Shown: piece by piece, positions 1-64,000 of the stretch
How positions within the stretch are numbered: position 1 is the first letter of the stretch
Layout of the letters: every line of letters begins with the position of its first letter
Source: a bacterium
Lineage (GTDB): Bacteria; UBA8248; JACPRG01; G963555815
Direction of reading: 5' to 3'
Assembly (NCBI GenBank): GCA_965261595.1
Contig: CBDHDG010000006.1
Span: 832,001 to 896,000, forward strand
Length of the DNA stretch: 64,000 nt
The notes under the pieces: generated by a model
Seen by the model: only the letters and a program-made list of their open reading frames with translations
Told to the model about the DNA's origin: nothing
Databases searched by the model: none
Made by a program: the position numbers and the translations under genes

Positions 1-32
1 CGCCCATTTGCTTGAGAGGAATTATGGGACCC
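1..32 (+). repeat. Copy 1 (truncated by the window edge) of a ~38-bp conserved site
   Basis: cgcccatttgcttgagaggaattatgggaccc matches 2787-2818 cgcccattcgcttaagaggaattatgggaccc with 2 mismatches. Confidence 0.85.
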
Positions 33-164
33 GTTGTGACCAATTTGTGACCACCCCTTCCTCTCAATGTGCCCTCATTCTCCCGTCAGCTTAAAAACCT
101 GCTAAAATTCCCATCGTCAACCCGAAAAGATACAGACCCGCCCACCTGATGGGGGCAACACGTC

Positions 165-2647
165 ATGCGGTACCGGCGCACCGTCCTGATTGCCGTTCTG
201 GCCTCAGTCCTTATTGCTCCCTCCCTGTTCGCCCAGACGCTGACGGTCAAGGTCCAACGGGGAAACGTGCGCTTCGGGCCTGGCAAGTCCTACCCCGTGA
301 TCGGAAGGGTCCAAAAAGCCGATAACTTCCCCATCGAGGCCCGCCAGGGCGACTGGTTCAAGATCCTGCTGGAGACGGGCCGGGAGGGCTGGGTCTTCAA
401 GTCTCTCGTCGAGGTCTCCGGTAAGCGGACGATTGGCGTCGTTCCTTTGGGTCCCACCCCATCGGCCTCCCGGCCTTACGGCGACTCCTGGGCCATCGTT
501 GTGGGTATCAACCGGTATCGAAAACCGGCCCTGCGCCTCCACTACGCCGTCAACGACGCCCGGAGCGTCACGGCCGCCCTTCAGAAGATCGGCTTTCCCA
601 AAAGAAACATCATCACCCTACTAGACGAGCGGGCCACGGCGCTGGCCATCCGCACGGCGTTCAACACCCTGATTACAAGGACACAGGGGCAAGACCGGGT
701 ATTCATCTTTGTCGCGGCGCACGGTTTGACGCTCGACCGTCCGGGGGGCGGGGCGATGGGATACCTGCTTCCGGTGGGGGCGGACCCGGCCAACATTGTG
801 GGGACGGCCATGCCGATGAGCGAGGTGAAGGACATGGCGTCGCTTCTCAAGGCGAAGCACGTCTTCTTTGCCGTGGACGCCTGCTTCTCAGGTCTTTTGG
901 CCGCACGGAGCGTGCCTCGGGCGGAAAAGCGGCGTGGACGCGGCTTACCTGACCCGGGGCCGTCTGCGGCAGATCCTCACGGCGGGCGAGCGGGACCAGC
1001 CGGTCCTGGAGGAAGGGGGCCACGGCCTTTTCACCCGGCGGCTCCTGGAGGCGATGGAGGGCGAGGCGGACAATTCTCCCCGGGACGGCGTCCTCACGGC
1101 GATGGAGGTGGCGGCGTTCGTCCAGGGGCAGGTGATCGCCTCGTCCAGCAGCCGTCAGACGCCCTTTTTCGGGACGATGGACGGCGTGGGGCAGTTCGTC
1201 TTCACCGCGCCGGCCATTGGAAATCGTCCGGCTGTTTCTCCGCCTCCGGCAACGCCCCGGCCTCCTGTCGCCTCCATCCCCATGGCTGACCCATTTGCTG
1301 GTCTCGGAAGGGTAGTTAAAGACCCCGATGAATTTGCGGGGTTGGGTAGGAAGGGCACGGGAGACCTGTTCTTGAATTCGAAGCCCCCTGGGGCGGTGGT
1401 CTTCTTGGATGGAAAGCGTCTTTCGGGTCCCACGCCACTCTTGGTCGAGAAGGTCCCCGCCGGTGAGCACCGAATATTGGTCCGCAAGGGCGAGAAGCAT
1501 GGCGGGTTCCGGGACGTTCGGCTCAAAGCGGGTGAGTTGAAGAACCTCACTGTGAGCCTGGAACGCCTGAAGGGTGAGCTTTACGTCAAGGTGCGTCCCT
1601 TCGGTTCGGCAGTTCTCGTGGACGGCAAGCGGTTGGGGAAGTCGCCGCTCAAGACAAAGGTGAACCCCGGTGAACGTCAGGTTGAAGTGAGACAGGAGGG
1701 CTACCGGAGGTACAGCGGCCGAGTGAAGGTCGAATTCGGGAAAACCACGGAAGTCTCGCAGACCCTCGCCGCGCTCGCCACGGCTACGCTGGTGGTTTCC
1801 TCGACGCCTTCGGGGGCGGAGATTTTCATTGGGAAAAAATCAGTGGGCAAGACGCCGCGGGCGATTCGGCTCTATGAGGGGGAATACACCGTTCGATTCA
1901 GGAAGCCGGGTTACAAGCCTTCAAGCCAGAAGGCCCTCGTTCGCGGGGACAGGAAGAGCACGGTTGTTGCCGTCCTGGCCGTTGACCCGATCCCTCCCGG
2001 GATGGTCAAGGTCCCTGCGGGTTGGTTCATCATGGGGAGCGGAAAGTACGAAAGTGAGAAGCCGCGCCGCCGGGTTTACCTGAATGAGTTTTTCATCGAC
2101 AAGTATCCGGTGACGAATGTCCGGTTCCGGAGGTTCGGAAAACCAAAGAAGGATCACGGCTCGAAGTTCAACGGCACCCGTCAGCCTGTGCGTGGGTGTG
2201 ACTTGGAGTCAGGCACGGGATTATTGCGGATCCGTGGGCAAGCGCTTGCCCACGGAGGCCGAATGGGAGAAAGCGGCTCGTGGGGTGGACGGCCGGAAGT
2301 ATCCCTGGGGGAATCAGTGGGACCCCTCGAAGGTGATTTGGGATAAGAACAGCGGCGATAAGACACACCCCGTGGATCGGACGTACAACACCCACCGGAG
2401 CCCTTATGGGGCTGTGGACATGTCGGGGAACGTGTGGGAGTGGGTGGGTGACTGGTTCAAGGCGGATTATTACCGGACCGCCCCGGATCGCAACCCGAAG
2501 GGACCTGCCTCCAGCAGCAGGCGCGTTTTGCGCGGCGGTTCCTGGAGCAGCGACAATACGTCGAACTTCCGCGCGGCGAATCGCAACGATTGGCCTCCGG
2601 ACAACCGGGGCAGCTGGGTTTCGTTTCGTTGCGCCAAGGCTCCATAA
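165..2647 (+). CDS. Secreted multidomain protein: signal peptide, SH3b, caspase-like peptidase C14, Pro linker, ~3 PEGA, FGE-sulfatase/CLec-fold domain. Split by two +1 frameshifts (~920, ~2191). Candidate DGR target
   Basis: ORFs 165-1289, 868-2346 and 2117-2647 join. SH3: [17 protein letters not shown]. Caspase dyad: FVAAHG / [88 protein letters not shown]. Confidence 0.85.
2522..2647 (+). repeat. DGR-like variable region VR1 (in-gene copy)
   Basis: Homologous to 9263-9389 and 9955-10078. Differences cluster in codon positions 1-2 of NNC/NNT codons between RGGSW and FRCAK. Confidence 0.7.
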
Positions 2648-2818
2648 TTACCCTTTGTCCTTTCGCCCTCTTACCCTTTGGGGGGTCCAGGGGGCTTGCC
2701 CCCTGGTTGGTTTAGCGATTAGCCCTTTTTCCCTCCGTTCATATCCTCAAACCCATAATGATCCGGCTCGCGACGCCGTGGGGACCCGCCCATTCGCTTA
2801 AGAGGAATTATGGGACCC
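2648..2818 (+). other. Conserved post-VR module: pyrimidine-rich tract, GC hairpin (2687-2706 ccagggggc-tt-gccccctgg), imperfect long hairpin/38-bp site
   Basis: Near-identical to the sequence after 9389 for ~95 bp, then similar through the 38-bp site ending at 9562. Confidence 0.75.
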
Positions 2819-3083
2819 AAAGTAGGTGTCTATTCAGGTGTCTTCTGAGGGTACACAAACCCACACACAGACACACAACCAGCACAAAGAGGTTTTCGCG
2901 GGAATCCAACAACAACGGGGATTTACGGGGGTTGGCCTGAGAATCCCGGAAGGCTTCTGACGGATTTAATGTGCGCCGCCTAGAGGAAGGGCTGCCAGGA
3001 TGAAAAGCCGCAGGTCTGCCGGTTCAAGCCGAAGCATCGAGCTAACAGCGAAGACTCAAGAATGACCCCGCCGCTTCTCCTCC

Positions 3084-3887
3084 TCAATCTATCAGGATCT
3101 GGCTGAGGAACAGCTTGGTGCGATCGTTCTGGGGGTTCTCGAAGAATCCATGGGGCTCGTTCTGCTCGATGATCTCGCCGCCGTCCATGAAGATGACACG
3201 GTCGGCGACGGTCTTGGCGAAGCCCATCTCATGGGTCACGACGAGCATGGTCATGCCGGTGCCGGCGAGTTCGATCATCACGTCCAGAACCTCCGTGATC
3301 ATCTCCGGATCCAAGGCCGAGGTCGGTTCGTCGAACAGCATGATCTTGGGCGACATGCAGAGCGCCCGCGCAATCACCACCCGCTGCTGCTGGCCGCCCG
3401 AAAGCTGGCCCGGGAACTTCTCTGCCTGTTCGGGTATCCGGACTCGCTCGAGATATTCCCGCGCCAATTCATTGGCCTCGGCCTTGGGCTTATTGCGCAC
3501 CCAGATCGGGCCCAATGTCAGATTCTCAAGCACCGTGAGATGGGAAAATAGATTGAAGTGCTGAAACACCATGCCGACTTCGCTGCGAATGGTGTGAATG
3601 TTCTTGAGATCGTTGGTGAGCTCGGTCCCGTCGACGAGGATCTGGCCCTGCTGGTGTTCTTCGAGCCGGTTTATGCAGCGGATCAGGGTGGACTTTCCAG
3701 ACCCCGACGGCCCGCAGATGACGATGCGCTCACCCTTATTGACGGTCAGGTTGATGTCCTTGAGCACATGGAAAGAACCGAACCATTTGTGGACACCCGT
3801 CATCTCGATCATGACGTCCTCGGAGACGGTCATGGTCTTGGTTGGGTGTTTGAGTCCGTCTTCCGATAAACCGGCTTTGTCATACAT
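3084..3887 (-). CDS. aapP: Amino-acid ABC transporter ATP-binding protein (AapP/BztD)
   Basis: [30 protein letters not shown]; operon context. Confidence 0.9.
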
Positions 3888-3928
3888 TATTATTTCTCCA
3901 ATCCTTACGTAAGATCCCCCGCCTAAGC

Positions 3929-5050
3929 CTAATGGCCGGTATCGAGTTTTCGCTCAAGAAAAAGCGAATACCTCGACATGCTGAAGCAGCAAATGAAGAA
4001 AAACAGCGCGACAAAAATATAGACCTCGCGAGCCAATCCTGCCCAGGCAGTGTCCGCCAACGACGCCCGGCCGACGCCCAGGGGATCGAACATACCTATA
4101 ATCAACACCAGCGTGGTGTCCTTGAAAAGCCCGATAAAGGTATTGACGATTCCAGGAATTGAAATCTTCAGCGCCTGCGGCAAAATAACCAGCCAGTGAG
4201 CCTTCAGGTAGGTTAGGCCAAGAGATTCGGCGGCTTCGTACTGGCCACTGGGAATTCCCTGCAACCCGCCACGAACGACTTCAGCAATATAACCCGCTGA
4301 AAACAGCGTCACCATAATCAGCACCCGCATAAGCAGGTCGAAGACTGTGCCCGGCGGCAGAAAGTAATTGAGCATCGTCGAAGCGATGAACAAAAGGGTG
4401 ATCAGGGGCACTCCGCGGATAAACTCGACGAACAAGACGCAAATAATCCTCAGAATCGGCATCTTCGACCGGCGTCCGAGGGCGAGGAGAATACCGATCG
4501 GAAGTGAGAACGATATGCCAGTGACGCCGATGATCAGTGTCAGCAAGATGCCACCGAATTGGTCGGTTTCAACTGGGCTCAAGCCGAAGCCCCCGACCAG
4601 GAGCCAGCCGGTAATGAACGGGAACGCCATCGCATACAAAAGCCCGACTTTTCGGCCTGGCATCTTATCGTAAAGCACCGGCACGATCGCCATTATCAGG
4701 AGCACGAACGACAGGTTCACCCGCCAGCGCAACGGTGCGGGATAGAACCCATAAACAAAAAGTCCCAGCCGATTTCTGATGAAGGCCCAGCAGGCGCCGC
4801 CCTCCGGCACCTCCATTTTGTCCCAGCATTCCTTGCGTGACTCTGCCGTCCAAACCGAATCCAAGAAGATCCACTCAAATAGCGGCGGTATCACCAACCA
4901 AAGGAACCAGATGGCCAAGAGGGTTAGCACCACGTTGAGCGGCGTAGATAGGAGGTTGTGTTTGACCCATCCGAGAACGCCAACTTCGGTGCGCGGTGGC
5001 GGCAATTCCGGATGCTGACCGGTTTCGTAGGTTTTCTCAACGTCAGCCAT
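3929..5050 (-). CDS. aapM: Amino-acid ABC transporter permease (AapM/BztC)
   Basis: [32 protein letters not shown]. Confidence 0.9.
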
Positions 5051-5053
5051 GGC

Positions 5054-6253
5054 TTATCTCTCCACCAGGGCCATCTTCTTGTTGTACCAATTCATGAATC
5101 CCGAGATCAGCAAAGAGATTGTGAGATACAGCAGAAGGACGATAATCATCGTCTCCATCTCTTTGCCCGTCTGCATCAGGGTAATCCCGCCGATCGTGGC
5201 GACGATATCCGTGTAGCCGATGGCGATCGCCAACGACGAGTTCTTGGTCAGGTTCAGATACTGGCTGGTCAGCGGCGGGATGATGACGCGGAGCGCCTGG
5301 GGTATGATGATCAGCCTGAGCGTTCTGTTGGGACGAAGCCCGAGCGCATAAGCGGCCTCGGTCTGCCCGTGGCTGACCGCGAGGATTCCCGAACGGACGA
5401 TCTCCGCGATAAAGCACGATGTGTAATAGGAAAGCGCCAGCCACAGAGCGATGAACTCGGGTTTGATTGCCAGCCCGCCGTTGAAATTGAACCCCTTCAG
5501 CTCCGGAATACCCCAAGAAAGCGGCATGCCAGCGGAAAGAAAAGCGGCCGCCATCATCACCACGATCACTCCAGTCGATATCCAGAAAACGGGGTAAACC
5601 CGACTCGTCTCACCCTGGATTTTTTTCGCCCAGCGTCTGAAAAAGAACACAAAAACAACCGAGATCACGAAGGCCGCCGCGACGATCCCGGCACCGGGTT
5701 CCAAAACGGGTTGGGGAATGAAGAATCCTCTGTTCGTGAGAAAGAAGATATCAGCAAAATTTATTGCCTTCTTTGGCACCGGCAAATGGATGACGACCAG
5801 CCCGTAGATGAACAGGATGTGCAAAAGGACAGGAACGTTGCGCGTGAATTCCAGGAAGCAATAAACGATACGGTTGACCAGCCAGTTCGTGGAGAGCCTG
5901 AGGATCCCCATTATGAAACCCATTATTGTCGTGAGAACTATACTGCAAGCTGCAACCAGCAGAGTGTTGAGAATTCCTACGAAGGCAGCCCGTAGATGAG
6001 TGGACCTTGAGCTGTATTCGATAAATGGAGAAAACGTTATGTCGTAACCAGCCGGGTACAAGAGGAAGCTGAAGCTAAACTCTTTTCCTACCGTTTCGAG
6101 GTTGATTACGACGTTACGGAGGATAAGGGCGAGGGCAGCGAATATCACCGTCAGCGTCACGATCTGGATGATGACGGACCGGGCTTTATGGTTTCTCCAA
6201 AGGCGTGTGACCAGGTTGCGGGTGTCAGGACCGGTCTCGACAATTCTGGCCAT
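5054..6253 (-). CDS. aapQ: Amino-acid ABC transporter permease (AapQ/BztB)
   Basis: GILNTLLVA, EIVRSGILAVSHGQTEAA, QYLNLTKNSSLAIAIGY. Confidence 0.9.
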   Translation of the reverse strand: MARIVETGPDTRNLVTRLWRNHKARSVIIQIVTLTVIFAALALILRNVVINLETVGKEFSFSFLLYPAGYDITFSPFIEYSSRSTHLRAAFVGILNTLLVAACSIVLTTIMGFIMGILRLSTNWLVNRIVYCFLEFTRNVPVLLHILFIYGLVVIHLPVPKKAINFADIFFLTNRGFFIPQPVLEPGAGIVAAAFVISVVFVFFFRRWAKKIQGETSRVYPVFWISTGVIVVMMAAAFLSAGMPLSWGIPELKGFNFNGGLAIKPEFIALWLALSYYTSCFIAEIVRSGILAVSHGQTEAAYALGLRPNRTLRLIIIPQALRVIIPPLTSQYLNLTKNSSLAIAIGYTDIVATIGGITLMQTGKEMETMIIVLLLYLTISLLISGFMNWYNKKMALVER

Positions 6254-6547
6254 GGCCAACAACGATCTCCTTCACGGGCTCATCAAGACCAAAAAAACCC
6301 AATATTGATACAATTCACGGGGGTGATCTTTGCTGCTGATCACTAGTGAGCTGCACCGTGGTGAGGGTCATTTCAAATAACCAGGGACGCCATCCAAGAC
6401 AAAACGTTCCCAGCCTTCGGTCGGGAAAATTGGTCCATTGGGTGTCTCAGGCACAATCAAATAACAACAAACATGGAATTTCAAGGGTCAATAGGTGCAG
6501 ACGCGTACCGGGACCCGATAGGTCGCCAGCACGCTTTTAGATTGATC

Positions 6548-7956
6548 TGGACCGCCCCTGGGTTATTTATTGGACACTCGGGTGAGGGTATTCGACCTCA
6601 TGCGGCCTCCGCAACTTGAGCGAGTTTTTCCTGCCTTGCCTGGGCCAGCGTTCGGTAGCCGTAGCCCTCGAGAATCCAATGATGGTTGTACAGGTTCTTG
6701 AACTCAAGCAACGCCCACCGCAGTTCCTCTACGGTGGCGAAAGAGCGCACCCACAGGAGATTCTCCTTCAAGATGCGGATGAACCACTCACAGTAGCCAT
6801 TTCCCTCGGGCGCCCGCACGAAGCTGGGCGAACTGGTCATGCCCAGGTAGGCGATCTCCCGCTGAAAGTCATCGGACAGATAGGCGGGGCCGTGGTCGTG
6901 ACGAACTTTAAGCCCCTCGGCGACGTCCGCCTCCAAGCCGGCGAAGCGCTCGGCGACCCCCTGCCGGATCGGCTCCAGGGCCTCGAAGCGGTTGCCGCTC
7001 TTGGCCGCATGGATCCCCACGCAGTCCACCGAGCAGTGATCCACCGCCACGAACACCGAGGCCATCCCCTCCTCGGTGGTCACCGTCGTCGTCATGTGCG
7101 TGCCCCACATTCGGTCGGGCCGCTCGGTGCGGATGGTCCCGTTGTGGGCCTTGGGACCTCGGGGTTTGTCCACCCGGTGGGGGGCCTGAAGCCCCGCCTC
7201 CCGCATCAGGCGACGCACCCGCTCCTTGCTGGTGCGGATGCCCGCGAAGCGCAGCCTCGCCCACACCTTGCGGTAGCCCTCGCCATGGAAGGGAGAGTCC
7301 TCCAGGACCTGCCGGATGTGGCCGAGGAGTTCCGCATCGGTGCACGGGCCCACAGGGCCGCGCTTATTGGGCGTGGGGCGTCCATGAACGGGGACCGCCT
7401 CTCGCCGCCGTTGCGCGTAGACCGTGGAGCGCGCCAAGCCCCAAAGGGCGCACACCCGCTTCAGGCCGTAGGCTCTGCCCGTGGAGGTGAAGCGGGCCTG
7501 ACTCATCGCCTCCACCTCCTGCCGGCTAAAGGGCGGCCGGCCTCCAGGCGGTCGATCTTCTCCCGCAGGACCTCGCCCTCCATCGTGAGTTCGCCCACCT
7601 TGGCCTTGAGCCGGGCGTTCTCCTCGTCCCGCTCATCCGCCGGGCGGGCTTTGAGCGCCGCCTCGCCCCCGCGAAGGAACGCCTCGCGCCAGGCGGAAAG
7701 CCGAGCCGCTGTCGTGCCCAACTCGCGGCAGAGCGTCTCCAGGCTCTCGCCCCGCAAAAGACGCAGGACCGCCTCCCGCTTGCGCCTGGCAGGAGAACCG
7801 ACCCCGCTCACTGCGATGCCCTGGGGCCTTGGCTCCGTTCGCCCTGCGGGCGCCCTCCGCCAAAGCCCCCTCTTGCTTTTGTTCGTTCATCGCGACACCC
7901 CTTTCTCCATGAATCATGGATCAATCGAGTGTCCAACAAAACCCTAGAGCGGGGGA
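6548..7956 (-). mobile_element. IS3-family element copy 1 (orfA with a +1 frameshift; orfB 6598-7515), 4-bp TSD gatc, inserted between aapJ and aapQ
   Basis: Ends TCCCCCGCTCTAGGGTTTTGTTGGACAC / GTGTCCAA..CCCAGGGGCGGTCCA; gatc at 6544-6547 and 7957-7960; rve-type orfB (GYRKV, HDHG, PEGNG..E). Confidence 0.93.
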
Positions 7957-7977
7957 GATCAACAATCAGTCGGTCTT

Positions 7978-8997
7978 CTAACGGAACGGCGGCGAATACT
8001 GCAGGCCGCCATTCGTCCACAAGGCATTTTGCCCACGAGGGAGACCGATAGGCGTTTTGGTGCCAATATTGCGCTCAAAGATCTCGCCGTAGTTACCGAC
8101 GAACTTGATGATATTGTACGCCCAGTCATTGCTCAGGCCCAACTCTTTACCCTGGCTACCCTCAACGCCCAAGAGACGCAAGACTTCGGGGTCTTTGGAG
8201 CTTTTCATCTTATCGACATTAGCCTGCGTGACGCCCTTTTCCTCAGCCGTAATCGTCGCGTTGAGAACCCAGGTTATAATATCAGACCACTGGTCGTCAC
8301 CTTGACGGGTGGCGGGACCCAGGGGCTCTTTCGAGATGATCTCTGGCAGGATGATGTGATTCTGCGGATCAGAGAACGTTGAACGGGTGGCGGCTAGACC
8401 TGAGGCGTCGGTGGTGTAAACGTCGCACCGTCCAGAAGAGTAGTTCTGCCGCGCCTCCTCGTTGGTCTCGATGGGTACGGCCTCATACTTCATGCCATTG
8501 GCGTGGAAGTAATCGGCTAGGTTGAGTTCAGTTGTTGTGCCGGTTTGGATGCAGACCGAAGCGCCGTTAAGTTCCTTAACGCTCTTGACACCGATCGCCT
8601 TCTTCACCATAAAGCCTTGGCCATCATAGTAGTTTACGCCATGGAATCGCAACTTAACGCCGACGTCGCGAGAGAAGGTGATGGTGGTGTTCCGCCACAG
8701 TACGTCGCCCTCACCTGAGTTGAGCTTGGTGAACCGGGTCTTGCCGGTCGCCGTCACCGCCTTGATCTTGCTTGCATCTCCCAGTACCGCCGCGGCAGTC
8801 GCCCGGCAGAAATCGATGTCGAAGCCTTTCCAAACGCCGCTCGCGTCCGGATAAGCAAAGCCGGCGATGCCGGTGCTTACGACGCAGCGCAACACACCGC
8901 GGGACTTGACGTCATCCAAGGTTCCGGCCCCGGCGCCAACCGGCCCGAGCGCCACGGCCATCGCCGCGCCTACGACCATCAACTTTAGAGTTTTCAC
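7978..8997 (-). CDS. aapJ: Amino-acid ABC transporter substrate-binding protein (AapJ/BztA)
   Basis: Signal peptide; YYDGQGFMV, CIQTGTTTELNLADYF, ISKEPLGP, GGLQYSPPFR. Confidence 0.92.
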   Translation of the reverse strand: MKTLKLMVVGAAMAVALGPVGAGAGTLDDVKSRGVLRCVVSTGIAGFAYPDASGVWKGFDIDFCRATAAAVLGDASKIKAVTATGKTRFTKLNSGEGDVLWRNTTITFSRDVGVKLRFHGVNYYDGQGFMVKKAIGVKSVKELNGASVCIQTGTTTELNLADYFHANGMKYEAVPIETNEEARQNYSSGRCDVYTTDASGLAATRSTFSDPQNHIILPEIISKEPLGPATRQGDDQWSDIITWVLNATITAEEKGVTQANVDKMKSSKDPEVLRLLGVEGSQGKELGLSNDWAYNIIKFVGNYGEIFERNIGTKTPIGLPRGQNALWTNGGLQYSPPFR

Positions 8998-9226
8998 TGC
9001 TTGCCCTCCCAGTTTGTCGGTATGTGACTAAATATGTTCAGCCTCCAAGATCGGACAAAGATTCGCGCCTACACGAATCGCCTCAACGCCCTGATTCGGA
9101 TAATTACCCGAACGCAGCGGCCTCACGGTGCCCGGATCAGATTTAGATCTTACGCTTCTGAGTCGGACAGGGCAAGGGGTAATATATAGCACAGGCCAGG
9201 AGTGGATGCAAGTAGCTGTCTCGGCC

Positions 9227-9562
9227 GCCCGCAACCCGAAGGGCCCATCCTCGGGCACGTTCCGCGTGGTTCGTGGCGCCTCGTGGTTCTACGTCAGTCC
9301 GTCACTCTTCCGCGCGGCGTTCCGGATCTGGTACCCAACTGGGCTTCACGTATGGCAACGTGGGTTTTCGTTGCGCCAAGGCTCCTTAAATTACCCTTTG
9401 CCCTTTCGCCCTTTTACCCTTTGGGGGGTCCAGGGGGCTTGCCCCCTGGCGGGTTTAGCGATTAGCCCTTTTGTCCCTGCGTTCATAGGCCACGACCCAT
9501 AGATATAGATCGCACGATGCCAGGGGGTCCCGCCCCTTCGCCGTGGAGAAGATAGGGGACCC
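9227..9562 (+). pseudogene. Orphan 3' fragment of an FGE/CLec gene (VR2) with full post-VR module and degenerate 38-bp site
   Basis: After removing one extra C it reads ARNPKGPSSGTFRVVRGASWFYVSPSLFRAAFRIWYQLGFTYGNVGFRCAKAP*. Hairpin at 9430-9449. No upstream gene body. Confidence 0.8.
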
Positions 9563-9695
9563 ATGCTGTGCCTGTTTTCGTGCCTGTTGGCTAAGCATTA
9601 GGAGATATACCGAGATAGATCGGAGCGGCGGACAATCCCTTATGGTTATTGGGAAACCCTTGATTTTTCTATGGTTTCCGTGCCACCATTCTCTT

Positions 9696-9752
9696 GATTC
9701 AGGGTCTAGTGGGGGAAACCTCGTGGGAGTTCGAGTCTCCCCTTCGGCACCA
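9696..9752 (+). tRNA. 3' half of tRNA-Leu(CAG), truncated; att-site remnant
   Basis: gattcagggtctag (anticodon loop and 3' stem strand), long variable arm, gggagttcgagtctccc T-arm, ends ttcggcacca; no D-arm or 5' acceptor strand. Confidence 0.8.
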
Positions 9753-9903
9753 TAAAATTCAAGCGTTTACAGGATGGGCGCGTTGCTTGCTTTCGGGATA
9801 TTTCTTTTCGCGTCGCCTGCGCAACCCGCATATGCGAATCGAAACTGTGCGACTTCCAGCGAACTCCATTCAGCACTCGGGCAAGTTTCTTTGAACTATC
9901 CTT

Positions 9904-10117
9904 TACCAAAACGCGCCCGCCCGTAATCCAAAGGGACCTGCCTCGAGCAGCTGGCGCGTGGTTCGCGGCGGCTCGTGGGGCAACCCTCAATCCAACGGGC
10001 TTCCGCGCGGCGATCCGGAGCGGGAGCCGTCCGGGCGGCAGGTACGTCGACCTGGGTTTTCGTTGCGCCATGGCTCCTTCACCGGGGCCGAAACCCTGAC
10101 CTTAAATAACCCTTTGC
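9904..10117 (+). pseudogene. Second orphan FGE/CLec 3' fragment (VR3) with truncated downstream tract
   Basis: After removing one extra C it reads [58 protein letters not shown]. Followed by a ~24-bp insert, then aaataaccctttgcc. Confidence 0.75.
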
Positions 10118-10175
10118 CAATCCCGATAACCAACCTTCCCCGTCATTCTCGCAGATCCAAATGGGAGAAAATCAG

Positions 10176-11976
10176 ATGACAATCGAGAATCGAATCGCGG
10201 CGCTGGAGAAAAGGTGCAAAAGGCTGGGCAAGACCCTTGTGGGGGTAGGCACCCTGGCTCTTTTTGCCGTTGTCGCCGGTACGGCCGGGTGGACGGTGGC
10301 GTATACGGGCGCCATCAGCCCATCGAGCATCACGACGAGATTGATTATTCTAGAGGATTCAGCCGGAAAGACGCTCCCCCGCTCTAGGGTTTTGTTGGAC
10401 ACTCGATTGATCCATGATTCATGGAGAAAGGGGTGTCGCGATGAACGAACAAAAGCAAGAGGGGGCTTTGGCGGAGGGCGCCCGTAGGGCGAACGGAGCC
10501 AAGGCCCCAGGGCATCGCAGTGAGCGGGGTCGGTTCTCCTGCCAGCGCAAGCGGGAGGCGGTCCTGCGTCTTTTGCGGGGCGAGAGCCTGGAGACGCTCT
10601 GCCGCGAGTTGGGCACGACAGCGGCTCGGCTTTCCGCCTGGCGCGAGGCGTTCCTTCGCGGGGGCGAGGCGGCGCTCAAAGCCCGCCCGGCGGATGAGCG
10701 GGACGAGGAGAACGCCCGGCTCAAGGCCAAGGTGGGCGAACTCACGATGGAGGGCGAGGTCCTGCGGGAGAAGATCGACCGCCTGGAGGCCGGCCGCCCT
10801 TTAGCCGGCAGGAGGTGGAGGCGATGAGTCAGGCCCGCTTCACCTCCACGGGCAGAGCCTACGGCCTGAAGCGGGTGTGCGCCCTTTGGGGCTTGGCGCG
10901 CTCCACGGTCTACGCGCAACGGCGGCGAGAGGCGGTCCCCGTTCATGAACGCCCCACGCCCAATAAGCGCGGCCCTGTGGGCCCGTGCACCGATGCGGAA
11001 CTCCTCGGCCACATCCGGCAGGTCCTGGAGGACTCTCCCTTCCATGGCGAGGGCTACCGCAAGGTGTGGGCGAGGCTGCGCTTCGCGGGCATCCGCACCA
11101 GCAAGGAGCGGGTGCGTCGCCTGATGCGGGAGGCGGGGCTTCAGGCCCCCCACCGGGTGGGCAAACCCCGAGGTCCCAAGGCCCACAACGGGACCATCCG
11201 CACCGAGCGGCCCGACCGAATGTGGGGCACGCACATGACGACGACGGTGACCACCGAGGAGGGGATGGCCTCGGTGTTCGTGGCGGTGGATCACTGCTCG
11301 GTGGACTGCGTGGGGATCCATGCGGCCAAGAGCGGCAACCGCTTCGAGGCCCTGGAGCCGATCCGGCAGGGGGTCGCCGAGCGCTTCGCCGGCTTGGAGG
11401 CGGACGTCGCCGAGGGGCTTAAAGTTCGTCACGACCACGGCCCCGCCTATCTGTCCGATGACTTTCAGCGGGAGATCGCCTACCTGGGCATGACCAGTTC
11501 GCCCAGCTTCGTGCGGGCGCCCGAGGGAAATGGCTACTGTGAGTGGTTCATCCGCATCTTGAAGGAGAATCTCCTGTGGGTGCGCTCTTTCGCCACCGTA
11601 GAGGAACTGCGGTGGGCGCTGCTTGAGTTCAAGAACCTGTACAACCATCATTGGATTCTCGAGGGCTACGGCTACCGAACGCCGGCCCAGGCAAGGCAGG
11701 AAAAACTCGCTCAAGTTGCGGAGGCCGCATGAGGTCGAATACCCTCACCCGAGTGTCCAATAACCCAGGGGCGGTCCAACGCGGCTTAGGCTCCGTGGGT
11801 CAGATGGCACTGTCAGAGCATGTGATTCAGCTGGAAAGACGCGGCTTCAGCTCCATGGGCATGGTAGTATCAGAGCATACGACTCAGCCGGGAAGTGGCG
11901 GGTTAAGCTCTATGGGGAAACCGGAAAGATCTCTTTCAAAACTCTAAACGCCAGAGGAACGGTTTCTCATCCCTAA
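10176..11976 (+). pseudogene. Small membrane-anchored protein with three DSAGKxR repeats, interrupted by IS3 copy 2
   Basis: Removing the IS and one TSD restores the frame: ..LIILEDSAGKT|RLRLRGSDGTVRACDSAGKTRLQLHGHGSIRAYDSAGKWRVKLYGETG..HP*. Confidence 0.75.
10375..11778 (+). mobile_element. IS3-family element copy 2 (orfA ~10441-10827, orfB ~10824-11732), 4-bp TSD acgc
   Basis: Same ends as copy 1; acgc at 10371-10374 and 11779-11782; orfA/orfB overlap ATGA. Confidence 0.95.
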
Positions 11977-12471
11977 TTGTTAGGAGACCACTTCCATGCC
12001 AGCCGGGCAGGAAGGATCCCGCTCGGCGGTTCATGCATGGGTGTAGCTGTAGGGGGAAGGTTGCCCTTTTGTCCCTGCGTTCATCGGCTCGCAATCCATG
12101 TGTATCTGGCTCGCGCCATCAGCAGGACAACCTTCGTGAGTTCCATTTCCCCCAAAATCGAGGGTGCGGGTTGCATGGAAGATGCCCCCCCTACGTTTGC
12201 CCATTCGATTTCCCCGAATGCCCTGATGGTGGCCAATAATAATGTCAGGATTATCATCATTGGGTATCAGATAATAGGTAAGGAGTGGAGGAAACGGGGC
12301 CGAAACCCCCGAAAATGAGTGAATTGGGGCCTGGGATGGCCTTTTGGGCTGATTCTCGAGCGAGTGTGAGGGCCTAAAAACCTCTCCTGGCCCCCCTCTA
12401 GAAACCTCCATTTTCGTCTGTCATTACTGGCTATATCTTTGATTCTAATACGCGTGCGCGTGCGGGGGTAG

Positions 12472-12819
12472 TCAGGCGGGGGCAGTCCAGGCAAGTCTCC
12501 CGGTTTCGAATTCCTCCCTGAGCCGATTCATGGCATGGGTGAGTATCCCCAATTCTGAAAATCCCGTCTCCCTGGCTTCCGCCCGGAGCCATTCCCCATC
12601 TTCTCCCGGAATTTCTATCCTCCCCTCCCGGCCGTTCTCTTGTCTCGGGGCCTCGGGGGTGTCTGCACCGTTTCCCTCCTGGGCGCGGGCCATCTCCAGG
12701 GCATGGCAAACCGTCTCGGAGAGAGACCGCTTGCCTTGGGTGCCCGGCCCCTGCATCCAGTCCTTGAGTTCCTGGGGGATTCGGACGGTAATGGTTGCGT
12801 CTTTGACTACATATTCCAC
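12472..12819 (-). CDS. Putative ribbon-helix-helix (Arc/CopG-like) DNA-binding protein
   Basis: N-terminal ITVRIPQELKDWM..KRSLSETVCHAL pattern. Confidence 0.5.
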   Translation of the reverse strand: MEYVVKDATITVRIPQELKDWMQGPGTQGKRSLSETVCHALEMARAQEGNGADTPEAPRQENGREGRIEIPGEDGEWLRAEARETGFSELGILTHAMNRLREEFETGRLAWTAPA

Positions 12820-13007
12820 GTTGTCTTACCTTTCCCGCGGAGCGGGGTTCACAAGAGACTCAATGTAGGACATGGGACATGGAGCTGACAACGGGTGGGG
12901 CCAGTCAGTGTCCATCCGACACCCCCAATCCAACGGTGTGAAAAACGGTGTGAATCGGAACCCCAACGCCTGCATATCACTTCACATGGTTGCATGCGGT
13001 TGCTGGT

Positions 13008-13036
13008 TTGTAAACGCCTCACAAATCCTGTAACAT
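13008..13036 (+). promoter_or_regulatory. Possible sigma70 promoter of selC
   Basis: ttgtaa-N17-taacat, ~40 bp upstream of the tRNA. Confidence 0.3.
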
Positions 13037-13074
13037 CAAGGATATCCGCTGGATTCGTAAACATGGCCTTGCTC

Positions 13075-13171
13075 GGAAGCGCATAGGGTCCCGGTGGCCC
13101 TCCTGGACTTCAAATCCAGTGTTCCGGCTTAACCCCCGGTAGGTGGGTTCGACTCCCACGCGCTTCCGCCA
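13075..13171 (+). tRNA. selC: tRNA-Sec (anticodon TCA)
   Basis: 8-bp acceptor stem GGAAGCGC/GCGCTTCC, ctgga-cttcaaa-tccag anticodon arm, long variable arm, gtgggttcgactcccac T-arm, GCCA end. Confidence 0.93.
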
Positions 13172-13691
13172 TTTTCACTTTTCCGACGGGCCGTCCAAAT
13201 CGACTTCGGCGCGTGACGCGCGCGGCGAAAATCGCCCCGCTTCCGATGGCCCGCCCTCCGTCCGACTTCCAAACAAACTTGAGAAAAGACCCCACGAACG
13301 CCCGGAGCGCACAAGGGGCCGACAACGCGGAACCGGCGCGCCGCCACGCCTGAAATCTCCAGTCCCATTTCGGCCTTCCTTTCTGATCCAAGGGAGTGGC
13401 GCCCCGGAGGGAGCGGCTGCCCGGAGGGAGGAGGGGGTGGACGAATCCGGATGAGGTTCATGCTGAATCAGGCTTTGCCGACTCGCAAGATGACAAAGGA
13501 TGACTTGTCACTGTGTTAGAATTCAACGGTTCGCCTACATGCGTCAGGAATTCATGCGCCTCCGCGCTTCACCGCCATCGCCGATGGGCCGATCCGCGAT
13601 AGGACATCAGCCCCCTCCCTCCCCCCCCCCCGCCGGTCCTCGCGTCTCCGGGTTGGCGGGAAAACCGGGGCGGCGCCATCAGGAGAAATCA

Positions 13692-14477
13692 ATGAGCGTG
13701 CTCGCCGAGAAGAAGGACCGCATCCTCACATTGACCATCGACCGCCCGAAAGCGATGAACGCCCTGGATCCGGACACCCGGGGCCGGCTGGCCGATCACT
13801 TCGAGGAATTTCACGACGACGACGACCTGTGGGTCGCGGTGCTCACCGGGGCGGGCGAGAAATCGTTCTGCGCCGGAGCGGACATCAAGAAAACCATCGG
13901 CGCTTCCTTGGATCAGACCGTCTGGGCGAGGCGGAAGCCTTTTCTCAAGGGCCGGGACCTCTACTCCGTCCTGGGAAACCTCACCAAACCGGTCGTCGCC
14001 GCCGTCAACGGTTACGCCCTGGGCGGGGGCCTGGAGTTGGCGCTCTGCTGCGACATCCGCGTCGCCTCGGAGACGGCGACCTTCGGCCTGCCGGAGGTGG
14101 GCCTGGGGATCATCCCGGGCGCGGGCGGGACCCAGCGGCTCACGAGCGTCGTGGGCGTCGCCCACGCGTTGAACCTGATCCTCACGGGAAACCGGATCGA
14201 CGCCGGGGAGGCGCACCGCATCGGCCTCGTCAGCGCCGTTGTTCCTCCCGGCGAGCTCATGAGCGCGGCGCGCGAGACGGCCGAGTCGATCCGCAAGCGC
14301 GGACCCATCGCCGTCCGGTTCGCGAAAGAAGCGGTCCTCCAGGGCGCCGACATGACGATGCGCGAGGGCCTGCTGCTGGAAAACCTCCTGTCGAACCTGA
14401 TTCGCGGGACCCAAGACGCCGCCGAGGCAACCCGGGCCTTTTCCGAGAAACGAGCCCCGAATTTCATCGGGGAATAG
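13692..14477 (+). CDS. Enoyl-CoA hydratase/isomerase (crotonase)
   Basis: RPKAMNAL, FCAGADI, ALGGGLEL, PEVGLGIIPGAGGTQRL. Confidence 0.92.
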   Translation: MSVLAEKKDRILTLTIDRPKAMNALDPDTRGRLADHFEEFHDDDDLWVAVLTGAGEKSFCAGADIKKTIGASLDQTVWARRKPFLKGRDLYSVLGNLTKPVVAAVNGYALGGGLELALCCDIRVASETATFGLPEVGLGIIPGAGGTQRLTSVVGVAHALNLILTGNRIDAGEAHRIGLVSAVVPPGELMSAARETAESIRKRGPIAVRFAKEAVLQGADMTMREGLLLENLLSNLIRGTQDAAEATRAFSEKRAPNFIGE

Positions 14478-14524
14478 CAAAGAAGACCGAAGCCGATTTC
14501 CCCGCGGACCCGGGATTCCCCTAT

Positions 14525-16221
14525 CCGGGATTTCCCAGATGACCACTCTTAGCCATCCTGCGGTCCTCCTGTGTCATCAAAGTACCCCATTTTACTACAG
14601 ATTCAGGGTCTCTTTGCAGAACCCTCTGCTCAATCGAGGGGCAACGGCCGTCCTAAAGCCGCAATCCCTTGAAAACCCAGCTCTACCGGCACACTCAGGG
14701 GAGTTCGGCACAGACTGATCCCCCGTCTCCACCACGTCACTAAGCTTCCGGGCCATCTGCTCCGTCATCCGGTATCTGGTACGGGAGGCGGTAACCACAA
14801 CCGTCGAATTCGTTCAAGGATTGCCCTGAACAGTTGACGCGGCACGGCCACCTCGGCCATCTGGAAGGTGGTGTGCCGGGCGTGGGTGACCACCTTGGCC
14901 CCAATCTTAATCAGCTTCTCGCGTAACGTCGTCAGCGACCAGTGCTTCACCGCTCTGGGCAACGCCAGCCGCCGCAGGAAGTTTGCCAGGTTGTACGCCA
15001 AGGCAAATAGTTGCAAGCGAACCTGGTTCTCTTCAAAGCCGTGGCAGGACAGGCGCGTCCAGTTCAGGGCGTACTTGCCCTCCTTGATCCACTGCTCCGC
15101 CGTCCCACGCTGGTTGTAGAACCTCACGACGTTCTCTTCCCGCCAGTGCAGGTTGGTCACGATGAAGCTGACTCTTGGAAACAACTCGCCCTGGTGCCAC
15201 TCGACCGCCACCACCACCCGGCGAGGCTTCTCCCAACTAGCCGCCTGATAGGGGAGACGCTGTGGTAGAAGATAATGGGCCTTTTGGGCGGTCGGCCAAC
15301 CGGCCGGGTCAGAAGGTATTCGATGTCCCTGTACAAGATGGCGTTGGCCGGAAGCCGAATCGCATAGGAGTAGCCCTCCGCCTCAAGGTATCGGTACACC
15401 TCCGGCTTGGCAAATGCCGCGTCGCCTCGAAAAAACCGACAGACCTTCGCATCCCGGTAGCGAGCTACCACCGGCTCCAATACAGACCACCAGTCATCAG
15501 CGCTGTGGACCTTGCCGTTGCGCAACAGCGCCCGCTCCAGATCGCCAAACTGGTTGAAGCAAAACAGTGGGTGATAGCAGGTGCAGCCGAAGTGGCCGTT
15601 GTAGGAAGAGCCTTCCTGCTCACCGTGGGTCGGGCTGACCGAACTGTCCATGTCCAGGATCAGCTTGCGAATCGGCTTGCGTTTGCGGACACGATCCACC
15701 AACACACCGGGCAGACCGCTCAGCGCCTTGAGGGGTTAAGGGGCCGGGTGAGGGTCTGCGTCTCGAATCGGCTCATCTGGCTGGTGGAGGCAGCGGTGTG
15801 ATACTTCGCTCGCCCCCCAACCACCTGACGCATGGCGGGATCGACACAGAGCCGCTCGGCATCATTGGTGTCTTTATATCCTGCCAGGCGGCTGTAGACC
15901 GACTGGCGCACCAAAGCGGTGAGGCTGTGCCGGGTGTTCCCGCCCGTCCGTGAATCGGACAGAAACCCCTCGGCCGCCTTCGTCAGCCCCAACACCTCAT
16001 CCAGTTCACGATAGGCAAGCAAACCGGCGTCACTCGTAACCTTTGCTCCGTGAAACTCCAGCCTGAGCCGACCGTCGAATTGGAGCCTCAACGGCCTCTT
16101 TTTCGCTTCACCCATTGGGTCCCCTCGCAAGATGATGGCAGGGAGAGGCCAACACCTTGATTTTACACGAGAAAACGGCCTTCGGGGCGTTAAAAATTAT
16201 CATCCATATGGGAAATGCGGG
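14525..16221 (-). mobile_element. IS1380-family element copy A, transposase frameshifted, 5-bp TSD cctat
   Basis: IRs CCCGCATTTCCCATATG / CCGGGATTTCCCAGATG; cctat at 14520-14524 and 16222-16226; TSDAGLL, LDMDSS, RGDAAF, RGTAEQWIKEGK. Confidence 0.92.
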
Positions 16222-16338
16222 CCTATACTTTCCCGGTTGGCGGGAAACGGAAGTGGGGATAATGAATCTGCCGGATTTCTCACAAAGATTTCGATGAGGA
16301 CGCACCACCAACGAACAACTCACGCGCGGCGCAACTCC

Positions 16339-16419
16339 GGGGCCGGTACAGAGCCCGGCCCTTACATGATAAACACTAACAATAACGCACCTGTAAGGGC
16401 GGGGATCTGTACCCGCCCC
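16339..16419. repeat. Inverted pair of REP-like palindromes
   Basis: gggccggtacagagcccggcccttaca ... tgtaagggcggggatctgtacccgcccc; related pair at 48231-48328. Confidence 0.6.
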
Positions 16420-16549
16420 AACAAACTCTCCGGAAGACACAATGTCTGGGCCAAGTCGAGAGCCTCTTATCGGGGAAGCGGTTGATCCACTCTAAGTTTC
16501 CCCGAGAATAGGCAGCCTGACCTTCCCAATTGTGAAATAGAGGACGGGG

Positions 16550-17707
16550 ATGAAACGAAAAGACGTTGCGATTGCCGCTTACTACGAAACCGCCTTTTCA
16601 AAAAAGCCGGAAAGAGACGTGTACGACTACGCCGCGGAGGCCGCGACGGGCGGGCTCAAAAAGGCCGGGCTGAGCAAACAGGACGTCGACGGCCTGCTGG
16701 TGACCACGGCCCTTTCCGGCGCCTCGGAGCCGATGTGGTCCGGGCGGATCAACGAGGCCCTGGGTCTTGAGACCCGTTGGCTCCAGACGATGGACACCGG
16801 CGGGACCGCGCCCATCGCCGGCATCTCGCGCGCGGCGTCCGCAATCCGGGACGGCAGCGTCGACGTCGTGCTCCTGGTGGCCGCCGATGCGCCCATCACG
16901 GCTTCCAACGAAAATTACATGGGGTACCGGACGAACTTCGAGTTCCCCTTCGGGCCGATGGGACCTCCGGGGCTCTTCGGATTCCTGCAGAAACGGTACG
17001 AACACCAATACGGCATCACCATCGAGCAACTGGCCAAGGTGGCCGTCACGCAGCGGCGGCACGCGCAACTCAATCCGAACGCCCTGCTTCAGGGCGAGAT
17101 GACGGTTGAGACCTACCGGGACTCCAGGGTGATCTTCGACCCCATCCGCCTGCTGGACTGCGTGATGCGGTGCAACGGCGGGGACGCCCTGGTGATCACC
17201 TCGGCCGAACGGGCCCGGGAGCTGACGCCGAAGCCCGTTTACGTGGCCGGCGTGGGAGAGGTCCACAATTACCGGGCGTCGGAGCTCCTCGCAGACGTGA
17301 CGGACGTGGGGATGGGCAAGGCCGGCCGCCGGGCCCTGGAGGAAGCGGAGCTTTCCATCTCCGACATACAGACGTTCCAGCCATACGACGATTTCGTGAT
17401 TGCGGTCATCCTTCAGCTCGAGAGCCTGGGGTTTTGCGGGGTCGGCGAGGGCGGGCGGTTCGTCGAGTGGACGGACCTTTCCTTTCAGGGAGACCTTCCG
17501 CTCAATACGGGCGGCGGCCAGCTTTCAACCGGGCAGAACGGCTTGGCCGGCGGCGCGGTGAACGTGATTGAGGCGGTCCGGCAACCTCAGCGGGAGGGCG
17601 GGGCGCGTCAGGTCGAAAAATGCGACAACGCCCTGGTGACCGGAATCGGCACCGTGAACTATCTCCGCAACTGGCATTCCAGCGCCGTGATGGTCTTGGA
17701 GGTGTAA
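16550..17707 (+). CDS. Thiolase-like protein (SCP2/Ltp2 type)
   Basis: RRHAQLNPNA, PIRLLDCV, YDDF, NTGGGQLS; followed by a DUF35 partner. Confidence 0.88.
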   Translation: MKRKDVAIAAYYETAFSKKPERDVYDYAAEAATGGLKKAGLSKQDVDGLLVTTALSGASEPMWSGRINEALGLETRWLQTMDTGGTAPIAGISRAASAIRDGSVDVVLLVAADAPITASNENYMGYRTNFEFPFGPMGPPGLFGFLQKRYEHQYGITIEQLAKVAVTQRRHAQLNPNALLQGEMTVETYRDSRVIFDPIRLLDCVMRCNGGDALVITSAERARELTPKPVYVAGVGEVHNYRASELLADVTDVGMGKAGRRALEEAELSISDIQTFQPYDDFVIAVILQLESLGFCGVGEGGRFVEWTDLSFQGDLPLNTGGGQLSTGQNGLAGGAVNVIEAVRQPQREGGARQVEKCDNALVTGIGTVNYLRNWHSSAVMVLEV

Positions 17708-17710
17708 GCC

Positions 17711-18124
17711 ATGAATCAGAAAACGCCGCCGCCCAAACCCCTGCCGGTCTTCGACAAGCTGACCACCCCGTTCTGGGAGGCCGCGAACCGGGATGAGCTC
17801 CTTCTCCAGCGCTGCGGGGATTGCGGAACGTTCACCTTTTACCCGCGCTACGTGTGCAATCAGTGCATGTCGAGCGCGCTCGAATGGACCCGCGCGAGTG
17901 GCCGGGGGACGATCTACTCGTTCACCGTGACGCGCGTGGCCCCCCCGCCGTTCCGGCCGGACGCCCCCTACGCCCTGGTGTCCGTGGAGCTCGAGGAAGG
18001 GGTCCGCATCCTCGCGGGGGTCGAGGACATCGAGCCGGAGGATTTGGAGATCGGCCAGGAAGTGGTCGTGTCCTTCCGGGAAGCGGCCGAGGGGATCAAG
18101 CTTCCCTGTTTCCGCCCGGCTTGA
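17711..18124 (+). CDS. Zn-ribbon/OB-fold (DUF35) protein
   Basis: PFWEA..LLLQRCGDCG..PRYVCNQC, GRGTIYSFT, VELEEG. Confidence 0.92.
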   Translation: MNQKTPPPKPLPVFDKLTTPFWEAANRDELLLQRCGDCGTFTFYPRYVCNQCMSSALEWTRASGRGTIYSFTVTRVAPPPFRPDAPYALVSVELEEGVRILAGVEDIEPEDLEIGQEVVVSFREAAEGIKLPCFRPA

Positions 18125-18129
18125 CCGGG

Positions 18130-20916
18130 TCAACTCCCCTTGGCCCGCAGGGCCTCCAGGACCTTCTTCGGCGTTGCCGGGAGATCGGTGATCCGCACGC
18201 CCACCGCGTCGTAGATCGCGTTGGTGATGGCGGGCGCCGTGGGGAGCAGGCCGGCCTCGGCGAAGCCCTTCGCGCCGAACGGCCCGTAAGGCTCGGGGTC
18301 CTCCACAACAAACGTCCGGACCTCGGGCGTCATCTCGATGGTCGGAATGCCCGCGTCGGTCAACGTCCGGGTGAGGGGGCGGCCGTTCTCGACCTTGTAT
18401 TCCTCCGACAGGGCGTAACCGAGCCCCATGGAGACGCAGCCCTCGACCTGTCCCTCCAACCCCCGGGGATGGATCACCTTTCCGCAGTCCGCCGCGACGA
18501 TCACCTCGAGGACCTTCACCTCCCCCGTCGTCTCGTCCACCTCGACCACGGCCGCGTTGGCCACAAAGGAGAAAGTCAGGTAATTCCTGTACCCCTCGGT
18601 CTCGGGCGGCACGTCGTCGAAGATGATCGACACCGTCTTGGGGCCCTCGAATTCGTCCGCCCCGCTCAGCTCAACCCCCCGGCCGCGCGCCCGATCGGCA
18701 ACGGTCCGGTTGTCGGCGATGGGCCGCCCGCCCTTTGAGGTGAACCCTTTCCCGTCCCAGACGAGGTCCTCCCGCGCAATCTCGAATTCTTCGGCGACGA
18801 AATTGAACAACTTCTCCTTCAAGGCCCGGCTTGCGCCGACGACGGCGTTGCCGGTCCAAAGGGTCTGGCGCGACGCGCTGGTCTGTCCGCCGTCCGGGGT
18901 GAGGGCCGTATCCGGGTCCATGAGGGTGATCTCCTCGTAGGGCACGCCCAGCGTGTGGGCGGCCATCTGAGAGGCGACCGTCATGATGCCCTCGCCGAGG
19001 TCGGTCGCGCCCAACCGCAGCCGGATGTCTCCCGTCCCGGTCAGCTCCATCACGGCGCCCGACAAATCCGGCCGGCCCTGGCCGATGCCGCAATTCTTGA
19101 ACGCCCCGGCGATGCCGACGCCGATCTTCCTCCCGGGTTCCGGCCGGGCCGTCCGGCGGGTCGCCAGGCCTTCGCGAATCTTCCCCAGGCACTCCTTGAA
19201 ACCGACGCTGGCCTCCAGGACTTGCCCCGTCGAGGTCTTCATGCCCACGGCCAGGGCGTTCCGCTCCCGCAGCTCGATGGGGTCGATGTCCAGCGCTCTC
19301 GCGATTTCGTCGAGCTGGGATTCCATGGCGAAGGCGGACTGGTTGATCCCGTAACCCCGGAACGCGCCGCAGGGAAGGTTGTTCGTGTACGTGCGGATAC
19401 CTTCCAGCCGGAGGTTGGGAACGTCGTAGGGGCCCGCGCCGAAGACGGTGCTCTGCGCCAGGATCATCGGACCGCCGTGGGCGTAGGCGCCGCCGTCGGA
19501 GATCGCGCGGCGCTCGACCGCCAGGATCTTCCCGTCCCGCGTCACGCCCGTCTTATAGTGCAGCCGCATCGCGTGCTTCTTGACGTGGACGAGAAAAGAC
19601 TCCTCCCGGTTGGTGACGAGCTTCACGGGGCGATCCGTCCTCAACAACCCGAGGGCCACGTAGGGATGAATCGAGAGGCCGCTCTTGCCGCCGAACGCGC
19701 CCCCGATGGCCGGCGAAACGACCCGGACCTTCTCCAGGGGCAATCCGAGCGCCCCGGCCAGCTCCCCCCGCTCGCGGTATGTGTTCTGGGAGGCGATGAC
19801 CACCGTCACCCGCCCTTCCTCGTCCCGGTAAGCCACCGCGCTCTCGGGCTCCAGAAACGCGTGGTCCACCCACGGGACCGAGTAGTCCCCCTCCACGACA
19901 AGGTCCGCTTCCTCGAACGCCCGGTCTACATCCCCCCGCCTGATCACCGCGTGCGTCAGCCGGTTGCCGTCCGGATAATCCGGATGGACCCGGGGGGCGT
20001 CCTCCCGAAGGGCCTCCTCGGGGTCGAAGACCGCCGGAAGCGCCCGGTAGGAGACGCGGATGGCCGCAACGCCCTCGCGGGCTTGCTCCTCGGTTTCGGC
20101 ATACACCGCCGCCACCACCGTTCCCACGCAATGCACCCGGTCCTCGGCGAAGACGGGAACGTCCTGGATCTTCTGGCCGAACCTTCGGACCTCGGGGGAG
20201 TTTCGGGAGGTCAATACCAGTGCGACGCCGGGGATTTCCTCGGCCGCGGACGTGTCGATGGAGAGGAGTTCCGCGTGTGGATGCTCGCTGAACAGGAGCT
20301 TGCAGTGGAGCATGTCCTCCAAATACCAGTCCGCGGCGAACCGGGCCTTTCCGGTGACCTTGGGGATGGAGTCCTTTCGGATGACCGATACGCCCAAAGG
20401 ACCCCCGTCGGCCGCCTCCCCCACCTGAGACTCGATGGGGGGCCACTCGCCCTCGGACAAGAAGGTCGCGGCCTGCTCAACGGCCTCGATCACCTTGTTG
20501 TAGCCGGTGCAGCGGCACAGGATTCCGGAGAGCCCTTTGTAGATCTCCTCCCGGCCGGGACGGGAGTTCCTTTCCAGGAGGGCCTTGGCCGCCATGACGA
20601 ACCCCGGAACGCAGAAGCCGCACTGCACGGCCCCGGTCCGGACGAAGGCCTCCTGGACCGGGTGAAGGTCGCCGTTGGAAGCGAGGCCCTCGATGGTCTC
20701 CACCCGCTTCCCGGCAACGTCGCTCGCGGCGACCAGGCAGGCCCTTTCGGGCGCCCCGTCGATCAGGACCGTGCAGCACCCGCAGTCCCCGTCGCCGGGG
20801 CTGCACCCCACCTTCGTCCCGGTCATCCGGAGGTCGTCCCTCAGACAACGGTCCAGGGTCTTCCCCGGAAGGTCATCGGCCGTCACCGGTTGGCCGTTCA
20901 GCTTGAAAGAAAGCAT
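18130..20916 (-). CDS. Xanthine dehydrogenase/aldehyde oxidoreductase family Mo-protein with fused 2Fe-2S domain
   Basis: GTKVGC..CGCC, QCGFCVPG, CRCTGY, GGAFGGK, AFRGYG, GAKGFAE. Confidence 0.92.
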   Translation of the reverse strand: MLSFKLNGQPVTADDLPGKTLDRCLRDDLRMTGTKVGCSPGDGDCGCCTVLIDGAPERACLVAASDVAGKRVETIEGLASNGDLHPVQEAFVRTGAVQCGFCVPGFVMAAKALLERNSRPGREEIYKGLSGILCRCTGYNKVIEAVEQAATFLSEGEWPPIESQVGEAADGGPLGVSVIRKDSIPKVTGKARFAADWYLEDMLHCKLLFSEHPHAELLSIDTSAAEEIPGVALVLTSRNSPEVRRFGQKIQDVPVFAEDRVHCVGTVVAAVYAETEEQAREGVAAIRVSYRALPAVFDPEEALREDAPRVHPDYPDGNRLTHAVIRRGDVDRAFEEADLVVEGDYSVPWVDHAFLEPESAVAYRDEEGRVTVVIASQNTYRERGELAGALGLPLEKVRVVSPAIGGAFGGKSGLSIHPYVALGLLRTDRPVKLVTNREESFLVHVKKHAMRLHYKTGVTRDGKILAVERRAISDGGAYAHGGPMILAQSTVFGAGPYDVPNLRLEGIRTYTNNLPCGAFRGYGINQSAFAMESQLDEIARALDIDPIELRERNALAVGMKTSTGQVLEASVGFKECLGKIREGLATRRTARPEPGRKIGVGIAGAFKNCGIGQGRPDLSGAVMELTGTGDIRLRLGATDLGEGIMTVASQMAAHTLGVPYEEITLMDPDTALTPDGGQTSASRQTLWTGNAVVGASRALKEKLFNFVAEEFEIAREDLVWDGKGFTSKGGRPIADNRTVADRARGRGVELSGADEFEGPKTVSIIFDDVPPETEGYRNYLTFSFVANAAVVEVDETTGEVKVLEVIVAADCGKVIHPRGLEGQVEGCVSMGLGYALSEEYKVENGRPLTRTLTDAGIPTIEMTPEVRTFVVEDPEPYGPFGAKGFAEAGLLPTAPAITNAIYDAVGVRITDLPATPKKVLEALRAKGS

Positions 20917-20928
20917 TCGATTCGTCTC

Positions 20929-21939
20929 CTACTCGACCCCCAGCTCCCCCAGGAACCTCCGGTAAGCCAGGGCGGCGGCGTCCGGCCCCTTGATGTGAAG
21001 CTCCTCGGCCAGGTCCAGGGGCAGCTCCTCGGGCCGTTGGTTCTCGACAATGACACGGTCCTGCTCGGCAACAAGATTCTGAAGGTCCGCATGGGAATCC
21101 CCGGCGTAAGGTCCGCCCTCATAGTTCCGGACCGTGAACATGAACCGTTGGCATTCCCCGGCCGATACGGGCGTCACCACATAGATGAACGCCTCGATGT
21201 TCCCGCCGGGCTCCTCCTTCCACTGGTGGATTGAGAAAGGACGGGTCACGATGTAATGGTTTCGGTGGGATACGGAGTGAACGGCGTGGGTCGAATCCAC
21301 CGACCGGTCGGCCCAGAATCGCAGCTCCTCGCCCTCCCGCTCCAGGGTGACTTGCGGCGGAATGGGATGGTCCCGGTCGCCCAGGATCCCTTCGTGCACC
21401 CAGGCGAAGTGGCCGAAATCGAAGAAGTTCTCGATGGCCCGCGCGGCGCTGCACGCCCACCGTCTCCTGTCACGGAAAATGACCTGAAATTCCGGGTCCT
21501 CCAGGGGGGGATATTCGGGAAGCGGCGCCCGAGGCTCGCCCAGGCAGACCCAGACGATGCCGTACCGCTCCCGGGCCTTGTACCGGGTCAGACACGCCTT
21601 CTTGGGGATGGGATGCCCGGACGGGACCGAGGGGATCCTCGTGCACCGGCCCTCTCGGTTGTACGACCAGCCGTGATAGGCGCAGACGACCTCCTCCCCC
21701 TCGATCCAGCCCAGGGAGATCGGCGTCCCCCGGTGAACGCACAGGTCGAGAAACGCCGCGACCTCGCCCCCATGGCCCCCCCGAGCGCCCAGCCGGCAGA
21801 GGGCCAGCCGCTCATCCAACAGGCGAACGGCAAGGGGCTTCTCCCCCACCTCATCGCTGAAGGCGACGGGCAGCCAGTAGTCCCGAAGCTGGGGCCACAG
21901 GCCGGTCTCGGTCATGCCCTTACGGGCGGCCATCGCCAT
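20929..21939 (-). CDS. Rieske non-heme iron oxygenase, VanA/demethylase-like
   Basis: CVHRG..CAYHGW Rieske motif; ENFFDFGHFAWVH iron site; EQD..IVENQRP. Confidence 0.9.
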   Translation of the reverse strand: MAMAARKGMTETGLWPQLRDYWLPVAFSDEVGEKPLAVRLLDERLALCRLGARGGHGGEVAAFLDLCVHRGTPISLGWIEGEEVVCAYHGWSYNREGRCTRIPSVPSGHPIPKKACLTRYKARERYGIVWVCLGEPRAPLPEYPPLEDPEFQVIFRDRRRWACSAARAIENFFDFGHFAWVHEGILGDRDHPIPPQVTLEREGEELRFWADRSVDSTHAVHSVSHRNHYIVTRPFSIHQWKEEPGGNIEAFIYVVTPVSAGECQRFMFTVRNYEGGPYAGDSHADLQNLVAEQDRVIVENQRPEELPLDLAEELHIKGPDAAALAYRRFLGELGVE

Positions 21940-22239
21940 ATCCCATTACCTCCCGCGATACACCGCACAGCGCCGCCCGGCCTTCGCGGCGGCGATCAAA
22001 CGCCATTTTCGGTCCGCGTGTCCTCATCATACCCCATCCGTTGAGCGTCGGAATTTGTTTCGCGATCCCCAAGAACGCCGCTCATCGCGTCTCCGGCGCT
22101 CACCTCGCCGCTCCGCCGCCCGTAACGGATGTTCGGTCGTCCTCCCCAGAAATGTTATAAACTCGCCGAGAGGGTGAAGGCATCATCCATTGAACACCAT
22201 CTTGAAAAATGTTCACGCCGCGTTGCGAGGGGGAGACGG

Positions 22240-23228
22240 ATGCGATTCGGGATAGGGTGCCCGCCAAAAGAGAGCGGCCAATCGGCGGAGGCCATCGCCC
22301 AAACGGTCCAGCGGGCGGAGGACTGCGGCTTCAATGAAGCGTGGGTGGGCGATTCCCAGGGAATCTGGCACGACCTCTACGTCTCCATTACGCTTTGCGC
22401 TGTCCGCACCCGGCGGATCCGGCTTGGGGTGGGCGTCACCAACCTCATCACGCGCCATCCCGCCGTCACGGCCCGGGCGATGGCCACGCTGGACGAGGTT
22501 TCCGGCGGCCGCGCGCTCCTGGGTTTCGGGGCCGGAGACACGGCGCTCAAGCACCTGGGGCTGAAACCCTCCTCCTTGAAAGACATGGAGGAAGGAATCC
22601 TCCTGATTCGCGGTCTGCTGGCCGGGAGGACGGACAGTATCAGGGGAACACAATCCCCCGATTCACGGGATTTCAACCAAGGAAGGTCCCCATTTACCTG
22701 GCTTGCTACGGGCCAAAAATGCTTGAGCTGGCCGGGAGAGTCACAGACGGCGTGAACGTCCCCACCGGGATTTCGCCCGAACTCATTCAATACGCGCTGG
22801 GCCGGATCGAAAGCGGCAGGCGCGCCGCCGGCCGGGACCCCGCCTCCGTCGCCGTCGCCTTCCAGGTGGGCTGCTCCATCCGGGAGGACGGGGATCGGGC
22901 GCGGGAGGATGTCAAATCGTGGGCGGCCCGCCGGGCGCTCTCGCCCATTCCGCTCTCCATCCTGGGGATCACCCGGGAAGAGGCCGAGGGGTTTCGGCAG
23001 GCGTACCGGATTTCCGATCACCTCGTCCCCCACGCCCCCCACAGCGCGGCCGTGCGCAAAGACTGGGCGGCCGGCCTTTCGCTGGCGGGGACGCCCGAGG
23101 AGTGCGTCGAGAAGCTCCACGCCCTCGATGAGCAGGGGATCGACCAGGTCATCCTCGTTCCCGCGACGCAGAATTCCGAAGAAATGTTGAAGACATTCGA
23201 GAAGCGAATTCTCCCGCATTTTGCTTGA
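22240..23228 (+). CDS. LLM-class (Mer-like) flavin/F420-dependent oxidoreductase, frameshift near 22640
   Basis: ORFs 22129-22755 and 22341-23228 join; GVTNLITRHPAVTA, SGGRALLGFGAGD, PIYLACYGPKML. Confidence 0.85.
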
Positions 23229-23278
23229 GAAACCACTCGCCGGCGGGCCGGCATTTCCTTCGTATCGGCTGTAAGGGT

Positions 23279-24694
23279 TTAAGACACCAAACTTCCCGTC
23301 CAGTCCGCGGGAATTTCTTCCGGTTCGGAAGTGACCCAATCCGACCAGATCCGCTCGACCTCGGCCATTGCTTCCTTCGGCACATCGCAAACCCGCGGGA
23401 GGCCCTTATTGTCGGGGCGCGTGGCGTCGATTCCCACTTTGGTGATGAGGTTGTGGGGGCGATCCCGGGAAGGATCGAGCTGGCCGGGCGCCCGGGTGAG
23501 GACGGTCCCGTCGCGATCAAACTGGGACCGGGTCGCGATGGCCCACTCCACATCGTCCATGTTGCGAATATCCACATCGTCGTCCACGACCACCGCGTAC
23601 TTGATGTTGATGCGGCTCGCGAGGATCGCGCTGAGGGCGAGTTTCCCATCTCCGGGTGACCGCTTCTTGATGGAGACGATCGCGTGGAACCGGCCGCAGC
23701 CGCCCGTTGTAAAGTGCACGTCCCGGACCTTGGGGACCACTTCCTTGACCAGGTTGTAAAGGTCCGTGCAAGCCGGAAGCGCCCGCATGAAAGCCCCCTC
23801 CGTGGGCGGTTTTCCGAGGTAGACGCTCTGGAAGATGGGGTCCCGTCGATGCGTGACGGCGTTGAACCGGATGACGGGCATACGGTTTTTCTCGGCCAGG
23901 GCGCCGTGATAATAGCCCGTGAACTCTCCGAAAGGTCCTTCGTCCTCCCGCACACCCGGCGGAATGACCCCTTCCAGGACGATCTCCGCATCGGCCGGAA
24001 CTTGCAGATTCACGGCCTCGCATTTTACGAGGTCGATTGGCTTCCCCCGAAGCGCCCCGGCCAGCTCGTATTCGTCGACGTGGATGCTTCGTGTGATCTG
24101 GGAAGCGATATGAAGGGCGGGATCGCACCCGATAACCACCACAATCTCCAAAGGCTCGCCCCTTTCCTCGGCCTTCTCATGGTAGGTCTTCAAATGGACG
24201 ACCGGGTTGTAGAAAATGCCGGTTTCGTCCCGGCCCCGAAGCTGAAGGCGTTGAAGGGAGAGATTCGGGCCGAGCTCCGGGTCGTCAACGATGATGATCC
24301 CCGCCGTGATGTAGCGGCCTCCATCAAGCTCGTTGACCGTGGGGATCGGAAACGTTCGAAGGTCGAGCTCCTCTCCTTTCAGGATGACTTCCTTCACCGG
24401 CCCATCCGAAACCGATTTCGGGGCCAGGGGCCGCTGAATCCTTCGTTGATATTCCTCGATCAGGTCAACCGCGGGTTTGCCGAACATCATCTCCAACTAC
24501 CGATAACTTCCCAGGACGTTGGCGACCAGGGGGATATCCGACCCTTTCACGTTCCGGCAAAAGACGGTCTTTCCCCCCGCTCTTTTGATCAGCGCGGAGA
24601 TTTGATGATCCGGATCGACCTCCTCCCGGACGTATGCCAACTCACCAGCACGCCTCACGCAGTCCAAAAATCCCCGGAAGCCTTCGTACATCAT
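23279..24694 (-). CDS. UbiD-family decarboxylase with an in-frame TAG at 24497-24499 (possible pseudogene)
   Basis: DGGRYITAG, VPADAEIVLEG, EGPFGEFTGYY, VDDDVDI..VEWAIATR, KVGIDAT; the two ORFs abut in the same frame. Confidence 0.85.
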
Positions 24695-24798
24695 CCCCTT
24701 ACCCTCCTTCGAGAGAGTTCATCAACGCGGAAAAACAACGCGTCGCGTTCACGAAAGCCCGGAATCTTAAATCGGCTGCCCTTTGCGAGAAATCGGGA

Positions 24799-25494
24799 TC
24801 AGCCGGGCCCGAGACACCGGTCGAAAAACGCAATCATCCTGTCCCAGGATTCATCGGACGCCTCTTGATCGTGGTTGGGTGCGCCCTCGAAGAAATAGGC
24901 GTGCCCGGCCTCGGGAAATTCCAGAAATTCATGCTCCTTCCCGGCCGCCTCCAGCCGGTCCCGGTATCGGCGCGCGTCCGCGATGGAAAAGTAGGCGTCT
25001 TGTCCTCCGCGAAAAACCAACAGGGGCGCCCGGATGTCTTCCACGAAGTCGATGGCCGAGACGGGCTTGTCGGAATCGGTTTCCTCGTAAACGGCTTGCC
25101 CGTAGAAAACAACGCCGGCCGAGAGCTCCGCGATTCGGCCCGCGGCCAGCATGGCGATGGTCCCGCCCCGGCAGAAACCGACCGTCCCGATCCGGTCCGG
25201 ATCGACCGGCTCGTTTTCTTTCAAATAGCGAATTCCCGCCCGGATGTCCTCCATGATCAGGTCATCCGCCGGATCGTGCGCCCGGCTCTGCCAGCCGTGG
25301 GCGAGGGCCACATACCCGCGCGAGGCCAGCCGCTGAATCAGGCCGAGGTCGGGCGGATTGAGGCCAAAAATCCCGTGAATCGTCATGATGGCGGGAAAGG
25401 GGCCGTCCCCCTCCGGCCGGGAGACAAACGAGCGCGTCTCGACCTCCCCGCTCGAATACGACACTTCCAAAGGCGCACCCATTCCTGGATTCAT
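24799..25494 (-). CDS. Dienelactone hydrolase family protein
   Basis: HGIFGL, GFCRGG, AGHAYF. Confidence 0.88.
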   Translation of the reverse strand: MNPGMGAPLEVSYSSGEVETRSFVSRPEGDGPFPAIMTIHGIFGLNPPDLGLIQRLASRGYVALAHGWQSRAHDPADDLIMEDIRAGIRYLKENEPVDPDRIGTVGFCRGGTIAMLAAGRIAELSAGVVFYGQAVYEETDSDKPVSAIDFVEDIRAPLLVFRGGQDAYFSIADARRYRDRLEAAGKEHEFLEFPEAGHAYFFEGAPNHDQEASDESWDRMIAFFDRCLGPG

Positions 25495-25760
25495 TCCGGC
25501 ATCCCTTTTCTCAAATCAAGCCGCTCCTGATTTCTTTCCCCGCTTGGTTCATGTTAACTGAATCCCGGGAAACCGGCGAACTCTCCGTCAAGCCTTCCCC
25601 CACGGGGGCCCGGAGGATATGTTCCATGAGGACCGGAAACCCGCGAGGATGTTAAAGTAGCGTCCCGCGCCGGGTTTTACAGTCAAGAAGAATTGGGCCG
25701 CCCTCCTCCGGAGATCGACGCCGGACGGGAAAATTTCAGCGGCGGCGGAGAACGCGAAAG

Positions 25761-27840
25761 ATGAGCTACCGAATCGGAATCGACGTCGGAGGTACGTTCA
25801 CCGATTTCCTGATCATGGACGATCAGGGCCGGGCGGAGGCCTTCAAGACCCCTTCCGTCCCGGATGACCCGGCCGAAGGCGTGTTCAACGGGTTCGAGGA
25901 AGCCGCGGCCTCGAAGGACCTGTCGGTTCCGGATTTTTTGGAGCGGACCGAGCTGATCATCCACGGAACCACCGTCACCACAAACGCCCTGTTGACCCAT
26001 TCGGGCGCCAAGGTCGGCCTCATCACAACGGAAGGGTTCCGCGATTCGCTGGAAATGCGGCGCGGCGTCAAGGAGCGGCTCTACGACATGCATTGCAGCC
26101 CCCCCCCCGCCCCTGGTTCCCCGGTCTTTGCGAATCGGGGTCCCGGAGAGGACGAACGCCCAGGGGGAAGCCGTCCTCGCGCCGCGCCGCGATAGCGTCC
26201 TTCGCGCCGTGAAGGACCTCCGCGCGGCCGGCGTCGAGGCCGTGGCGGTGAGCCTGCTGTTCTCGTTCCTGAACCCGGCGCATGAGGAAGCCATCCGCGC
26301 GCTCATCAAGCGGAAGTGGCCCGAAGTCTACCTGTCCGTCTCTTCCGAGACCCTGCCGGTGGTCCGTGAGTACGAGCGGACGAGCACGATCGTCCTCAAC
26401 GCGTACGTCGGCCCCATCCTCACCCGGTATCTCGAGCGGTTGGAAACAAGGCTCGCCGAATGCCGGTTCGGCGGCGTCCTGCTGATCATGCAATCCAACG
26501 GCGGGGTCGCGAGCCCTGAGGCGGCCCGGAAGTTTTCCGCGGGCACCCTGCTGTCCGGTCCCGCGGCGGCCCCGGCGACGGGACTGTTCTACGGGCGTCC
26601 GCATGAGACCGAGAACCTGATCACCCTGGACATGGGCGGAACGAGCTGCGACATCTGCGTCGTCAAGGACGGAGACCCGCGGGTGACGACGGAGGGACAG
26701 CTCGGCGGATACCGGATCGCCTCGCCGATCATCGACATCCACACCCTCGGCGCCGGCGGCGGGAGCATCGCCTGGATCGATGACGGGGGAATGCTTCAGG
26801 TGGGACCGAGAAGCGCCGGCGCGAGACCGGGGCCGATCTGCTACGGCCGGGGGGGCGATGAGCCCACGGTCGTCGACGTGAACCTGCTGCTCGGCTACCT
26901 GAACCCGGGGTTCTTTCTCGGCGGAAGGATCCCGCTGGACGTCGCCCGGCCCGAAACGATCCTCCGGGAACGAATCGCCGGCCCGCTGGGCCTGGACGTC
27001 CTGGAAGCCGCCATCGGAATCTCGAAGGTGGTCAACGCCAACATGACGGACGGACTGCGGGCCGTTACGATCGAGCGGGGGGACGATCCGCGGGAGTTCA
27101 CGCTGGTCGTCGCCGGCGGGGCGGGGCCCATTCACGCCTGCGCCATCGCGCGGGAGCTGGAAATCCCCTCCGTTTTGATCCCCCGGAGCTCTTCGGTCTT
27201 CTGCGCGGCGGGGATGCTGATCTCCGACCTCCGGCATCACTTCGTTACGACGTATCGGGCGAGCGCCGGCCGGTTGAACCTGGCCGCGGTCCGGGAGCGC
27301 TTCGAGAACATGGCGGTCAGGGGACGGGCGCTGTTGGCGTCGGAGGGGGTGAAAGAGGAAAACCGGACCTTGGCCTGCTCCGTGGACGCGCGCTACCTGG
27401 GCCAGCCCCACGAGGTGAACGTGGGCATCGAATGGGAAGAGCTGAGGCGAGAAGACTTGTCGCCGGTCTTCGAGCGTTTTCACGCGCGCCACGACGACCT
27501 GTTCGGCTACAGCGAGCCGGAGGAGACGGTGGAGTTCGTCAATCTACGGCTTGTGGCCGTCGGCCTCACGCAAACACCCCGAATGTCCGAGCCGCCCCCG
27601 GCGGCCGATTCCGCCGAATCGGCCCTCAAAGAACACCGGGACGTGTGTTTCCCCGCTTCCGGCGGATGGGTGCGGACCCCCGTCTACGACGGCCACCGCC
27701 TGGCGCGCGGCCACCGGGTCGAAGGAGGGGCCGTCATCGAGCGGCGGAACACGACCATCGTCGTCGAGCCGGGGTGGGAGCTCGCCTGCGACCCGCGCGG
27801 AAATTACGTCCTCACGCCCAACGGGGGAGAACATCCGTGA
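25761..27840 (+). CDS. Hydantoinase/5-oxoprolinase subunit A, frameshift at poly-C ~26100
   Basis: GIDVGGTFTD, HGTTVTTNA, SGPAAA, DMGGTS, GAGGGSIA. Confidence 0.88.
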
Positions 27841-29618
27841 GCGGATTCGACCGGGTTCAGTGCACCGTCATCCAGAACCGCCTGACGGCCATCACGCGCG
27901 ACATGGGGACGACGATGCTGCGGACCTCGCGCTCGCCCATTCTGACCGAGGCCCGGGACTTCATCACGGCCGTCTTCGACGAGAAGGGCCGGGTCGCGGC
28001 CCAGACCGAGTACATCCCCATCCTGTGCGCCTCCACACCCGAAGCGGTGAAAAAAACGAGCGAGGCGTTCGAAGGGGAGATCAATGAGGGAGACCTCTTC
28101 CTGCTGAACGACCCCTTCTGCGGCGGGAACCACCTCCCGGACCTGACCGTTCTGAAGCCTGTCTTCAGCCCGTCCGGCCGGCGCCTGTTCTGGGCCGTGA
28201 CGAAAGGCCACCATGCCGACATCGGCGGGGCGGTGATGGGGGGGTACAACCCCGGAGCCCGGGACGCCTTCCAGGAGGGAATCCGGATTCCGGCCATCAA
28301 GCTGTATGACCGCGGCCGCCGCCGGGAGGACATCTGGCGGATGCTGCTGTCGAACACGCGGCTTCCCGGACACCTCCGGGGGGATTTGCGGGCGCAGATC
28401 AGCGCCGTGGGCCTGGCGGAGCGGTTGCTCAAGGAGATGGTGAGCAAGTGGGGGGAGGAAACCCTCCGGGAGGCCATCGAGTTCTTCCTCGACGCGACGG
28501 AGCGCCGGGTCCGCCGCGAGATCTCGGCGATACCGGATGGAACCTACCGGGCCTGCCGCACCCTCGATCACGACGGGATCGACAAGTCCCGAAGGGTCCG
28601 GATCGACGTGGAGATCACCGTCGAGTCCGACCGGATGGTTTTCGACTATTCGCGCAGCGACCCACAGACGAAGGGTTTCGTGAACAGCTCTCTGCCCAAC
28701 ACGGTCTCCGCGAGCCTGATCGGCCTGTACACGATCATCGACCCCGAGATCCCGCACAATGAAGGGTGCGCCCGGCCCGTCGAGGTGATCGCCCCGCTGG
28801 GTCTGGTCGTGAACGCGCGCGAGCCCGCGCCCTCGAGCCTCTGCACCCTCTCGACGGCGGAGGCGATCATCGAGGCCGTCTGGCTGGCCCTGTCGGACGC
28901 CGTCCCGGAGCGGATCTCCGCGGCCTGGGGACGTGTCAGCGGCCCCAACATCTCCGGCGTCGATCCCAGAACCGGCGAAGGGTTCAGCGAAATCACTTTC
29001 TTGCGCAAGAACGGCGGCGGCGCGGCTTACGGCTTCGACGGGTGGAGCCACGTCGGAACGGTGGTCTGCTGCGGCGGGGTCCGGGCCCCGAGCATCGAGA
29101 TGCACGAGATGGACAGCCCGCTCTTTCTGCTGAAACACGAATACCGAATGGACTCGGGCGGCCCGGGCCGCTGGCGGGGAGGGCTCGGCGTGGATTACGT
29201 CTTCCGGGTGGACGCGCCGGCGGCCCAGGCATGCAGCACGGGGGACGGCATGCTCGAGGAGAACCGGGCCTTCGGCCTGGCGGGGGGGCTTCCCGGCGAA
29301 ACGAACCGGGTCTTCATCCGGACGCCGGACGGAGAGCGGATCGACGTGGACTCCAAGTCGGTGCACGCCCTTCAGGAAGGATGCGAGATTTATATCCATT
29401 CCAGCGGCGGCGGCGGCTGGGGCGCGCCCCGGGAGCGGGACCCGGAGCTCGTCGCCTCGGACGTCGGGAACGGATTCATCTCACCCGAGAGCGCGCGGCG
29501 GGACTACGGCGTGGTCCTGGACGCCGCCACGGGCCGGGTGGACGAGGAGGCCACGGAGCGGGCGAGACGGGCGCCGGCCGAAAGGACGGAGAGCCCGATG
29601 GAAGCGCGCGACCCCTGA
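27837..29618 (+). CDS. Hydantoinase B/oxoprolinase subunit
   Basis: NDPFCGGNHLPD, HHADIGG, QEGIRIP, SGGPGRWRGG, GGGGWG; GTGA overlap with subunit A. Confidence 0.9.
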   Translation: MSGFDRVQCTVIQNRLTAITRDMGTTMLRTSRSPILTEARDFITAVFDEKGRVAAQTEYIPILCASTPEAVKKTSEAFEGEINEGDLFLLNDPFCGGNHLPDLTVLKPVFSPSGRRLFWAVTKGHHADIGGAVMGGYNPGARDAFQEGIRIPAIKLYDRGRRREDIWRMLLSNTRLPGHLRGDLRAQISAVGLAERLLKEMVSKWGEETLREAIEFFLDATERRVRREISAIPDGTYRACRTLDHDGIDKSRRVRIDVEITVESDRMVFDYSRSDPQTKGFVNSSLPNTVSASLIGLYTIIDPEIPHNEGCARPVEVIAPLGLVVNAREPAPSSLCTLSTAEAIIEAVWLALSDAVPERISAAWGRVSGPNISGVDPRTGEGFSEITFLRKNGGGAAYGFDGWSHVGTVVCCGGVRAPSIEMHEMDSPLFLLKHEYRMDSGGPGRWRGGLGVDYVFRVDAPAAQACSTGDGMLEENRAFGLAGGLPGETNRVFIRTPDGERIDVDSKSVHALQEGCEIYIHSSGGGGWGAPRERDPELVASDVGNGFISPESARRDYGVVLDAATGRVDEEATERARRAPAERTESPMEARDP

Positions 29619-29658
29619 ACGGGGGGAGGGGGGGGGCTCCGGCCATTCAGGCGCCCAA

Positions 29659-30801
29659 TCAAGACCTCAGCAATTCCCGGGCGATGAGAAAACGCAGGAT
29701 CTCGCTTGTTCCCTCCGATATCCGGTTGTGCCGCAGGTCCCGGTAATGCCGCTCGATGGGCAGCTCTTTGGTGTAGCCCAGCCCGCCGTGGATCTGAAGC
29801 GTGCGGTCCACGACGCGGCCGGCCATCTCCGTGCAGTGGACCTTCGCCATCGCCGCTTCCTTCCGGAACTCCATCCCCTCATCAGCCATCCAGGCGGCGT
29901 GGCAAATCATTCCCCGTCCGGCGTAAATCTCCATGGCCGACTCCACGAGCATCCACTGAATCGCCTGACGATCGGAGATGGGCTTGCCGAACGTCTCCCG
30001 CTGGCGGGAATGGTCGACGGCCAGATCCAACATGGACTGGGCGACGCCCAGCGAATAGGAAGCGACGGACAAACGGCCGTGGCCGATCCACCTCATGGCC
30101 AGGCGGAATCCCTCGCCCACTTCCCCCAACACGCCCGCGGCCGGGAGCCGGCAATCCTGGAAGACCAGCTCGACGTGGCCGATCCCCCGCCAGCCCAGGG
30201 TCTCCACGGGGCGCCCGATTGTGAAGCCCGGCGTTCCCCGGTCAATGAGGAAGGCCGTGATCCCCCCCCGCGCCCGCTTCTCCTTGTCCGTGAGGGCGAA
30301 GACGACAAAGAAGTCTGCGATGTCGCCGTCGGTCGTGAAGTGCTTGGTCCCGTTGAGGACGAAGGCGTCGCCGTCCGGGACGGCGGTGGTCTGGATGGCC
30401 GCCGCGTCGGAGCCAGCGTTGGGCTCGGATAGGGCGAAGGCATACTCCCGCTCGTTTCGCATGTAGGGCCGGAGATACTTCTCTTTCTGGTCCTCGTTTC
30501 CGAAGAGCAGGATCGGCGGCGTCGGCTTGACCACCTGGGCCATCGCGTAGCTCGTCCGGCCCAGCTCCTCCCGGACGACGCAAAGCGCCAACACCCCGAG
30601 CCCGGCCCCGCCTTCCTCCTCCGGGATGTTCAGGCCGAGGAGGCCCAGATCCCGGGCCTTGTCCCGGATGCTCTTGCGGAGCTCCGGCGCAACCCGGTCC
30701 GCCCGCTCGACCTCGTTCTCATGAGGCTTGAGTTCCCGGTCCACGAAATCGTGAACCATTTTTTTGAGCAATGTGAGTTCCTCAGGAAGCCGGAAGTCCA
30801 T
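29659..30801 (-). CDS. Acyl-CoA dehydrogenase
   Basis: ALSEPNAGSD, LNGTKHF, QRETFG, QIHGGLGY, ISEGTSEI. Confidence 0.92.
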   Translation of the reverse strand: MDFRLPEELTLLKKMVHDFVDRELKPHENEVERADRVAPELRKSIRDKARDLGLLGLNIPEEEGGAGLGVLALCVVREELGRTSYAMAQVVKPTPPILLFGNEDQKEKYLRPYMRNEREYAFALSEPNAGSDAAAIQTTAVPDGDAFVLNGTKHFTTDGDIADFFVVFALTDKEKRARGGITAFLIDRGTPGFTIGRPVETLGWRGIGHVELVFQDCRLPAAGVLGEVGEGFRLAMRWIGHGRLSVASYSLGVAQSMLDLAVDHSRQRETFGKPISDRQAIQWMLVESAMEIYAGRGMICHAAWMADEGMEFRKEAAMAKVHCTEMAGRVVDRTLQIHGGLGYTKELPIERHYRDLRHNRISEGTSEILRFLIARELLRS

Positions 30802-32620
30802 TCGATTCCCCCCCCCGCGCGCAAGCGGGCAACCCGCCTGAAGCGCCCTCGCGGCCCGGATGCGCAAGCGGGCGTTGATTCTCAATAGCCACGGTCGAAA
30901 CAGATCGACACTGTCGGCCAGAAATTCCACATTTTCTTGGGATTTACACACAACAAAACGACAGCCGTCAAGCCGTTTCGCGAAGCTCGCCGAAACCCTC
31001 GCCGGAGGGTCAAGGCTCGGCCTCGGCACGATCATCGCCGAATTTCCCGGATGGAACGTTGGTTTATCTCACTCCACGGAACCCGGTATAGGGATTTCAA
31101 ATATCCCTTGACAGTGATTCCGGAAAAGAATTGAATGCCTTCACGCGGGAACAAATCCATATGAGCGCTGCCTAATCGTAAGAATATACGGGGGAACGCA
31201 GAGAGGCGGCCCCGCCGGTTGAAAATGGGAAGCTCCCGCCAAGAGGGGTTCAATCGCCGTATTTTTTGTCTCTACCACAAGGAGATGGAGTCATGAAGCG
31301 TTTCGCTCGAAATTTTAATCCCCCCCCCTCCCCCTTCTGGGCGGGCTGGTCCTTGTCGTGTTTCTGGGGTTCGCAACCGGCGTCTACGGCCAATCCGACA
31401 TTTCTGATCGCCCCGGTTCCGCCATGCAAGTGGCCCAGGCGAAAAAGTTCTCGACCCGGAAAACGGGACAACGCCGGGTCGTCCGTCAGAAAACGAGAAA
31501 GCTGAAAAGTCTTCATTTCGAAGCGCCGGCGTTCCCCGTCAAACTGGAGAAGGTGCGGTTCAAGAAATTACGCTTCGTCGTCAACGCCCCGAAAATCGAG
31601 CTTGCCATCGAACCGCAGGAAGGCAACAACCTCGTTTATCATCCGCTTCCCGGCTGGACTTCCAAAGAGAGGAGAGGCGGCCAATTATCCGTTTTGTTGT
31701 ATATCAGGAACAAGGAAAGCAAAACGATTACCTTGAAAAAGGTGGCGTTTGTTTATGGCGGAAGAACCAAGGAGGTTTCCGTCCAAAAGAAAATAAAAGA
31801 CGGTGTAGTCAAATGGGATAATGCCATCGCGCTCAACAAACAAAGAAGGTGGATCAACGGACGGGGCTACCATCAGGTGGGCGATGTGATTTACTTTGAG
31901 TCCGGCGTTCCCTCCTCAATCACAATCAAGCTGTATTTCAAGGAATTCACCTCTCCCGTATCCATCACGAAAAGGCTGAAACCATACCGCAAATCCTTCG
32001 CCCTGCCGTTCAAGGCGAGTGATTTGAGAACCAATGAGCTTTGGGAAAGCGCGAGCACGCATGGCGGCGGCTACCAGGTGTTCGCCTACGACATGGGCGT
32101 GCAGGCGCCGGGCGCGGGCAGCTATCTTCCCGGCAAGTCCGGTTCCGCCAACAGCGACTACCGCATTTGGGGAAAGCGCATCTACGCCATGGCGGACGGA
32201 GTGGTGAAAGAGTACGTCAATAATGTGCCAGAAAATCCCCGACCCGGGCAAAAGGCCGATTTCAAATCTTATCAACGGGGTTACGGCGGAAACCATTTTT
32301 ACATTCAGCACGGCGGGCTGATGGCCCTGTACGCCCACTTTCAAAAAGGGTCTCTCAACCCCCAATTCATGAAAAAGAACGCCGTGGTCAAAAAGGGCGA
32401 TTTCCTGGGTTTGGCGGGCAACTCCGGCAATTCCACCGCCCCGCATCTGCACATCCACGTCCGCAAGGAAACCCGGATTGAATCGGGCCCTTTCCGTCCG
32501 CTCGTGTTTACCAAAGGATTTGTCATCGGGAAGGCCAATTACCCCCGGACCAAGTCAAACGTCAATTGGTCCTATTTGAATAAGCTCGCTATCCCGGGGA
32601 AGGAAGGCAAACGATCCTAC

Positions 32621-34315
32621 CCCGCATTTCCCATATGGATGATAATTTTTAACGCCCAGAAGGCCGTTTTCTCGTGTAAAATCAAGGTGTTGGCCTCTCC
32701 CTGCCATCATCTTGCGAGGGGACCCGATGGGTGAAGCGAAAAAGAGGCCGTTGAGGCTCCAATTCGACGGTCGGCTCAGGCTGGAGTTTCACGGAGCAAA
32801 GGTTACGAGTGACGCCGGTTTGCTTGCCTATCGTGAACTGGATGAGGTGTTGGGGCTGACGAAGGCGGCCGAGGGGTTTCTGTCCGATTCACGGACGGGC
32901 GGGAACACCCGGCACAGCCTCACCGCTTTGGTGCGCCAGTCGGTCTACAGCCGCCTGGCAGGATATAAAGACACCAATGATGCCGAGCGGCTCTGTGTCG
33001 ATCCCGCCATGCGTCAGGTGGTTGGGGGGCGAGCGAAGTATCACACCGCTGCCTCCACCAGCCAGATGAGCCGATTCGAGACGCAGACCCTCACCCGGCC
33101 CCTTAACCCCTCAAGGCGCTGAGCGGTCTGCCCGGTGTGTTGGTGGATCGTGTCCGCAAACGCAAGCCGATTCGCAAGCTGATCCTGGACATGGACAGTT
33201 CGGTCAGCCCGACCCACGGTGAGCAGGAAGGCTCTTCCTACAACGGCCACTTCGGCTGCACCTGCTATCACCCACTGTTTTGCTTCAACCAGTTTGGCGA
33301 TCTGGAGCGGGCGCTGTTGCGCAACGGCAAGGTCCACAGCGCTGATGACTGGTGGTCTGTATTGGAGCCGGTGGTAGCTCGCTACCGGGATGCGAAGGTC
33401 TGTCGGTTTTTTCGAGGCGACGCGGCATTTGCCAAGCCGGAGGTGTACCGATACCTTGAGGCGGAGGGCTACTCCTATGCGATTCGGCTTCCGGCCAACG
33501 CCATCTTGTACAGGGACATCGAATGCCTTCTGACCCGGCCGGTTGGCCGACCGCCCAAAAGGCCCATTATCTTCTACCACAGCGTCTCCTATCAGGCGGC
33601 TAGTTGGGAGAAGCCTCGCCGGGTGGTGGTGGCGGTCGAGTGGCACCAGGGCGAGTTGTTTCCAAGAGTCAGCTTCATCGTGACCAACCTGCACTGGCGG
33701 GAAGAGAACGTCGTGAGGTTCTACAACCAGCGTGGGACGGCGGAGCAGTGGATCAAGGAGGGCAAGTACGCCCTGAACTGGACGCGCCTGTCCTGCCACG
33801 GCTTTGAAGAGAACCAGGTTCGCTTGCAACTATTTGCCTTGGCGTACAACCTGGCAAACTTCCTGCGGCGGCTGGCGTTGCCCAGAGCGGTGAAGCACTG
33901 GTCGCTGACGACGTTACGCGAGAAGCTGATTAAGATTGGGGCCAAGGTGGTCACCCACGCCCGGCACACCACCTTCCAGATGGCCGAGGTGGCCGTGCCG
34001 CGTCAACTGTTCAGGGCAATCCTTGAACGAATTCGACGGTTGTGGTTACCGCCTCCCGTACCAGATACCGGATGACGGAGCAGATGGCCCGGAAGCTTAG
34101 TGACGTGGTGGAGACGGGGGATCAGTCTGTGCCGAACTCCCCTGAGTCTGCCGGTAGAGCTGGGTTTTCAAGGGATTGCGGCTTTAGGACGGCCGTTGCC
34201 CCTCGATTGAGCAGATGGTTCTGCAAAGAGACCCTGAATCTGTAGTAAAATGGGGTACTTTGATGACACAGGAGGACCGCAGGATGGCTAAGAGTGGTCA
34301 TCTGGGAAATCCCGG
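32621..34315 (+). mobile_element. IS1380-family element copy B (ORFs 32728-33122 and 33137-34075)
   Basis: Near-identical to copy A with the same IRs. Confidence 0.92.
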
Positions 34316-34924
34316 TTTAAATCAAGACAACTCTTGTATTGACCACCCGTTGCTCTTTAACTCAATTAGAGCCCTCTTTACCGGGGCTGTCAACACCATT
34401 TCGGGCGCCTGAAACCCTGATCGGAGCGGTATCCGCCATTGGAAAACCATGTCAGCGCCGGCGTGTAAACGGGCTTGACCACCAGGTTTGGAGTCTTCGT
34501 CATTTTGCCCTTGTGTGGACTCCGCTTAGGGTCGCTAGACAGGCACCGGGCATCATCGCTTGATTCTCTCCAAGATAAGGGCAAATGTCTTCCTGGATAC
34601 ACCGACCTCGGCCAACTGGAAGGTGATGTGGCGGGCGTACCGCACGAGCCGGCCGCCCATTTTGAGGAGCTTAAGCTGAAGGCCGCGTAACGACCAGTGC
34701 TTGATCCCTCTCGGCAGGCCAGCAATCCCGCATCCGAAGTCATTCTGGTTCCGTGAAACTCAAGCCTCAGCCGACGCTCAAAACGGACCTTCAACGCCCA
34801 CTTTTTCGCTTCACCCATTGGATTACCCCGCGAGAGGATGGCTCGGGGAGGCTCATGCATTGATTTTACTCCAGAAAATGTCCTCCGGTCCGACAAAAGT
34901 TATGATCCATATGGGATATCTGGG
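34316..34924 (-). mobile_element. Internally deleted, divergent IS1380-like remnant
   Basis: Left IR variant cccagatatcccatatg; N-terminal [20 protein letters not shown] joined directly to C-terminal KHWSL..HARHITFQLAEV. Confidence 0.8.
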
Positions 34925-35893
34925 CCTACATCTGGCCCTCCGGCGTGCATCCCTACTGCGGGTATTCTACCCGCTTGAGAGAAGTGGCCAAGCACGGGGT
35001 TTCGGAAAGCCGATTCCAGGGCGTATTCGACAAGATTCACACCTGCGGCTATTACCCGGTCTGGCTGGACGGCTACAACGTCGGCGGCAAAACCTTCTTT
35101 AACCTGATTTTCCGGCGCGCCAACGCCCGTTGGCAGGCGCGAATCAATATGACCGGCGCCCGGTATCAAAAAGAATTCAAAAAATGGACAAGGAGCGGGT
35201 ATCGGCCTATCCACGTCGACAGCTATCTGCGCAAAGGCAAAATCAGGTACGCCGCCTTATGGAAAAAGTCCAAGGGCTTCAAGTACACCGCCTATCACGG
35301 GAAAACCGCGAATTCGCATCAGAAGAGCTTCGAAAAACTCACCCGCCGCGGGTATGCGCCGGTCAATGTTTCCAGCGTGGTCGTCCAGGGCCGAAGGGGG
35401 GTCACCGCTCTATATGAGAAGAAGAACGTCGGCGGCTTCCACCTCAAAAGCGAAATGACGCTGAAGCAGTACAACGCTTTCTTCAAACAATACAATAAGC
35501 GGGGTTTCAAGCTGGTTTACCTGAATGGGTTTAACCGAGGGAGCAAACCCCGACTCAGCGGCATCTGGTACAAAAAGGTCCCCTACTCGTCCTACTGGGC
35601 GAAGCACTACCTCAATCGAGCCGGTTACCAAAGGGAATATAATTCCCACACAAAGCGCGGCTATCTCACGCGCGTTGTGACCGGCTACCAGCACCGGGGG
35701 CATCGACTCGAAGGCATCTGGTATAAGGGAGGGACGCTCAGGCAAGCCGCTCATCGTGACGGGGAAACCTTGAGGCGGTCAACCCAAGGGATGGAATCCA
35801 GCCGGGCTTGAACTCGCGCGGCGCGATTCCTCGCTACGCCCGGAATGACACGAACAGCGGTTCCACCAAGCCCGAAAATCGCATTTCAGCGAT

Positions 35894-37114
35894 CTACCAT
35901 GTGTCGGCCAATTCCCAGATGATGCGGGCCACCGCCTTCAGGTTCTTATCGAAACGATCTCCGGCCAGATTCTCCGGCCGGTCGAGCACCGTATGATAAT
36001 AATCGTCGAGCTCGTATAGCCAAGCGACGGGCACGCCCGCTTTATAAAATTCATGGTGGTCGCTGTATGGGTTCGGAGGACAGGCCCACTCGGCCACCGG
36101 GATTTCCTGTTCGGTGACAACCCGCTCGACCAAATCGCGGGTCTCCTCGGTGACGTTGATCGTCGTCCCTCCCGGCGCGGCGCAGATAAACGCGTCCAGG
36201 TTGACCACGGCTTTGGCGCGGCCCATTTCCTCACGATGGCGGGACACATACTCCCGCGCCCCCAGGAACCCGAACTCCTCCGCCGGCAGGGCCAAAAACC
36301 GGACGGTCCGCCGTGCGCGTCTGCCGGAGAAAAATCCGGCGAAATCCAGAAGCGCCCCCGTCCCCGAGGCGTTGTCGGCGGCATGCGGACCCAATCCGTG
36401 GCTGTCGAAATGCGATAGGACGTAGACGACCTCCTCCGGCGCCTCGGTCCCCGGAGCGTCTCCAAACAGGAACTCCGATTTCCGGGACTCGTACGCGCCC
36501 CGCACCTCGATGCGCGCCCGGAGAGCGCCCCCGTCCGCCAACGATTGAAGCTTGCGGCTTTGGGAGGACGTAACGGCGACGGCGGGAACGCGCCCGGGAA
36601 GGCCGGAGAGGTTCGTCACGCCGCCCCGAACGGCTTCCTCCTCGAGCCTTGTCCCCATGATGAACCCGACCGCACGGTTCTCCTCCGCCAGCGGAACGGC
36701 CTGGTATGACTTGAAGGCGTCCGCGAGGACGATCCGGCCGATACAGGACCGGCCCGTGCGCGCCATGTCGTCATAGTCTTCGCGGGCGCCGTCTCCAGCA
36801 TAAACGACGGAGGCCTCGACGCCTCCTTCGGGCGTAAGGGCCGAGAGACCGATTCCCTCACAGGGGATGGAAAAAGACTCGGGGGCCGTTACGGACAGGA
36901 CGACGCTGTCGCACCGGTAACCGAGGTATTCCATTTCCTCCGCTTTGAGATCATGCAGTCCTTGGGCCTGAAATTGGCCGCGGATAAACTCCCGAACCTC
37001 GCGTTCCCCGTCAGACCCCATGAACCGGGGCCCAATCGCGCAAACCTTCTCCATAAAAGAAAAGGCCTGGGATTGATGAGAACCCCAGGCCTTTTCGAAG
37101 GCCGGATTGGCCAA
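35894..37114 (-). CDS. M28 family peptidase with PA domain
   Basis: SHFDS, ADNASG, AEEFG, NLD, SDH, YYHT..D. Confidence 0.88.
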   Translation of the reverse strand: MANPAFEKAWGSHQSQAFSFMEKVCAIGPRFMGSDGEREVREFIRGQFQAQGLHDLKAEEMEYLGYRCDSVVLSVTAPESFSIPCEGIGLSALTPEGGVEASVVYAGDGAREDYDDMARTGRSCIGRIVLADAFKSYQAVPLAEENRAVGFIMGTRLEEEAVRGGVTNLSGLPGRVPAVAVTSSQSRKLQSLADGGALRARIEVRGAYESRKSEFLFGDAPGTEAPEEVVYVLSHFDSHGLGPHAADNASGTGALLDFAGFFSGRRARRTVRFLALPAEEFGFLGAREYVSRHREEMGRAKAVVNLDAFICAAPGGTTINVTEETRDLVERVVTEQEIPVAEWACPPNPYSDHHEFYKAGVPVAWLYELDDYYHTVLDRPENLAGDRFDKNLKAVARIIWELADTW

Positions 37115-37409
37115 AACCGCCCCTCCTACAGAACCCTCTGATTTCTATTCAACCGGCCGCCTGCCCTTACGGGCGAACCGAACATCGCACCCCTTGGGCC
37201 CGCCCGGCTCTGACGGGAAGCCCTTGTTCATGGCCGCCAACGGCCGCCCAGGCGATAAACGCTCGGGACCCACAATGGGTCCCGAGCGCTGTTACCGCGA
37301 TGCGAACAACGGACCAGAAACACTCCACCCTAGGCCCCTCTGAGCCTCGAGTGGCATCCGCTTATTTCTTAACCGAATCTCTATCAAACGGCCCCATTTC
37401 GTCTCATCT

Positions 37410-38486
37410 TTATGATGAGGGAAGAAATTTCATGCTCCAATCGCGCATCTTTTTCCATTGAGCGGGTGTGAGCTTTTCCCCTCCGATGAACTCATTGGTG
37501 TAGATGCTATTGATATCCTTAATGGGGGCCGCGCCCATGTACTTCACAACTCGGTCCAGGCTGTCTTTCACCAAAGACGGCTCCATCCAGCCGATCCCAT
37601 GCTTCTTCGTATGCGATGATACGCTGATGGCTGAAGCTACTCCTAGGCCGGCTTCAATAATCTTTTGGGACAGCTTTCCCTTTCCGTAAATCGGGAGCTC
37701 TCCCATGGTGATTTTAATGGAGTCTTCAGGCTCGAGGAAGGTGTGTTTTATGCCCTTTAACGCCCCTTGCACGAATTTTCGGTAGAGGTTCCGGTCTTTC
37801 TTGAGACGATCGGGCCGGGCCCAGAAGGTCTGATCCAGCATGTCGAGCCCGTGATCCGCGTAGAAGACGAAGTTATATTTGACCCCTCGCCCGATGAGAC
37901 CTGGGGCAAAGGAGACAATATACGTGGATACCGCATCGACCTTGCCAGCCAGAAGTGAAGCATGATAGGCGGCCGGTGAGATCATCAGCCACTTGACTTT
38001 ATTCGCGTCGATTCCGGCTGAGCGGGCAAAGGCGGGAAACAAGGTGTGGCTGCCGCTCCCGGGTGAGGACGCCAGCGACAACCCTTCGATGTCTTTGGCT
38101 GTCTTGAGCGGTGTCTTCTTCAAGGTCGCCACACCCATGGGAGACTTCTGATACCTGGCACCCATCCCGACCAAAGACCCACCTTTGGAGATAACCAGGA
38201 CCGCGGGTCCAAAGCTCGCCTCCCCCACGTCGAACTGTCCGGTCGAGATTTCCTGTGAGGTCTTACTGGAGCCGAATCCCCGGTGAATCTTCACATCCAG
38301 CCCAAGCTTGCGCCAGAACCCCAATTTCCTGGCCACGAGAGCGTAGCAGTACTGACCAGATGGGATCCAGGCCAGGCGGAAGTCGACCTTCCGCATCTTT
38401 TCAGCTCCCGCGTTTGGGATGAAGGCGGGCGCCGTCAGAAGGCTTACGGCAACCGCAGTGCACGTGAGAAGCTTCTTCCATGCCAT
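37410..38486 (-). CDS. ABC transporter substrate-binding protein (NMT1/SsuA-like)
   Basis: Signal peptide; FRLAWIP, GFW..GLDVKIHRGFGS, DIEG, IYTNEF. Confidence 0.8.
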   Translation of the reverse strand: MAWKKLLTCTAVAVSLLTAPAFIPNAGAEKMRKVDFRLAWIPSGQYCYALVARKLGFWRKLGLDVKIHRGFGSSKTSQEISTGQFDVGEASFGPAVLVISKGGSLVGMGARYQKSPMGVATLKKTPLKTAKDIEGLSLASSPGSGSHTLFPAFARSAGIDANKVKWLMISPAAYHASLLAGKVDAVSTYIVSFAPGLIGRGVKYNFVFYADHGLDMLDQTFWARPDRLKKDRNLYRKFVQGALKGIKHTFLEPEDSIKITMGELPIYGKGKLSQKIIEAGLGVASAISVSSHTKKHGIGWMEPSLVKDSLDRVVKYMGAAPIKDINSIYTNEFIGGEKLTPAQWKKMRDWSMKFLPSS

Positions 38487-38512
38487 TGTCCACTTCCTCC
38501 TTATGTTGTGGT

Positions 38513-39826
38513 TTACGATGCGACACCGCACCAGCGCAGAATGATTTGGGCCGACATCTGGATGGTTTGATGGTAAGACTCCAGGTCGACCCACTCGTTC
38601 GGGGCATGCCCGCCCGCCCCCTTCGGCCCGATATTGACCGTCGGCATATTCCCGTAGAGAACCGTCACGCGCGTGTCGCTGCCGACGGGGTTTGCGGCGA
38701 TGATCGGACGCGTCCCCAGAACCTCTGTCATACAGGAATTGACCTCGGCGAGAAAAGGCTCGTCGAGGGCCATCGTTGAAGGCGAAAACCGCAGAGGCAG
38801 CCACTCCAGCTCCGGGGGATGCTCCCTGAGGTACGGGTCCGCATGCGCCGCTCCTTCAATCGTCTCCGTGACGGCCTGACGGACTGACGCTTCGTCTTCG
38901 GTGTGCGGATACGTCAAGATGCACTCGATCGTACACAGGCTCGGGACCTGATAAATCCAGTCCCCCCCTTGGATCTTCGAGATGCAAAGGGTCGTGGCCC
39001 TTTGCGGCAATCCGCTCGCCTCAAAGCAACGCTCCGTCAATTCGTCCCGGACGTGGATGGCCCGAAAATCGTCTAGGTCTTTGAGGTGTTGAATGACCCT
39101 CATGGCCTTCTCGATCGCGTTGATCCCTGTGTGCGCCATTAAACCATGAACCGCCCGGCCGCGCACCCGGACGCGAAACGCGGTCGCGCCGGATGAGGCC
39201 ACCTGTACGAGCCCCGGTTTTCCCCATCCCGGGTGCGGATAGATGCACCCGTCCGCGCGGATCCCTTTCTCGATACAGGCCAGGATCCCGCCGCTTCCGC
39301 CAATCTCCTCTTCGATATTGCTCATGAGGATGACGTCGCCCTTCAGCTTCACCCCCAGCCGGCGGATCGTGTCCACGGCTAGGATGACGGCGGCGAGGCC
39401 CGCCTTCATGTCTTGCGTGCCCCGGCCGTACATCCTTCCATCTTCGATCTCTCCGCCGAACGGGTCGTGGGTCCAATCTTCCAGCGGACCCTCGGGCACC
39501 GTATCGATGTGTCCGAAAAGAAGGAGCGAGCGCCCCCCGCCTGCTCCTTTCAGGACGCCGATGACATTGGGCCGGTCCTGGTAATTTCCGTAATCCTCCG
39601 TGGGCGGGAGAAACTCCGGGTGGTCCTTGAGGACCTCCAGATCGGGGACGAACTCCTCGACATCCAGGTTCATCTCCTGGAATTTCCGAAGAATGTCCCG
39701 CTGGCCCGGCCCCTCCATCCCCGTGTGGCTCTTCAGGCGGATGAGGCCGCGGAGGTACTCCTCGTGAGCGGACCGCTCCGCGTCAACGGCCGCGAGAACC
39801 TTTTCTTCAAGGGGCGACAGGGACAT
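38513..39826 (-). CDS. M20 family ArgE/DapE-like deacylase
   Basis: GHIDTVP, YGRGTQDMKAG, IEEE, GHAPNE. Confidence 0.9.
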   Translation of the reverse strand: MSLSPLEEKVLAAVDAERSAHEEYLRGLIRLKSHTGMEGPGQRDILRKFQEMNLDVEEFVPDLEVLKDHPEFLPPTEDYGNYQDRPNVIGVLKGAGGGRSLLLFGHIDTVPEGPLEDWTHDPFGGEIEDGRMYGRGTQDMKAGLAAVILAVDTIRRLGVKLKGDVILMSNIEEEIGGSGGILACIEKGIRADGCIYPHPGWGKPGLVQVASSGATAFRVRVRGRAVHGLMAHTGINAIEKAMRVIQHLKDLDDFRAIHVRDELTERCFEASGLPQRATTLCISKIQGGDWIYQVPSLCTIECILTYPHTEDEASVRQAVTETIEGAAHADPYLREHPPELEWLPLRFSPSTMALDEPFLAEVNSCMTEVLGTRPIIAANPVGSDTRVTVLYGNMPTVNIGPKGAGGHAPNEWVDLESYHQTIQMSAQIILRWCGVAS

Positions 39827-41517
39827 AAACACCCTTTCTTGAAATCTTGTGGAGATACGAGGCCGATCCCCCGGGCCCGATAAACCGCTTCCCCCTCATC
39901 GACTTCAGTTGTCCAGTCTTAGGATCGAAGCTAATGGACCGGTGCTCCGTTGTCAAGCAGATGTAGACGGATGAGGGATCAGATGATGAAATTCGGCGGC
40001 GTCAAGGTGAAGGTCCCTTTAAAGGTAAAGGTCCCTTTAAGGGAAGAGTCCCCCGCTCTAGGGTTTTGTTGGACACTCGATTGATCCATGATTCATGGAG
40101 AAAGGGGTGTCGCGATGAACGAACAAAAGCAAGAGGGGGCTTTGGCGGAGGGCGCCCGTAGGGCGAACGGAGCCAAGGCCCCAGGGCATCGCAGTGAGCG
40201 GGGTCGGTTCTCCTGCCAGCGCAAGCGGGAGGCGGTCCTGCGTCTTTTGCGGGGCGAGAGCCTGGAGACGCTCTGCCGCGAGTTGGGCACGACAGCGGCT
40301 CGGCTTTCCGCCTGGCGCGAGGCGTTCCTTCGCGGGGGCGAGGCGGCGCTCAAAGCCCGCCCGGCGGATGAGCGGGACGAGGAGAACGCCCGGCTCAAGG
40401 CCAAGGTGGGCGAACTCACGATGGAGGGCGAGGTCCTGCGGGAGAAGATCGACCGCCTGGAGGCCGGCCGCCCTTTAGCCGGCAGGAGGTGGAGGCGATG
40501 AGTCAGGCCCGCTTCACCTCCACGGGCAGAGCCTACGGCCTGAAGCGGGTGTGCGCCCTTTGGGGCTTGGCGCGCTCCACGGTCTACGCGCAACGGCGGC
40601 AAGAGGCGGTCCCCGTTCATGAACGCCCCACGCCCAATAAGCGCGGCCCTGTGGGCCCGTGCACCGATGCGGAACTCCTCGGCCACATCCGGCAGGTCCT
40701 GGAGGACTCTCCCTTCCATGGCGAGGGCTACCGCAAGGTGTGGGCGAGGCTGCGCTTCGCGGGCATCCGCACCAGCAAGGAGCGGGTGCGTCGCCTGATG
40801 CGGGAGGCGGGGCTTCAGGCCCCCCACCGGGTGGGCAAACCCCGAGGTCCCAAGGCCCACAACGGGACCATCCGCACCGAGCGGCCCGACCGAATGTGGG
40901 GCACGCACATGACGACGACGGTGACCACCGATGAGGGGATGGCCTCGGTGTTCGTGGCGGTGGATCACTGCTCGGTGGACTGCGTGGGGATCCATGCGGC
41001 CAAGAGCGGCAACCGCTTCGAGGCCCTGGAGCCGATCCGGCAGGGGGTCGCCGAGCGCTTCGCCGGCTTGGAGGCGGACGTCGCCGAGGGGCTTAAAGTT
41101 CGTCATGACCACGGCCCCGCCTATCTGTCCGATGACTTTCAGCGGGAGATCGCCTACCTGGGCATGACCAGTTCGCCCAGCTTCGTGCGGGCGCCCGAGG
41201 GAAATGGCTACTGTGAGTGGTTCATCCGCATCTTGAAGGAGAATCTCCTGTGGGTGCGCTCTTTCGCCACCGTAGAGGAACTGCGGTGGGCGCTGCTTGA
41301 GTTCAAGAACCCGTGATTATGCCCTTGACGCAGTAAGACACAAGATATGGTGGTCCCTCGAAAATTGAATCCGACCCACTACATGTGGTATATGGAACTT
41401 CAAAGGGTGGAAGCCCCGAGGGAACCCCGGGGCGTTGCTACAAGAGAGGACCTCACAGACCCTCCTTGTAGCAAATCCCCAAGCCCGTGTCAACCTCGAT
41501 TTTCTGGGGGTCTGCCC

Positions 41518-41868
41518 ATGCGTACTATCGGCGGTTGCATACTTACAACTGCCCTCATCGCATCTTCCGCCGTCATGGCTGGAGAATCCAACAAGGCCTG
41601 TTTTATCGGAAAAGGTGCGGTGTACAGCCCCGCTTATGTGGATTTGGAACGAAGAAAACTCATACTTCGCATGTTGGACGATCGCGATTTGGTAGCTTTG
41701 TATAAACTTGGATACCGAAACGCAAAGGAGAAATGGCGTATTTTCATGGTGAGTGAGCATCCAAAAGGATTCCAATACCTGAAGAGCATCCCTGGCTCTA
41801 CGACTTTCCGTTTTGAAGGGGAATTCAAGGTTTTTGAGACGTTGTGCGAGTTCATCTCGTGCAAATAG
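41518..41868 (+). CDS. Hypothetical small secreted protein (cassette ORF1)
   Basis: Signal-peptide-like N-terminus; paralogous to 41962-42249. Confidence 0.7.
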   Translation: MRTIGGCILTTALIASSAVMAGESNKACFIGKGAVYSPAYVDLERRKLILRMLDDRDLVALYKLGYRNAKEKWRIFMVSEHPKGFQYLKSIPGSTTFRFEGEFKVFETLCEFISCK

Positions 41869-41961
41869 GTGGAAAATAAGATTTACAAGTGCAGCGCCAG
41901 GGGATCCCGCCCCTGGCGCTGCGGTTCCATCACCACCCAACCTTGAAGGAGGACTGGGGCA

Positions 41962-42249
41962 ATGGAAGCAAAATGCTTTCTTAAGGAAAAGGCTTTTAGC
42001 CGACCCGCCTATGTCTCCCCGAGAAAACTTAAACTGCTGGTGCAGGTTCTTCAGGACAGAGACTACTTGGCCGTAGAGAGACTTGGAGGAAGATTCAACA
42101 AAAAGCGGAGGCGTGTATTTTTTGTCAGGAAACACCCGCCCCAACATAGGTATCTCAATAGTCCCAAACTTGAGAAGGTGATATTCAGGTTTGCCGGTGA
42201 ATTTGAAGTGAGGATTGCATCGGCGCAACAGGACATCGCGTGTGAATAA
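41962..42249 (+). CDS. Hypothetical protein (cassette ORF2), paralog of ORF1 without a signal peptide
   Basis: aggagg RBS; shares CF..A..PAYV..KL..L.DRD..A..LG.R..HP..YL.S..FRF.GEF.V..C. Confidence 0.7.
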   Translation: MEAKCFLKEKAFSRPAYVSPRKLKLLVQVLQDRDYLAVERLGGRFNKKRRRVFFVRKHPPQHRYLNSPKLEKVIFRFAGEFEVRIASAQQDIACE

Positions 42250-42318
42250 GTGCCACGGCTGGGGTATACGGCCCCAGCCGTGGCGTTCCATTAACCCGCA
42301 GCTTGGAGAGCCCAGGCA

Positions 42319-42534
42319 ATGGAATTTAGATATGAAGGATTTGACGTTTTTGGATGGTTCATCTCCGAAGCAGCCTCTAGGGTTATTGATCTTCTCTTCT
42401 ATGCGGGTTTCTACTTGATGGGGATAAGGAATAAGAAACCGCCGAAGAAACGCATCCCACTCGAAATTCGGGGCTCTTACGTCGGGCCACCAGCCATCAT
42501 CAATGGGAGGATATGTGGTTCCACGGGTCCCTAA
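42319..42534 (+). CDS. Hypothetical small protein (cassette ORF3)
   Basis: Preceded by the same structured leader as ORF2; hydrophobic stretch then a basic tail. Confidence 0.45.
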   Translation: MEFRYEGFDVFGWFISEAASRVIDLLFYAGFYLMGIRNKKPPKKRIPLEIRGSYVGPPAIINGRICGSTGP

Positions 42535-43041
42535 AAGTGACCCCCTCCTGTTGGATAACCACAACATGTAGTGTCTCAAAATCGCACCTATATCTTGTGT
42601 CTTACTGCGTCAAAGGCATAATCACGCAAGAACCTGTATAACCATCATTGGATTCTCGAGGGCTACGGCTACCGAACGCCGGCCCAGGCAAGGCAGGAAA
42701 AACTCGCTCAAGTTGCGGAGGCCGCATGAGGTCGAATACCCTCACCCGAGTGTCCAATAACCCAGGGGCGGTCCAAGAGAAGGGAAAGTTTAGACCATAA
42801 TGCGCAATCAAATGAATCGGCTGATCGCCGCGCAGTTCATAAATCAAGCATGCTTCCCCTTCCGATGGAGTAGAATTCCTCTCCGGACAAGGATTCACCG
42901 CTTTTCGTAAATCCCGAACATGCGGGCGGACAATCCATCATCAGAACAGCGGGAGGGTTAAACAAAGGTCATCTCGGGAAATCTCTGTTTCGTTGTCTAA
43001 ATCACGCCTTAAAAGGGATGATGAAGCGCGAGGAGGGAAAA

Positions 43042-43413
43042 ATGAAGAAAACCGGTGTTGGGCTGTTACTCGCACTGCTTCTCAGCCTTGGGTTTATTTC
43101 CAGCGCCGAGAGCGCAAAGACATCCGTCGCCGGCTGCGTGAACACCGTTTGCCATGCCTGGTCCTCCGACGGGGATTTGACCCTGATGTTTTGGGTGAAT
43201 AAGACGCGGTTTGTCATCAATCCGAACCGCATCAAACAAAATCGAATCTCAAGCCCCGCCAAGCTGACTCGCGGCCAACTGGCTGAATGGGAACCCATTT
43301 TGGAAGAGCTCCGAATGGCCATCGCGCGCAAAGCGGACGTCAGGGTCTGGTATGACAATTCGTCAAAGTGGGTGACCGATCTCAGGATTCGGTTTCAAAA
43401 GCGGTGCAGGTAG
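43042..43413 (+). CDS. Hypothetical secreted protein
   Basis: ggagg RBS; MKK plus hydrophobic core plus AESA signal. Confidence 0.7.
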   Translation: MKKTGVGLLLALLLSLGFISSAESAKTSVAGCVNTVCHAWSSDGDLTLMFWVNKTRFVINPNRIKQNRISSPAKLTRGQLAEWEPILEELRMAIARKADVRVWYDNSSKWVTDLRIRFQKRCR

Positions 43414-43673
43414 AATTCAAGACTTGATCCAGGAATGATTCCGGTCTTGGAAAGAGCGCCCTGTCTTTTCGCGTCGGAGGAGCGGATATTCCTGCCCACC
43501 CGCTTCTCAACCCGGTCATTTCCTTGCGCCCCTCCCCGGAAGGATTGAATCGAGAGGGGGGAGGGGGGGAGGCGTCCCGCATTTCAGACGCGGGGCTCTT
43601 CAAGGCTTTCCGTCCGAGTCAAGCGAAGGCATGGAGTCCATCAATTGTCCGAAAATCCCGACGCACGTAAACC

Positions 43674-44613
43674 ATGACTTCTTCCGACGCAATCCTCGCG
43701 GCCCTATCAGCGGCGTTATTCTTTTCTCTGGCCGATATCTCCCTGAAAAAGGCGCTCCAGTATTCCTCCCCGACCATGGCCATCAACGTGATCTCCTGGA
43801 TCGAGTGGGTGCTCTTTACCGTCATCTGTTGGGTAACCGGGGCGTTTTCGCACATTTCCAACCCAACCTTCCCCTGGTTTTTTCTGACGGGGTTCATGAA
43901 TCCCGTCTTGTTCCTCATTCTTTTACATGCTCGGCATTCGGCGGATTGGAGTCGTCCGCTCGGCGCCCTTGAAGAGCTGCTCGCCCATCGTCTCCGTCAT
44001 TTGCGCCTTCGTCGTATTGGGTGAACGGCTTGCCGCCCTCCAGTATGTGGGAATCGCATTGACGATTGGCGGTCTTTTCGTCATCACGTCCGAAGGCCTG
44101 AGGGGAGGGGGTGCCATGCGGGCCCATCCCGAGGACCCTTCGCGGGACGCCCAAGGGTCCCCTTCCGAAAAAGGAGAACTTTATCTGAGACTCGGTTACC
44201 TCTTTCCGATTCTGGCTGGAGTCTCGACCGGCATTTCCTCCGTCTTGTTCAAAACCGTGATGAAAACCCTTCCTGTCCCCGTCTTGGGGGCCTGGGTCGG
44301 CGTGTCCTTGGCCGTCCTTCTTTATCCTTTCGTGGCTTTCCTCTTTCCGCCCGGGGCGCGATTCCGCATCCAGCGATCCGCCTGGCCCTGGCTGATCTGT
44401 GGGGGCGTGACCGCGACGGCGGCCATTTACTCGCTGTTCACCGCCATTCATCTCGGGCTGGTTTCCATCGTCACGACGCTCTATCAGATTTCGCCGCTCA
44501 TCATTCTGGCGCTGGCCGTCCTGATCCTACGCGAGCTGGAAAGGGTCACGCCCCGGGTGGTCGTGGGGGCCATCCTCACTGTGGGCGGGGGGATATTGGT
44601 CACCATCATGTGA
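43674..44613 (+). CDS. DMT/EamA transporter, frameshift near 43925
   Basis: Hydrophobic; GIRRIGVVRSAPL, LGERL, LERVTPRVVVG. Confidence 0.8.
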
Positions 44614-44708
44614 CGGCGCTCATCGTCGTAACCCGGCATCTTTTGGTTTGACCCGATCGACGAAGGATTGATTTTGGCATCCGACTTCCCCCCTCGCGAG
44701 GTTTCCGG

Positions 44709-45641
44709 ATAACGTCCTCTTACGCCATCGCCGTCGCCATCGGCGCCGCGCTGGCCTTCGCCGTCACCGAAGTCAGCCTGCGGAACAGTCTCCGGTTCGC
44801 CAGCCTGGTGACCGTCTCGATTCTGACGCTGTTGATTCAGTGTCTGATCCTGTCCACCTTGATCGTCATGACGGGAAGGTTCTCGGAGATGACCGCCGCT
44901 GGAGCGGGGTGGTTCCTCCTGGCGGGCTTGGGGAACCCCGTCTTCCACATGGTCTTTTATTTTCTCGGCATCCAGCGAATCGGCATCGTCCGATCCGCGC
45001 CCCTGAAGGGGTCCGGCCCAATTTTTTCGGTGATCTTCGCCTTCGGATTTTTGGGGGAGCGCCTCATCCTTTTGCAATATCTCGGGATTGCGATGGTCGT
45101 GGGGGGGATCCTGATCATCTCGACCGAAGGCTGGAGCCGGAATGTTCCTCAAACCTCCCCGCCGCCGTCAGGCCCGCCATTGGACAAAGACCGGCCGAAC
45201 GCCGCTCCTCATCGAAGGGCGGTTTATCTCCTGCCGGTTCTGGCGGGGCTGATGGGCGCGATCGCCTCCATTCTCTTCAAAACGGCCATGAAGAAAATGC
45301 CATCCCCCCTGTTGGGCATCTGGCTCGGGTCAGCGGAGGGGCTTCTGCTTTTTCCGCTGATTGCGCTGCTCTTCCCCGCGGGTCAGCGGTATCGGTTCAA
45401 TCCGTCCGCGATCCCCTGGCTGATCTCGGCGGGGGTGTGCGGGTCGGCGGCGATGTACGGGCTGGTCCTCTCCATCGGCCTCGGGCAGGTGTCGGTCGTC
45501 TTCACACTCGCCCAGAGTTCGCCCGTCTTCGTAATTCTCATATCGGTCCTTTTTTTGAGAAAGCTGGAACGAGTCACGCCCCGGGTGGTCTTGGGAGGAT
45601 TGATGACGGTCGGCGGAGGGATTCTGGTCAGTGTGCTTTGA
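44709..45641 (+). CDS. DMT/EamA transporter, tandem paralog; apparent ATA at the start position
   Basis: GIQRIGIVRSAPL, LERVTPRVVLG; frame extends upstream to ITSSYAI, matching MTSSDAI of the paralog. Confidence 0.8.
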   Translation: MTSSYAIAVAIGAALAFAVTEVSLRNSLRFASLVTVSILTLLIQCLILSTLIVMTGRFSEMTAAGAGWFLLAGLGNPVFHMVFYFLGIQRIGIVRSAPLKGSGPIFSVIFAFGFLGERLILLQYLGIAMVVGGILIISTEGWSRNVPQTSPPPSGPPLDKDRPNAAPHRRAVYLLPVLAGLMGAIASILFKTAMKKMPSPLLGIWLGSAEGLLLFPLIALLFPAGQRYRFNPSAIPWLISAGVCGSAAMYGLVLSIGLGQVSVVFTLAQSSPVFVILISVLFLRKLERVTPRVVLGGLMTVGGGILVSVL

Positions 45642-45900
45642 AGGGGTTCTCGGATGGATTGTTTGGATTCGCGGGAAAGCCGCCGATGGCCATCCCCGCT
45701 GAAACCATCCACTTTGCGAAAAAATGCGGCCTAAAACGGTTGATTGATGCCCGACTGTCCGACTCGGGCGTGAAACGGCTATAATACGCAAAAGCCAATT
45801 TCCAGATGGGCGGGTTCCCGCCTGGTCCCAAAACAGGAGGCCGACTCGGGATTTTCAAGCGTAGCTGATCGCCTTCCCCAACCACAGAGAGCGAGACAAC

Positions 45901-46716
45901 ATGGACAGCCAATATGAAACCATACGAATCGACAAGGCGGACGGGATCACCACCCTCATGTTCAACCGCCCGGAGAAAAAAAACGCGATGAGCCCGCAAC
46001 TCCACCGCGAGATGAGGGAGGCCCTCGAAATCCTGGAGGACGACGAGGAGACCCGCGTCCTGGTCCTCACGGGGGCCGGGGACAGCTTTTGCGCGGGACA
46101 GGATCTTCATGAATTCTTCGCCAAGCTCGAAGACAAACCCATCGAGCGCCGCCGCGCGTCCAAGATTTCCGCCGAATGGCAGGGCGTGAAGCTTCGGCTG
46201 TTCGCGAAACCCACCATCGCGGCCGTCAACGGCTGGTGCTTCGGGGGGGCGTTCATCCCCATGGCCGCGTGCGACCTGGCGATAGCCGCGGAGGAGGCGA
46301 AATTCGGCCTGAGCGAGATCAACTTCGGCAACTTCCCCGGCGGACAGGTCACCGTGGCGCTCGATAAACTTCTGCGGCCCAGGGATTTTCTCTACTACGC
46401 GATGACGGGAGAGACTTTCGACGGACGGACCGCGGCGGCCATGGGTCTGGTCAACTTCGCCGTTCCCCGAAAAGACCTTGACGACGCCGTGCGCAAGCTG
46501 GCCGGAAAGCTCCTCGAAAAAGACCCCGTGGCCCTGCGCCAAGTGAAAGAAGTCTACAAGTACGGGGAGCAGATGAACTGGGAACAGGGCTACGCTTGGG
46601 CCATGGCCAAGGGGAACGAGCTGACCTTTCACCAGGACGGGGCCTGGGTGAACAAGGGGATTGCCCAGTTCCGGGACAAGAAATACAAGCCCGGACTGGG
46701 GTCGTTCAAGAAATAA
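45901..46716 (+). CDS. Hydroxycinnamoyl-CoA hydratase/lyase-like crotonase
   Basis: NRPEKKNAMSP, AGQDLHEFF, KPTIAAVNGWCFGG, FGLSEINFG, YYAMTGETFDG, KYKPGL. Confidence 0.8.
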   Translation: MDSQYETIRIDKADGITTLMFNRPEKKNAMSPQLHREMREALEILEDDEETRVLVLTGAGDSFCAGQDLHEFFAKLEDKPIERRRASKISAEWQGVKLRLFAKPTIAAVNGWCFGGAFIPMAACDLAIAAEEAKFGLSEINFGNFPGGQVTVALDKLLRPRDFLYYAMTGETFDGRTAAAMGLVNFAVPRKDLDDAVRKLAGKLLEKDPVALRQVKEVYKYGEQMNWEQGYAWAMAKGNELTFHQDGAWVNKGIAQFRDKKYKPGLGSFKK

Positions 46717-46741
46717 AATCCGAAAACCCCGCGTTCGCGGG

Positions 46742-46974
46742 AAAACTGGCCGGTTGGCCGGAGGCCGCGGCTGCCGAAGACACGCAAGTGTCGTAGGCAG
46801 ACGGGCATCCGGCCAAAGATTCAAGGCGTCGCGGGCCACAGCCGACCGCCATAGCCAATCAGACACCCACCCCCCGAAGGCCAAGCCCGAGGCTTGGCCG
46901 CAGAAAGTTTTTCAGGGGGTTCCCAACCCCTGGGAGGGGTCCAGGGGGGCGGTTTTACAAAAAAGCCCCCTTGG
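46742..46974. repeat. ~230-bp intergenic repeat (MITE-like), second copy at 59041-59280
   Basis: Shared blocks aaactggcc..ttggccg, gacgggcatccggccaaaga, aaggccaagcc..ggcttggcc, ggggtccaggggg..aaaaaagccccc. Confidence 0.7.
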
Positions 46975-47013
46975 CGATCTTTTTGTGTCCCCATCTGTGA
47001 GGAAAAAACCCGC

Positions 47014-48159
47014 ATGGACTTCGAGCTTCCCGGGGAGTTGAAGCTTCTTCGCGACATGGTTCGGGACTTCGTCAAGAAGGCGTTGCTGCCCCTGGAGAAC
47101 CAGGTGGAAGAGGCCGACGACGTTTCCCCCGACCTCCTGCGGGAGCTCCGCGTTCAGGCTCGGGACCTGGGCCTTCTGGGGCTTTGCATTCCCAAGGAAT
47201 GCGGCGGGGCCGGGATGGGGATGCTTGCCAACTGCGTCGTGCGGGAGGAGCTGGGGCGGACGAGTCTGGCCATGTCCTACACCGTCCGGGGCCCCTCGCC
47301 GATCCTGTCGCTGGGCACGGCCGAGCAGCGGGAGCGGTACCTCGCGCCGTGCCTGCGGGCCGAGAAGCGGGACTGCTTCTCCCTGACCGAGCCCAACGCC
47401 GGCTCCGACGCTGCGGCCATTCAGAGCACCGCCGTCCGGGACGGGGACGACTTCATATTGAACGGGACAAAGATCTTCGTGACCGACGGCGTGAAGGCGG
47501 ACTTCGTGATCGTCTTCGCCGTGACGGACAAGGAGAAGCGGGCGCGGGGCGGGATCACGGCCTTTCTGGTGGACAAAGGGACGTCGGGGTTCGAGGTGGG
47601 GTCGGTGTTCAAGAAGATGGGCTGGCGGGGAACGGACCTGGCGGAGCTGGTCTTTATCGACTGCCGGGTTCCGGCGGCGCAGGTGCTGGGTGAGGTGGGT
47701 CAGGGGTTCGCGCTGGCGATGAAGTGGATCGACACCGGCCGGCTGGGGATAGCGTCGGCCGCCCTGGGGACGGCCGAGCGGCTGTTGGAGATGGCGACCG
47801 ATTACGCGGGCCAGCGAGAAACGTTCGGCCGGCGGCTGGCGGAGCGTCAGGCGATTCAGTGGATGATCGCCGATTCGGCGACCGAGCTCAAGGCGGCGCG
47901 GCTGTTGGTCTACCAGGCGGCGTGGAGCGGGGAGCAGGGGCGGGACACGCGTCAGGCGGCGGCGATGGCGAAGCTGTACGCCACCGAGATGGTGGGCCGG
48001 GTCGCGGACCGCGCGCTCCAGATCCACGGCGGGATGGGGTACATGAAGGACCTCCCCATCGAGCGCATGTACCGCGACGTCCGGATGGGTCGTATCGCCG
48101 ACGGCACATCGGAGATCCTTCGCTCCCTCATCGCCCGGGGGATTTTGAAGGGGGGATAG
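47014..48159 (+). CDS. Acyl-CoA dehydrogenase (paralog of 29659-30801)
   Basis: LTEPNAGSD, TDKEKRARGGITAF, QIHGGMGY. Confidence 0.92.
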   Translation: MDFELPGELKLLRDMVRDFVKKALLPLENQVEEADDVSPDLLRELRVQARDLGLLGLCIPKECGGAGMGMLANCVVREELGRTSLAMSYTVRGPSPILSLGTAEQRERYLAPCLRAEKRDCFSLTEPNAGSDAAAIQSTAVRDGDDFILNGTKIFVTDGVKADFVIVFAVTDKEKRARGGITAFLVDKGTSGFEVGSVFKKMGWRGTDLAELVFIDCRVPAAQVLGEVGQGFALAMKWIDTGRLGIASAALGTAERLLEMATDYAGQRETFGRRLAERQAIQWMIADSATELKAARLLVYQAAWSGEQGRDTRQAAAMAKLYATEMVGRVADRALQIHGGMGYMKDLPIERMYRDVRMGRIADGTSEILRSLIARGILKGG

Positions 48160-48230
48160 GCCGTAATTAGCACAAAGATTTCGTTACAGGCGCGTGTATG
48201 ATCGGCGCTTGGATTGTTGGCCAACGCATC

Positions 48231-48328
48231 GGGGCGGGTACGGAGCCCCGCCCCTACATTTCAGAGCCGTACCATCAAATCCGGTGTAGGGGTGGGGCGA
48301 GAGTCGGTGGGCTCCCGTACCCGCCCCC
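48231..48328. repeat. GTAG-type REP pair
   Basis: ggggcgggtacggagccccgcccctaca ... tgtaggggtgggg..cccgtacccgcccc. Confidence 0.6.
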
Positions 48329-48361
48329 CCCGACGGCGGCATCACCCGCGATACGCCTCGC

Positions 48362-50083
48362 TTATCTCTCCCCTCCCGCACCACCATCGATCTCGATTCC
48401 ATAATCCGCCCGGGCCTTTTCCGGGGAGAGGATGCCGTTCCGCACGTCCCGGCGCACGGCCTCGGGATCGCGCCCTCCGGGGTCGCCCCAGCCGCCGCCC
48501 GCGGCGGATTGGATGCGCAGAACCCCGCACCCGACCTCCCGGATGCCGTAGGCCGGAAGCGCCTCCTCCGGTTCGCCGTCATCCGGCCGGCCCCGGCGGC
48601 GGAAAGTGACCTGGGCCGGTTCGCCCTCCCCGCCCCCGCTGACCCCGAACCCGCTCGGCGCGCCCTGCCCCTCTCCGCGAAAACACAGGGTCCCGGGGAC
48701 CAGGAGCTCCACTTGGTAATCCACGCCCGTTCCGCCGCGAAACTCCCCCGGTCCGCACGTGTCCCGCCGGAGCTCGTGCTTGAGGAACCGGACGGGACAG
48801 ATTCGCTCGATGGATTCCAGGTTGGGGATGGTCATTCCGCCCATGCAGATGGGAGAGGAGATTTGATCGAACCCGTCCCTTTCGTCCATGGCGCCCGCAC
48901 CGGCGTATCCGGCGAGGTTGAACATCACAAAAACCCTCCCATGGCGGTCGAGCCCCGAGAAAGTGGGGTTGGCCATCTTCCCCCAGCCCCCGCAGACGCG
49001 GTGCGGATCGGTCCGCGCCAGGGCTTTCCAGCAACAGTTGATGATCTCGTGGGCGGGATGGAGGGTCGAGAATGTCACGGCGGCGGGCTCGGTGCAGTTC
49101 ACCACTGTGCCCTCGGGCGCGATGATCCGAATCGTCCTGTACATCCCCTCGTTGTGCGGGATCCGGGGGTCTACAACGGTGGCCAGGGCCGTGTAGACGG
49201 CCGAATACGTATTGGGCAGGGAGCTGTTTTTGAAAGAGGGGACCTGGGGGTCCGTCCCGGTGAAATCGGCCGTGACGTCACCCCCCCGGATCTCCAGCCG
49301 GAGACGGATCGTCACGTCCCGGACATCGAAGCCGTCGTTGTCCATGGTCTCCGTCGCCTCGTACACCCCGTCGGGAATCTTCTCCAGCTCCAGCCGCATT
49401 CTCCGCTCGCTGTAATCCAGCAGGGCTTCGCAGTAGCGGCGGAGCGTCTCCCAACCGCGTTCCAGGATGAGCTCTTCGATCCAGGCCGCGCCTCTTTTGA
49501 CCGAACCGATCATCGCGCCTACGTCTCCGGCCAGGATGTCCGGGCGGCGGCAATTGATCTTGAGCAATTCCAGGACGTCGGCTCGCGGGACGCCTCGGAC
49601 CTCAAGCTTGAGCGGCGGGATGCGCAGGCCCTCGTGGAAGATTTCCTTCGCCTTGGGGTTGTACGTGCCCGCCGCGCCGCCGCCGATGTCGAGTTGGTGG
49701 GAGCGGATGCACGTGAAGGCCGCGAGCCGGGCGTCCGCGAATACGGGCGCGAAGACGGTCCAGTCGGGCAGGTGGTTTCCGCCGGCCGTATAGACATCGT
49801 TGGAAACGAGAATGTCCCCGGGCCGGATGTCGTCCCCGAAGAACTCCAGGAGGGCGCGCACGGCGAACCCGCCGCCCCCCGTGTGGATGGGGATGCCCTC
49901 CGCCTGGGAGAGAAGCCGGCCCTGGTCATCGGTGAGAAAGCAGGAGAAATCATGTCCCTGGCTGGCCAGGGAGCTCCGGGCCGTCCGCGTCATCACGACG
50001 CCCATCCGGTGGGTGATGGAATCCAGCTTTTTCTGGATGATCGTCAGCTCGGCGGGGTCGATGGCGGCTTTGATCGGGTCCAT
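48362..50083 (-). CDS. Hydantoinase B/oxoprolinase subunit
   Basis: NDVYTAGGNHLPD, HQLDIGG, HEGLRIP, GPGEFRGG, GGGWGD. Confidence 0.9.
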   Translation of the reverse strand: MDPIKAAIDPAELTIIQKKLDSITHRMGVVMTRTARSSLASQGHDFSCFLTDDQGRLLSQAEGIPIHTGGGGFAVRALLEFFGDDIRPGDILVSNDVYTAGGNHLPDWTVFAPVFADARLAAFTCIRSHQLDIGGGAAGTYNPKAKEIFHEGLRIPPLKLEVRGVPRADVLELLKINCRRPDILAGDVGAMIGSVKRGAAWIEELILERGWETLRRYCEALLDYSERRMRLELEKIPDGVYEATETMDNDGFDVRDVTIRLRLEIRGGDVTADFTGTDPQVPSFKNSSLPNTYSAVYTALATVVDPRIPHNEGMYRTIRIIAPEGTVVNCTEPAAVTFSTLHPAHEIINCCWKALARTDPHRVCGGWGKMANPTFSGLDRHGRVFVMFNLAGYAGAGAMDERDGFDQISSPICMGGMTIPNLESIERICPVRFLKHELRRDTCGPGEFRGGTGVDYQVELLVPGTLCFRGEGQGAPSGFGVSGGGEGEPAQVTFRRRGRPDDGEPEEALPAYGIREVGCGVLRIQSAAGGGWGDPGGRDPEAVRRDVRNGILSPEKARADYGIEIDGGAGGER

Positions 50084-50085
50084 CC

Positions 50086-52173
50086 TCAGCCCTTTTCCTT
50101 CAGAAGAAGATAGTTTCCATACGCGTCCACCTCGACCGCGTCTCCCGGCGCGACCCACAAGGTGGTGGCAGGCTCTTCAATAAGCAGAGGGCCCGAGAGC
50201 CGGGTCCCCGGTTTCAGCGCCGGCCCCTTCACGACGGCCGCGGAGACGGGCGGACCCGGCGCGTCCAGGCTCACTTCCCGCCGATCGGCCGATCCGGCCG
50301 AAGAGACGGCCCGGGCGTCGGCCCGCGACCCGCCCGCCAGGGCGGGGGTGCGCGCGATGGCGATGACGCGAAGGCTCAAAACGTCGATGACGCCGCTCGG
50401 GTCCTGATGCCCATAGAGCGCCTCGTGACGCTCGTGAAAGGCCGCCGCCAATACGCCAAGCGGATCGGGGCTTTCAAGAGCCGGAAGGGTCACGGGAATG
50501 CTCCAGTGCTGCCCCCGGTAGCGAAGGTCGGCTTCAAGCTCCATCTCCACGTCCTCGGCCCGTACGCCCATCTCCAGAAACTCTTCCCGGGCGCTTGCCG
50601 TCAATCGCCGGAATACGCCCTTCAGCTCCTCCGGCGGGGCCGTGGCAAGGTCCCCGTTGAAGCTTTGCACGTAGTCCTGACGAAGGTCGGCGTGAAGAAG
50701 GCCGAGCGCGCTGAAGACGGCCGCCTGCCTGGGGACGTAGACGCGGCGGATGCCCAGCGCCTCCGCCAGCGCGCCCGCGTGAAGCGGCCCGGCGCCGCCG
50801 GCGGCGATCAGCGTGAAATCCCGGGGGTCTCTCCCTTTTTCAAGGCTGATCATCTCCAGCGCGCTGATCATGTTCTGATTGGCGATCCGAACAATGGCCC
50901 GCGCCGCCTCGATGGGCGACAGGCCGAGGGGTTCGGCGATCTTTTGCCGGATGACCGCCTCCGCCCGCTCCCGGTCGATGGAAATCTCCCCCCCGGCAAA
51001 GTCGTCGGTTCCCAACCGGCCCAGGATCAGGTTGGCGTCGGTGACGGTCGGTTCTTCGCCGCCGCGGCCGTAACAGACCGGTCCCGGGTCCGCCCCGGAC
51101 CCACGCGGACCCACGCAAAGCATGCCGCCGGGATCGACGAAGGCGATCGTTCCCCCACCGGTCCCGATGGTTTTGACCTCCAGTGAAGGCGTGGCCAAAT
51201 GGTAGCCCTCGACCTCCACCACATCCGCCGTCGGTATCCTTCCGTTGACGACGACCGAGAGGTCGCAGCTCGTTCCGCCCATATCGAGAATCAGCAGGTT
51301 CAAGTCCCCAACGGCCTTGCCATACTGAAAACCGGCCGCCGTCGCCGCGGCCGGTCCGGAAAGGACGAGCATCCCCGGCCGGCGGACGCTACGCTCGGGA
51401 TCCAGGACACCCCCGTTTCCCTGGATGATCAGGGGCTTCGCGCGCAGTCCCCGCGACTTCAGCTCGGCGTCGAGCGCGTTCAGGTAAGAAGCGGCGCCCG
51501 GCGCGACGTAGGCGTGAATGGCGGTCGTCGAAGCGCGCTCATATTCCCCGGCCACCGGGAGGACGTCGGACGAGAGCAAGACGGGGACGCCGGGCATCAC
51601 CGCACCGGCCCGCTCCTTGACGGCCACCTCATGCCGGCCGTCGGCATAGGCGTTGAACAGGCAGACCGCCACCGCTTCCACCCCGTGGGCCTTGAGATGC
51701 GTCAATGCGTCCTCCATGCTCTCTTCGTCCAGGGGGACCAGGGGCTCTCCGAAGCAATCCATCCGCTCGCGGACCCCGACCCGGAGGTGACGGGGGACGA
51801 GATCCGGCGGATTGGGCGTCCTCATGTCCCAGACCGATTCCCGGGCGCCCCGGCGCAGGGCCAGGGAGTCGCGAAACCCCTCGGTCGCGATCAGCCCCAC
51901 CTTCGCGCCCGCCCGCTGGACCATCAGGTTGGTGCAAACCGTCGTCCCGTGAACGAACGAAGAGGCCCTTTTCAGGAGGTCCGGCGCGCTTTCCGACCAT
52001 CGGCCGGCCGCCTTCGCCAAACCCCGAAAGATCCCTTCGAGCAGGTTGTCGGGCGTTGTCGGGACTTTGAGGGAAATCAATTCCCCGGTGGATTCATCGG
52101 CCACCACGACATCGGTGAACGTGCCGCCTACGTCCACTCCGATTCGAACCGTCCCATTCGGTGATACACTCAT
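50086..52173 (-). CDS. Hydantoinase/5-oxoprolinase subunit A
   Basis: GVDVGGTFTD, HGTTVCTN, SGPAAA, DMGGTS. Confidence 0.9.
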   Translation of the reverse strand: MSVSPNGTVRIGVDVGGTFTDVVVADESTGELISLKVPTTPDNLLEGIFRGLAKAAGRWSESAPDLLKRASSFVHGTTVCTNLMVQRAGAKVGLIATEGFRDSLALRRGARESVWDMRTPNPPDLVPRHLRVGVRERMDCFGEPLVPLDEESMEDALTHLKAHGVEAVAVCLFNAYADGRHEVAVKERAGAVMPGVPVLLSSDVLPVAGEYERASTTAIHAYVAPGAASYLNALDAELKSRGLRAKPLIIQGNGGVLDPERSVRRPGMLVLSGPAAATAAGFQYGKAVGDLNLLILDMGGTSCDLSVVVNGRIPTADVVEVEGYHLATPSLEVKTIGTGGGTIAFVDPGGMLCVGPRGSGADPGPVCYGRGGEEPTVTDANLILGRLGTDDFAGGEISIDRERAEAVIRQKIAEPLGLSPIEAARAIVRIANQNMISALEMISLEKGRDPRDFTLIAAGGAGPLHAGALAEALGIRRVYVPRQAAVFSALGLLHADLRQDYVQSFNGDLATAPPEELKGVFRRLTASAREEFLEMGVRAEDVEMELEADLRYRGQHWSIPVTLPALESPDPLGVLAAAFHERHEALYGHQDPSGVIDVLSLRVIAIARTPALAGGSRADARAVSSAGSADRREVSLDAPGPPVSAAVVKGPALKPGTRLSGPLLIEEPATTLWVAPGDAVEVDAYGNYLLLKEKG

Positions 52174-52193
52174 GTCTTGCCCGTTTGAGAGAA

Positions 52194-52273
52194 GGCGGGC
52201 AAGATGCCCACCCTGCCTGTTTTGAAACCACCGGGTTTCCGCCATTTGGTAGGCCGGGCATCTTGCCCGGCCG
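52194..52273. repeat. GTAG-type REP pair
   Basis: ggcgggcaagatgcccaccctgcc ... ggtaggccgggcatcttgcccggcc; same family at 55565-55640 and 59186-59240. Confidence 0.65.
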
Positions 52274-52370
52274 GAAAAGGACAATGCCGATCACAACATG
52301 GAAAACGATTTACGAGACACTCCACTAGATTCATTATAATGCGGGTCTCTAGAACCAAGGGAAGCACCGA

Positions 52371-53399
52371 ATGTCCTCAAACCCATCTCAGACCGCCAAG
52401 ACCAACTCCCTGATGATTGGAATGAGCTTCTTTCCCCGGGAAGGAAGGGAGTCCGCCCTCAAGGTCGTGGAAGCCGTCCAAGAGGCGGAGGCGGCGGGCT
52501 TCGACCGCGCCTGGATCGGAGACACCCAGGGGATCTACCGGGATCCTTATGTCACCCTCGCGCTGTGCGCCGAACGGACCGAGCGGATCCAACTGGGGAT
52601 CGCCGTGACGAATCCGGTCACCCGTCACCCCACGGTGACGGCGCGGGCCGTCTCGACGCTGGACGAGACCTGGCCCGGGCGGACCCTGCTGGGCCTGGGG
52701 GCGGGCGACACCTCCTTCAAACACCTGGGACTCGACCCGCTGGGGCCTGAAGAATGCGAAGAGGCGGTCCATTGTCTGCGTTCCCTCCTGGCCGGAGAGG
52801 ACGGAATGTTTCGGGGACAACAAATGCCCAAGCTGGAACATTACGAGGGCAGGCGCTTGCCCATCTATCTGGCGGCCAACGGGCCCCGGATGCTGCGAAC
52901 GGCCGGCCGCTGCGCCGACGGTGTCATCGCCTCCGTCGGCGTCGCCCCCGACCTGATCCAGTATGTCCTGGACTCGGTGAGGGAAGGCGCCGAGAGCGCC
53001 GGCAGGGACCCGGCGGAGGTCACCATCTCGATGACCATCGGCTGCGACATCTCCGAGGACCGGGCGCGGGCGCGAGAGAACGTCAAGACCTACGTCGCGC
53101 GCCGCGTGCTCGCCCCCCTCCCCTCGCGGTTGACCGGCTTCACAAAACAAGAGAAGGAAGAGTTCAGAAAGGCCTATACCATCTCGGGCCATCTTCAAAC
53201 GGACGCGCCCCACGCCCGATTGGTGCGCGACGAGTGGATCGATCGCTTCGCCCTGGGGGGGACGGCGGAGGAATGCGCGGACAAACTGCGCGTACTCGCC
53301 GGCATGGGGGTGAACGAGGTCATGCTCCTTCCCACAACCGCCAGCGCCGCCTCCCTCGCCCGGACCTTCGCCGAGACCGTGCGCCCCAAGCTCGGATGA
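52371..53399 (+). CDS. LLM-class (Mer-like) oxidoreductase
   Basis: AVTNPVTRHPTVTA, LGLGAGD, PIYLAANGPRML. Confidence 0.88.
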   Translation: MSSNPSQTAKTNSLMIGMSFFPREGRESALKVVEAVQEAEAAGFDRAWIGDTQGIYRDPYVTLALCAERTERIQLGIAVTNPVTRHPTVTARAVSTLDETWPGRTLLGLGAGDTSFKHLGLDPLGPEECEEAVHCLRSLLAGEDGMFRGQQMPKLEHYEGRRLPIYLAANGPRMLRTAGRCADGVIASVGVAPDLIQYVLDSVREGAESAGRDPAEVTISMTIGCDISEDRARARENVKTYVARRVLAPLPSRLTGFTKQEKEEFRKAYTISGHLQTDAPHARLVRDEWIDRFALGGTAEECADKLRVLAGMGVNEVMLLPTTASAASLARTFAETVRPKLG

Positions 53400-53748
53400 C
53401 CCGTCCATCAAGACGGACTGTCCAGTGTGAATGGCTTTTCCCTTCCGGCCCTGTATTCTCCGCCATTCGCGTTTCTCACAAAGACCAAGGCCGCGCACTC
53501 CACAGGCTCAACGGTCATCGGCTTCCCTTGCGAAGGCGGGAGGGGGAGGGGGAGGGATGGCATCGTTCGGGGGGCGATAAAGACCATTTTACCGATATCC
53601 CTTTGAAAACTTCATTCGACTCTGTACAGTCTATTCACCCCCCTTGACGGGTTTTGACCGGAGATCAAGATAGGGTGGGGTTTCCTCCGGGTTTAGAGAC
53701 TTTTTGACTTTGTCCTCTCCGCTGTCCTCTCTTCCGCCACTCGAGGGA

Positions 53749-55314
53749 ATGACCTGGCTCCTCGCGGCGCTTCCGATCCTCACGCTTCTCGTTTTGATGA
53801 TCGGTTTTCGCTGGAGCGCCGCAAAAGCCGGAACGATCGGGCTTGGCGCGGCGCTGCTGACGGCTTCGCTTCATTTCGGGACTGGGCCCCCGGCCCTGCT
53901 CATCGCCCTGGGCCGGGGTCTCCTGCTGGGCCTGAAGGTCCTCTATATCGTTTGGCCCGCCCTTTTGCTCTACCAGGTGGCCCGAGCGCCCGGCGCGATT
54001 CAGAACCTGGGGTGGATTGTGGCGTCCCTCACGCGGAACCACATCCTCCAGCTCCTGATCCTGGCCTTCGGCTTTACGACGTTTCTTCAGGGGGTGGCGG
54101 GTTTCGGCGTTCCGGTCGCGGTTGTCACCCCCCTTCTCGTCGGGATGGGCTACCCCCCGATTCAGGCCGCCGCGGCGGCCCTCGCGGGCCACGCCTGGTC
54201 CGTGTCCATGGGAGACATGGCGTCTTCCTTCCAGGCCCTGCGGGCGGTCACCGACCTTCCGGCCCACACCTTGGGTCTTTGGATAGCGACCTTCCTGGGA
54301 GGGGCCGGAATCCTGACGGCCTTTTCCGTGGTCCACATCCACGCGGGATTCAGCGGCATTTGGCGGTGGCCCGGTCCGCCCCTCATCCTGGGGGCCGTCA
54401 CCATCGGCGTTCAGTGGATGCTGGCCTACTTCGACCTATGGATCATGGCGTCCTTCGGGGGCGGGATGGCGGGGTTGGCCGTCGGCCTCTGGTTGTCGCG
54501 GCTCCCGCGCTACCGGGGGCCTTCCAGGCCCGCGACCCTCGGACCGAAACCCGACGAAGAGCGCGTGCGGTCCGTCCCCCTGCCCCCTGAATCGGAGCGC
54601 ATGGGCTTCGCGCTGGCCTTCGCGCCCTATTTCGCCCTCGTCGGCGTGGTCCTGCTGCCCACGCTGGTCCCCGCCGTCCATCAAGCGCTCGACGCCCTTC
54701 GGCTGAACGTCTCCCTGCCCGGGACGGAGAGCGCATACGGATGGAAAACACCCGCGTCCACGTGGTCGCTGAGCCTCCTCGGGCATCCGGGGGCGTTGCT
54801 CCTGTACGCCGCGGCCATCGGTTACGTTGTCTTCCGGACACGGGGCCGTTGGCCCGCCGGCGCCGCGCCATGGCGGGACACCATCCGGGAGGCCGGACCC
54901 GCGACGGTGGGAATCGTAACAATGGTCTGCACGGCGACGGTGATGACGGCATCGGGGATGACGATGGTTTTGGCCCGGGTCCTGTTTCTGGTCGCGGGAA
55001 AGGGTTATCCCTTTTTCTCGCCGTTCGTGGGGCTGCTCGGCTGCGTCATCACGGGGAGCAACACGAATTCCAACATTCTCTTCGGGGCCCTTCAAACCGA
55101 CATCGCGGGTCTTCTGGGGGCGAGTCCCGTCATCCTTGGGGCCGCTCAGAGCGCCGGAGGGGCGCTGGGCAGCATGGTGGCGCCGGCGAAGGTCCTGTTG
55201 GCCTGCGCCACAGCGGGACTGGCCGGCCGGGAGGGGCGTGTGATCGGCCGGACCCTCGGCTACTGCGTTCTCATGACGTCGCTCGTGGGCCTGGCCGCAT
55301 GGTGGGTCTCCTGA
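53749..55314 (+). CDS. L-lactate permease (LctP family)
   Basis: FLQGVAGFGVPVA, GCVITGSNTNSNILFG..Q, AAQSAGG..GSMVAP.K. Confidence 0.85.
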   Translation: MTWLLAALPILTLLVLMIGFRWSAAKAGTIGLGAALLTASLHFGTGPPALLIALGRGLLLGLKVLYIVWPALLLYQVARAPGAIQNLGWIVASLTRNHILQLLILAFGFTTFLQGVAGFGVPVAVVTPLLVGMGYPPIQAAAAALAGHAWSVSMGDMASSFQALRAVTDLPAHTLGLWIATFLGGAGILTAFSVVHIHAGFSGIWRWPGPPLILGAVTIGVQWMLAYFDLWIMASFGGGMAGLAVGLWLSRLPRYRGPSRPATLGPKPDEERVRSVPLPPESERMGFALAFAPYFALVGVVLLPTLVPAVHQALDALRLNVSLPGTESAYGWKTPASTWSLSLLGHPGALLLYAAAIGYVVFRTRGRWPAGAAPWRDTIREAGPATVGIVTMVCTATVMTASGMTMVLARVLFLVAGKGYPFFSPFVGLLGCVITGSNTNSNILFGALQTDIAGLLGASPVILGAAQSAGGALGSMVAPAKVLLACATAGLAGREGRVIGRTLGYCVLMTSLVGLAAWWVS

Positions 55315-55507
55315 CCCGGAATTCTCATCCATTCAGAATGTAGCGCAGAGGCGCGGGTCGGTGGACCCCCAGCCTCCGTCAAAACGCGGCGCTGCATCAA
55401 AAATCAGCGGAGGCCGAAGCCTCTGCGCTACGCCCGATGGGCCATCGATGGATGAGCATACGAATCGCTCCACCGGTCCCGAGCAAGGTCGTTTTTCCGC
55501 AACCTGC

Positions 55508-55750
55508 CTAGTGTCCTGATTGAGAAATTCGTTGATGAACTCAAGGGAGTTCATCTGCCCATTGAGGCCGGGCTGGAAGCCCGGCCTACCGAGCGGTGGG
55601 GCCGTTTGCAAATGGGTAGGGCGGGCATCTTGCCCGCCTGCCTTGGGCGTTTGGCGACCGGACGCATTGAACCCTCTTCCTCATCTTAGGTGCTCCTGGG
55701 CACGGAGCATCCCCGGTATTGCTCAACGGATTTATCGGACAAGACACTAG
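55508..55750. mobile_element. MITE bounded by CTAG with imperfect TIRs, containing a REP pair
   Basis: ctagtgtcctgattgagaaattcgttga vs reverse complement ctagtgtcttgtccgataaatccgttga. Confidence 0.6.
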
Positions 55751-56278
55751 GTCAATAACCTGATTTCTCGCTTTCTCGAATTAAAAACCCATTGATTTAA
55801 TTGCAATAACGCCTTTGGGTTTGGATCGTACTTTTATATTCTTCAGCCACTCCACCCTTGCGGAGAAGACATCGCCGCACCGTTCCCTGTCCCAATCCAA
55901 TGAATTTTTCATTCCAGCAGGCGCAATCCATAGTACGAAATTAATTGCCAGGCAACCATTTTTTCGATCTGGATGAATTAAGTATGATGTCCCCTTAATT
56001 CCCCCCCTTAATTCCCCGACGTTCAAGATTCTCTTTGAGTGAAAAAGGGGAGCGTTGCTTGACTTTGCACTCCACCGAAAGGTGAAGGAGACCAAAACGC
56101 TCAATCGAATAGATCGGCTGATTACCACGCAGTGCAAAGTCAAGCAACGACCCCAAGTCGCACAAGTTGCGCACAAGCCGCGCATGAGAAATCCGGGCTA
56201 ACGACCCCTCGGTCGGAATGACAGTCAGACCAAATGCGGCACTGGCGGACCAGCCGCCAGTGGCACACTGCCTTGAGA

Positions 56279-56358
56279 TGTAGCGCGGAGGCTTCAGCCT
56301 CCGCGCACGCGCCGCGCCCAATCGAAAACCAGCGGAGGCTAAAGCCTCCGCGCTACAC
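56279..56358. repeat. GTAG-type REP doublet
   Basis: tgtagcgcggaggcttcagcctccgcg ... cggaggctaaagcctccgcgctaca; related 55339-55431. Confidence 0.65.
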
Positions 56359-56535
56359 GGCTTTCGTGAATGCCTGAACCCGCTATTGGACATCGACCCC
56401 TCGCAAAGATCGGGAGGGCGCAAGGCCCTCCCCTACAACAATCGTCTTCACGATAGATGAGCGTAAGAATCGCTCCAATCGTCCTGAGCAAGATCGTTTT
56501 TCCGCAGCCTGCTGGGGAAGTCCCCGGCCAAACCA

Positions 56536-56922
56536 TCAGTCCAGCATCGCGACCGCCTCGATTTCGAGCAGCCAGTCGGGGTGGACCAAGCGGGGGACCT
56601 GGACGTATGTGCTCGGGACCGGCGCGTCGAAGTAATCGCTCCGGACCTTCGAGACCGGCGTGATGTCATTGTCGATGTCGGTGGAGTAGATGTTGATCTT
56701 CACCACGTTTTCAAACGTCGCGCCCACGGACGCGAGACACTTCTTGATGTTCTCGAAAACCTGCCGGGCCTGGGCCTCGATGTCGCCCTTGCCCACGACG
56801 TTGCCATCGGCGTCCACCGACGTCTGGCCGGCCACGTAGACGGTGTTCCCGTGCCGGGAGACCTGTGAAAATCGGGGGGAGGGGTCCCAAATTCCTTCCG
56901 GCTTAATGATTTCCCGCGGCAT
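56536..56922 (-). CDS. RidA/YjgF family protein
   Basis: FSQ..VYVAGQ, NVVKINIY, P.STYVQV..L..LLEIEAVA. Confidence 0.9.
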   Translation of the reverse strand: MPREIIKPEGIWDPSPRFSQVSRHGNTVYVAGQTSVDADGNVVGKGDIEAQARQVFENIKKCLASVGATFENVVKINIYSTDIDNDITPVSKVRSDYFDAPVPSTYVQVPRLVHPDWLLEIEAVAMLD

Positions 56923-57000
56923 GGCGTCCTCCTGTTCAATGAGGCTGAAGTGAGTTTCCCCGAGCGGCGTCTTCGCCGTCCGGGATGGATGCTGAGAACG

Positions 57001-57981
57001 TTATTTCCCCGGCTTCCGCGCCGGGTCCGGCTTGGAGGAGCGCGGCCTTTCCGCGCCGCCCCGGGCCAGACTGGGCTCGGCGAGACACCGCTTCAGGAAG
57101 GGCAGGGCCTCGCTCCAGATGAGGGCACCCGACACGACTCGGCCGCCCGGAACCTCCCGGGAGATGACCTCCCGCCGATCGCCCATCTCCTTTCTGAGCC
57201 GCTCGGCGAACCGGCGCATCTGGAGGACGGACACGGCCCGATCCTCCTTTCCATGGATCAAAAGGACCGGGCAGGACAACTGGCCCGCGAACTCCGCCGG
57301 GGAGCGGATGCGCAGGGCCTCGGAGGATGTTCCGGCCTCCCGCTCGATCCGCTTTCGCAGCGCCAGGGCCTCTTTGGCCGGTCCGGCCGTCGCCCCGCCG
57401 GTCTTCGCGTTCTCCCCGATGACGCCCCGCAGATCGTACAAGCCGCTCTGGAGGATGACGGCGCGGACCTCGGGGACGCTGCGCGCCAGGAGGGCGGCGG
57501 CCGTCGCCCCGCGGGAAGCGCCGAAGATCGCAATCCGCCGGGAATCCACCCAAGGCAGGGCCTGGAAATGGGCCATGGCCAAGCGGAGACGCGACAGCGT
57601 GGCGGGACCGACAAAATCCCGCTCGCCGGGCGTGCCGCCGAAGCCGGGCATGGAGGGTGCCATCGCCGCGTAACCCTGAGAGGCCAGAAATCCCCCCGTG
57701 CCGTCGTAGTAAAATTCCTTCCCCCCATTCATGCCGGTGGCCTCGGGTGAATCCCCGTGAAGCAGGACGACACCGGGGAACGGTCCCTTCCCGGCGGGAC
57801 GGAACAGGAAGATCTCCGTCCGCCCCCCGCCGGGCGGCGTCCGATTCAGAACGACCCGCTTGACGGTCACGCCCTCTTCCGAGGTGGGCAGCGTCGTGAC
57901 CGCGCAACCCGCCGCCAAAGCCAACAGCGCCGAAGCCGCCGCCACGCGGGCGGCGCTGCGAACCCGGTTCCGAATTCTCAT
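57001..57981 (-). CDS. Alpha/beta hydrolase (S9 peptidase-like) lipoprotein
   Basis: Lipobox-like LAAGC; FGASRG nucleophile; LLIHGKED. Confidence 0.75.
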   Translation of the reverse strand: MRIRNRVRSAARVAAASALLALAAGCAVTTLPTSEEGVTVKRVVLNRTPPGGGRTEIFLFRPAGKGPFPGVVLLHGDSPEATGMNGGKEFYYDGTGGFLASQGYAAMAPSMPGFGGTPGERDFVGPATLSRLRLAMAHFQALPWVDSRRIAIFGASRGATAAALLARSVPEVRAVILQSGLYDLRGVIGENAKTGGATAGPAKEALALRKRIEREAGTSSEALRIRSPAEFAGQLSCPVLLIHGKEDRAVSVLQMRRFAERLRKEMGDRREVISREVPGGRVVSGALIWSEALPFLKRCLAEPSLARGGAERPRSSKPDPARKPGK

Positions 57982-58026
57982 TCCGGGCGTCCCTCCCTAC
58001 GCGTCATCCTCGTGTTTCGAATCTTC

Positions 58027-58988
58027 TCATCCATCCGAGGCCGGCACGCCGTGGTCTTGGGCCTGCAGGCACGCGTAGATGACATCGTGTATCGGCGTGG
58101 GAACCCCCGCTTCCCGTCCCAGACGGACAGCGGCGCCGGCCAGGCTGTCGATCTCCAGGGGCTTGCCGGCCTCCAGGTCCTTCTGAAGCGATGAGCGCAT
58201 GTCCGTGAGGCCCTCCGAGAAGGCCATCACCGTGTCCACAATGTCCCCCGGCAGGCTCACCCCCCGCGCCCGCGCCACGGCCTCCACCTCCCGGACGGCG
58301 GATTCATAGAGCGCCCGGGATTCGGGAAAGTCCAGAACGGCCCGCAGCCCCTTGCGCGTCATGGCCGTCATCCCGCTCATCGGGCAGATGTAGAGGAATT
58401 TGGCCCAAAGCGCGGCGTCGATGTCTTCCGCCATCTCGACGGGGATGTCGGTCCGGTGAAAGGCGTCCCGGACCCTTTCGGCCCGCTCCGCCGGGCGGCC
58501 GTCCCGCTCGCCGAAGACGAGCCGCCTCGGGCCGCTCCCGTGCCGGACGAGGCCGGGCGAGACCAGCGTCGCCTCGATGTAAACCGCCCCGGGCAGGATG
58601 TCCGCCCGGACGCCCTCCCCGGCCAGGGCCTCGGAGAGCCGCTCCGCGCTGTCCACGCCGTTCTGGACGGTCAGGATGAACGTATCGCTTCCCAGCAAAG
58701 GCGGAAGCGAGGCGACCGCGTCTTTCGTGTCCGGCCCCTTGACGGCGAACAGGACCCAATCGACCGGCCCGACCTCGCGGGCGTCTTCCGTCGCCCGGAC
58801 GGATTCGGGGGGAAGCCGGAAATCCCCTCCCCCCCCCCTTCCGACGCGCTCTCGACCCGGAGCCCGTTTTCCCGCATCGCCCGGACGTGATCGCCCCGGC
58901 CGATGAGATGTATCTCTTCCCCCGATCGGGCCAGGATCGCGCCGTAATACGACCCGATGGCCCCGGCGCCCAGGACGGCGATCTTCAC
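58027..58988 (-). CDS. panE: Ketopantoate reductase family protein, frameshifted in 58700-58840
   Basis: KIAVLGAGAIG, QNGV, WAKF, SSLQKD..G..LEID..G. Confidence 0.8.
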
Positions 58989-59309
58989 CTGAGAGACTCT
59001 ATGTTGGAAGGCGGGGGGCGCTTCCCGCGCCTTCGCAAGAAAACTGGCCCATTGGCCGAATGCCGGAGCCTTCCGGAGGCGGACGGGCATCCGGCCAAAG
59101 AGAGAGACCACCGATAGGCCGAAGACAACCGGATCAGCCAAACCCACATCCAACCCAGGCAAGGCCAAGCCGTAAGGCTTGGCCCGGTAGGGCGGCCATC
59201 TTGGCCGCCACCGGAAGGCGGGCTGGAAGCCTGCCCCACCAGGGGTCCAGGGGGACGGTTTTTCAAAAAAGCCCCCCTGTCTTGCTTTGGCGGATAGCCC
59301 GCTCATGGA

Positions 59310-60545
59310 TCATTTCCTCTTCCCGCGGACGAGCTTTCCGTTGTCCCACGTCACCACGCCGTTCCGGATGGTATGCCGGACCGGCCCCATGAAGCGGATG
59401 GCCTGCTTGACGTTGGGCCGGCCGATGATCACGATGTCCGCCCGGCCGCCCGGCTTGATCCCGTAGTTCTTCAGGCCCATGGCCTTGGCGGCGTTGACCG
59501 TAACGGCGTCGTAGAGGAAATCGATGTCCTTCACCGTCTGGGTCTGGATGGCGTGGCCCAGGAACCAGGCCACTTCGAGCTGGTTCATCCGGCCGAAGGG
59601 GTAGTACAGGTCCTGGACGTCATCCTGGGAGGACAGGACGTTGATGCCCAGGGCCAGCATCTCCCGGACGCGCATGATGCCCCGGCGGATGGGTTGGTCG
59701 TCGAATCGGCCGTTGAGCATGACGTTGATGTGGGAATTGCACGAGAAATTGATTTTGGCCTGCCGGGCCAGGCGCAGGACCTTGTCGGCGTAGGAGTTGT
59801 TCCACGACGCCATGGCCTCGGAGTGGCTCACGGTGATGTTCCGCCTGAAGCGCGACTTGAGGGCCTTGACGGCCACGGCTTCGAGCGTTCGCGCATTGCC
59901 ATCGTCGGTGTCGTCCAGCAGGAAGGCCAGGTCCTTTCGGTACTCCTCGGCCAACTCGAAGCAGATGTCCACGTGCGCGCGGGCGTCGTCGTCCGTCCAC
60001 TCGAACCACGGGATGCCGCCCACCACGTCCGCCCCCAAGTCCATCGCCTCGCGCATGAGGTTCTCTGTGCCCGGGTCGCAAACGATCCCCTCCTGCGGGA
60101 AGGCCACCACTTCGATGTCGATGACGTCGGCGTAGCGCCGCTTGATCTCGAGGAGTCCCCGGACGGGCGTGTTGCCCCCTCCGATCGTCCCGACGTCGGC
60201 GAACAGGCGCAGGAAGGTCGAGCCGTACTCCACGGCCAGCTCCACCACCGGACCGGCCCGCTCCGCGATTTCCTTCACGGTGTACCGGGTGCGGAAGTGC
60301 AGGGTGTTGCGGATGGCCTCGTCGAACGTGCCCGAGACGTTGGGCTTGAGCTCGCCCAACATGCATTTGTCGAGATGGGTGTGGGCGTTGACGAACGCCG
60401 GGGTGGTGAGACCCCCTTTGGCGTCAATGGTGCGTTTGGCCTTGGCCGAGATCCGCCCGACGCGCCGGATCGTTCCGTCCTTGATCCCGATGCTCACCAG
60501 CTTCTTCTCGCCGCGCAGTTGGGCGTTTTTGATCAAAAGGTCCAT
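59310..60545 (-). CDS. Cytosine/creatinine deaminase-like amidohydrolase
   Basis: NAHTHLDK, VAFPQEG, VVGGIP, QDDVQD.YYPFG. Confidence 0.88.
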   Translation of the reverse strand: MDLLIKNAQLRGEKKLVSIGIKDGTIRRVGRISAKAKRTIDAKGGLTTPAFVNAHTHLDKCMLGELKPNVSGTFDEAIRNTLHFRTRYTVKEIAERAGPVVELAVEYGSTFLRLFADVGTIGGGNTPVRGLLEIKRRYADVIDIEVVAFPQEGIVCDPGTENLMREAMDLGADVVGGIPWFEWTDDDARAHVDICFELAEEYRKDLAFLLDDTDDGNARTLEAVAVKALKSRFRRNITVSHSEAMASWNNSYADKVLRLARQAKINFSCNSHINVMLNGRFDDQPIRRGIMRVREMLALGINVLSSQDDVQDLYYPFGRMNQLEVAWFLGHAIQTQTVKDIDFLYDAVTVNAAKAMGLKNYGIKPGGRADIVIIGRPNVKQAIRFMGPVRHTIRNGVVTWDNGKLVRGKRK

Positions 60546-60737
60546 CGGCTCAGGTCCCCCTGTAAGGATTTCAGCCGATTTCCGCTTCCTGAGAGAAGCG
60601 GCGAATCCATGTGGAGTCCGAGAATGATTCAGCGCCGGTGAGTATAAATTCGCCTTGGCTTTTGTGTCAAAGGAAGAAATATCCGCAAGCCTCCGGCGGG
60701 ACGCGGCTTCAGCGGAAAAAATGTCCCGGAGCGCCTC

Positions 60738-62051
60738 TCAGCGCGCAACTCCCGCGGCGCCCGCCGCCGGCAGGATCTTCCCGAGGACGACCGGCCGGCT
60801 CGCCCCGGTGATGGCCGGGACGTTGGCGGGGACGCCCAGCAGCGCCGCCCTCGCCAGAAGCGCGAACGAGACGCCCTCGACGGCATGGGCCGGGATGCCG
60901 CGCGCATCCGAGCGGACCACCCGAGTCTCGGGAAACTCGGCCGCCAGCCCTTTCATCAAGACCGGGTTCCCGGCCCCGCCGCCGCAGACGACGACCTCGC
61001 CCGCTTCGGGCAGGAACCGCTTGGCCTGCCGTCCGATGGAGCGGGTCGTGAAGGCCGCCAGCGTCGCCATGAAGTCGCAAAAAAGCGGCGAGGAAAACCG
61101 CATCGCCTTTTTCTTCCGGAGGCCCAGGAACACCCTCACGGCCCCCTCCAGCGCATCCGCCCCGAAATCCTCCCGCCCGGTGGCCTTGGGCGGGCCGCGC
61201 CGGATGAAGGGATGATCGAGAAGACGGCCGAGGAGCTTCTCATCGACGGTCCCGCGCGAGGCCGTCTCCCCGTTCCGGTCGAATCCCATCTTCCCCCGGC
61301 TGAACTTCCCGAAGGCGGCGTCCATGAGCATGTTCGCCGGACCCGTGTCGAAGCCTTTCAAACCCGCGCCTTTCCCAGGCTTGCCGGATGAGGCGGGGGC
61401 TTGCGGATCGAATCCGGCCGGAACCCACGTGAGGTTGCCGATCCCCCCCAGGTTGACAACGAGAACGGGCCTGTCGGGACGCCCGAAGAGCAGACCGTGG
61501 GCGTAAGGCGTCAGGGGCGCGCCCAGGCCGCCTGCGGCCATATCGCCGGGGCGGAAGTCCGCCACGACCGTGACGCCCGTGCGCTCCGCGATGACGGCGG
61601 CCTCGCCGATCTGGAGGGTCGCGCCGATGCGCCCGGAACGGACGGGGGGGAGGGGGAGGGGGGGGGGGCGATAGCAGACCGTCTGGCCGTGAGAGCCGAC
61701 AGCCGTCACGTCCGCCGGACGGATTCCGGCCGCCGCCGCGACGCCAATGGCCGCCGCCGCGAACCGCTCTCCGAGATCGTAGTGAAGCGCCGTGAGGTCC
61801 GCCGTGGACTGACCCGGAATGGGCCGCCCCGCGGAAACGGGCGCCTCGGCGGCCCTCAGGATCCGCTCCCGGAGACCTTTGGAAAAAGGGAAAGACCTGT
61901 GCGCGAGCAGCCGGACGGCGGCCGCGCGCGATCGGGAGACGGAAATCAGCGACGCCTCTACGCCGTCCGCCGATGTGCCGGACATGAGACCGATGAAGAG
62001 GGCCTTCCCGGACGAGGTCCGCCCGGAAACCGGCGCTGAGCGCGGCGTCAT
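60738..62051 (-). CDS. anmK: Anhydro-N-acetylmuramic acid kinase
   Basis: GLMSGTSADG, GSHGQT, DFR..D.AAGG.GAPL, NLGGIGN, FDTGPAN, PKATGRE. Confidence 0.93.
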   Translation of the reverse strand: MTPRSAPVSGRTSSGKALFIGLMSGTSADGVEASLISVSRSRAAAVRLLAHRSFPFSKGLRERILRAAEAPVSAGRPIPGQSTADLTALHYDLGERFAAAAIGVAAAAGIRPADVTAVGSHGQTVCYRPPPLPLPPVRSGRIGATLQIGEAAVIAERTGVTVVADFRPGDMAAGGLGAPLTPYAHGLLFGRPDRPVLVVNLGGIGNLTWVPAGFDPQAPASSGKPGKGAGLKGFDTGPANMLMDAAFGKFSRGKMGFDRNGETASRGTVDEKLLGRLLDHPFIRRGPPKATGREDFGADALEGAVRVFLGLRKKKAMRFSSPLFCDFMATLAAFTTRSIGRQAKRFLPEAGEVVVCGGGAGNPVLMKGLAAEFPETRVVRSDARGIPAHAVEGVSFALLARAALLGVPANVPAITGASRPVVLGKILPAAGAAGVAR

Positions 62052-64000
62052 GGCGAGCCGCCTTTCCCCGCCGCGCGCGGAGACCCGCTCGATACGTCGG
62101 GATAGGTCAATCGATACTGGCGGTAATACCCCAGGACCCTCCGGGTGTACCGCCGCGTCTCCCGGTAGGGAATCATCGCGATGAAAGAGGCCTCGTCCAG
62201 GTGGCCGTGCTTCCGCCACCACTTCCCGGCGGCCTTCAGGCCGGCGTTGTATGCCGCCACCGCGGGCGCGCGCGCGCCCCTGAAATGGGCCAGGAGGCGG
62301 CCCAAGAATTCGCTTCCGAGACGGATGTTCAAATCCGGCCGGAACAGGTCGGCCGGAGACGGACGCGGCAGGCCGAGCCGCCCGGCGATTCGCCGGGCGG
62401 TCGCCGGCATGAGCTGCATCAGCCCACGCGCGCCGGCAACGGACAAGGCGTTGGGATCAAAGAGGCTTTCCGCGAGCGTGACCGCGCTGACCAACAGGGG
62501 GTCCGCCGGGGCCGCCTTCCGGCCGCCCGGCCCGGCCGCCGCCTGGTGGAGCCCCAACGCCCTGCGGTCGAAGGGATGCATCATCCGCCGTAACTCCGCC
62601 GGCGAGGCGCGCCCGCCGATCCTCATCCTCCAAAAGACCGGACCGCTCAAGACCCGGAAGGCCCCGTTGTAATCCCGGGCGCGATGGAGAAACCGCGCGC
62701 GCTGGTAACGGAAGTAGGGGTGGATCGGGACGCCCTCTTTCAACACATCGGCCCCCGCCAGGAAAAGCCCCGCCAGGACCAACCGGTCGGCCTCGCGGAG
62801 GATCCGCTTCCCTTGAAGTGTGAGCGCGGGACGCTTGAGGAACCGCGACGCGGACGCCCCCGCGTCCCTGAAGGGCCGGCCGCTCCGGCCAAGCCGCTCG
62901 AAGGCCATCTGCCCGTAATAAGAAGTCGGGGTCCGCGCTCCGGCGTCCTGGTAGTAGCGCTTGGCTTCGGCATGAGCCGCCCGGTCTTCCGCGGCGCGGC
63001 CCGCCCAGTAGAGCGCGGCCTGCCCCACGGGGCGCCGGGCGCGGGCCCTCCCCAGAGCGGAGAAGACCCGCTCGGCCTCGCGATGCCGTTTCCGGCGAAA
63101 GTGGATCCACCCGATGCGCCACCTCGCGAGGTCGCCCTGCCGGGCGCCCGGATGCTTTTTCGCCAGGCGGCGGTAGCGGCCAAGGGCCTCTTCCAGCCGG
63201 CCATCATCCTCGACCACCCTCGCCTGAAGATAGAGGAACCGGCGAGCCCACGGGCTTCCCGGATGCTCGGCGATGAGCTCGCTCCCAACCTTCCGGAAAC
63301 CCGTCCCGTCGCGAAGGCGAAGGTGGGTCCTCGCCAGATAGTAGAGGGCCTTCGCCCGGCGGCCCCTCTCCCCTTTTCCGCCCTGGTCCGCCGCCTGGCG
63401 GAGGCGCTCGGCCGCCTGCCGGGTCTCCCGGAGGAAATAAAGATCCAGCCCCAGGGAAAACACCGCCTCCACCCGGACGGGGGGGGAGATTCGTCTGCCC
63501 AACAGCATCTTCCAGGCCCTCGCCGCCTCGGCGATCCGCCTCCCCCTGTGAAGAATCCGGGCCCGGCCCAGAAGAGCCGAAGTGGACAAACGGGGAAGAT
63601 CCAGCCCGCGTCCCCGCAGCCTGTCCATGGCCTTCGCGGCCTCGGCGGCGGCCGCGTCCAAGGGGCGCCGAAGCCAGATGCGGAAGTAGAGCCGAAGCGC
63701 CTCCGCGGGCCTGCCCGCTTCTTCGAGACACCGCCCCTCAAGGATCCTCAGCCCGGGGCGCCGGGGGTTTCCCGATTTCAGGGCGCGCGCGCCCGCGACG
63801 CCTCGGGCGCAATCCCCCGCGCGAAACCACGCCCGGGCCGCCGCCGCCCGGACCTCAGGCGCCGGACTCCCCGAGCGGCCGATGGAATCGTAGACCTCCG
63901 CGGCGCCGACGTGACGCCCGAGACCCTCCAGCGCGCGCGCCTTGATCCACAGAATGTGGGCATCGAGAACCGCCTGAGAGGGGGGGGTCCGGGAGTCTCC
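62048..64000 (-). CDS. Lytic transglycosylase (Slt-like) with TPR repeats; 5' part frameshifted and outside the window
   Basis: AESLF, ARGLMQLMP, AAYNAG, IPYRETRRY; adjacent to anmK. Confidence 0.85.
   Translation of the reverse strand, partial: GDSRTPPSQAVLDAHILWIKARALEGLGRHVGAAEVYDSIGRSGSPAPEVRAAAARAWFRAGDCARGVAGARALKSGNPRRPGLRILEGRCLEEAGRPAEALRLYFRIWLRRPLDAAAAEAAKAMDRLRGRGLDLPRLSTSALLGRARILHRGRRIAEAARAWKMLLGRRISPPVRVEAVFSLGLDLYFLRETRQAAERLRQAADQGGKGERGRRAKALYYLARTHLRLRDGTGFRKVGSELIAEHPGSPWARRFLYLQARVVEDDGRLEEALGRYRRLAKKHPGARQGDLARWRIGWIHFRRKRHREAERVFSALGRARARRPVGQAALYWAGRAAEDRAAHAEAKRYYQDAGARTPTSYYGQMAFERLGRSGRPFRDAGASASRFLKRPALTLQGKRILREADRLVLAGLFLAGADVLKEGVPIHPYFRYQRARFLHRARDYNGAFRVLSGPVFWRMRIGGRASPAELRRMMHPFDRRALGLHQAAAGPGGRKAAPADPLLVSAVTLAESLFDPNALSVAGARGLMQLMPATARRIAGRLGLPRPSPADLFRPDLNIRLGSEFLGRLLAHFRGARAPAVAAYNAGLKAAGKWWRKHGHLDEASFIAMIPYRETRRYTRRVLGYYRQYRLTYPDVSSGSPRAAGKGGSP

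Follow-up and report, generated by a model that had tools for sequence, protein, structure and literature searches.

A DGR target gene lies at the left end of the 64,000-nt window (the whole stretch of DNA that was analysed; contig CBDHDG010000006.1, positions 832,001 to 896,000), between two direct copies of a short sequence. We asked what this sequence is and whether it mobilises the gene. The earlier note had read it as a foldable site of ∼38 bp, attC-like or Xer-like, at which a tyrosine recombinase would make genes with a variable region (VR) excisable as cassettes.

The repeat itself was confirmed. The copies at 1–32 and 2787–2818 match at 30/32 positions (94%), and the degenerate third copy, at 9531–9562 (69%), belongs to the same repeat family as 1–32. 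An IUPAC pattern of the site, allowing ≤3 mismatches, matched only the first two places in the window (0 matches in 100 shuffles), and no further place in the whole 6.17-Mb genome (G000). The proposed unit size of 38 nt was, however, wrong: nhmmer gave a module of ∼100 nt, of which the 32-nt repeat is the 3′ end (its last third, the last 32–38 nt). The module has the pattern CCCTTTTG...GGGWCCC-N24-GGGACCC, in which two GGGWCCC palindromes lie 31 bp apart with an AT-rich centre between them. Over 13 aligned copies from two species, 22 columns are invariant; both ends are sharp, with GGGACCC as the 3′ end in 13/13.

By nhmmer, G000 has 7 full copies and 2 partial ones, spread over three contigs. 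Another genome of the same genus (G001) has 8 and copies occur on 9 metagenome contigs, 24 being found overall. None was detected in 39 other relatives, and among the genomes and metagenomes searched the module is restricted to one genus. A scan of genome contigs with GGGGWCCCGCCCNYTCGC returned at least 117 loci and tells little about the wider distribution; among the listed matches two contain the module, both in G001, and the remainder are chance matches in GC-rich genomes. The flanks of the copies are mutually unrelated, and mostly unrelated genes precede them. Left of the window, the ‘ctaattgtt...’ repeat and an IS3-family IS (C6:830438–831842) lie upstream of the first copy, w0. Two candidate identities of the module were rejected: a MITE (no inverted pair ≥16 nt at the module ends, no duplicated target in the copy flanks) and a small ORF (the peptides of 7–31 aa read from a minus-strand ATGAAC are, by eye, not conserved).

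Table 1. Coordinates of the module copies, the DGR target gene and the neighbouring features in the window
Feature	Position	Strand	Basis and remarks
Module copy w0, 3′ end	1..32	+	nhmmer E 9.5e-24; whole module G000:C6:831929-832031 (starting 72 nt left of the window and ending at position 31)
Tandem TTGTGACCA x2, 11-nt spacing; inferred tRNA-Ala-type arm sites	34..53	+	Tandem-repeat scan
FGE-family 5′ leader	60..164	+	Sequence comparison
DGR target gene: SH3, caspase, three PEGA, FGE	165..2647	+	Pfam, ORFs; read in three frames
Variable region VR1	2512..2647	+	Template repeat C7:827378-827499, another contig; blastn 87.7%
8-bp GC hairpin, terminator-like; usual post-VR hairpin of DGR targets	2687..2706	+	Terminator scan
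Module copy w1	2715..2818	+	nhmmer E 3.7e-24 and alignment; site of the earlier note = last 32-38 nt
Tandem AGGTGTCT x2, 12-nt spacing; inferred tRNA-Phe-type arm sites	2824..2843	+	Tandem-repeat scan
tRNA-Phe-type arm	2844..2967	+	Homology to G001 and L151 islands
IS3-family IS, interrupting an ABC-transporter operon	6547..7957	-	Repeat and IS searches
Orphan 3′ FGE-gene fragment (‘VR2’)	9225..9390	+	No upstream domain
Module copy w2 (degenerate third copy)	9459..9562	+	nhmmer E 2.8e-24
Tandem GTGCCTGTT x2, 12-nt spacing	9568..9588	+	Tandem-repeat scan
tRNA-Leu-type arm	9589..9697	+	Homologous IS-cut arm before second tRNA-Leu fragment, C7:93485-93539
tRNA-Leu(CAG) 3′ part, positions 33-87, 100% identity	9698..9752	+	Intact gene C6:244445-244531(-)
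Second IS copy, inverted relative to 6547..7957	10375..11778	+	Repeat and IS searches
Partial module, 5′ half only	12060..12122	+	nhmmer E 2.7e-06; ‘ctaattgtt...’ repeat upstream

The DGR variable region is real. Seventeen of the 22 mismatches between VR1 and its template fall on template adenines. The genome also has a reverse transcriptase next to this template, an RVT_1 match at C7:827720–828259 that is read in two frames and may be broken. The target gene shows apparent +1 frameshifts near 931 and near 2170; public runs X18 and X19 show a 1-nt difference at position 931, and the homologue on metagenome contig L151 is intact. The mismatches of VR2 to the same template are not adenine-specific. 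A fixed link between site and VR was not borne out, as only two of the 7 full copies in G000 follow a VR (5 or 6 of all 24, where the DGR target is the last cargo gene) and a single one of 18 FGE-domain loci in G000 is followed by the site; the site thus occurs independently of VRs. The GC hairpin after VR1 is also found 3′ of VRs without the module. The 5′ leader common to FGE-family genes has two further copies in G000 and five in the congener, none with the site upstream.

What recurs around the module is an order: cargo gene, module, two tandem 8–11-mers 4–9 nt further on, an arm of 110–145 nt and a tRNA fragment. Exact tandem repeats of ≥8 nt at a 9–13-nt offset were present within 45 nt of the module in 14/21 copies, compared with 0.84% of 5000 random genome windows. 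Among the 20 copies with ≥200 nt of downstream sequence, seven are followed by a tRNA fragment (26–55 nt, 94–100% identity, 137–199 nt away) broken in the anticodon loop of tRNA-Leu, -Met or -Phe; the whole 6.17-Mb genome has only 8 fragments of this kind. Where a putative crossover point is visible, it lies in the tRNA anticodon loop, 137–190 nt 3′ of the site.

The tandem repeats also recur beside integrases and tRNAs elsewhere. The TGTGACC pair after w0 is found at C4:590235, beside an integrase (C4:590325–590798, minus strand) and a 23-nt 3′ end of tRNA-Ala(CGC), and the AGGTGTCT pair after the second copy, w1, recurs in the tRNA-Phe islands that G001 and the metagenome contigs L151 and L153 carry. 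Other pairs of this sort are GTGTCC x2 at C5:769022 and TTGTCCGTG (TGTCCGT-type) x2 after tRNA-Met′ in G001. The arm after w1 is homologous to those of G001 and L151 up to GGATTT (2962–2967), the reverse complement of tRNA-Phe 36–41 (anticodon loop and stem). Over 962 nt, window positions 2018–2967 are colinear with L151 at 80%, and the homology stops exactly at 2967; L151 has the same FGE-VR, hairpin, module, AGGTGTCT x2 and arm, and runs directly into tRNA-Phe′ and the chromosomal flank of tRNA-Phe. At another locus, considered as a candidate empty site, the two genomes (L012 in G001, C6:1418336 in G000) diverge at the arm end, the far side of the G001 element lying beyond the contig.

Two reference islands, each bounded by an intact tRNA and a partial tRNA direct repeat, show the complete arrangement. 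In G001:C9 the order is tRNA-Phe′(1–41), arm, AGACACCT x2, module, formamidase, an FGE gene and other cargo, integrase and intact tRNA-Phe. The integrase has 403 aa (PF00589 E 3.4e-28) and AGACACT x2 inside the 3′ end of its gene, so that this island has short direct repeats on both arms. In G000:C2 the order is tRNA-Met, GGTGTCCA x2, integrase (a 211-aa, IS-cut remnant beside the tRNA), NMT1, module, TTGTCCGTG x2 and tRNA-Met′. The associated integrases, where compared, are 30–44% identical between tRNA types.

From these observations we consider it probable (roughly 0.7) that the site is part of the integrase-distal attachment arm of tRNA-integrating islands with tyrosine integrases, the module lying just inside the arm. 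The tandem 8–11-mers would be putative arm-type integrase binding sites matched in sequence to the integrase type, and the break in the anticodon loop would mark the crossover. The window would then hold three decayed island ends, of tRNA-Ala type (1–53), tRNA-Phe type (2715–2967) and tRNA-Leu type (9459–9752), scrambled by the ∼190 IS copies of the genome and by islands accreting in tandem and being deleted, as has been described for cis-mobilizable elements. The DGR target gene would be the terminal cargo of the tRNA-Phe-type end, placed between two arm remnants and diversified in trans by the template on another contig.

Several observations stand against this reading. Thirteen of the 20 copies have no tRNA fragment, the bracketing w0 and w1 included; w1 retains only 6 nt of tRNA-Phe and w0 none. 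Neither an integrase nor an intact target tRNA was found near the three window copies, tRNA-Leu(CAG) being 600 kb off and oppositely oriented. The GTGCCTGTT repeats of the third copy, w2, differ from the GGGAGTA x2 beside intact tRNA-Leu genes, and the tandem repeat is absent after copies C7c, C7d, L020 and L150. Finally, the tRNA-Phe′ arm of G000 at C5:85051 has the tandem repeats and no module; arm and module can thus come apart, and the latter may be a passenger.

The latter point leads to the strongest rival, that the module is a functionless dispersed repeat spread with duplicated 3′ flanks of DGR targets and with island ends by homologous recombination. Besides the tRNA-Phe′ arm without a module, the abundance of IS copies and the mosaic junctions (5′ halves alone, one 3′ half alone, two alternative upstream neighbours) are in its favour, as is the negative outcome of searches of the module for an RNA family, a structure, a promoter or an ORF. 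An Rfam search of window positions 1–14000 at a permissive threshold gave only tRNA-Sec and chance matches; RNAalifold on both strands of 7 copies gave −6.4 and −8.3 kcal/mol and no convincing helix; and a promoter and terminator scan found no sigma-70-like promoter in the module, the sole terminator-like feature being the post-VR GC hairpin. A mere passenger is, however, hard to reconcile with the constant distance of 4–9 nt between the module and the tandem repeats that follow it, whichever of the four tRNA specificities the arm has, with integrases so divergent between types, and with the sharp ends and invariant columns kept in two species. We regard this explanation as improbable.

If the module does have a role in the arm, its two palindromes and AT-rich centre tentatively suggest a region that an accessory recombination protein binds or bends, a role we consider possible though far from likely. 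More doubtful is the idea of a dedicated junction element of a genus-specific island family, a conserved joint with sharp ends between cargo and the att/integrase part, at which Ala, Phe, Leu and Met arms would be swapped; DGR targets could by this means be re-addressed between tRNA loci and genomes, with one reverse transcriptase on the chromosome still diversifying them in trans.

How does the proposal that recombination occurs at the 38-bp site itself, taken as attC-like or dif/Xer-like, with an excisable VR gene between its copies, compare with these readings? One gene is indeed bracketed by two direct copies of 94% identity, the module end at GGGACCC is sharp, and the second copy has the proposed hairpin (cccataat/attatggg) as its minimum-energy DNA fold. 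This fold has −11.7 kcal/mol (z −1.19), and 31/200 shuffles fold equally well; the other four copies that were folded form different structures (z −1.69 to +0.92). Covariation of the hairpin is absent: 70.9% of the cells are paired (shuffles, 69.1 ± 1.5%), and its covariation score of 0.098 (0.099 in shuffles) was reached by 268 of 500. By eye, no integron core RYYYAAC...GTTRRRY was found at the module ends in the alignments, and the sequences after GGGACCC (GTTGTGA, AAAGTAG, ATGCTGT, GCAAATT) have no common core. There is no attC array either, the copies being dispersed over three contigs of G000. An integron attC was rejected on these grounds: a palindrome without compensatory change, folds that differ between copies and no core sites. 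The 11-6-11 reading depends on TTATG/CATAA letters that most copies in the alignment lack, and a dif/Xer site was rejected as well, since a single chromosomal copy is expected of it and 7 full copies, with varying arm letters, are present. No integrase was found in the window, into which none of the 64 genomic PF00589 matches falls.

Moreover, to judge from their repeats, w0 and w1 do not match each other: the arm after w0 is of the tRNA-Ala type (TTGTGACCA x2), the one after w1 of the tRNA-Phe type (AGGTGTCT x2). The rarity of the site at FGE loci, and the congener's FGE genes that have the same leader and no site upstream, also speak against a cassette. Public runs X15, X18, X19 and X1 were compared as assembled Logan contigs, which cannot show rare junctions; in X18 and X19, contig joints skip or re-run the ∼2.8 kb between the two copies. 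These joints have 13 and 22 replaced letters and shorter sides of 29 and 44 nt, and read as other module copies or orthologues rather than as w0/w1 recombinants; they are evidence neither for nor against excision. In marine metagenomes the public runs gave shares of 0.3–0.46. Taken together, a recombination site in the 38 bp is very unlikely. From the original proposal, the link to mobility by tyrosine recombination stands and the attC-like or Xer-like site does not; likewise, VR genes do appear to ride on integrase-mobilised islands, as cargo and not by way of a special VR-linked cassette site.

Equally remote is the proposal that the module mimics an origin of transfer, by which resident conjugative elements would mobilise the islands, decayed ones as well as those with an integrase. 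The genome does have 8 pairs of TrwC-type relaxase and coupling protein, and a palindrome-bearing module conserved across islands with different integrases would suit this role. However, nothing module-like lies within 6 kb of the 8 relaxase loci (best nhmmer hit E 3.2, 4.4 bits), no relaxase accessory gene was seen in the two small reference islands, and a search with PF03432 gave no match. Least credible is that the module acts on the next gene as a cis-regulatory leader or small RNA. An ORF on the same strand does begin 50–200 nt after w0, C6b, C7c, C7d and C2a, but the genes downstream of the copies are unrelated to each other, and no gene follows w1, w2 or L011; the Rfam search, the weak consensus folds and the promoter scan described above also speak against it.

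Integron-like shuffling of DGR variable genes was an attractive idea; it is unsupported and we have removed it. The island-arm reading puts a more ordinary and testable picture in its place, in which DGR targets would be the terminal cargo of small tRNA-integrating islands in this genus. Such a placement would account for the distance of a target gene from the template and reverse transcriptase that serve it, and for the orphan VR fragments found next to tRNA fragments. Module and tandem repeats together offer a practical marker for island ends in the IS-rich genomes of the genus.

Finally, we compared these elements with known systems. The lambda-type attP has arm-type integrase sites on both arms. 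The islands resemble it in their short direct repeats about one helical turn apart, 50–140 bp from the crossover on both sides and identically oriented on the two arms of the tRNA-Phe island of G001, and in the ∼120 N-terminal residues that precede the core-binding domain of the island integrase. They differ in that the crossover would fall within the anticodon loop of a tRNA and the sites are putative, and in that the arm pairs differ by at least one base, those of the C2 island sharing only TGTCC. Like the attC sites of integrons and CALINs, the module is a ∼100-nt element 3′ of ORFs and in their orientation, two copies of which can bracket a gene. Its sequence is conserved and its structure is not, the reverse of attC; it has no R″/R′ core, no arrays and, by the PF00589 search, no integron integrase nearby, and it is followed by arm repeats and tRNA fragments. 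With dif/XerCD sites it shares that one copy can be read as 11-6-11, unlike them it has seven copies per genome, unconserved arm letters and a left/right symmetry of ∼5/11 (by eye).

tRNA-integrating islands, integrative mobilizable elements and decayed CIMEs grow by tandem accretion, according to the part of PMC5704250 used here. As in the elements described there, in the two reference islands a tyrosine integrase adjoins the intact tRNA, a partial tRNA repeat stands at the far end and the cargo sets are small; remnants without an integrase keep att-side sequence, as CIMEs do, and at tRNA-Met of both G000 and G001 two integrase-type arms are mixed, as expected of accretion followed by deletion. 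Unlike the islands in that part of PMC5704250, those of this genus have a conserved 100-nt module inside the distal arm, across four tRNA specificities, and a DGR target as the last cargo gene in 5–6 of 24 copies; the three window copies have also lost the integrase and the intact tRNA. A DGR on an integrative element is on record, in the portion of PMC4010831 used here, for the ICE-beta-ox region of Legionella. There, as probably in our case, DGR components lie inside an integrase-mobilised island; in the present genome only the target gene stands at the island end, its template and the reverse transcriptase being encoded on a different contig.

The repeat cgcccatt(t/c)gctt(g/a)agaggaattatgggaccc reported in an earlier note at 1-32 and 2787-2818 was confirmed (30/32 identical), as was its degenerate third copy, located at 9531-9562 (69% identity). 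Allowing ≤3 mismatches, the pattern matched only the first two places, both in the window (C6:832001-896000) and in the whole 6.17-Mb assembly (G000), and nothing in 100 shuffles. The proposed ~38-bp unit did not hold; the left flank and a profile search showed a longer module of ~100 nt, CCCTTTTG ... GGGWCCC-N24-GGGACCC, of which the 32-nt site forms the tail. The module has seven full copies in G000 and two partial ones, both 5' halves. Among 40 relatives searched, only the same-genus genome G001 (190 contigs) carries it, with 8 matches, and it is absent from the other 39. A gapped-pattern search recovered nine metagenome contigs with the module, two of which (L151 and L153) are probably from one population. 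It is AT-rich in its centre, has sharp ends and contains a pair of GGGWCCC palindromes at 31-bp spacing; across 13 aligned copies, 22 columns are invariant, and similarity ends abruptly past GGGACCC. Another ~100-nt repeat (ctaattgtt(a/g)ggagaccacttccat...ggttcatgcatggg...gtagggggaaggtt) lies 5' of the module in 9/24 copies (window 11990-12060, C6:831843-831928, C2:197524-197626, G001 and metagenome loci), and also within the reference islands described below.

What follows the module has a regular layout. At 4-9 nt past GGGACCC an 8-11-mer occurs twice in tandem at a spacing of 9-12 nt, and its sequence differs between module copies. Exact tandem repeats (at least 8 nt, 9-13-nt offset) were found downstream of 14/21 copies having 45 nt of downstream sequence, compared with 0.84% of 5000 random genome windows. 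Next comes an arm of 110-145 nt, alignable within a type. In 7 of the 20 copies whose downstream sequence reaches 200 nt or more, the arm is followed by a fragment of a tRNA, broken in or beside the anticodon loop. The whole G000 genome has only 8 such fragments, two of its seven module copies lie ~140 nt from one, and by our own arithmetic this is far beyond chance. Lambda attP carries arm-type integrase sites, and anticodon-loop crossover classes are known among tRNA-integrating elements. By analogy, we infer that the 8-11-mers are putative arm-type integrase sites. The motifs are found again elsewhere: TGTGACC x2 at C4:590235 has a 23-nt 3' end of tRNA-Ala(CGC) on one side and an integrase (C4:590325-590798) on the other, GTGTCCATATAGGTGTCC adjoins an integrase at C5:769069, and TTGTCCGTG x2 comes after the tRNA-Met' of G001:C20. 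We also noted GTCACCA x2 after tRNA-Thr fragments or near integrases (C5:743243, C7:1258321 and C7:1170618), which looks like a further island family having the same arm-repeat design without the module.

Two complete islands served as references, one of which, on G001:C9, spans 7.4 kb between tRNA-Phe' and the intact tRNA-Phe. The features of tRNA-integrating-island arms are present in both, and from their order the module lies innermost at the integrase-distal end of such islands.

Features of the module, reference islands and window (C, contigs of G000 unless stated; plain positions, window; tRNA-X', partial tRNA copy)
Feature	Position	Detail
w0, full module	C6:831929-832031	tandem TTGTGACCA
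w1, full module	C6:834715-834817	tandem AGGTGTCT
w2, full module	C6:841459-841561	tandem GTGCCTGTT; tRNA-Leu(CAG) positions 33-87 at 9698-9752, 100% identity
C2a, full module	C2:198783-198885	tandem TTGTCCGTG; tRNA-Met 41-66
C6b, full module	C6:215017-215118	tandem AGGTGTCT
Full module	C7:832063-832158 (-)	
Full module	C7:87464-87560	
L016 module (G001)		tandem AGGTGTCCA; tRNA-Met 33-65
L011, L151, L153 modules		tRNA-Phe 1-41, reversed
L156 module		tRNA-Leu(UAA) 1-35
G001:C9 island, first: tRNA-Phe'(1-41)	4119-4159 (G001:C9)	then arm
G001:C9 island: AGACACCT x2	4275, 4287 (G001:C9)	then 3' half of module
G001:C9 island: cargo, in order		formamidase gene, FGE gene, CsgG/TPR gene, DUF1989
G001:C9 island: 403-aa tyrosine integrase	10312-11523 (G001:C9)	AGACACT x2 inside gene 3' end
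G001:C9 island, last: intact tRNA-Phe	11536-11611 (G001:C9)	
C2 island, first: intact tRNA-Met	C2:195018-195094	then GGTGTCCA x2
C2 island, middle		integrase remnant cut by IS, NMT1 gene, module
C2 island, end: tRNA-Met'	C2:199025-199050	preceded by TTGTCCGTG x2
TrwC relaxase/coupling-protein pairs	C3:7597-9340, C4:13502-15245, C4:410688-412473, C5:16687-18452, C5:1098670-1100413, C6:1519241-1520978, C7:433391-435153, C7:1362009-1363720	
DGR target gene	165-2647	between w0 and w1; SH3, caspase, three PEGA, FGE-sulfatase domains; three frames
IS3-family inverted pair	6547-7957, 10375-11778	flank 7958-10374

The module is separable from the arm, as a tRNA-Phe' arm without it exists in G000, and it is also found as halves. 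No similarity to it was seen around the eight TrwC relaxase loci of G000. For its role we tentatively favour a putative accessory-protein binding or bending region, with perhaps three chances in ten, ahead of a passenger repeat or a mimic of oriT. The eight TrwC-type relaxase and coupling-protein pairs themselves score almost identically, suggesting that one family of conjugative elements is present in G000 in several copies.

The earlier note had suggested that the site may be an attC-like or dif-like recombination site that makes genes with a variable region (VR) excisable cassettes. Of the G000 copies, w1 and w2 alone come after a VR. The neighbours of the other copies are unrelated: one copy comes after an NMT1-type binding-protein gene, another is 390 nt past a Bmp-type one and a third is upstream of a Rieske oxygenase gene. 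PF03781 has 21 matches at 18 G000 loci, and the module follows one of the 18; at five further VR-like gene ends the post-VR spacer is retained, in some cases along with a GC hairpin, and the module is missing. Altogether, a VR precedes 5 or 6 of 24 copies (w1, w2, L016, L151, L153 and, at the end of its contig, probably L012). Post-VR hairpins are a feature of DGR targets. As single-stranded DNA, copy 2 does fold as proposed (-11.7 kcal/mol, z -1.19), but the other four copies fold differently (z -1.69 to +0.92). Covariation was at the level of shuffles (0.098 versus 0.099), and pairing in the hairpin reached 70.9% of cells, compared with 69.1 +/- 1.5% for shuffles, 74/500 of which were as high; both GGGWCCC heptamers are invariant and hence uninformative on pairing. 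Rfam, RNAalifold and a promoter scan found nothing on the module.

The arms after w0 and w1 differ in type, so these bracketing copies are not a matched pair. We compared C6:831850-835600 with contigs of four public runs, which cannot show rare excision; in two runs (X18/X19), two joints link w0 and w1 with 13 and 22 replaced letters and shorter sides of 29 and 44 nt, and we read them as other module copies or orthologues. The module failed the tests for attC-like and dif-like sites. It also failed that for a MITE. One metagenome contig, L154, carries a w0-type module, repeats and leader, then only ~14 nt of the gene start before jumping to DNA that corresponds to the G000 region past the stop codon of the target-gene paralogue. 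L154 is an allele that lacks the gene, and its end points do not coincide with module copies.

Returning to the island-end reading, window 2018-2967 is colinear with L151 (80% over 962 nt), in which the FGE-VR, hairpin, module, AGGTGTCT x2 and arm are likewise found and continue into tRNA-Phe' and the flanking chromosome of tRNA-Phe. Homology stops exactly at 2967, after GGATTT, the complement of tRNA-Phe positions 36-41; w1 is thus probably the end of a tRNA-Phe-type island. An ABC-transporter operon now adjoins its arm by its 3' end, the joint falling where the crossover would be expected. The w0 copy bears tRNA-Ala-type repeats and ~6 nt on enters a 5' leader, which in other FGE-family genes occurs with no such site; the junction seen at w0 is also present in G001 and three metagenome contigs. 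The w2 copy is in a ~530-nt remnant of orphan VR fragment, module, arm and tRNA-Leu'. The search for another FGE gene left of the window found instead the ctaattgtt repeat and an IS, and no integrase lies within the window. All three window copies are decayed, and they would be remnants of such island ends. We attribute the scrambling of the window to a 1.41-kb IS3-family element whose orfA carries an HTH and orfB an rve domain. It has ~190 near-identical copies in the 6.17-Mb genome (197 rows in megablast), mostly full-length and ~99% identical, which indicates a massive recent IS expansion. One of the two IS copies in the window splits the ABC-transporter operon. About 1 kb beyond the last partial module, to its right, there is a tRNA-Sec gene (13075-13171).

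The claim of a DGR target was borne out: 17/22 VR mismatches fall at adenines of the template repeat (C7:827378-827499), which adjoins a reverse transcriptase. The bracketing is thus real, and the gene is a DGR target whose template acts in trans, from a different contig. The gene has apparent +1 frameshifts at ~931 and ~2170; X18/X19 contigs are one base short at 931, fusing the first two frames, and agree with the window across the second site, where the L151 homologue is in frame. The reverse transcriptase (C7:827378-828900 region) is split over two frames (RVT_1 in both a 279-aa frame and a 222-aa ORF), an IS copy begins at C7:828808, and this retroelement may be disabled. A caspase-FGE paralogue (78-80% identity; C6:242009-244531 region), 600 kb from the window, sits directly downstream of the intact tRNA-Leu(CAG), with GGGAGTA x2 between them, and a 36-nt stretch of its start matches window 175-210 exactly. 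The ~140-nt leader and signal-peptide start (60-201) is common to several FGE-family genes at 84-89% identity (also C6:1469247, C6:1508510 and five places in G001), and is a second repeated module, independent of the ~100-nt one.

The system resembles the attachment arm of lambda-type, tRNA-targeting islands together with CIME-like remnants, with integrase binding and excision here predicted. PMC5704250 describes tandem accretion then deletion for cis-mobilizable elements, and the mixed arm types at tRNA-Met in G000 and G001 fit that account. DGR components on integrative elements are already known in Legionella (PMC4010831). The new points are modest, namely a conserved island-end module specific to the genus and the position of DGR target genes as terminal cargo of islands.

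Follow-up and report, generated by a model that had tools for sequence, protein, structure and literature searches.

Proteins with a variable domain of the FGE-sulfatase type (FGE, formylglycine-generating enzyme) form the largest category among the described targets of DGRs, with 71 of 372, and the text of PMC5758913 notes that some of its members carry protease-related domains. A related combination has been described for bacterial metacaspases, for which the text of PMC3501461 counts 33 fusions with an FGE-sulfatase domain and ranks it as the fifth most widespread partner domain. Targets left over without a reverse transcriptase (RT) or a template repeat (TR) have been reported in isolates of Treponema denticola (PMC4891356) and for Nostoc all3226 (PMC7517822), and in the relevant sections of these papers they are taken for genes left behind when the core DGR was lost. 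In phage DGRs, as summarised in the text of PMC3240598, the GC-rich hairpin or cruciform that follows the variable region has a stem of 7-10 bp and a 4-nt GRNA loop and lies 4-34 bp away. Caspase-lectin targets, remote targets and RT-less leftovers have each already been published.

The gene considered here lies near one end of a 64-kb stretch of bacterial DNA, the whole of which was analysed and is referred to below as the window. With little better than even confidence, it is taken to be a pseudogenised leftover, or at most a remote, DGR target. Proteins of its family would comprise a signal peptide, an SH3 domain, a caspase-type protease, three PEGA spacers and a C-terminal C-type-lectin-like FGE-sulfatase domain without the cysteine pair, and would be secreted or periplasmic. 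The last ~100 bp of this domain, together with the matching part of two orphan 3' fragments, would have been shaped by templated hypermutation of the DGR type, in which reverse transcription of an RNA made from the template repeat introduces errors at adenines, after which the cDNA takes the place of the variable region. Replacement would be anchored at an invariant 3' scaffold, probably with the help of a conserved block and a GC hairpin, and the altered surface would, in a relative with an intact gene, redirect the binding of the tethered protease. In the present genome the DGR system looks spent: two 1-nt insertions divide the gene, the other copies are scraps, no template or RT is in view and the variable regions are unchanged between close relatives.

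Reading frames and domains of the broken gene

An earlier, sequence-only reading of the window had described one gene spanning 165-2730. Alignment of the homologues P0001 and P0002 has revealed that 165-2647 is instead split over three reading frames (3, 1 and 2), with single-base insertions near 933 and 2191 (Table 1). Residues 1-256 of P0001 match the first segment at 99.6% in frame 3, both homologues align with the second segment in frame 1, and residues 662-812 of P0002 align with 2189-2641 in frame 2. In Pfam, the ORF at 165..1289 contains SH3_3 (1.1e-10) and Peptidase_C14 (1.8e-11; 44.6 bits against a cut-off of 21.4), the ORF at 868..2346 contains three stretches of PEGA (5e-40) followed by positions 3-57 of the FGE-sulfatase profile, and the ORF at 2117..2647 matches positions 94-255 of the 255 in that profile (5.1e-38), ending 2 residues short of the stop. 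The N-terminus at 165, as read by eye from the translation, is probably a signal peptide. The leader preceding and overlapping it is conserved at the nucleotide level in two loci of a related MAG introduced below, with 86.7% identity to a short FGE-only paralogue (L002) and 79% to a 5' gene scrap in L003. Among named homologues in the databases, the nearest belong to Nitrospinota and Rokubacteria MAGs.

The caspase motifs A-A-H-G and D-A-C-F-S-G are both present, with the His at ~720 and the Cys at ~882, 5' of the first break. Frameshift 1 interrupts the caspase domain ~50 nt past the Cys codon, so that the remainder of Peptidase_C14 lies in a different frame. An intact exported caspase joined to a variable domain had been proposed; the His and Cys are indeed in place, but the frame is broken twice, and the second break is shared by P0001. 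The best PDB matches of the C-terminal domain are formylglycine-generating enzymes (1.8e-24), with the Treponema variable protein TvpA (2y3c) at 9.3e-15. PADLOC and NCBIfam searches returned a generic caspase model alone, with FGE-family models and equivalogs far under their cut-offs. The reading as a true FGE enzyme was dropped, as the cysteine pair is absent: the two cysteines of the L-C-H-D-S-Y-C stretch in the FGE chains 6muj and 2q17, which we take to be the catalytic ones, align with Ser and Thr in the first variable stretch of VR1.

It may be asked whether the gene is in fact intact and both frameshifts are errors of assembly or base calling, in which case the DGR-target reading would stand, active or leftover. 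At each break the extra base is a C that precedes GTGG (context G-C-GTGG), and in one IS3 copy a surplus C precedes CTGG, again on the same strand; neither break, however, lies in a homopolymer. The near-identical database protein P0001 lacks frameshift 1, yet it shares frameshift 2 and ends in the identical out-of-frame tail, and in another record (P0071) the C-terminal piece is annotated as a separate 120-aa protein. Damage is frequent throughout the window, where at least six further genes are split or interrupted (luciferase-like, PanE, EamA, hydantoinase A, UbiD and transposases), at a lesion density of ~1 per 7 kb. This could be taken as a sign of error, but the UbiD lesion is a substitution to an in-frame TAG and not an indel, and ordinary substitutions also separate the IS copies, which is the picture expected where lesions really do build up in a genome. 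An artefact is doubtful, although it keeps an appreciable chance of being right.

Table 1. Positions within the window of the features discussed in the text.
Feature	Position	Strand	Description
Conserved 5' leader and signal peptide start	60..201	+	Nucleotide match to L002 and L003
First reading frame of broken gene	165..932	+	Signal-peptide-like N-terminus, SH3_3, p20 part of Peptidase_C14
Frameshift 1	933 (+/- 1-2 nt)	+	Extra C, context aagcgg-c-gtggac
Second reading frame of broken gene	934..2190	+	Caspase remainder, linker, three PEGA, N-terminal part of FGE-sulfatase (C-type-lectin-like) domain
Frameshift 2	2191	+	Extra C, context cctgtg-c-gtgggt
Third reading frame of broken gene	2192..2647	+	C-terminal part of FGE-sulfatase domain, variable region, stop codon 2645-2647
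VR1	2546..2643	+	Variable 2546-2566, invariant 12-mer 2567-2578, variable 2579-2623, invariant tail 2624-2643
Conserved non-coding block	2646..2729	+	Pyrimidine-rich spacer and GC hairpin 2687-2706
IS3-family copy A	6567..7957	-	orfA frameshifted
Copy 2, orphan 5'-truncated variable-region fragment	9230..9472	+	1-nt insertion in second variable stretch; downstream block and hairpin 9430-9449
Copy 3, orphan 5'-truncated variable-region fragment	9903..10098	+	1-nt insertion in first variable stretch; without hairpin
IS3-family copy B	10374..11763	+	Inserted into a small gene; this gene is whole in L003

Variable region, orphan copies and codon statistics

The variable region forms the 3' end of the ORF, which is broken upstream, and falls within the C-type-lectin/FGE-sulfatase fold. 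Two homologues of this end had been noticed in the window, and they are confirmed: the last ~160 bp of the gene are matched at 9230-9389 and 9922-10098, and a blastn search of 2440-2800 against the window returned E=1e-49 (9366-9541), 1e-18 (9903-10077) and 1e-5 (9230-9319). The 12-mer TTCCGCGCGGCG occurs exactly at 2567, 9308 and 10001, and a second 12-mer, TTTCGTTGCGCC, occurs exactly at 2624, 9366 and 10058, collinear with the first. Both are A-free and the codons between them are scrambled across the copies, so that an invariant scaffold with scrambled codons, as first described, is upheld in all three; the codon triplets listed at that time are also right if copy 3 is read with a 1-nt insertion. 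For TTTCGTTGCGCC, 4 matches with at most one mismatch were observed, a number reached by 0 of 100 shuffles. The 5 matches of TTCCGCGCGGCG alone were reached by 8 of 100 shuffles, and a single 12-mer is therefore weak evidence by itself. The assignment to an FGE/C-type-lectin variable region of the DGR type agrees both with the layout, which is that of an annotated DGR target used as control, and with the nucleotide statistics given below.

Conservation extends past the stop codon, where the non-coding block is 95% identical to the corresponding block of copy 2 (9389-9472), as opposed to 70% for the coding sequence upstream of it. The hairpin within this block does fold, with a stem of 8 bp (7 G-C pairs) in place of the 9 bp originally given and a 4-nt loop, CTTG. 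It begins 39 nt past the stop in VR1 and nearer to the stop in L003. Stem and loop lengths agree with the phage-type values, and the loop is not GRNA on either strand, a consensus that was established on phage DGRs and might not apply to those of cells. A simple terminator-like scan also picks up the hairpin together with its tail TTGGTTTAGC; no T run follows the hairpin in copy 2 and L003. A weak 53-nt match to the downstream block is found at 12063-12115. An Rfam search of 1-3100 and 9000-10400, with E up to 1, gave nothing relevant.

Copies 2 and 3 are promoterless, internally frameshifted scraps in an IS-rich stretch, 6.7 kb from the gene, where the two IS3-family copies form an inverted pair flanking them together with a solute-binding-protein gene. 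In gene coordinates, the homology of the two copies begins at 2470 and 2489, ~20 nt apart. Such 5'-truncated fragments, with conserved anchors on either side of the variable stretches and, in copy 2, a retained post-stop block, are what would be expected of silent donor cassettes that act on VR1 by gene conversion, like pilS, vls or tprK, with no need of an RT, and copy 2 has been kept in a related genome (L003). However, VR1 has no variable segment in common with either copy and does not vary between records, both cassettes are frameshifted, and copy 3 is absent from L003. Fixed third positions are moreover expected from adenine mutagenesis of AAY codons and not from the shuffling of segments, and donor cassettes are hardly credible as the source of VR1. 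More broadly, it is very improbable that copies 2 and 3 are anything other than debris, be it RT-free donors or the scars of recombination between template repeat and variable region that deleted the DGR between them. Either would amount to a route of DGR turnover or to RT-free variation, neither of which has been seen described in the consulted text of PMC4891356 and PMC7517822.

Five DNA copies were compared at the nucleotide level (VR1, copy 2, copy 3, L001 and L002). Third codon positions vary in 16 of the 19 codons just upstream of the variable region and in 0 of the 10 scaffold codons (Fisher p=1.4e-5). Within the variable stretches, variation affects 38 of 44 sites at positions 1 and 2, compared with 15 of 22 at position 3, a bias that is not significant inside these stretches alone (p=0.10). 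Adenines of the variable part mismatch the other copies at 50-68% of sites and non-adenines at 26-32%; in the upstream control the corresponding values are 21-34% and 19-27%. In the variable part, 61 columns are free of A in all five copies, and 19 of them vary as well, so some of the differences are not of the adenine type, and these could stem from several templates, from later drift or from no DGR at all. Taken together, the nucleotide statistics support DGR-type templated hypermutation. Where a template is not at hand, past DGR action can be tested for in this way, by looking for A-free scaffolds with invariant third positions beside saturated synonymous divergence upstream.

The wider protein family was examined using 78 of 187 fetched proteins, namely those matching two sequence motifs with at least 80 framework residues, which gave 3003 pairs. 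Among the 157 pairs with 80-90% framework identity, variable-region identity is below 0.6 in 153 (median 0.36), and identical variable regions occur in only 5 of the 3003 pairs, a pattern that fits cassette-like replacement and not gradual drift. These data bear on the proposal that no retroelement was ever involved, and that ordinary FGE-sulfatase paralogues of a large family have diverged fast in their C-terminal surface loops through diversifying selection, with scaffolds constrained by the fold and a hairpin that is a terminator. The amino-acid scaffold (R-G-G-S, aromatic-R-x-A-x-R, P-D, G-F-R-C-A) is also found in true formylglycine-generating enzymes, so protein-level conservation alone is uninformative. 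Constraint on the protein is nevertheless insufficient to explain why synonymous change is absent from the 10 scaffold codons, the non-preferred TTT and CGT among them, against 16 of 19 codons upstream. The varying A-free columns and the searches that found neither TR nor RT would suit this proposal, as would the terminator-like scan, but the T run is missing after the hairpin in two copies and the identity of the non-coding block is left unexplained. Furthermore, variable-region identity is already at baseline by 80-90% framework identity, yet five pairs are identical. Diversification of paralogues without a retroelement is for these reasons quite unlikely.

Comparisons between close relatives point to little recent change. 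The record P0071 has the same VR1 despite a 1-aa difference outside the variable region, and the variable part of copy 2 is the same as its L003 orthologue at 100 of 103 nt, with flanks at 95.7-97.9%. The variable regions thus look static, a judgement drawn from two comparisons over a short time span (one near-identical record and one relic), and the ongoing diversification envisaged by the sequence-only reading finds no backing in either.

Searches for a template and a reverse transcriptase

The absence of a local RT, already remarked upon from the sequence, holds for the 117 ORFs of at least 150 aa and for 104 more stop-to-stop frames of at least 70 aa in the window. A tblastn search with annotated DGR RT, Avd and HRDC proteins gave a best E of 0.15 in the window and of 0.012 at L001, the latter inside a porphobilinogen deaminase gene. 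The absence of an RT is checked on one side only, because the window holds 164 nt upstream of the gene. No further template-like copy was found in the 64 kb by blastn with a word size of 7. The known copies were also considered as templates for one another, under the criterion that more than 80% of mismatches fall on template adenines, which the positive control, a DGR on a plasmid of Prosthecochloris aestuarii, passes. The best of the 20 ordered pairs among the five copies places 39% of mismatches on adenines of the "template", and copy 3, considered as a template in view of its missing hairpin and because it need not keep a reading frame, is not A-rich (13% A) and has 20-25% of mismatches at its adenines. 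Since no template repeat has been found, the adenine-specific nature of the mutagenesis is something that we infer.

Beyond the window, the two A-free 12-mers at a spacing of 40-52 nt were sought in 185,579 representative genomes, among which the window's own genome is evidently not included. Three loci were recovered (L001, L002 and L003), all of them in one MAG (CAYRGS01), the nearest genome available, and all gene ends or scraps, and no template or RT family was found within 10 kb of them. A blastn search of 2440-2730 against plasmids and phages gave no match. The FGE piece matched 427 plasmid records by tblastn, all below 60% identity, and one of these supplied the annotated DGR control. 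A protein search with the last 59 residues, aimed at short fragments and template-encoded ORFs, gave 1 uninformative candidate.

These results weigh on the view that the gene is an active remote target, with a DGR cassette of RT, accessory gene and template repeat, elsewhere in the genome or just upstream of the window, that still acts in trans on VR1 and might also rewrite the orphan copies. The codon, adenine-bias and family signatures of the leftover reading apply equally to it, and the short upstream sequence in the window leaves room for such a cassette. According to the text of PMC5758913 and PMC7517822, remote targets have been documented at tens of kb or a greater distance from the RT, and recognition as set out in the text of PMC3240598 requires just the downstream hairpin and the variable region's 3' end, with no need of gene sequence further upstream. 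VR1 also has the highest A content among the copies (19% in the variable part), with several Asn codons, like a lightly mutated variable region. Against this, VR1 is the same in P0071 and its gene is broken twice. Copy 2 retains its scaffold and hairpin and should therefore still be a target, but it is unchanged in L003. The A-free scaffold pattern, which a template must also carry, occurs in the MAG CAYRGS01 (incomplete) at three gene ends or scraps only, and the CTTG loop departs from the phage consensus. An active remote target had been the original proposal; with no template or RT in the window and no copy that templates another, it is now considered unlikely, and a pseudogenised leftover is preferred.

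Comparison with known DGR targets

The gene shares the placing of its variable region, at the extreme C-terminus of the domain, with DGR proteins of the FGE-sulfatase type, such as T. denticola TvpA, category "b" in the text of PMC5758913 and the targets on the P. aestuarii plasmid. In the latter, genes are arranged in the order target, HRDC, Avd, RT, TR and second target, and the mismatches read in the template alignment are all at template adenines. The same alternation of scaffold and variable codons is seen there, with variable regions at the same position of the fold, and ~100 nt past the stop are conserved between its two targets, like the post-stop block described here. The present gene differs from these proteins in being frameshifted, and its cognate template, RT and accessory gene were not found in the searches. 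The combination of SH3, caspase and PEGA with an export signal is not among the architectures described in the consulted text of PMC5758913.

The bacterial metacaspase-FGE-sulfatase fusions display the same pairing of a caspase with an FGE-sulfatase domain, with 0 occurrences of SH3 or PEGA in the paper (PMC3501461). The relevant text of PMC3501461 takes the FGE domain as an enzyme, whereas in the present gene the region of the cysteine pair is the variable stretch. Closer in this respect are the remote targets of cyanobacteria, which in the text of PMC7517822 likewise join a caspase-type peptidase to a C-terminal variable domain of the C-type-lectin type and are likewise dispersed as paralogues far from the RT, with transposases nearby. 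Their assignment relied on a template from the same genome to which they are at least 50% identical, and there is none to hand for the present gene. Most of the cyanobacterial examples detailed there are predicted to be cytosolic, in contrast to the present protein with its signal-peptide-like N-terminus and PEGA. The presence of an apparently exported caspase-type protease and a hypervariable lectin on one chain suggests that proteolysis outside the cytoplasm could be retargeted by ligand.

Should the preferred reading be true, the gene would be one more decayed, RT-less DGR target, in an uncultured lineage. The leftovers of T. denticola and Nostoc, as presented in the consulted text of PMC4891356 and PMC7517822, have likewise kept the signature with the machinery absent, as is the case here, where none was found in the 64 kb. 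For those leftovers, a template in a sister strain or in the same genome showed the adenine mismatches, and none was recovered from relatives here. In contrast to them, the present gene itself and two more copies have physically decayed, so that three stages of decay stand side by side at one locus, which helps in asking how DGR targets retire.

Reading frames of the caspase-lectin gene

The caspase-lectin gene (165-2647, plus strand) has the Pfam domain order SH3_3, Peptidase_C14 (the caspase), three PEGA and FGE-sulfatase, with a signal-peptide-like N-terminus encoded from position 165. In its C-terminal lectin-like surface, the cysteine pair of true FGEs is replaced. A sequence-only reading had described 165..2730 as a secreted protein gene, but the ORF list splits the coding sequence over three frames (165..1289, 868..2346 and 2117..2647), and these frame changes were confirmed by tblastn with two database homologues. 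P0002, an intact 814-aa protein with about 63-72% identity, matches 177-929 in frame 3, 880-2283 in frame 1 and 2189-2641 in frame 2, while the near-identical P0001 (99.6% over residues 1-256) matches frames 3 and 1. Against intact relatives, the window has an extra C near 933 (aagcgg-c-gtggac) and another near 2191 (cctgtg-c-gtgggt). The first break is absent from P0001; the second is common to P0001 and the window, and the C-terminal end of P0001 is exactly the same out-of-frame tail as that of the frame-1 ORF. Both residues of the caspase dyad, His (~720) and Cys (~882), are kept 5' of the first break, but with frame breaks near 933 and 2191 the visible sequence gives no support to the intact exported caspase that had been proposed.

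Assembly error would account for the high density of lesions in the window, about one per 7 kb, with many other genes interrupted, transposases among them (see table), and for the shared plus-strand context of three 1-nt insertions, an extra C preceding GTGG at both breaks and CTGG at ~7785 in IS3-family copy A. Either a mutational hotspot or systematic miscalling of bases could underlie this context, and the broken genes across the window may represent either real decay or assembly indels. For the caspase-lectin gene, assembly error is the less favoured explanation: the second break recurs in a separate database record (P0001), neither break lies at a homopolymer, one of the other lesions is a substitution, and ordinary substitutions separate the IS copies. 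We incline to real decay, if not for both breaks then for the second.

Copies of the 3' end and their surroundings

The variable region at the 3' end of the gene (VR1, 2546-2643) has two orphan homologues, copies 2 and 3, as the sequence-only reading had noticed: blastn of 2440-2800 against the window returned 9366-9541 (84.8%, E=1e-49), 9903-10077 (71%, E=1e-18) and 9230-9319 (70%, E=1e-5). The two A-free 12-mers that it had named each occur exactly three times, collinear and 45-46 nt apart. Copy 2 shares 70% identity with the gene in its coding part and 95% in an 84-nt post-stop non-coding block that includes the hairpin, while the homology of copy 3 is confined to the coding part. No gene precedes either copy; homology begins 57-76 nt 5' of the variable stretch, and each copy carries a 1-nt insertion within the variable region, copy 2 in the second stretch and copy 3 in the first. 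The GC hairpin after the stop is present at 2687-2706, with a stem of 8 bp and a CTTG loop.

Copies 2 and 3 sit between inverted IS3-family elements A and B, which are 5 substitutions and one 1-nt indel apart; all three IS3-family copies in the window differ by 4-5 substitutions each. The tRNA-like stretch between copies 2 and 3, reported neither by ARAGORN nor, at E up to 1, by Rfam, may be what is left of an integration site. Elsewhere in the window, the tRNA-Sec gene indicates that the organism probably uses selenocysteine.

Features of the window and of three loci (L001, L002, L003) in one related MAG, CAYRGS01; positions are those of the window unless a locus is named
Feature	Position	Strand	Remarks
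Copy 2	9230-9472		
Copy 3	9903-10098		
IS3-family copy A	6567-7957	-	1-nt insertion in orfA
IS3-family copy B	10374-11763	+	
IS3-family copy, third	40049-41314 plus 42627-42760	+	
Insert in third IS3 copy	41315-42626		1312 bp; 420-430-aa ORF on minus strand, no Pfam, NCBIfam or PADLOC match
tRNA 3' half-like stretch	~9690-9752	+	T-arm and acceptor end with CCA, by eye
Gene for 173-aa protein, intact	L003 8539-9060	-	hydrophobic stretch; no family match
Same gene, cut by IS3 copy B	10161-10373, 11764-12100		
Tandem repeats	~11780-11910	+	directly after IS3 copy B; about three, imperfect, roughly 45-50 nt each, by eye
tRNA-Sec gene	13075-13171	+	ARAGORN; Rfam RF01852, 72.1 bits
DDE_Tnp_1_4 transposase element, two copies	14525-16221; 32621-34315	-; +	99.6% identical; N-terminal part out of frame with remainder in both; additional 2-nt insertion in one
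Luciferase-like monooxygenase	22129-23228		two frames
UbiD	23279-24718		in-frame TAG at 24497-24499
Hydantoinase A	25656-27840		N-terminal part in another frame, adjoining C9 run at 26100
Five BTRD1 repeats in one protein	34945-35811	+	polyglycine-hydrolase-like structural repeat, 5.9e-55; gene adjoins M28 and M23 peptidase genes
EamA transporter	43671-45641		several frames
PanE	58027-59306		two frames
L001			gene end at contig edge; pattern scan
L002			intact 340-aa gene, signal and FGE; pattern scan
L003			orthologue of copy 2; pattern scan
Conserved leader and signal-peptide start	L002 9080-9218		short FGE-only paralogue
Conserved leader and signal-peptide start	L003 9743-9846	-	truncated 5' scrap following copy 2 in related MAG

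Signs of probable past rewriting and of stasis

What the sequence-only reading had noticed is real and well above chance. Codons were compared across five independent DNA copies (VR1, copies 2 and 3, L001 and L002). Of the 19 codons that directly precede the variable region, 16 vary at the third position, and first and second positions vary at 10 of 38 sites, the pattern of ordinary, long-standing divergence under protein constraint. The scaffold (12-mer and 20-nt tail) shows no third-position variation in its 10 codons (Fisher p=1.4e-5 relative to the upstream codons), non-preferred TTT and CGT included, while in the variable stretches 38 of 44 first and second positions and 15 of 22 third positions vary. 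Mismatch to the other copies in the variable part is 50-68% at the A sites of any one copy and 26-32% at non-A sites, against 21-34% and 19-27% in the upstream control. At the protein level, 78 of 187 proteins were taken as family members, with two motifs matched and at least 80 framework residues; among these, 153 of 157 pairs with 80-90% framework identity fall below 0.6 in variable-region identity (median 0.36, close to that expected from fixed scaffold residues alone), and identical variable regions occur in five pairs overall. An annotated diversity-generating retroelement (DGR) on a Prosthecochloris aestuarii plasmid, used as control, is ordered target, HRDC, Avd, reverse transcriptase (RT), template and second target. 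Its layout and the place of that layout in the fold match those seen here, its two targets have about 100 nt of post-stop sequence in common, and the mismatches read in the template alignment all lie at template adenines. Taken together, codon statistics, A-site bias, protein pairs and control are best explained by past DGR-type rewriting of the variable regions, and the DGR-type origin that had been suggested for these regions is likely.

No template-target pair was found among the 20 ordered pairs of the five copies (top share of mismatches at adenines 0.39), nor did blastn of 2440-2800 detect an additional template-like copy in the window. RT families were absent from 117 ORFs of at least 150 aa and from 104 further stop-to-stop frames of at least 70 aa outside recognised genes, and the control RT, Avd and HRDC gave nothing as tblastn queries (window best E 0.15), in agreement with the earlier statement that there is no local RT. 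Since any template for these regions must hold both 12-mers, the pair was scanned for in 185,579 representative genomes, the window's own not among them; the three loci returned all belong to one MAG, and no RT family lies within 10 kb of them. An RT may lie elsewhere in the genome, as this genome is outside the scanned collection and the window shows just 164 nt before the gene.

Activity was judged from two comparisons. Compared with the window, P0071 (a C-terminal piece of 120 aa in a separate record) has no residue changed within the variable region and a single one changed outside it. Identity between copy 2 and its L003 orthologue is 95.7-97.9% in the flanks, and 100 of 103 nt agree in the variable part, where every scrambled codon of the first stretch is the same. 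Copy 2 still has the scaffold and hairpin, which suffice for target recognition in the Bordetella phage system, according to the excerpt drawn on (PMC3240598). Stasis in both comparisons, together with the two frameshifts, favours a spent system; with no template or RT in view, an active remote target, as first proposed, finds no support in the visible sequence.

Interpretation and comparison with known systems

Judged by domain content, the protein of intact relatives such as P0002 would be exported, with SH3 and PEGA modules anchoring it to the envelope, and its C-terminal lectin-like surface would bind a variable ligand on behalf of the caspase-type protease tethered to it. Nucleotide statistics and the control analogy imply that this surface would be rewritten through mutagenic retrohoming from a template repeat. 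Here, the best interpretation of the gene and its two companion fragments is that they are leftovers, and the locus is probably decayed.

A leader of about 100 nt and the signal-peptide start of the caspase-lectin gene (60-201) are conserved at the nucleotide level (79-87%) in L002 and L003. The occurrence in L002 and in the L003 scrap indicates that family members have been repeatedly duplicated, truncated and recombined, and is suggestive of a shared promoter or leader with modular reshuffling.

Among the literature matches listed (12 of 346) for Rokubacteria, Methylomirabilis, Nitrospinae, Nitrospinota or NC10, none carries the DGR term, which hints weakly that DGRs have gone undescribed in this lineage. 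The locus itself belongs to an already known kind, and comparable architectures may stand in the supplements of the papers cited below. In the excerpts drawn on, caspase and FGE-sulfatase fusions were catalogued in 2012 (PMC3501461), no DGR target class is larger than that of FGE-type C-type-lectin domains, which has remote targets as well as forms linked to proteases (PMC5758913), cyanobacteria possess orthocaspase-lectin and remote variable proteins with transposases nearby (PMC7517822), and T. denticola provides leftover targets in genomes that lack both RT and template (PMC4891356).

Follow-up and report, generated by a model that had tools for sequence, protein, structure and literature searches.

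The stretch of DNA analysed here (hereafter, the window) is 64,000 nt long and corresponds to positions 832001-896000 of contig C6 of this genome (G000). Two orphan 3' ends of DGR target genes, both of the FGE/C-type-lectin type, are located on its forward strand. The first one, VR2 (9222-9389), comprises a template-homologous zone at 9261-9383, a 1-nt insertion near 9332-9336 and a stop codon at 9387-9389; the second one, VR3 (~9899-10099), has its template-homologous zone at 9953-10075 and a 1-nt insertion near 9984-9986, its GFRCA frame being closed by a stop codon at 10097-10099. Both end with the C-terminal motif of FGE-sulfatase/C-type-lectin proteins (...GFRCAKAP or ...GFRCAMAP), and neither is A-rich. 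The 16-mer GGGTTTTCGTTGCGCC is found at 9362 and 10054 and nowhere else in the window, two or more matches being obtained in 0 of 100 shuffles; over the aligned columns, VR2 and VR3 are 79% identical.

The open frames leading to the GFRCA end comprise 57 codons in VR2 and 129 in VR3, or 38 and 9, respectively, when counted from the first start codon. Upstream of the two orphans no FGE domain or gene body was found, and no ORF links a start codon to the GFRCA end. When the orphans were aligned with seven paralogous loci of G000, the full paralogs proved to be homologous over the whole 330 nt examined upstream; the homology of VR2 and VR3 stops 5' of the A-R-N-P-K-G-P codons, i.e., upstream of ~9222 in VR2 and of ~9899-9903 in VR3, and the two breakpoints are only ~10-15 nt apart in gene coordinates. 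Motif, alignment and the absence of a gene body are thus in agreement with a first-pass annotation of this DNA, which had described two gene-less FGE 3' ends beginning at nearly the same point. That annotation had overlooked the missing ORF between a start codon and the GFRCA end in both orphans, as well as the fact that each of them carries, with respect to the template, a 1-nt insertion that shifts the frame inside the variable zone and adjoins mutated adenines. The idea that VR2 and VR3 might be duplicates of one orphan was discarded, given that their gene-specific 45 nt are identical at only 30 of 45 positions; the 45 nt upstream of VR3 are closest to the paralog C6_337 (39/45).

VR2 is followed by a post-VR module (9390-9563, forward strand) embedding CCCTTT-type repeats, a hairpin (9430-9449) and a ~140-nt dispersed repeat (9425-9563). 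The module is shared with the downstream flank of VR1, a VR located within a target gene of the same window: the repeat after the stop codon and the hairpin CCAGGGGGCTTGCCCCCTGG are exactly the same in the two cases, as the first-pass annotation had maintained in writing that VR2 keeps the whole hairpin module, and the region 9366-9563 shares 82.5% identity with the VR1 flank at C6:834624-834819 (window 2624-2819). VR3 lacks the hairpin and retains the first repeat unit alone; over 275 nt, its 3' flank shares 91.6% identity with C6:242025-241751, located downstream of a caspase-PEGA-FGE target gene and comprising the beginning of a gene for a small membrane-anchored protein. According to what Guo and colleagues are said to have found in 2011, a downstream hairpin and the end of the TR homology are the 3' recognition elements; the hairpin of VR2 is the same as that of in-gene VR1, and VR3 has none. 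Folded as DNA, the module (9385-9570) is not unusual (z = 0.62), the short hairpin having been seen by eye, and an Rfam scan of window positions 8900-10500 gave no match at E <= 1. The 9425-9563 part of the module matches five further places in G000 and has 11 matches in G001, the genome of a sister species of the same genus. This ~140-nt repeat is found past several VR hairpins as well as in other places, with copies at window 2682-2819, at G000 C2:198750-198885 and C6:831936-832032, and on several G001 contigs.

A segment related to a tRNA gene lies between the two orphans. A ~95-nt arm of a putative integrative element (9603-9697, forward strand) abuts the displaced, attR-type 3' end of a tRNA-Leu(CAG) gene (9698-9782, forward strand), which comprises the 3' 55 nt of the tRNA (9698-9752) and 30 nt of native flank. 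Over 62 nt, the tRNA fragment and the intact tRNA-Leu at C6:244445-244531 show 98.4% identity, and the whole 9698-9782 region is identical (85/85) to the intact tRNA-Leu of G001 and its flank. In G000, synteny with G001 is lost 6 nt past the 3' end of the intact tRNA-Leu, which is followed by a caspase-FGE target gene. A duplicate of the tRNA 3' end thus lies beside native flank, and foreign DNA follows the intact gene, as at a tRNA attachment site, so that the tRNA-derived att site proposed in the first-pass annotation is supported; what these sequences support is the integration of an element into tRNA-Leu, the window holding the displaced original end of the tRNA. An integrase was not noticed among the ORFs of loci L003 and L004. 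At the second of these loci (L004, G000 C7:93390-95400), another 3' fragment of tRNA-Leu with the same 95-nt arm is found between IS copies. The region 9603-9752 is 87% identical to C7:93390-93539, beyond which the DNA is different and contains a 199-aa ORF matching Pfam HTH_Tnp_1; this arrangement is attP-like or represents a tandem junction.

A unique spacer of 116 nt (9783-9898, forward strand) separates the tRNA flank from VR3; a search with 9776-9910 against G000 and four relatives returned no match, except for two short ones at chance level (E = 0.029 and 0.81). Downstream of VR3, intergenic DNA and the 5' part of a gene for a small membrane-anchored protein are found (10100-10373, forward strand), with the gene starting at 10161 and being interrupted by an IS. 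In this genus, target genes are usually followed by this gene: in both genomes, the DNA directly 3' of DGR target genes or of their remnants encodes a membrane-anchored protein of ~195 aa in which 'KD.AGK.R' units are repeated. Copies of the gene were found at window 10161-10373, at L003 3378-3965 (reverse strand) and on G001 contigs C107, C32 and C9, and the protein has no Pfam match. The element that cuts the gene downstream of VR3 is a copy of an IS3-family element (10374-~11778, forward strand); a left copy (6567-7957, reverse strand) is inverted relative to it, the arms 6567-7785 and 10545-11763 being 100% complementary, and 7786-7957 and 10374-10545 being complementary at 99%. The genome harbors 178 copies of this element of at least 1300 nt, with a median identity of 99.6%. 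A tRNA-SeC gene (13075-13171) lies ~1.3 kb past the right-hand copy.

Only one DGR-type cassette was found in G000 (L001, C7:826220-829759, reverse strand), consisting of a split RT gene and, after its stop codon, the A-rich template TR1. In the comparison with TR1, in-gene VR1 (2520-2641) differs at 14/33 adenines and at 1/89 non-adenine positions, and the gene at C7:1187 kb at 18/33 and 4/89, respectively, whereas the orphans show 23/89 (VR2) and 19/89 (VR3) non-adenine differences. Moreover, at 14 non-adenine columns VR2, VR3 and the loci at C3:127 kb, C6:337 kb and C6:1229 kb agree with one another and differ from TR1, so that a second template was suspected. A scan of metagenome contigs with the 5' stretch of these VRs, which has no adenine, yielded 19 loci; at L109 (contig PVBE012087080.1, 2124-2948), an A-rich template, TR2, is located 12 nt past an RT stop codon. 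VR3 differs from TR2 at 21/34 adenines and at 0/88 non-adenine positions, with the 1-nt insertion (Fisher P = 4.5e-15); the corresponding values are 16/34 and 0/88, without gaps, for C3:127 kb and 22/34 and 9/88, with a 1-nt insertion, for VR2, whose G001 copy differs at 12/88 non-adenine positions. The differences are thus concentrated at the adenines of a template that comes from a metagenome and not from G000, and VR2 and VR3 are true DGR products, generated by adenine-specific mutagenic retrohoming. This also explains the codon pattern noticed in the first-pass annotation: the listed VR2/VR3 pairs (ttc/ggc, tac/aac, gtc/ctc and so on) are all there and map to the AAC/AAT codons of TR2, rewritten at their adenines.

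TR2 was found neither in G000 (96.7% complete) nor in G001; given this completeness, its cassette might be located on an unassembled replicon or on a phage. A search of viral contigs with the adenine-free VR motif gave 0 matches, and an RT-based search of species-representative genomes disclosed no close cassette that might carry TR2, the best relatives being at most 53% identical. The L109 cassette is only 75% identical to the resident one. In the latter, two ORFs match RVT_1 positions 17-106 and 39-205, i.e., the RT gene is split; it has a frameshift near the N-terminus and a 274-282-nt internal tandem duplication, and ~30 nt separate its start from the end of one copy of the abundant IS. 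DNA of the resident RT and TR1 was found in 0/5 relatives, the fragmented state of whose genomes leaves its absence unproven, and G000 has a second RVT_1 match at C6:24198 (31.8 bits). In this assembly, therefore, VR2 and VR3 neither form the 3' end of an intact protein-coding gene nor occur together with their cognate TR and an intact RT.

Two other sequences carry DNA found next to these templates. The metagenome contig PVBE010254013.1 (L107, 1-677) matches, on its 5' side, the target gene upstream of VR1; its body is VR-like and not A-rich, and its 3' side is the sequence that follows TR2, so that recombination between a VR and a TR, or else a chimeric assembly, might account for it. A long poly-C run and the end of an IS precede G000 C6:1663782-1663829, where a 48-nt copy (92% identical to L109) of a conserved GC-rich element is found; the element sits ~130 nt downstream of both TR1 and TR2, and this copy may be all that is left of a second cassette.

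The 5' limits of the orphans were compared with those of the templates. In both TR1 and TR2, the homology to the VRs begins at GGCGCG, directly past the RT gene, and the 5' ends of the orphans do not match this boundary, being located 45-60 nt upstream of it. The additional stretch is diverged gene sequence, identical at 25-39 of 45 positions between paralogs; as an example, C3:127 kb and VR3 both agree with TR2 at 88/88 non-adenine positions in the template zone, yet they are alike at only 30/45 positions upstream of it. The presence of 45-60 nt of gene-specific sequence 5' of the template start indicates that neither orphan is a cDNA copy.

At the syntenic locus of G001, 93% identical, a transporter binding-protein gene and intergenic DNA are followed by VR2, whose breakpoint, 1-nt insertion and variable codons are those seen in G000. 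Differences between the two genomes, counted by eye on the alignment, amount to 8/169 nt in VR2, 10/232 in the upstream intergenic DNA and 4/188 in the adjacent coding sequence, and those in VR2 do not cluster at template-adenine positions; since the divergence of VR2 is similar to that of the flanking intergenic DNA, VR2 drifts like noncoding DNA. The only ORF running across it is broken in G001 by a 1-nt deletion. VR3 and the tRNA fragment are lacking at this locus in G001, where ~910 bp of other DNA separate the VR2 hairpin from the small gene. Since VR2 occurs there without the tRNA fragment, it must predate the tRNA junction.

Sequencing runs were inspected through their Logan contigs. 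VR2 is present in all four runs compared (4/4), a seawater run carrying the G001-like allele; VR3 and its unique 5' spacer (9723/9724-10160) show 0 other letters in runs X18, X20 and X23, belonging to three studies, with a single gap in one of the three, and seawater run X1 has no cover over 9800-9899. Variation at adenine sites was seen neither for VR2 between G000 and G001 nor for VR3 among the three runs; Logan contigs drop rare variants, and one run may be the assembly's own source, so that a low-level diversification at VR2 or VR3 is possible. The orthologous pair C6:242 kb/G001 C32 is frozen as well, the tips differing by a single F/L replacement. As for a positive control, the search for an active VR in the same comparison failed, the VR1 gene having no close ortholog in G001 (best match, 77-78%).

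Decay is not limited to the two orphans. An intact ORF is present in just two of the nine VR-bearing loci (C7:1187 kb, 743 aa, and C7:392 kb, ~360 aa), the other seven being affected by frameshifts, stops or truncation. The VR1 target gene (868-2647, forward strand; PEGA domains and FGE) consists of two overlapping frames, 868-2346 and 2117-2647, and leaves FGE profile positions 58-93 unmatched; VR1 is an almost perfect product of TR1, although its gene is split in this way. Further gene-less remnants, with other 5' limits, exist at G000 C4:592137-592222 and on G001 contigs C20 and C32, and FGE fragments devoid of the C-terminus were also found; in the 6.2 Mb of G000, the search for orphans gave only ~3. 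The remnant at C4:592137-592222, the third gene-less VR-like 3' end of this genome (...WFRAAHRDRDPPDSWDFTLGFRFAKNAP), lies in a 75-codon open frame without an FGE body and is more diverged than VR2 or VR3. The one on G001 C32 (L014, ~3385-3470, reverse strand) is a ~80-nt VR 3' remnant located directly upstream of a copy of the small gene, with an intact target gene and a gene for an HExxH protein lying 1.5 kb upstream of the remnant; in G000, the counterpart of this target gene is fused directly to the upstream region of the small gene. The comparison between C32 and G000 C6:242 kb suggests that a deletion or recombination might have occurred between two VR 3' ends.

The first-pass annotation had left three possibilities for the orphans: ectopic cDNA integrations, silent donor cassettes for the swapping of binding tips, or residues of deleted target genes. 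Insertion of a cDNA read by the DGR RT, either from the template RNA or from the mRNA of a target gene, might produce nearly coincident 5' ends through a processivity limit or a strong stop, and mutagenesis of the adenine type is present. However, the 5' ends differ from that of the TR and enclose paralog-specific gene sequence, the remnants found have different 5' limits, features of a target site are absent, and the 3' flanks run for 170-275 nt into the neighbours of full genes, beyond any plausible priming site, the flank of VR2 being the downstream module of VR1 and that of VR3 the small gene; an origin of this kind is extremely improbable. As regards silent cassettes, Neisseria (pilS/pilE) and Borrelia (vls) harbor partial copies of genes, devoid of a promoter, in which conserved flanks enclose a variable core and which are numerous, in frame and demonstrably copied into the expression site. 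VR2 and VR3, in contrast, are neither numerous nor in frame, nor have they been seen copied to an expression site. Conserved flanks on either side of the variable codons could support homologous recombination moving tip alleles into expressed genes, and the deletion between two VR 3' ends suggested by G001 C32 and G000 C6:242 kb would be in line with it. Nevertheless, both orphans are frameshifted inside the variable zone, the orphans found in 6.2 Mb number only ~3, VR2 and the noncoding DNA beside it drift at the same rate, and neither allele occurs in any full-length gene of G000, where the best other matches reach 70-80%; in the contigs of the sequencing runs, too, no hybrid with VR2 or VR3 alleles was found, the joints there being paralogs. 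The greater age of VR2 with respect to the tRNA fragment and the varied 5' limits of the remnants also disagree with a silent library kept at integration sites, and we regard a donor role as very unlikely.

It might also be supposed that the orphans are retrohoming sinks without a protein product, still rewritten in trans by a TR2-type DGR carried by a phage or another replicon. In fact, truncation has spared both the GC-rich homology on the 5' side of the VRs and the 3' end that cDNA integration requires, the hairpin module of VR2 is that of in-gene VR1, VR3 differs from TR2 at adenines only (0/88 at the other positions), TR2 exists in nature beside an RT, and DGRs can act in trans on remote targets, as described in PMC5758913. 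Against this stand the letter-identical VR3 in contigs of three runs from three studies, its lack of a hairpin, the variable codons of VR2, unchanged across the species split, and the failure to find TR2 in G000 or G001; in addition, the 9/88 non-adenine differences of VR2 point to a long time without rewriting. Such active sinks appear quite improbable to us. It is an unlikely reading, too, that DGR activity itself creates and feeds the orphans, through insertions due to retrohoming errors, breakage or recombination linked to the integration of the cDNA, which would account for the near coincidence of the 5' breakpoints slightly upstream of its 5' junction, and truncated VRs acting as competent sinks. 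The last point would explain the 0/88 non-adenine differences of VR3, and the position of the insertions, adjoining mutated adenines, leaves room for retrohoming errors as killers of the genes; if true, DGR-made orphans would represent a self-inflicted path of decay for DGR targets.

On the whole, VR2 and VR3 are most probably non-functional 3' remnants of two paralogous target genes, once diversified by a TR2-type DGR that has since been lost. The third proposal of the first-pass annotation, residues of deleted target genes, is the one borne out by the frameshifts, the missing gene bodies, the frozen VR2 ortholog of the sister genome and the decay of the whole family. The parent genes would have encoded secreted proteins of several domains, with a variable tip of the FGE/C-type-lectin type at their end, and a TR2-type DGR, an element absent from this assembly, once rewrote the two tips; the one DGR left, that of TR1 on contig C7, differs in its template and has its RT gene split. 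The frameshifting 1-nt insertion may have been acquired by each tip later or during the last retrohoming, and the 5' ~90% of each gene would have been lost through deletion or rearrangement at the DNA level, in a genome with 178 copies of one IS; this order of events and this deletion mechanism are what we infer from the arrangement. VR2 would have been orphaned before the split between G000 and the sister species, and would have drifted like noncoding DNA since then. VR3 would be younger, since it has no non-adenine change from TR2, and would have arrived with its usual downstream neighbour gene, beside the displaced 3' end of tRNA-Leu, in a rearranged patchwork of short segments. The 0/88 value also implies that VR3 was rewritten very recently, possibly after the truncation, so that the term "dead" holds for the present assembly and samples. 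The near coincidence of 5' breakpoints deriving from different paralogs is treated as fortuitous: ~6 truncated copies make 15 pairs, among which one close pair is not improbable, by rough arithmetic rather than by a formal test.

Some of these features have counterparts in known systems. The DGR of Treponema denticola has one TR and many remote targets of the FGE-sulfatase type (Nimkulrat et al. 2016, PMC4891356); in some of the isolates, VR-bearing genes are truncated (58-136 aa) or VRs show an excess of mutations, and some retain target genes without RT or TR (PMC4891356). The truncated VR-bearing FGE-type targets are thus common to the two systems; unlike the T. denticola cases set out in that article, the orphans described here are frameshifted and without an ORF, the second type of TR is known from a metagenome only, and one remnant is found in two species. 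In cyanobacteria, a paralog lacking an RT in its vicinity and retaining remnant TR-VR homology has been described (Vallota-Eastman et al. 2020, PMC7517822), as well as a degraded DGR cassette between transposases and multidomain targets of the regulatory type (PMC7517822). The caspase plus FGE architecture of G000 resembles these multidomain targets; the cyanobacterial cases of that article are whole genes, unlike the 3' stubs of G000 and its extreme IS load (178 copies). DGR targets more than 100 kb away from the RT are also known (Wu et al. 2018, PMC5758913), and the VR loci of G000 are likewise spread over several contigs, far from the single RT/TR. Those authors assigned as targets sequences located in genes and showing only A-to-N differences (PMC5758913); in the main text of their article, the words "truncated" and "pseudogene" have 0 occurrences, and no description of gene-less VRs was found there. 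Among the DGR papers listed in literature searches, none on gene-less ("orphan") VRs came up. Truncated targets and targets without RT or TR have, on the other hand, already been described, and VR2 and VR3, as remnants, fit that pattern; an extension of DGR biology to libraries of silent cassettes is not supported.

The locus offers a worked example of the death of a DGR target family, in which TR2 has been lost, the RT is split and 7/9 VR loci are broken, and in which at least three gene-less VR stubs persist in G000, one of them across a species split. It also illustrates that a VR may match no template in its own genome and yet perfectly match one recovered from a metagenome. In surveys of DGRs, gene-less VRs are therefore to be considered as fossils of lost cassettes before more exotic readings are entertained.
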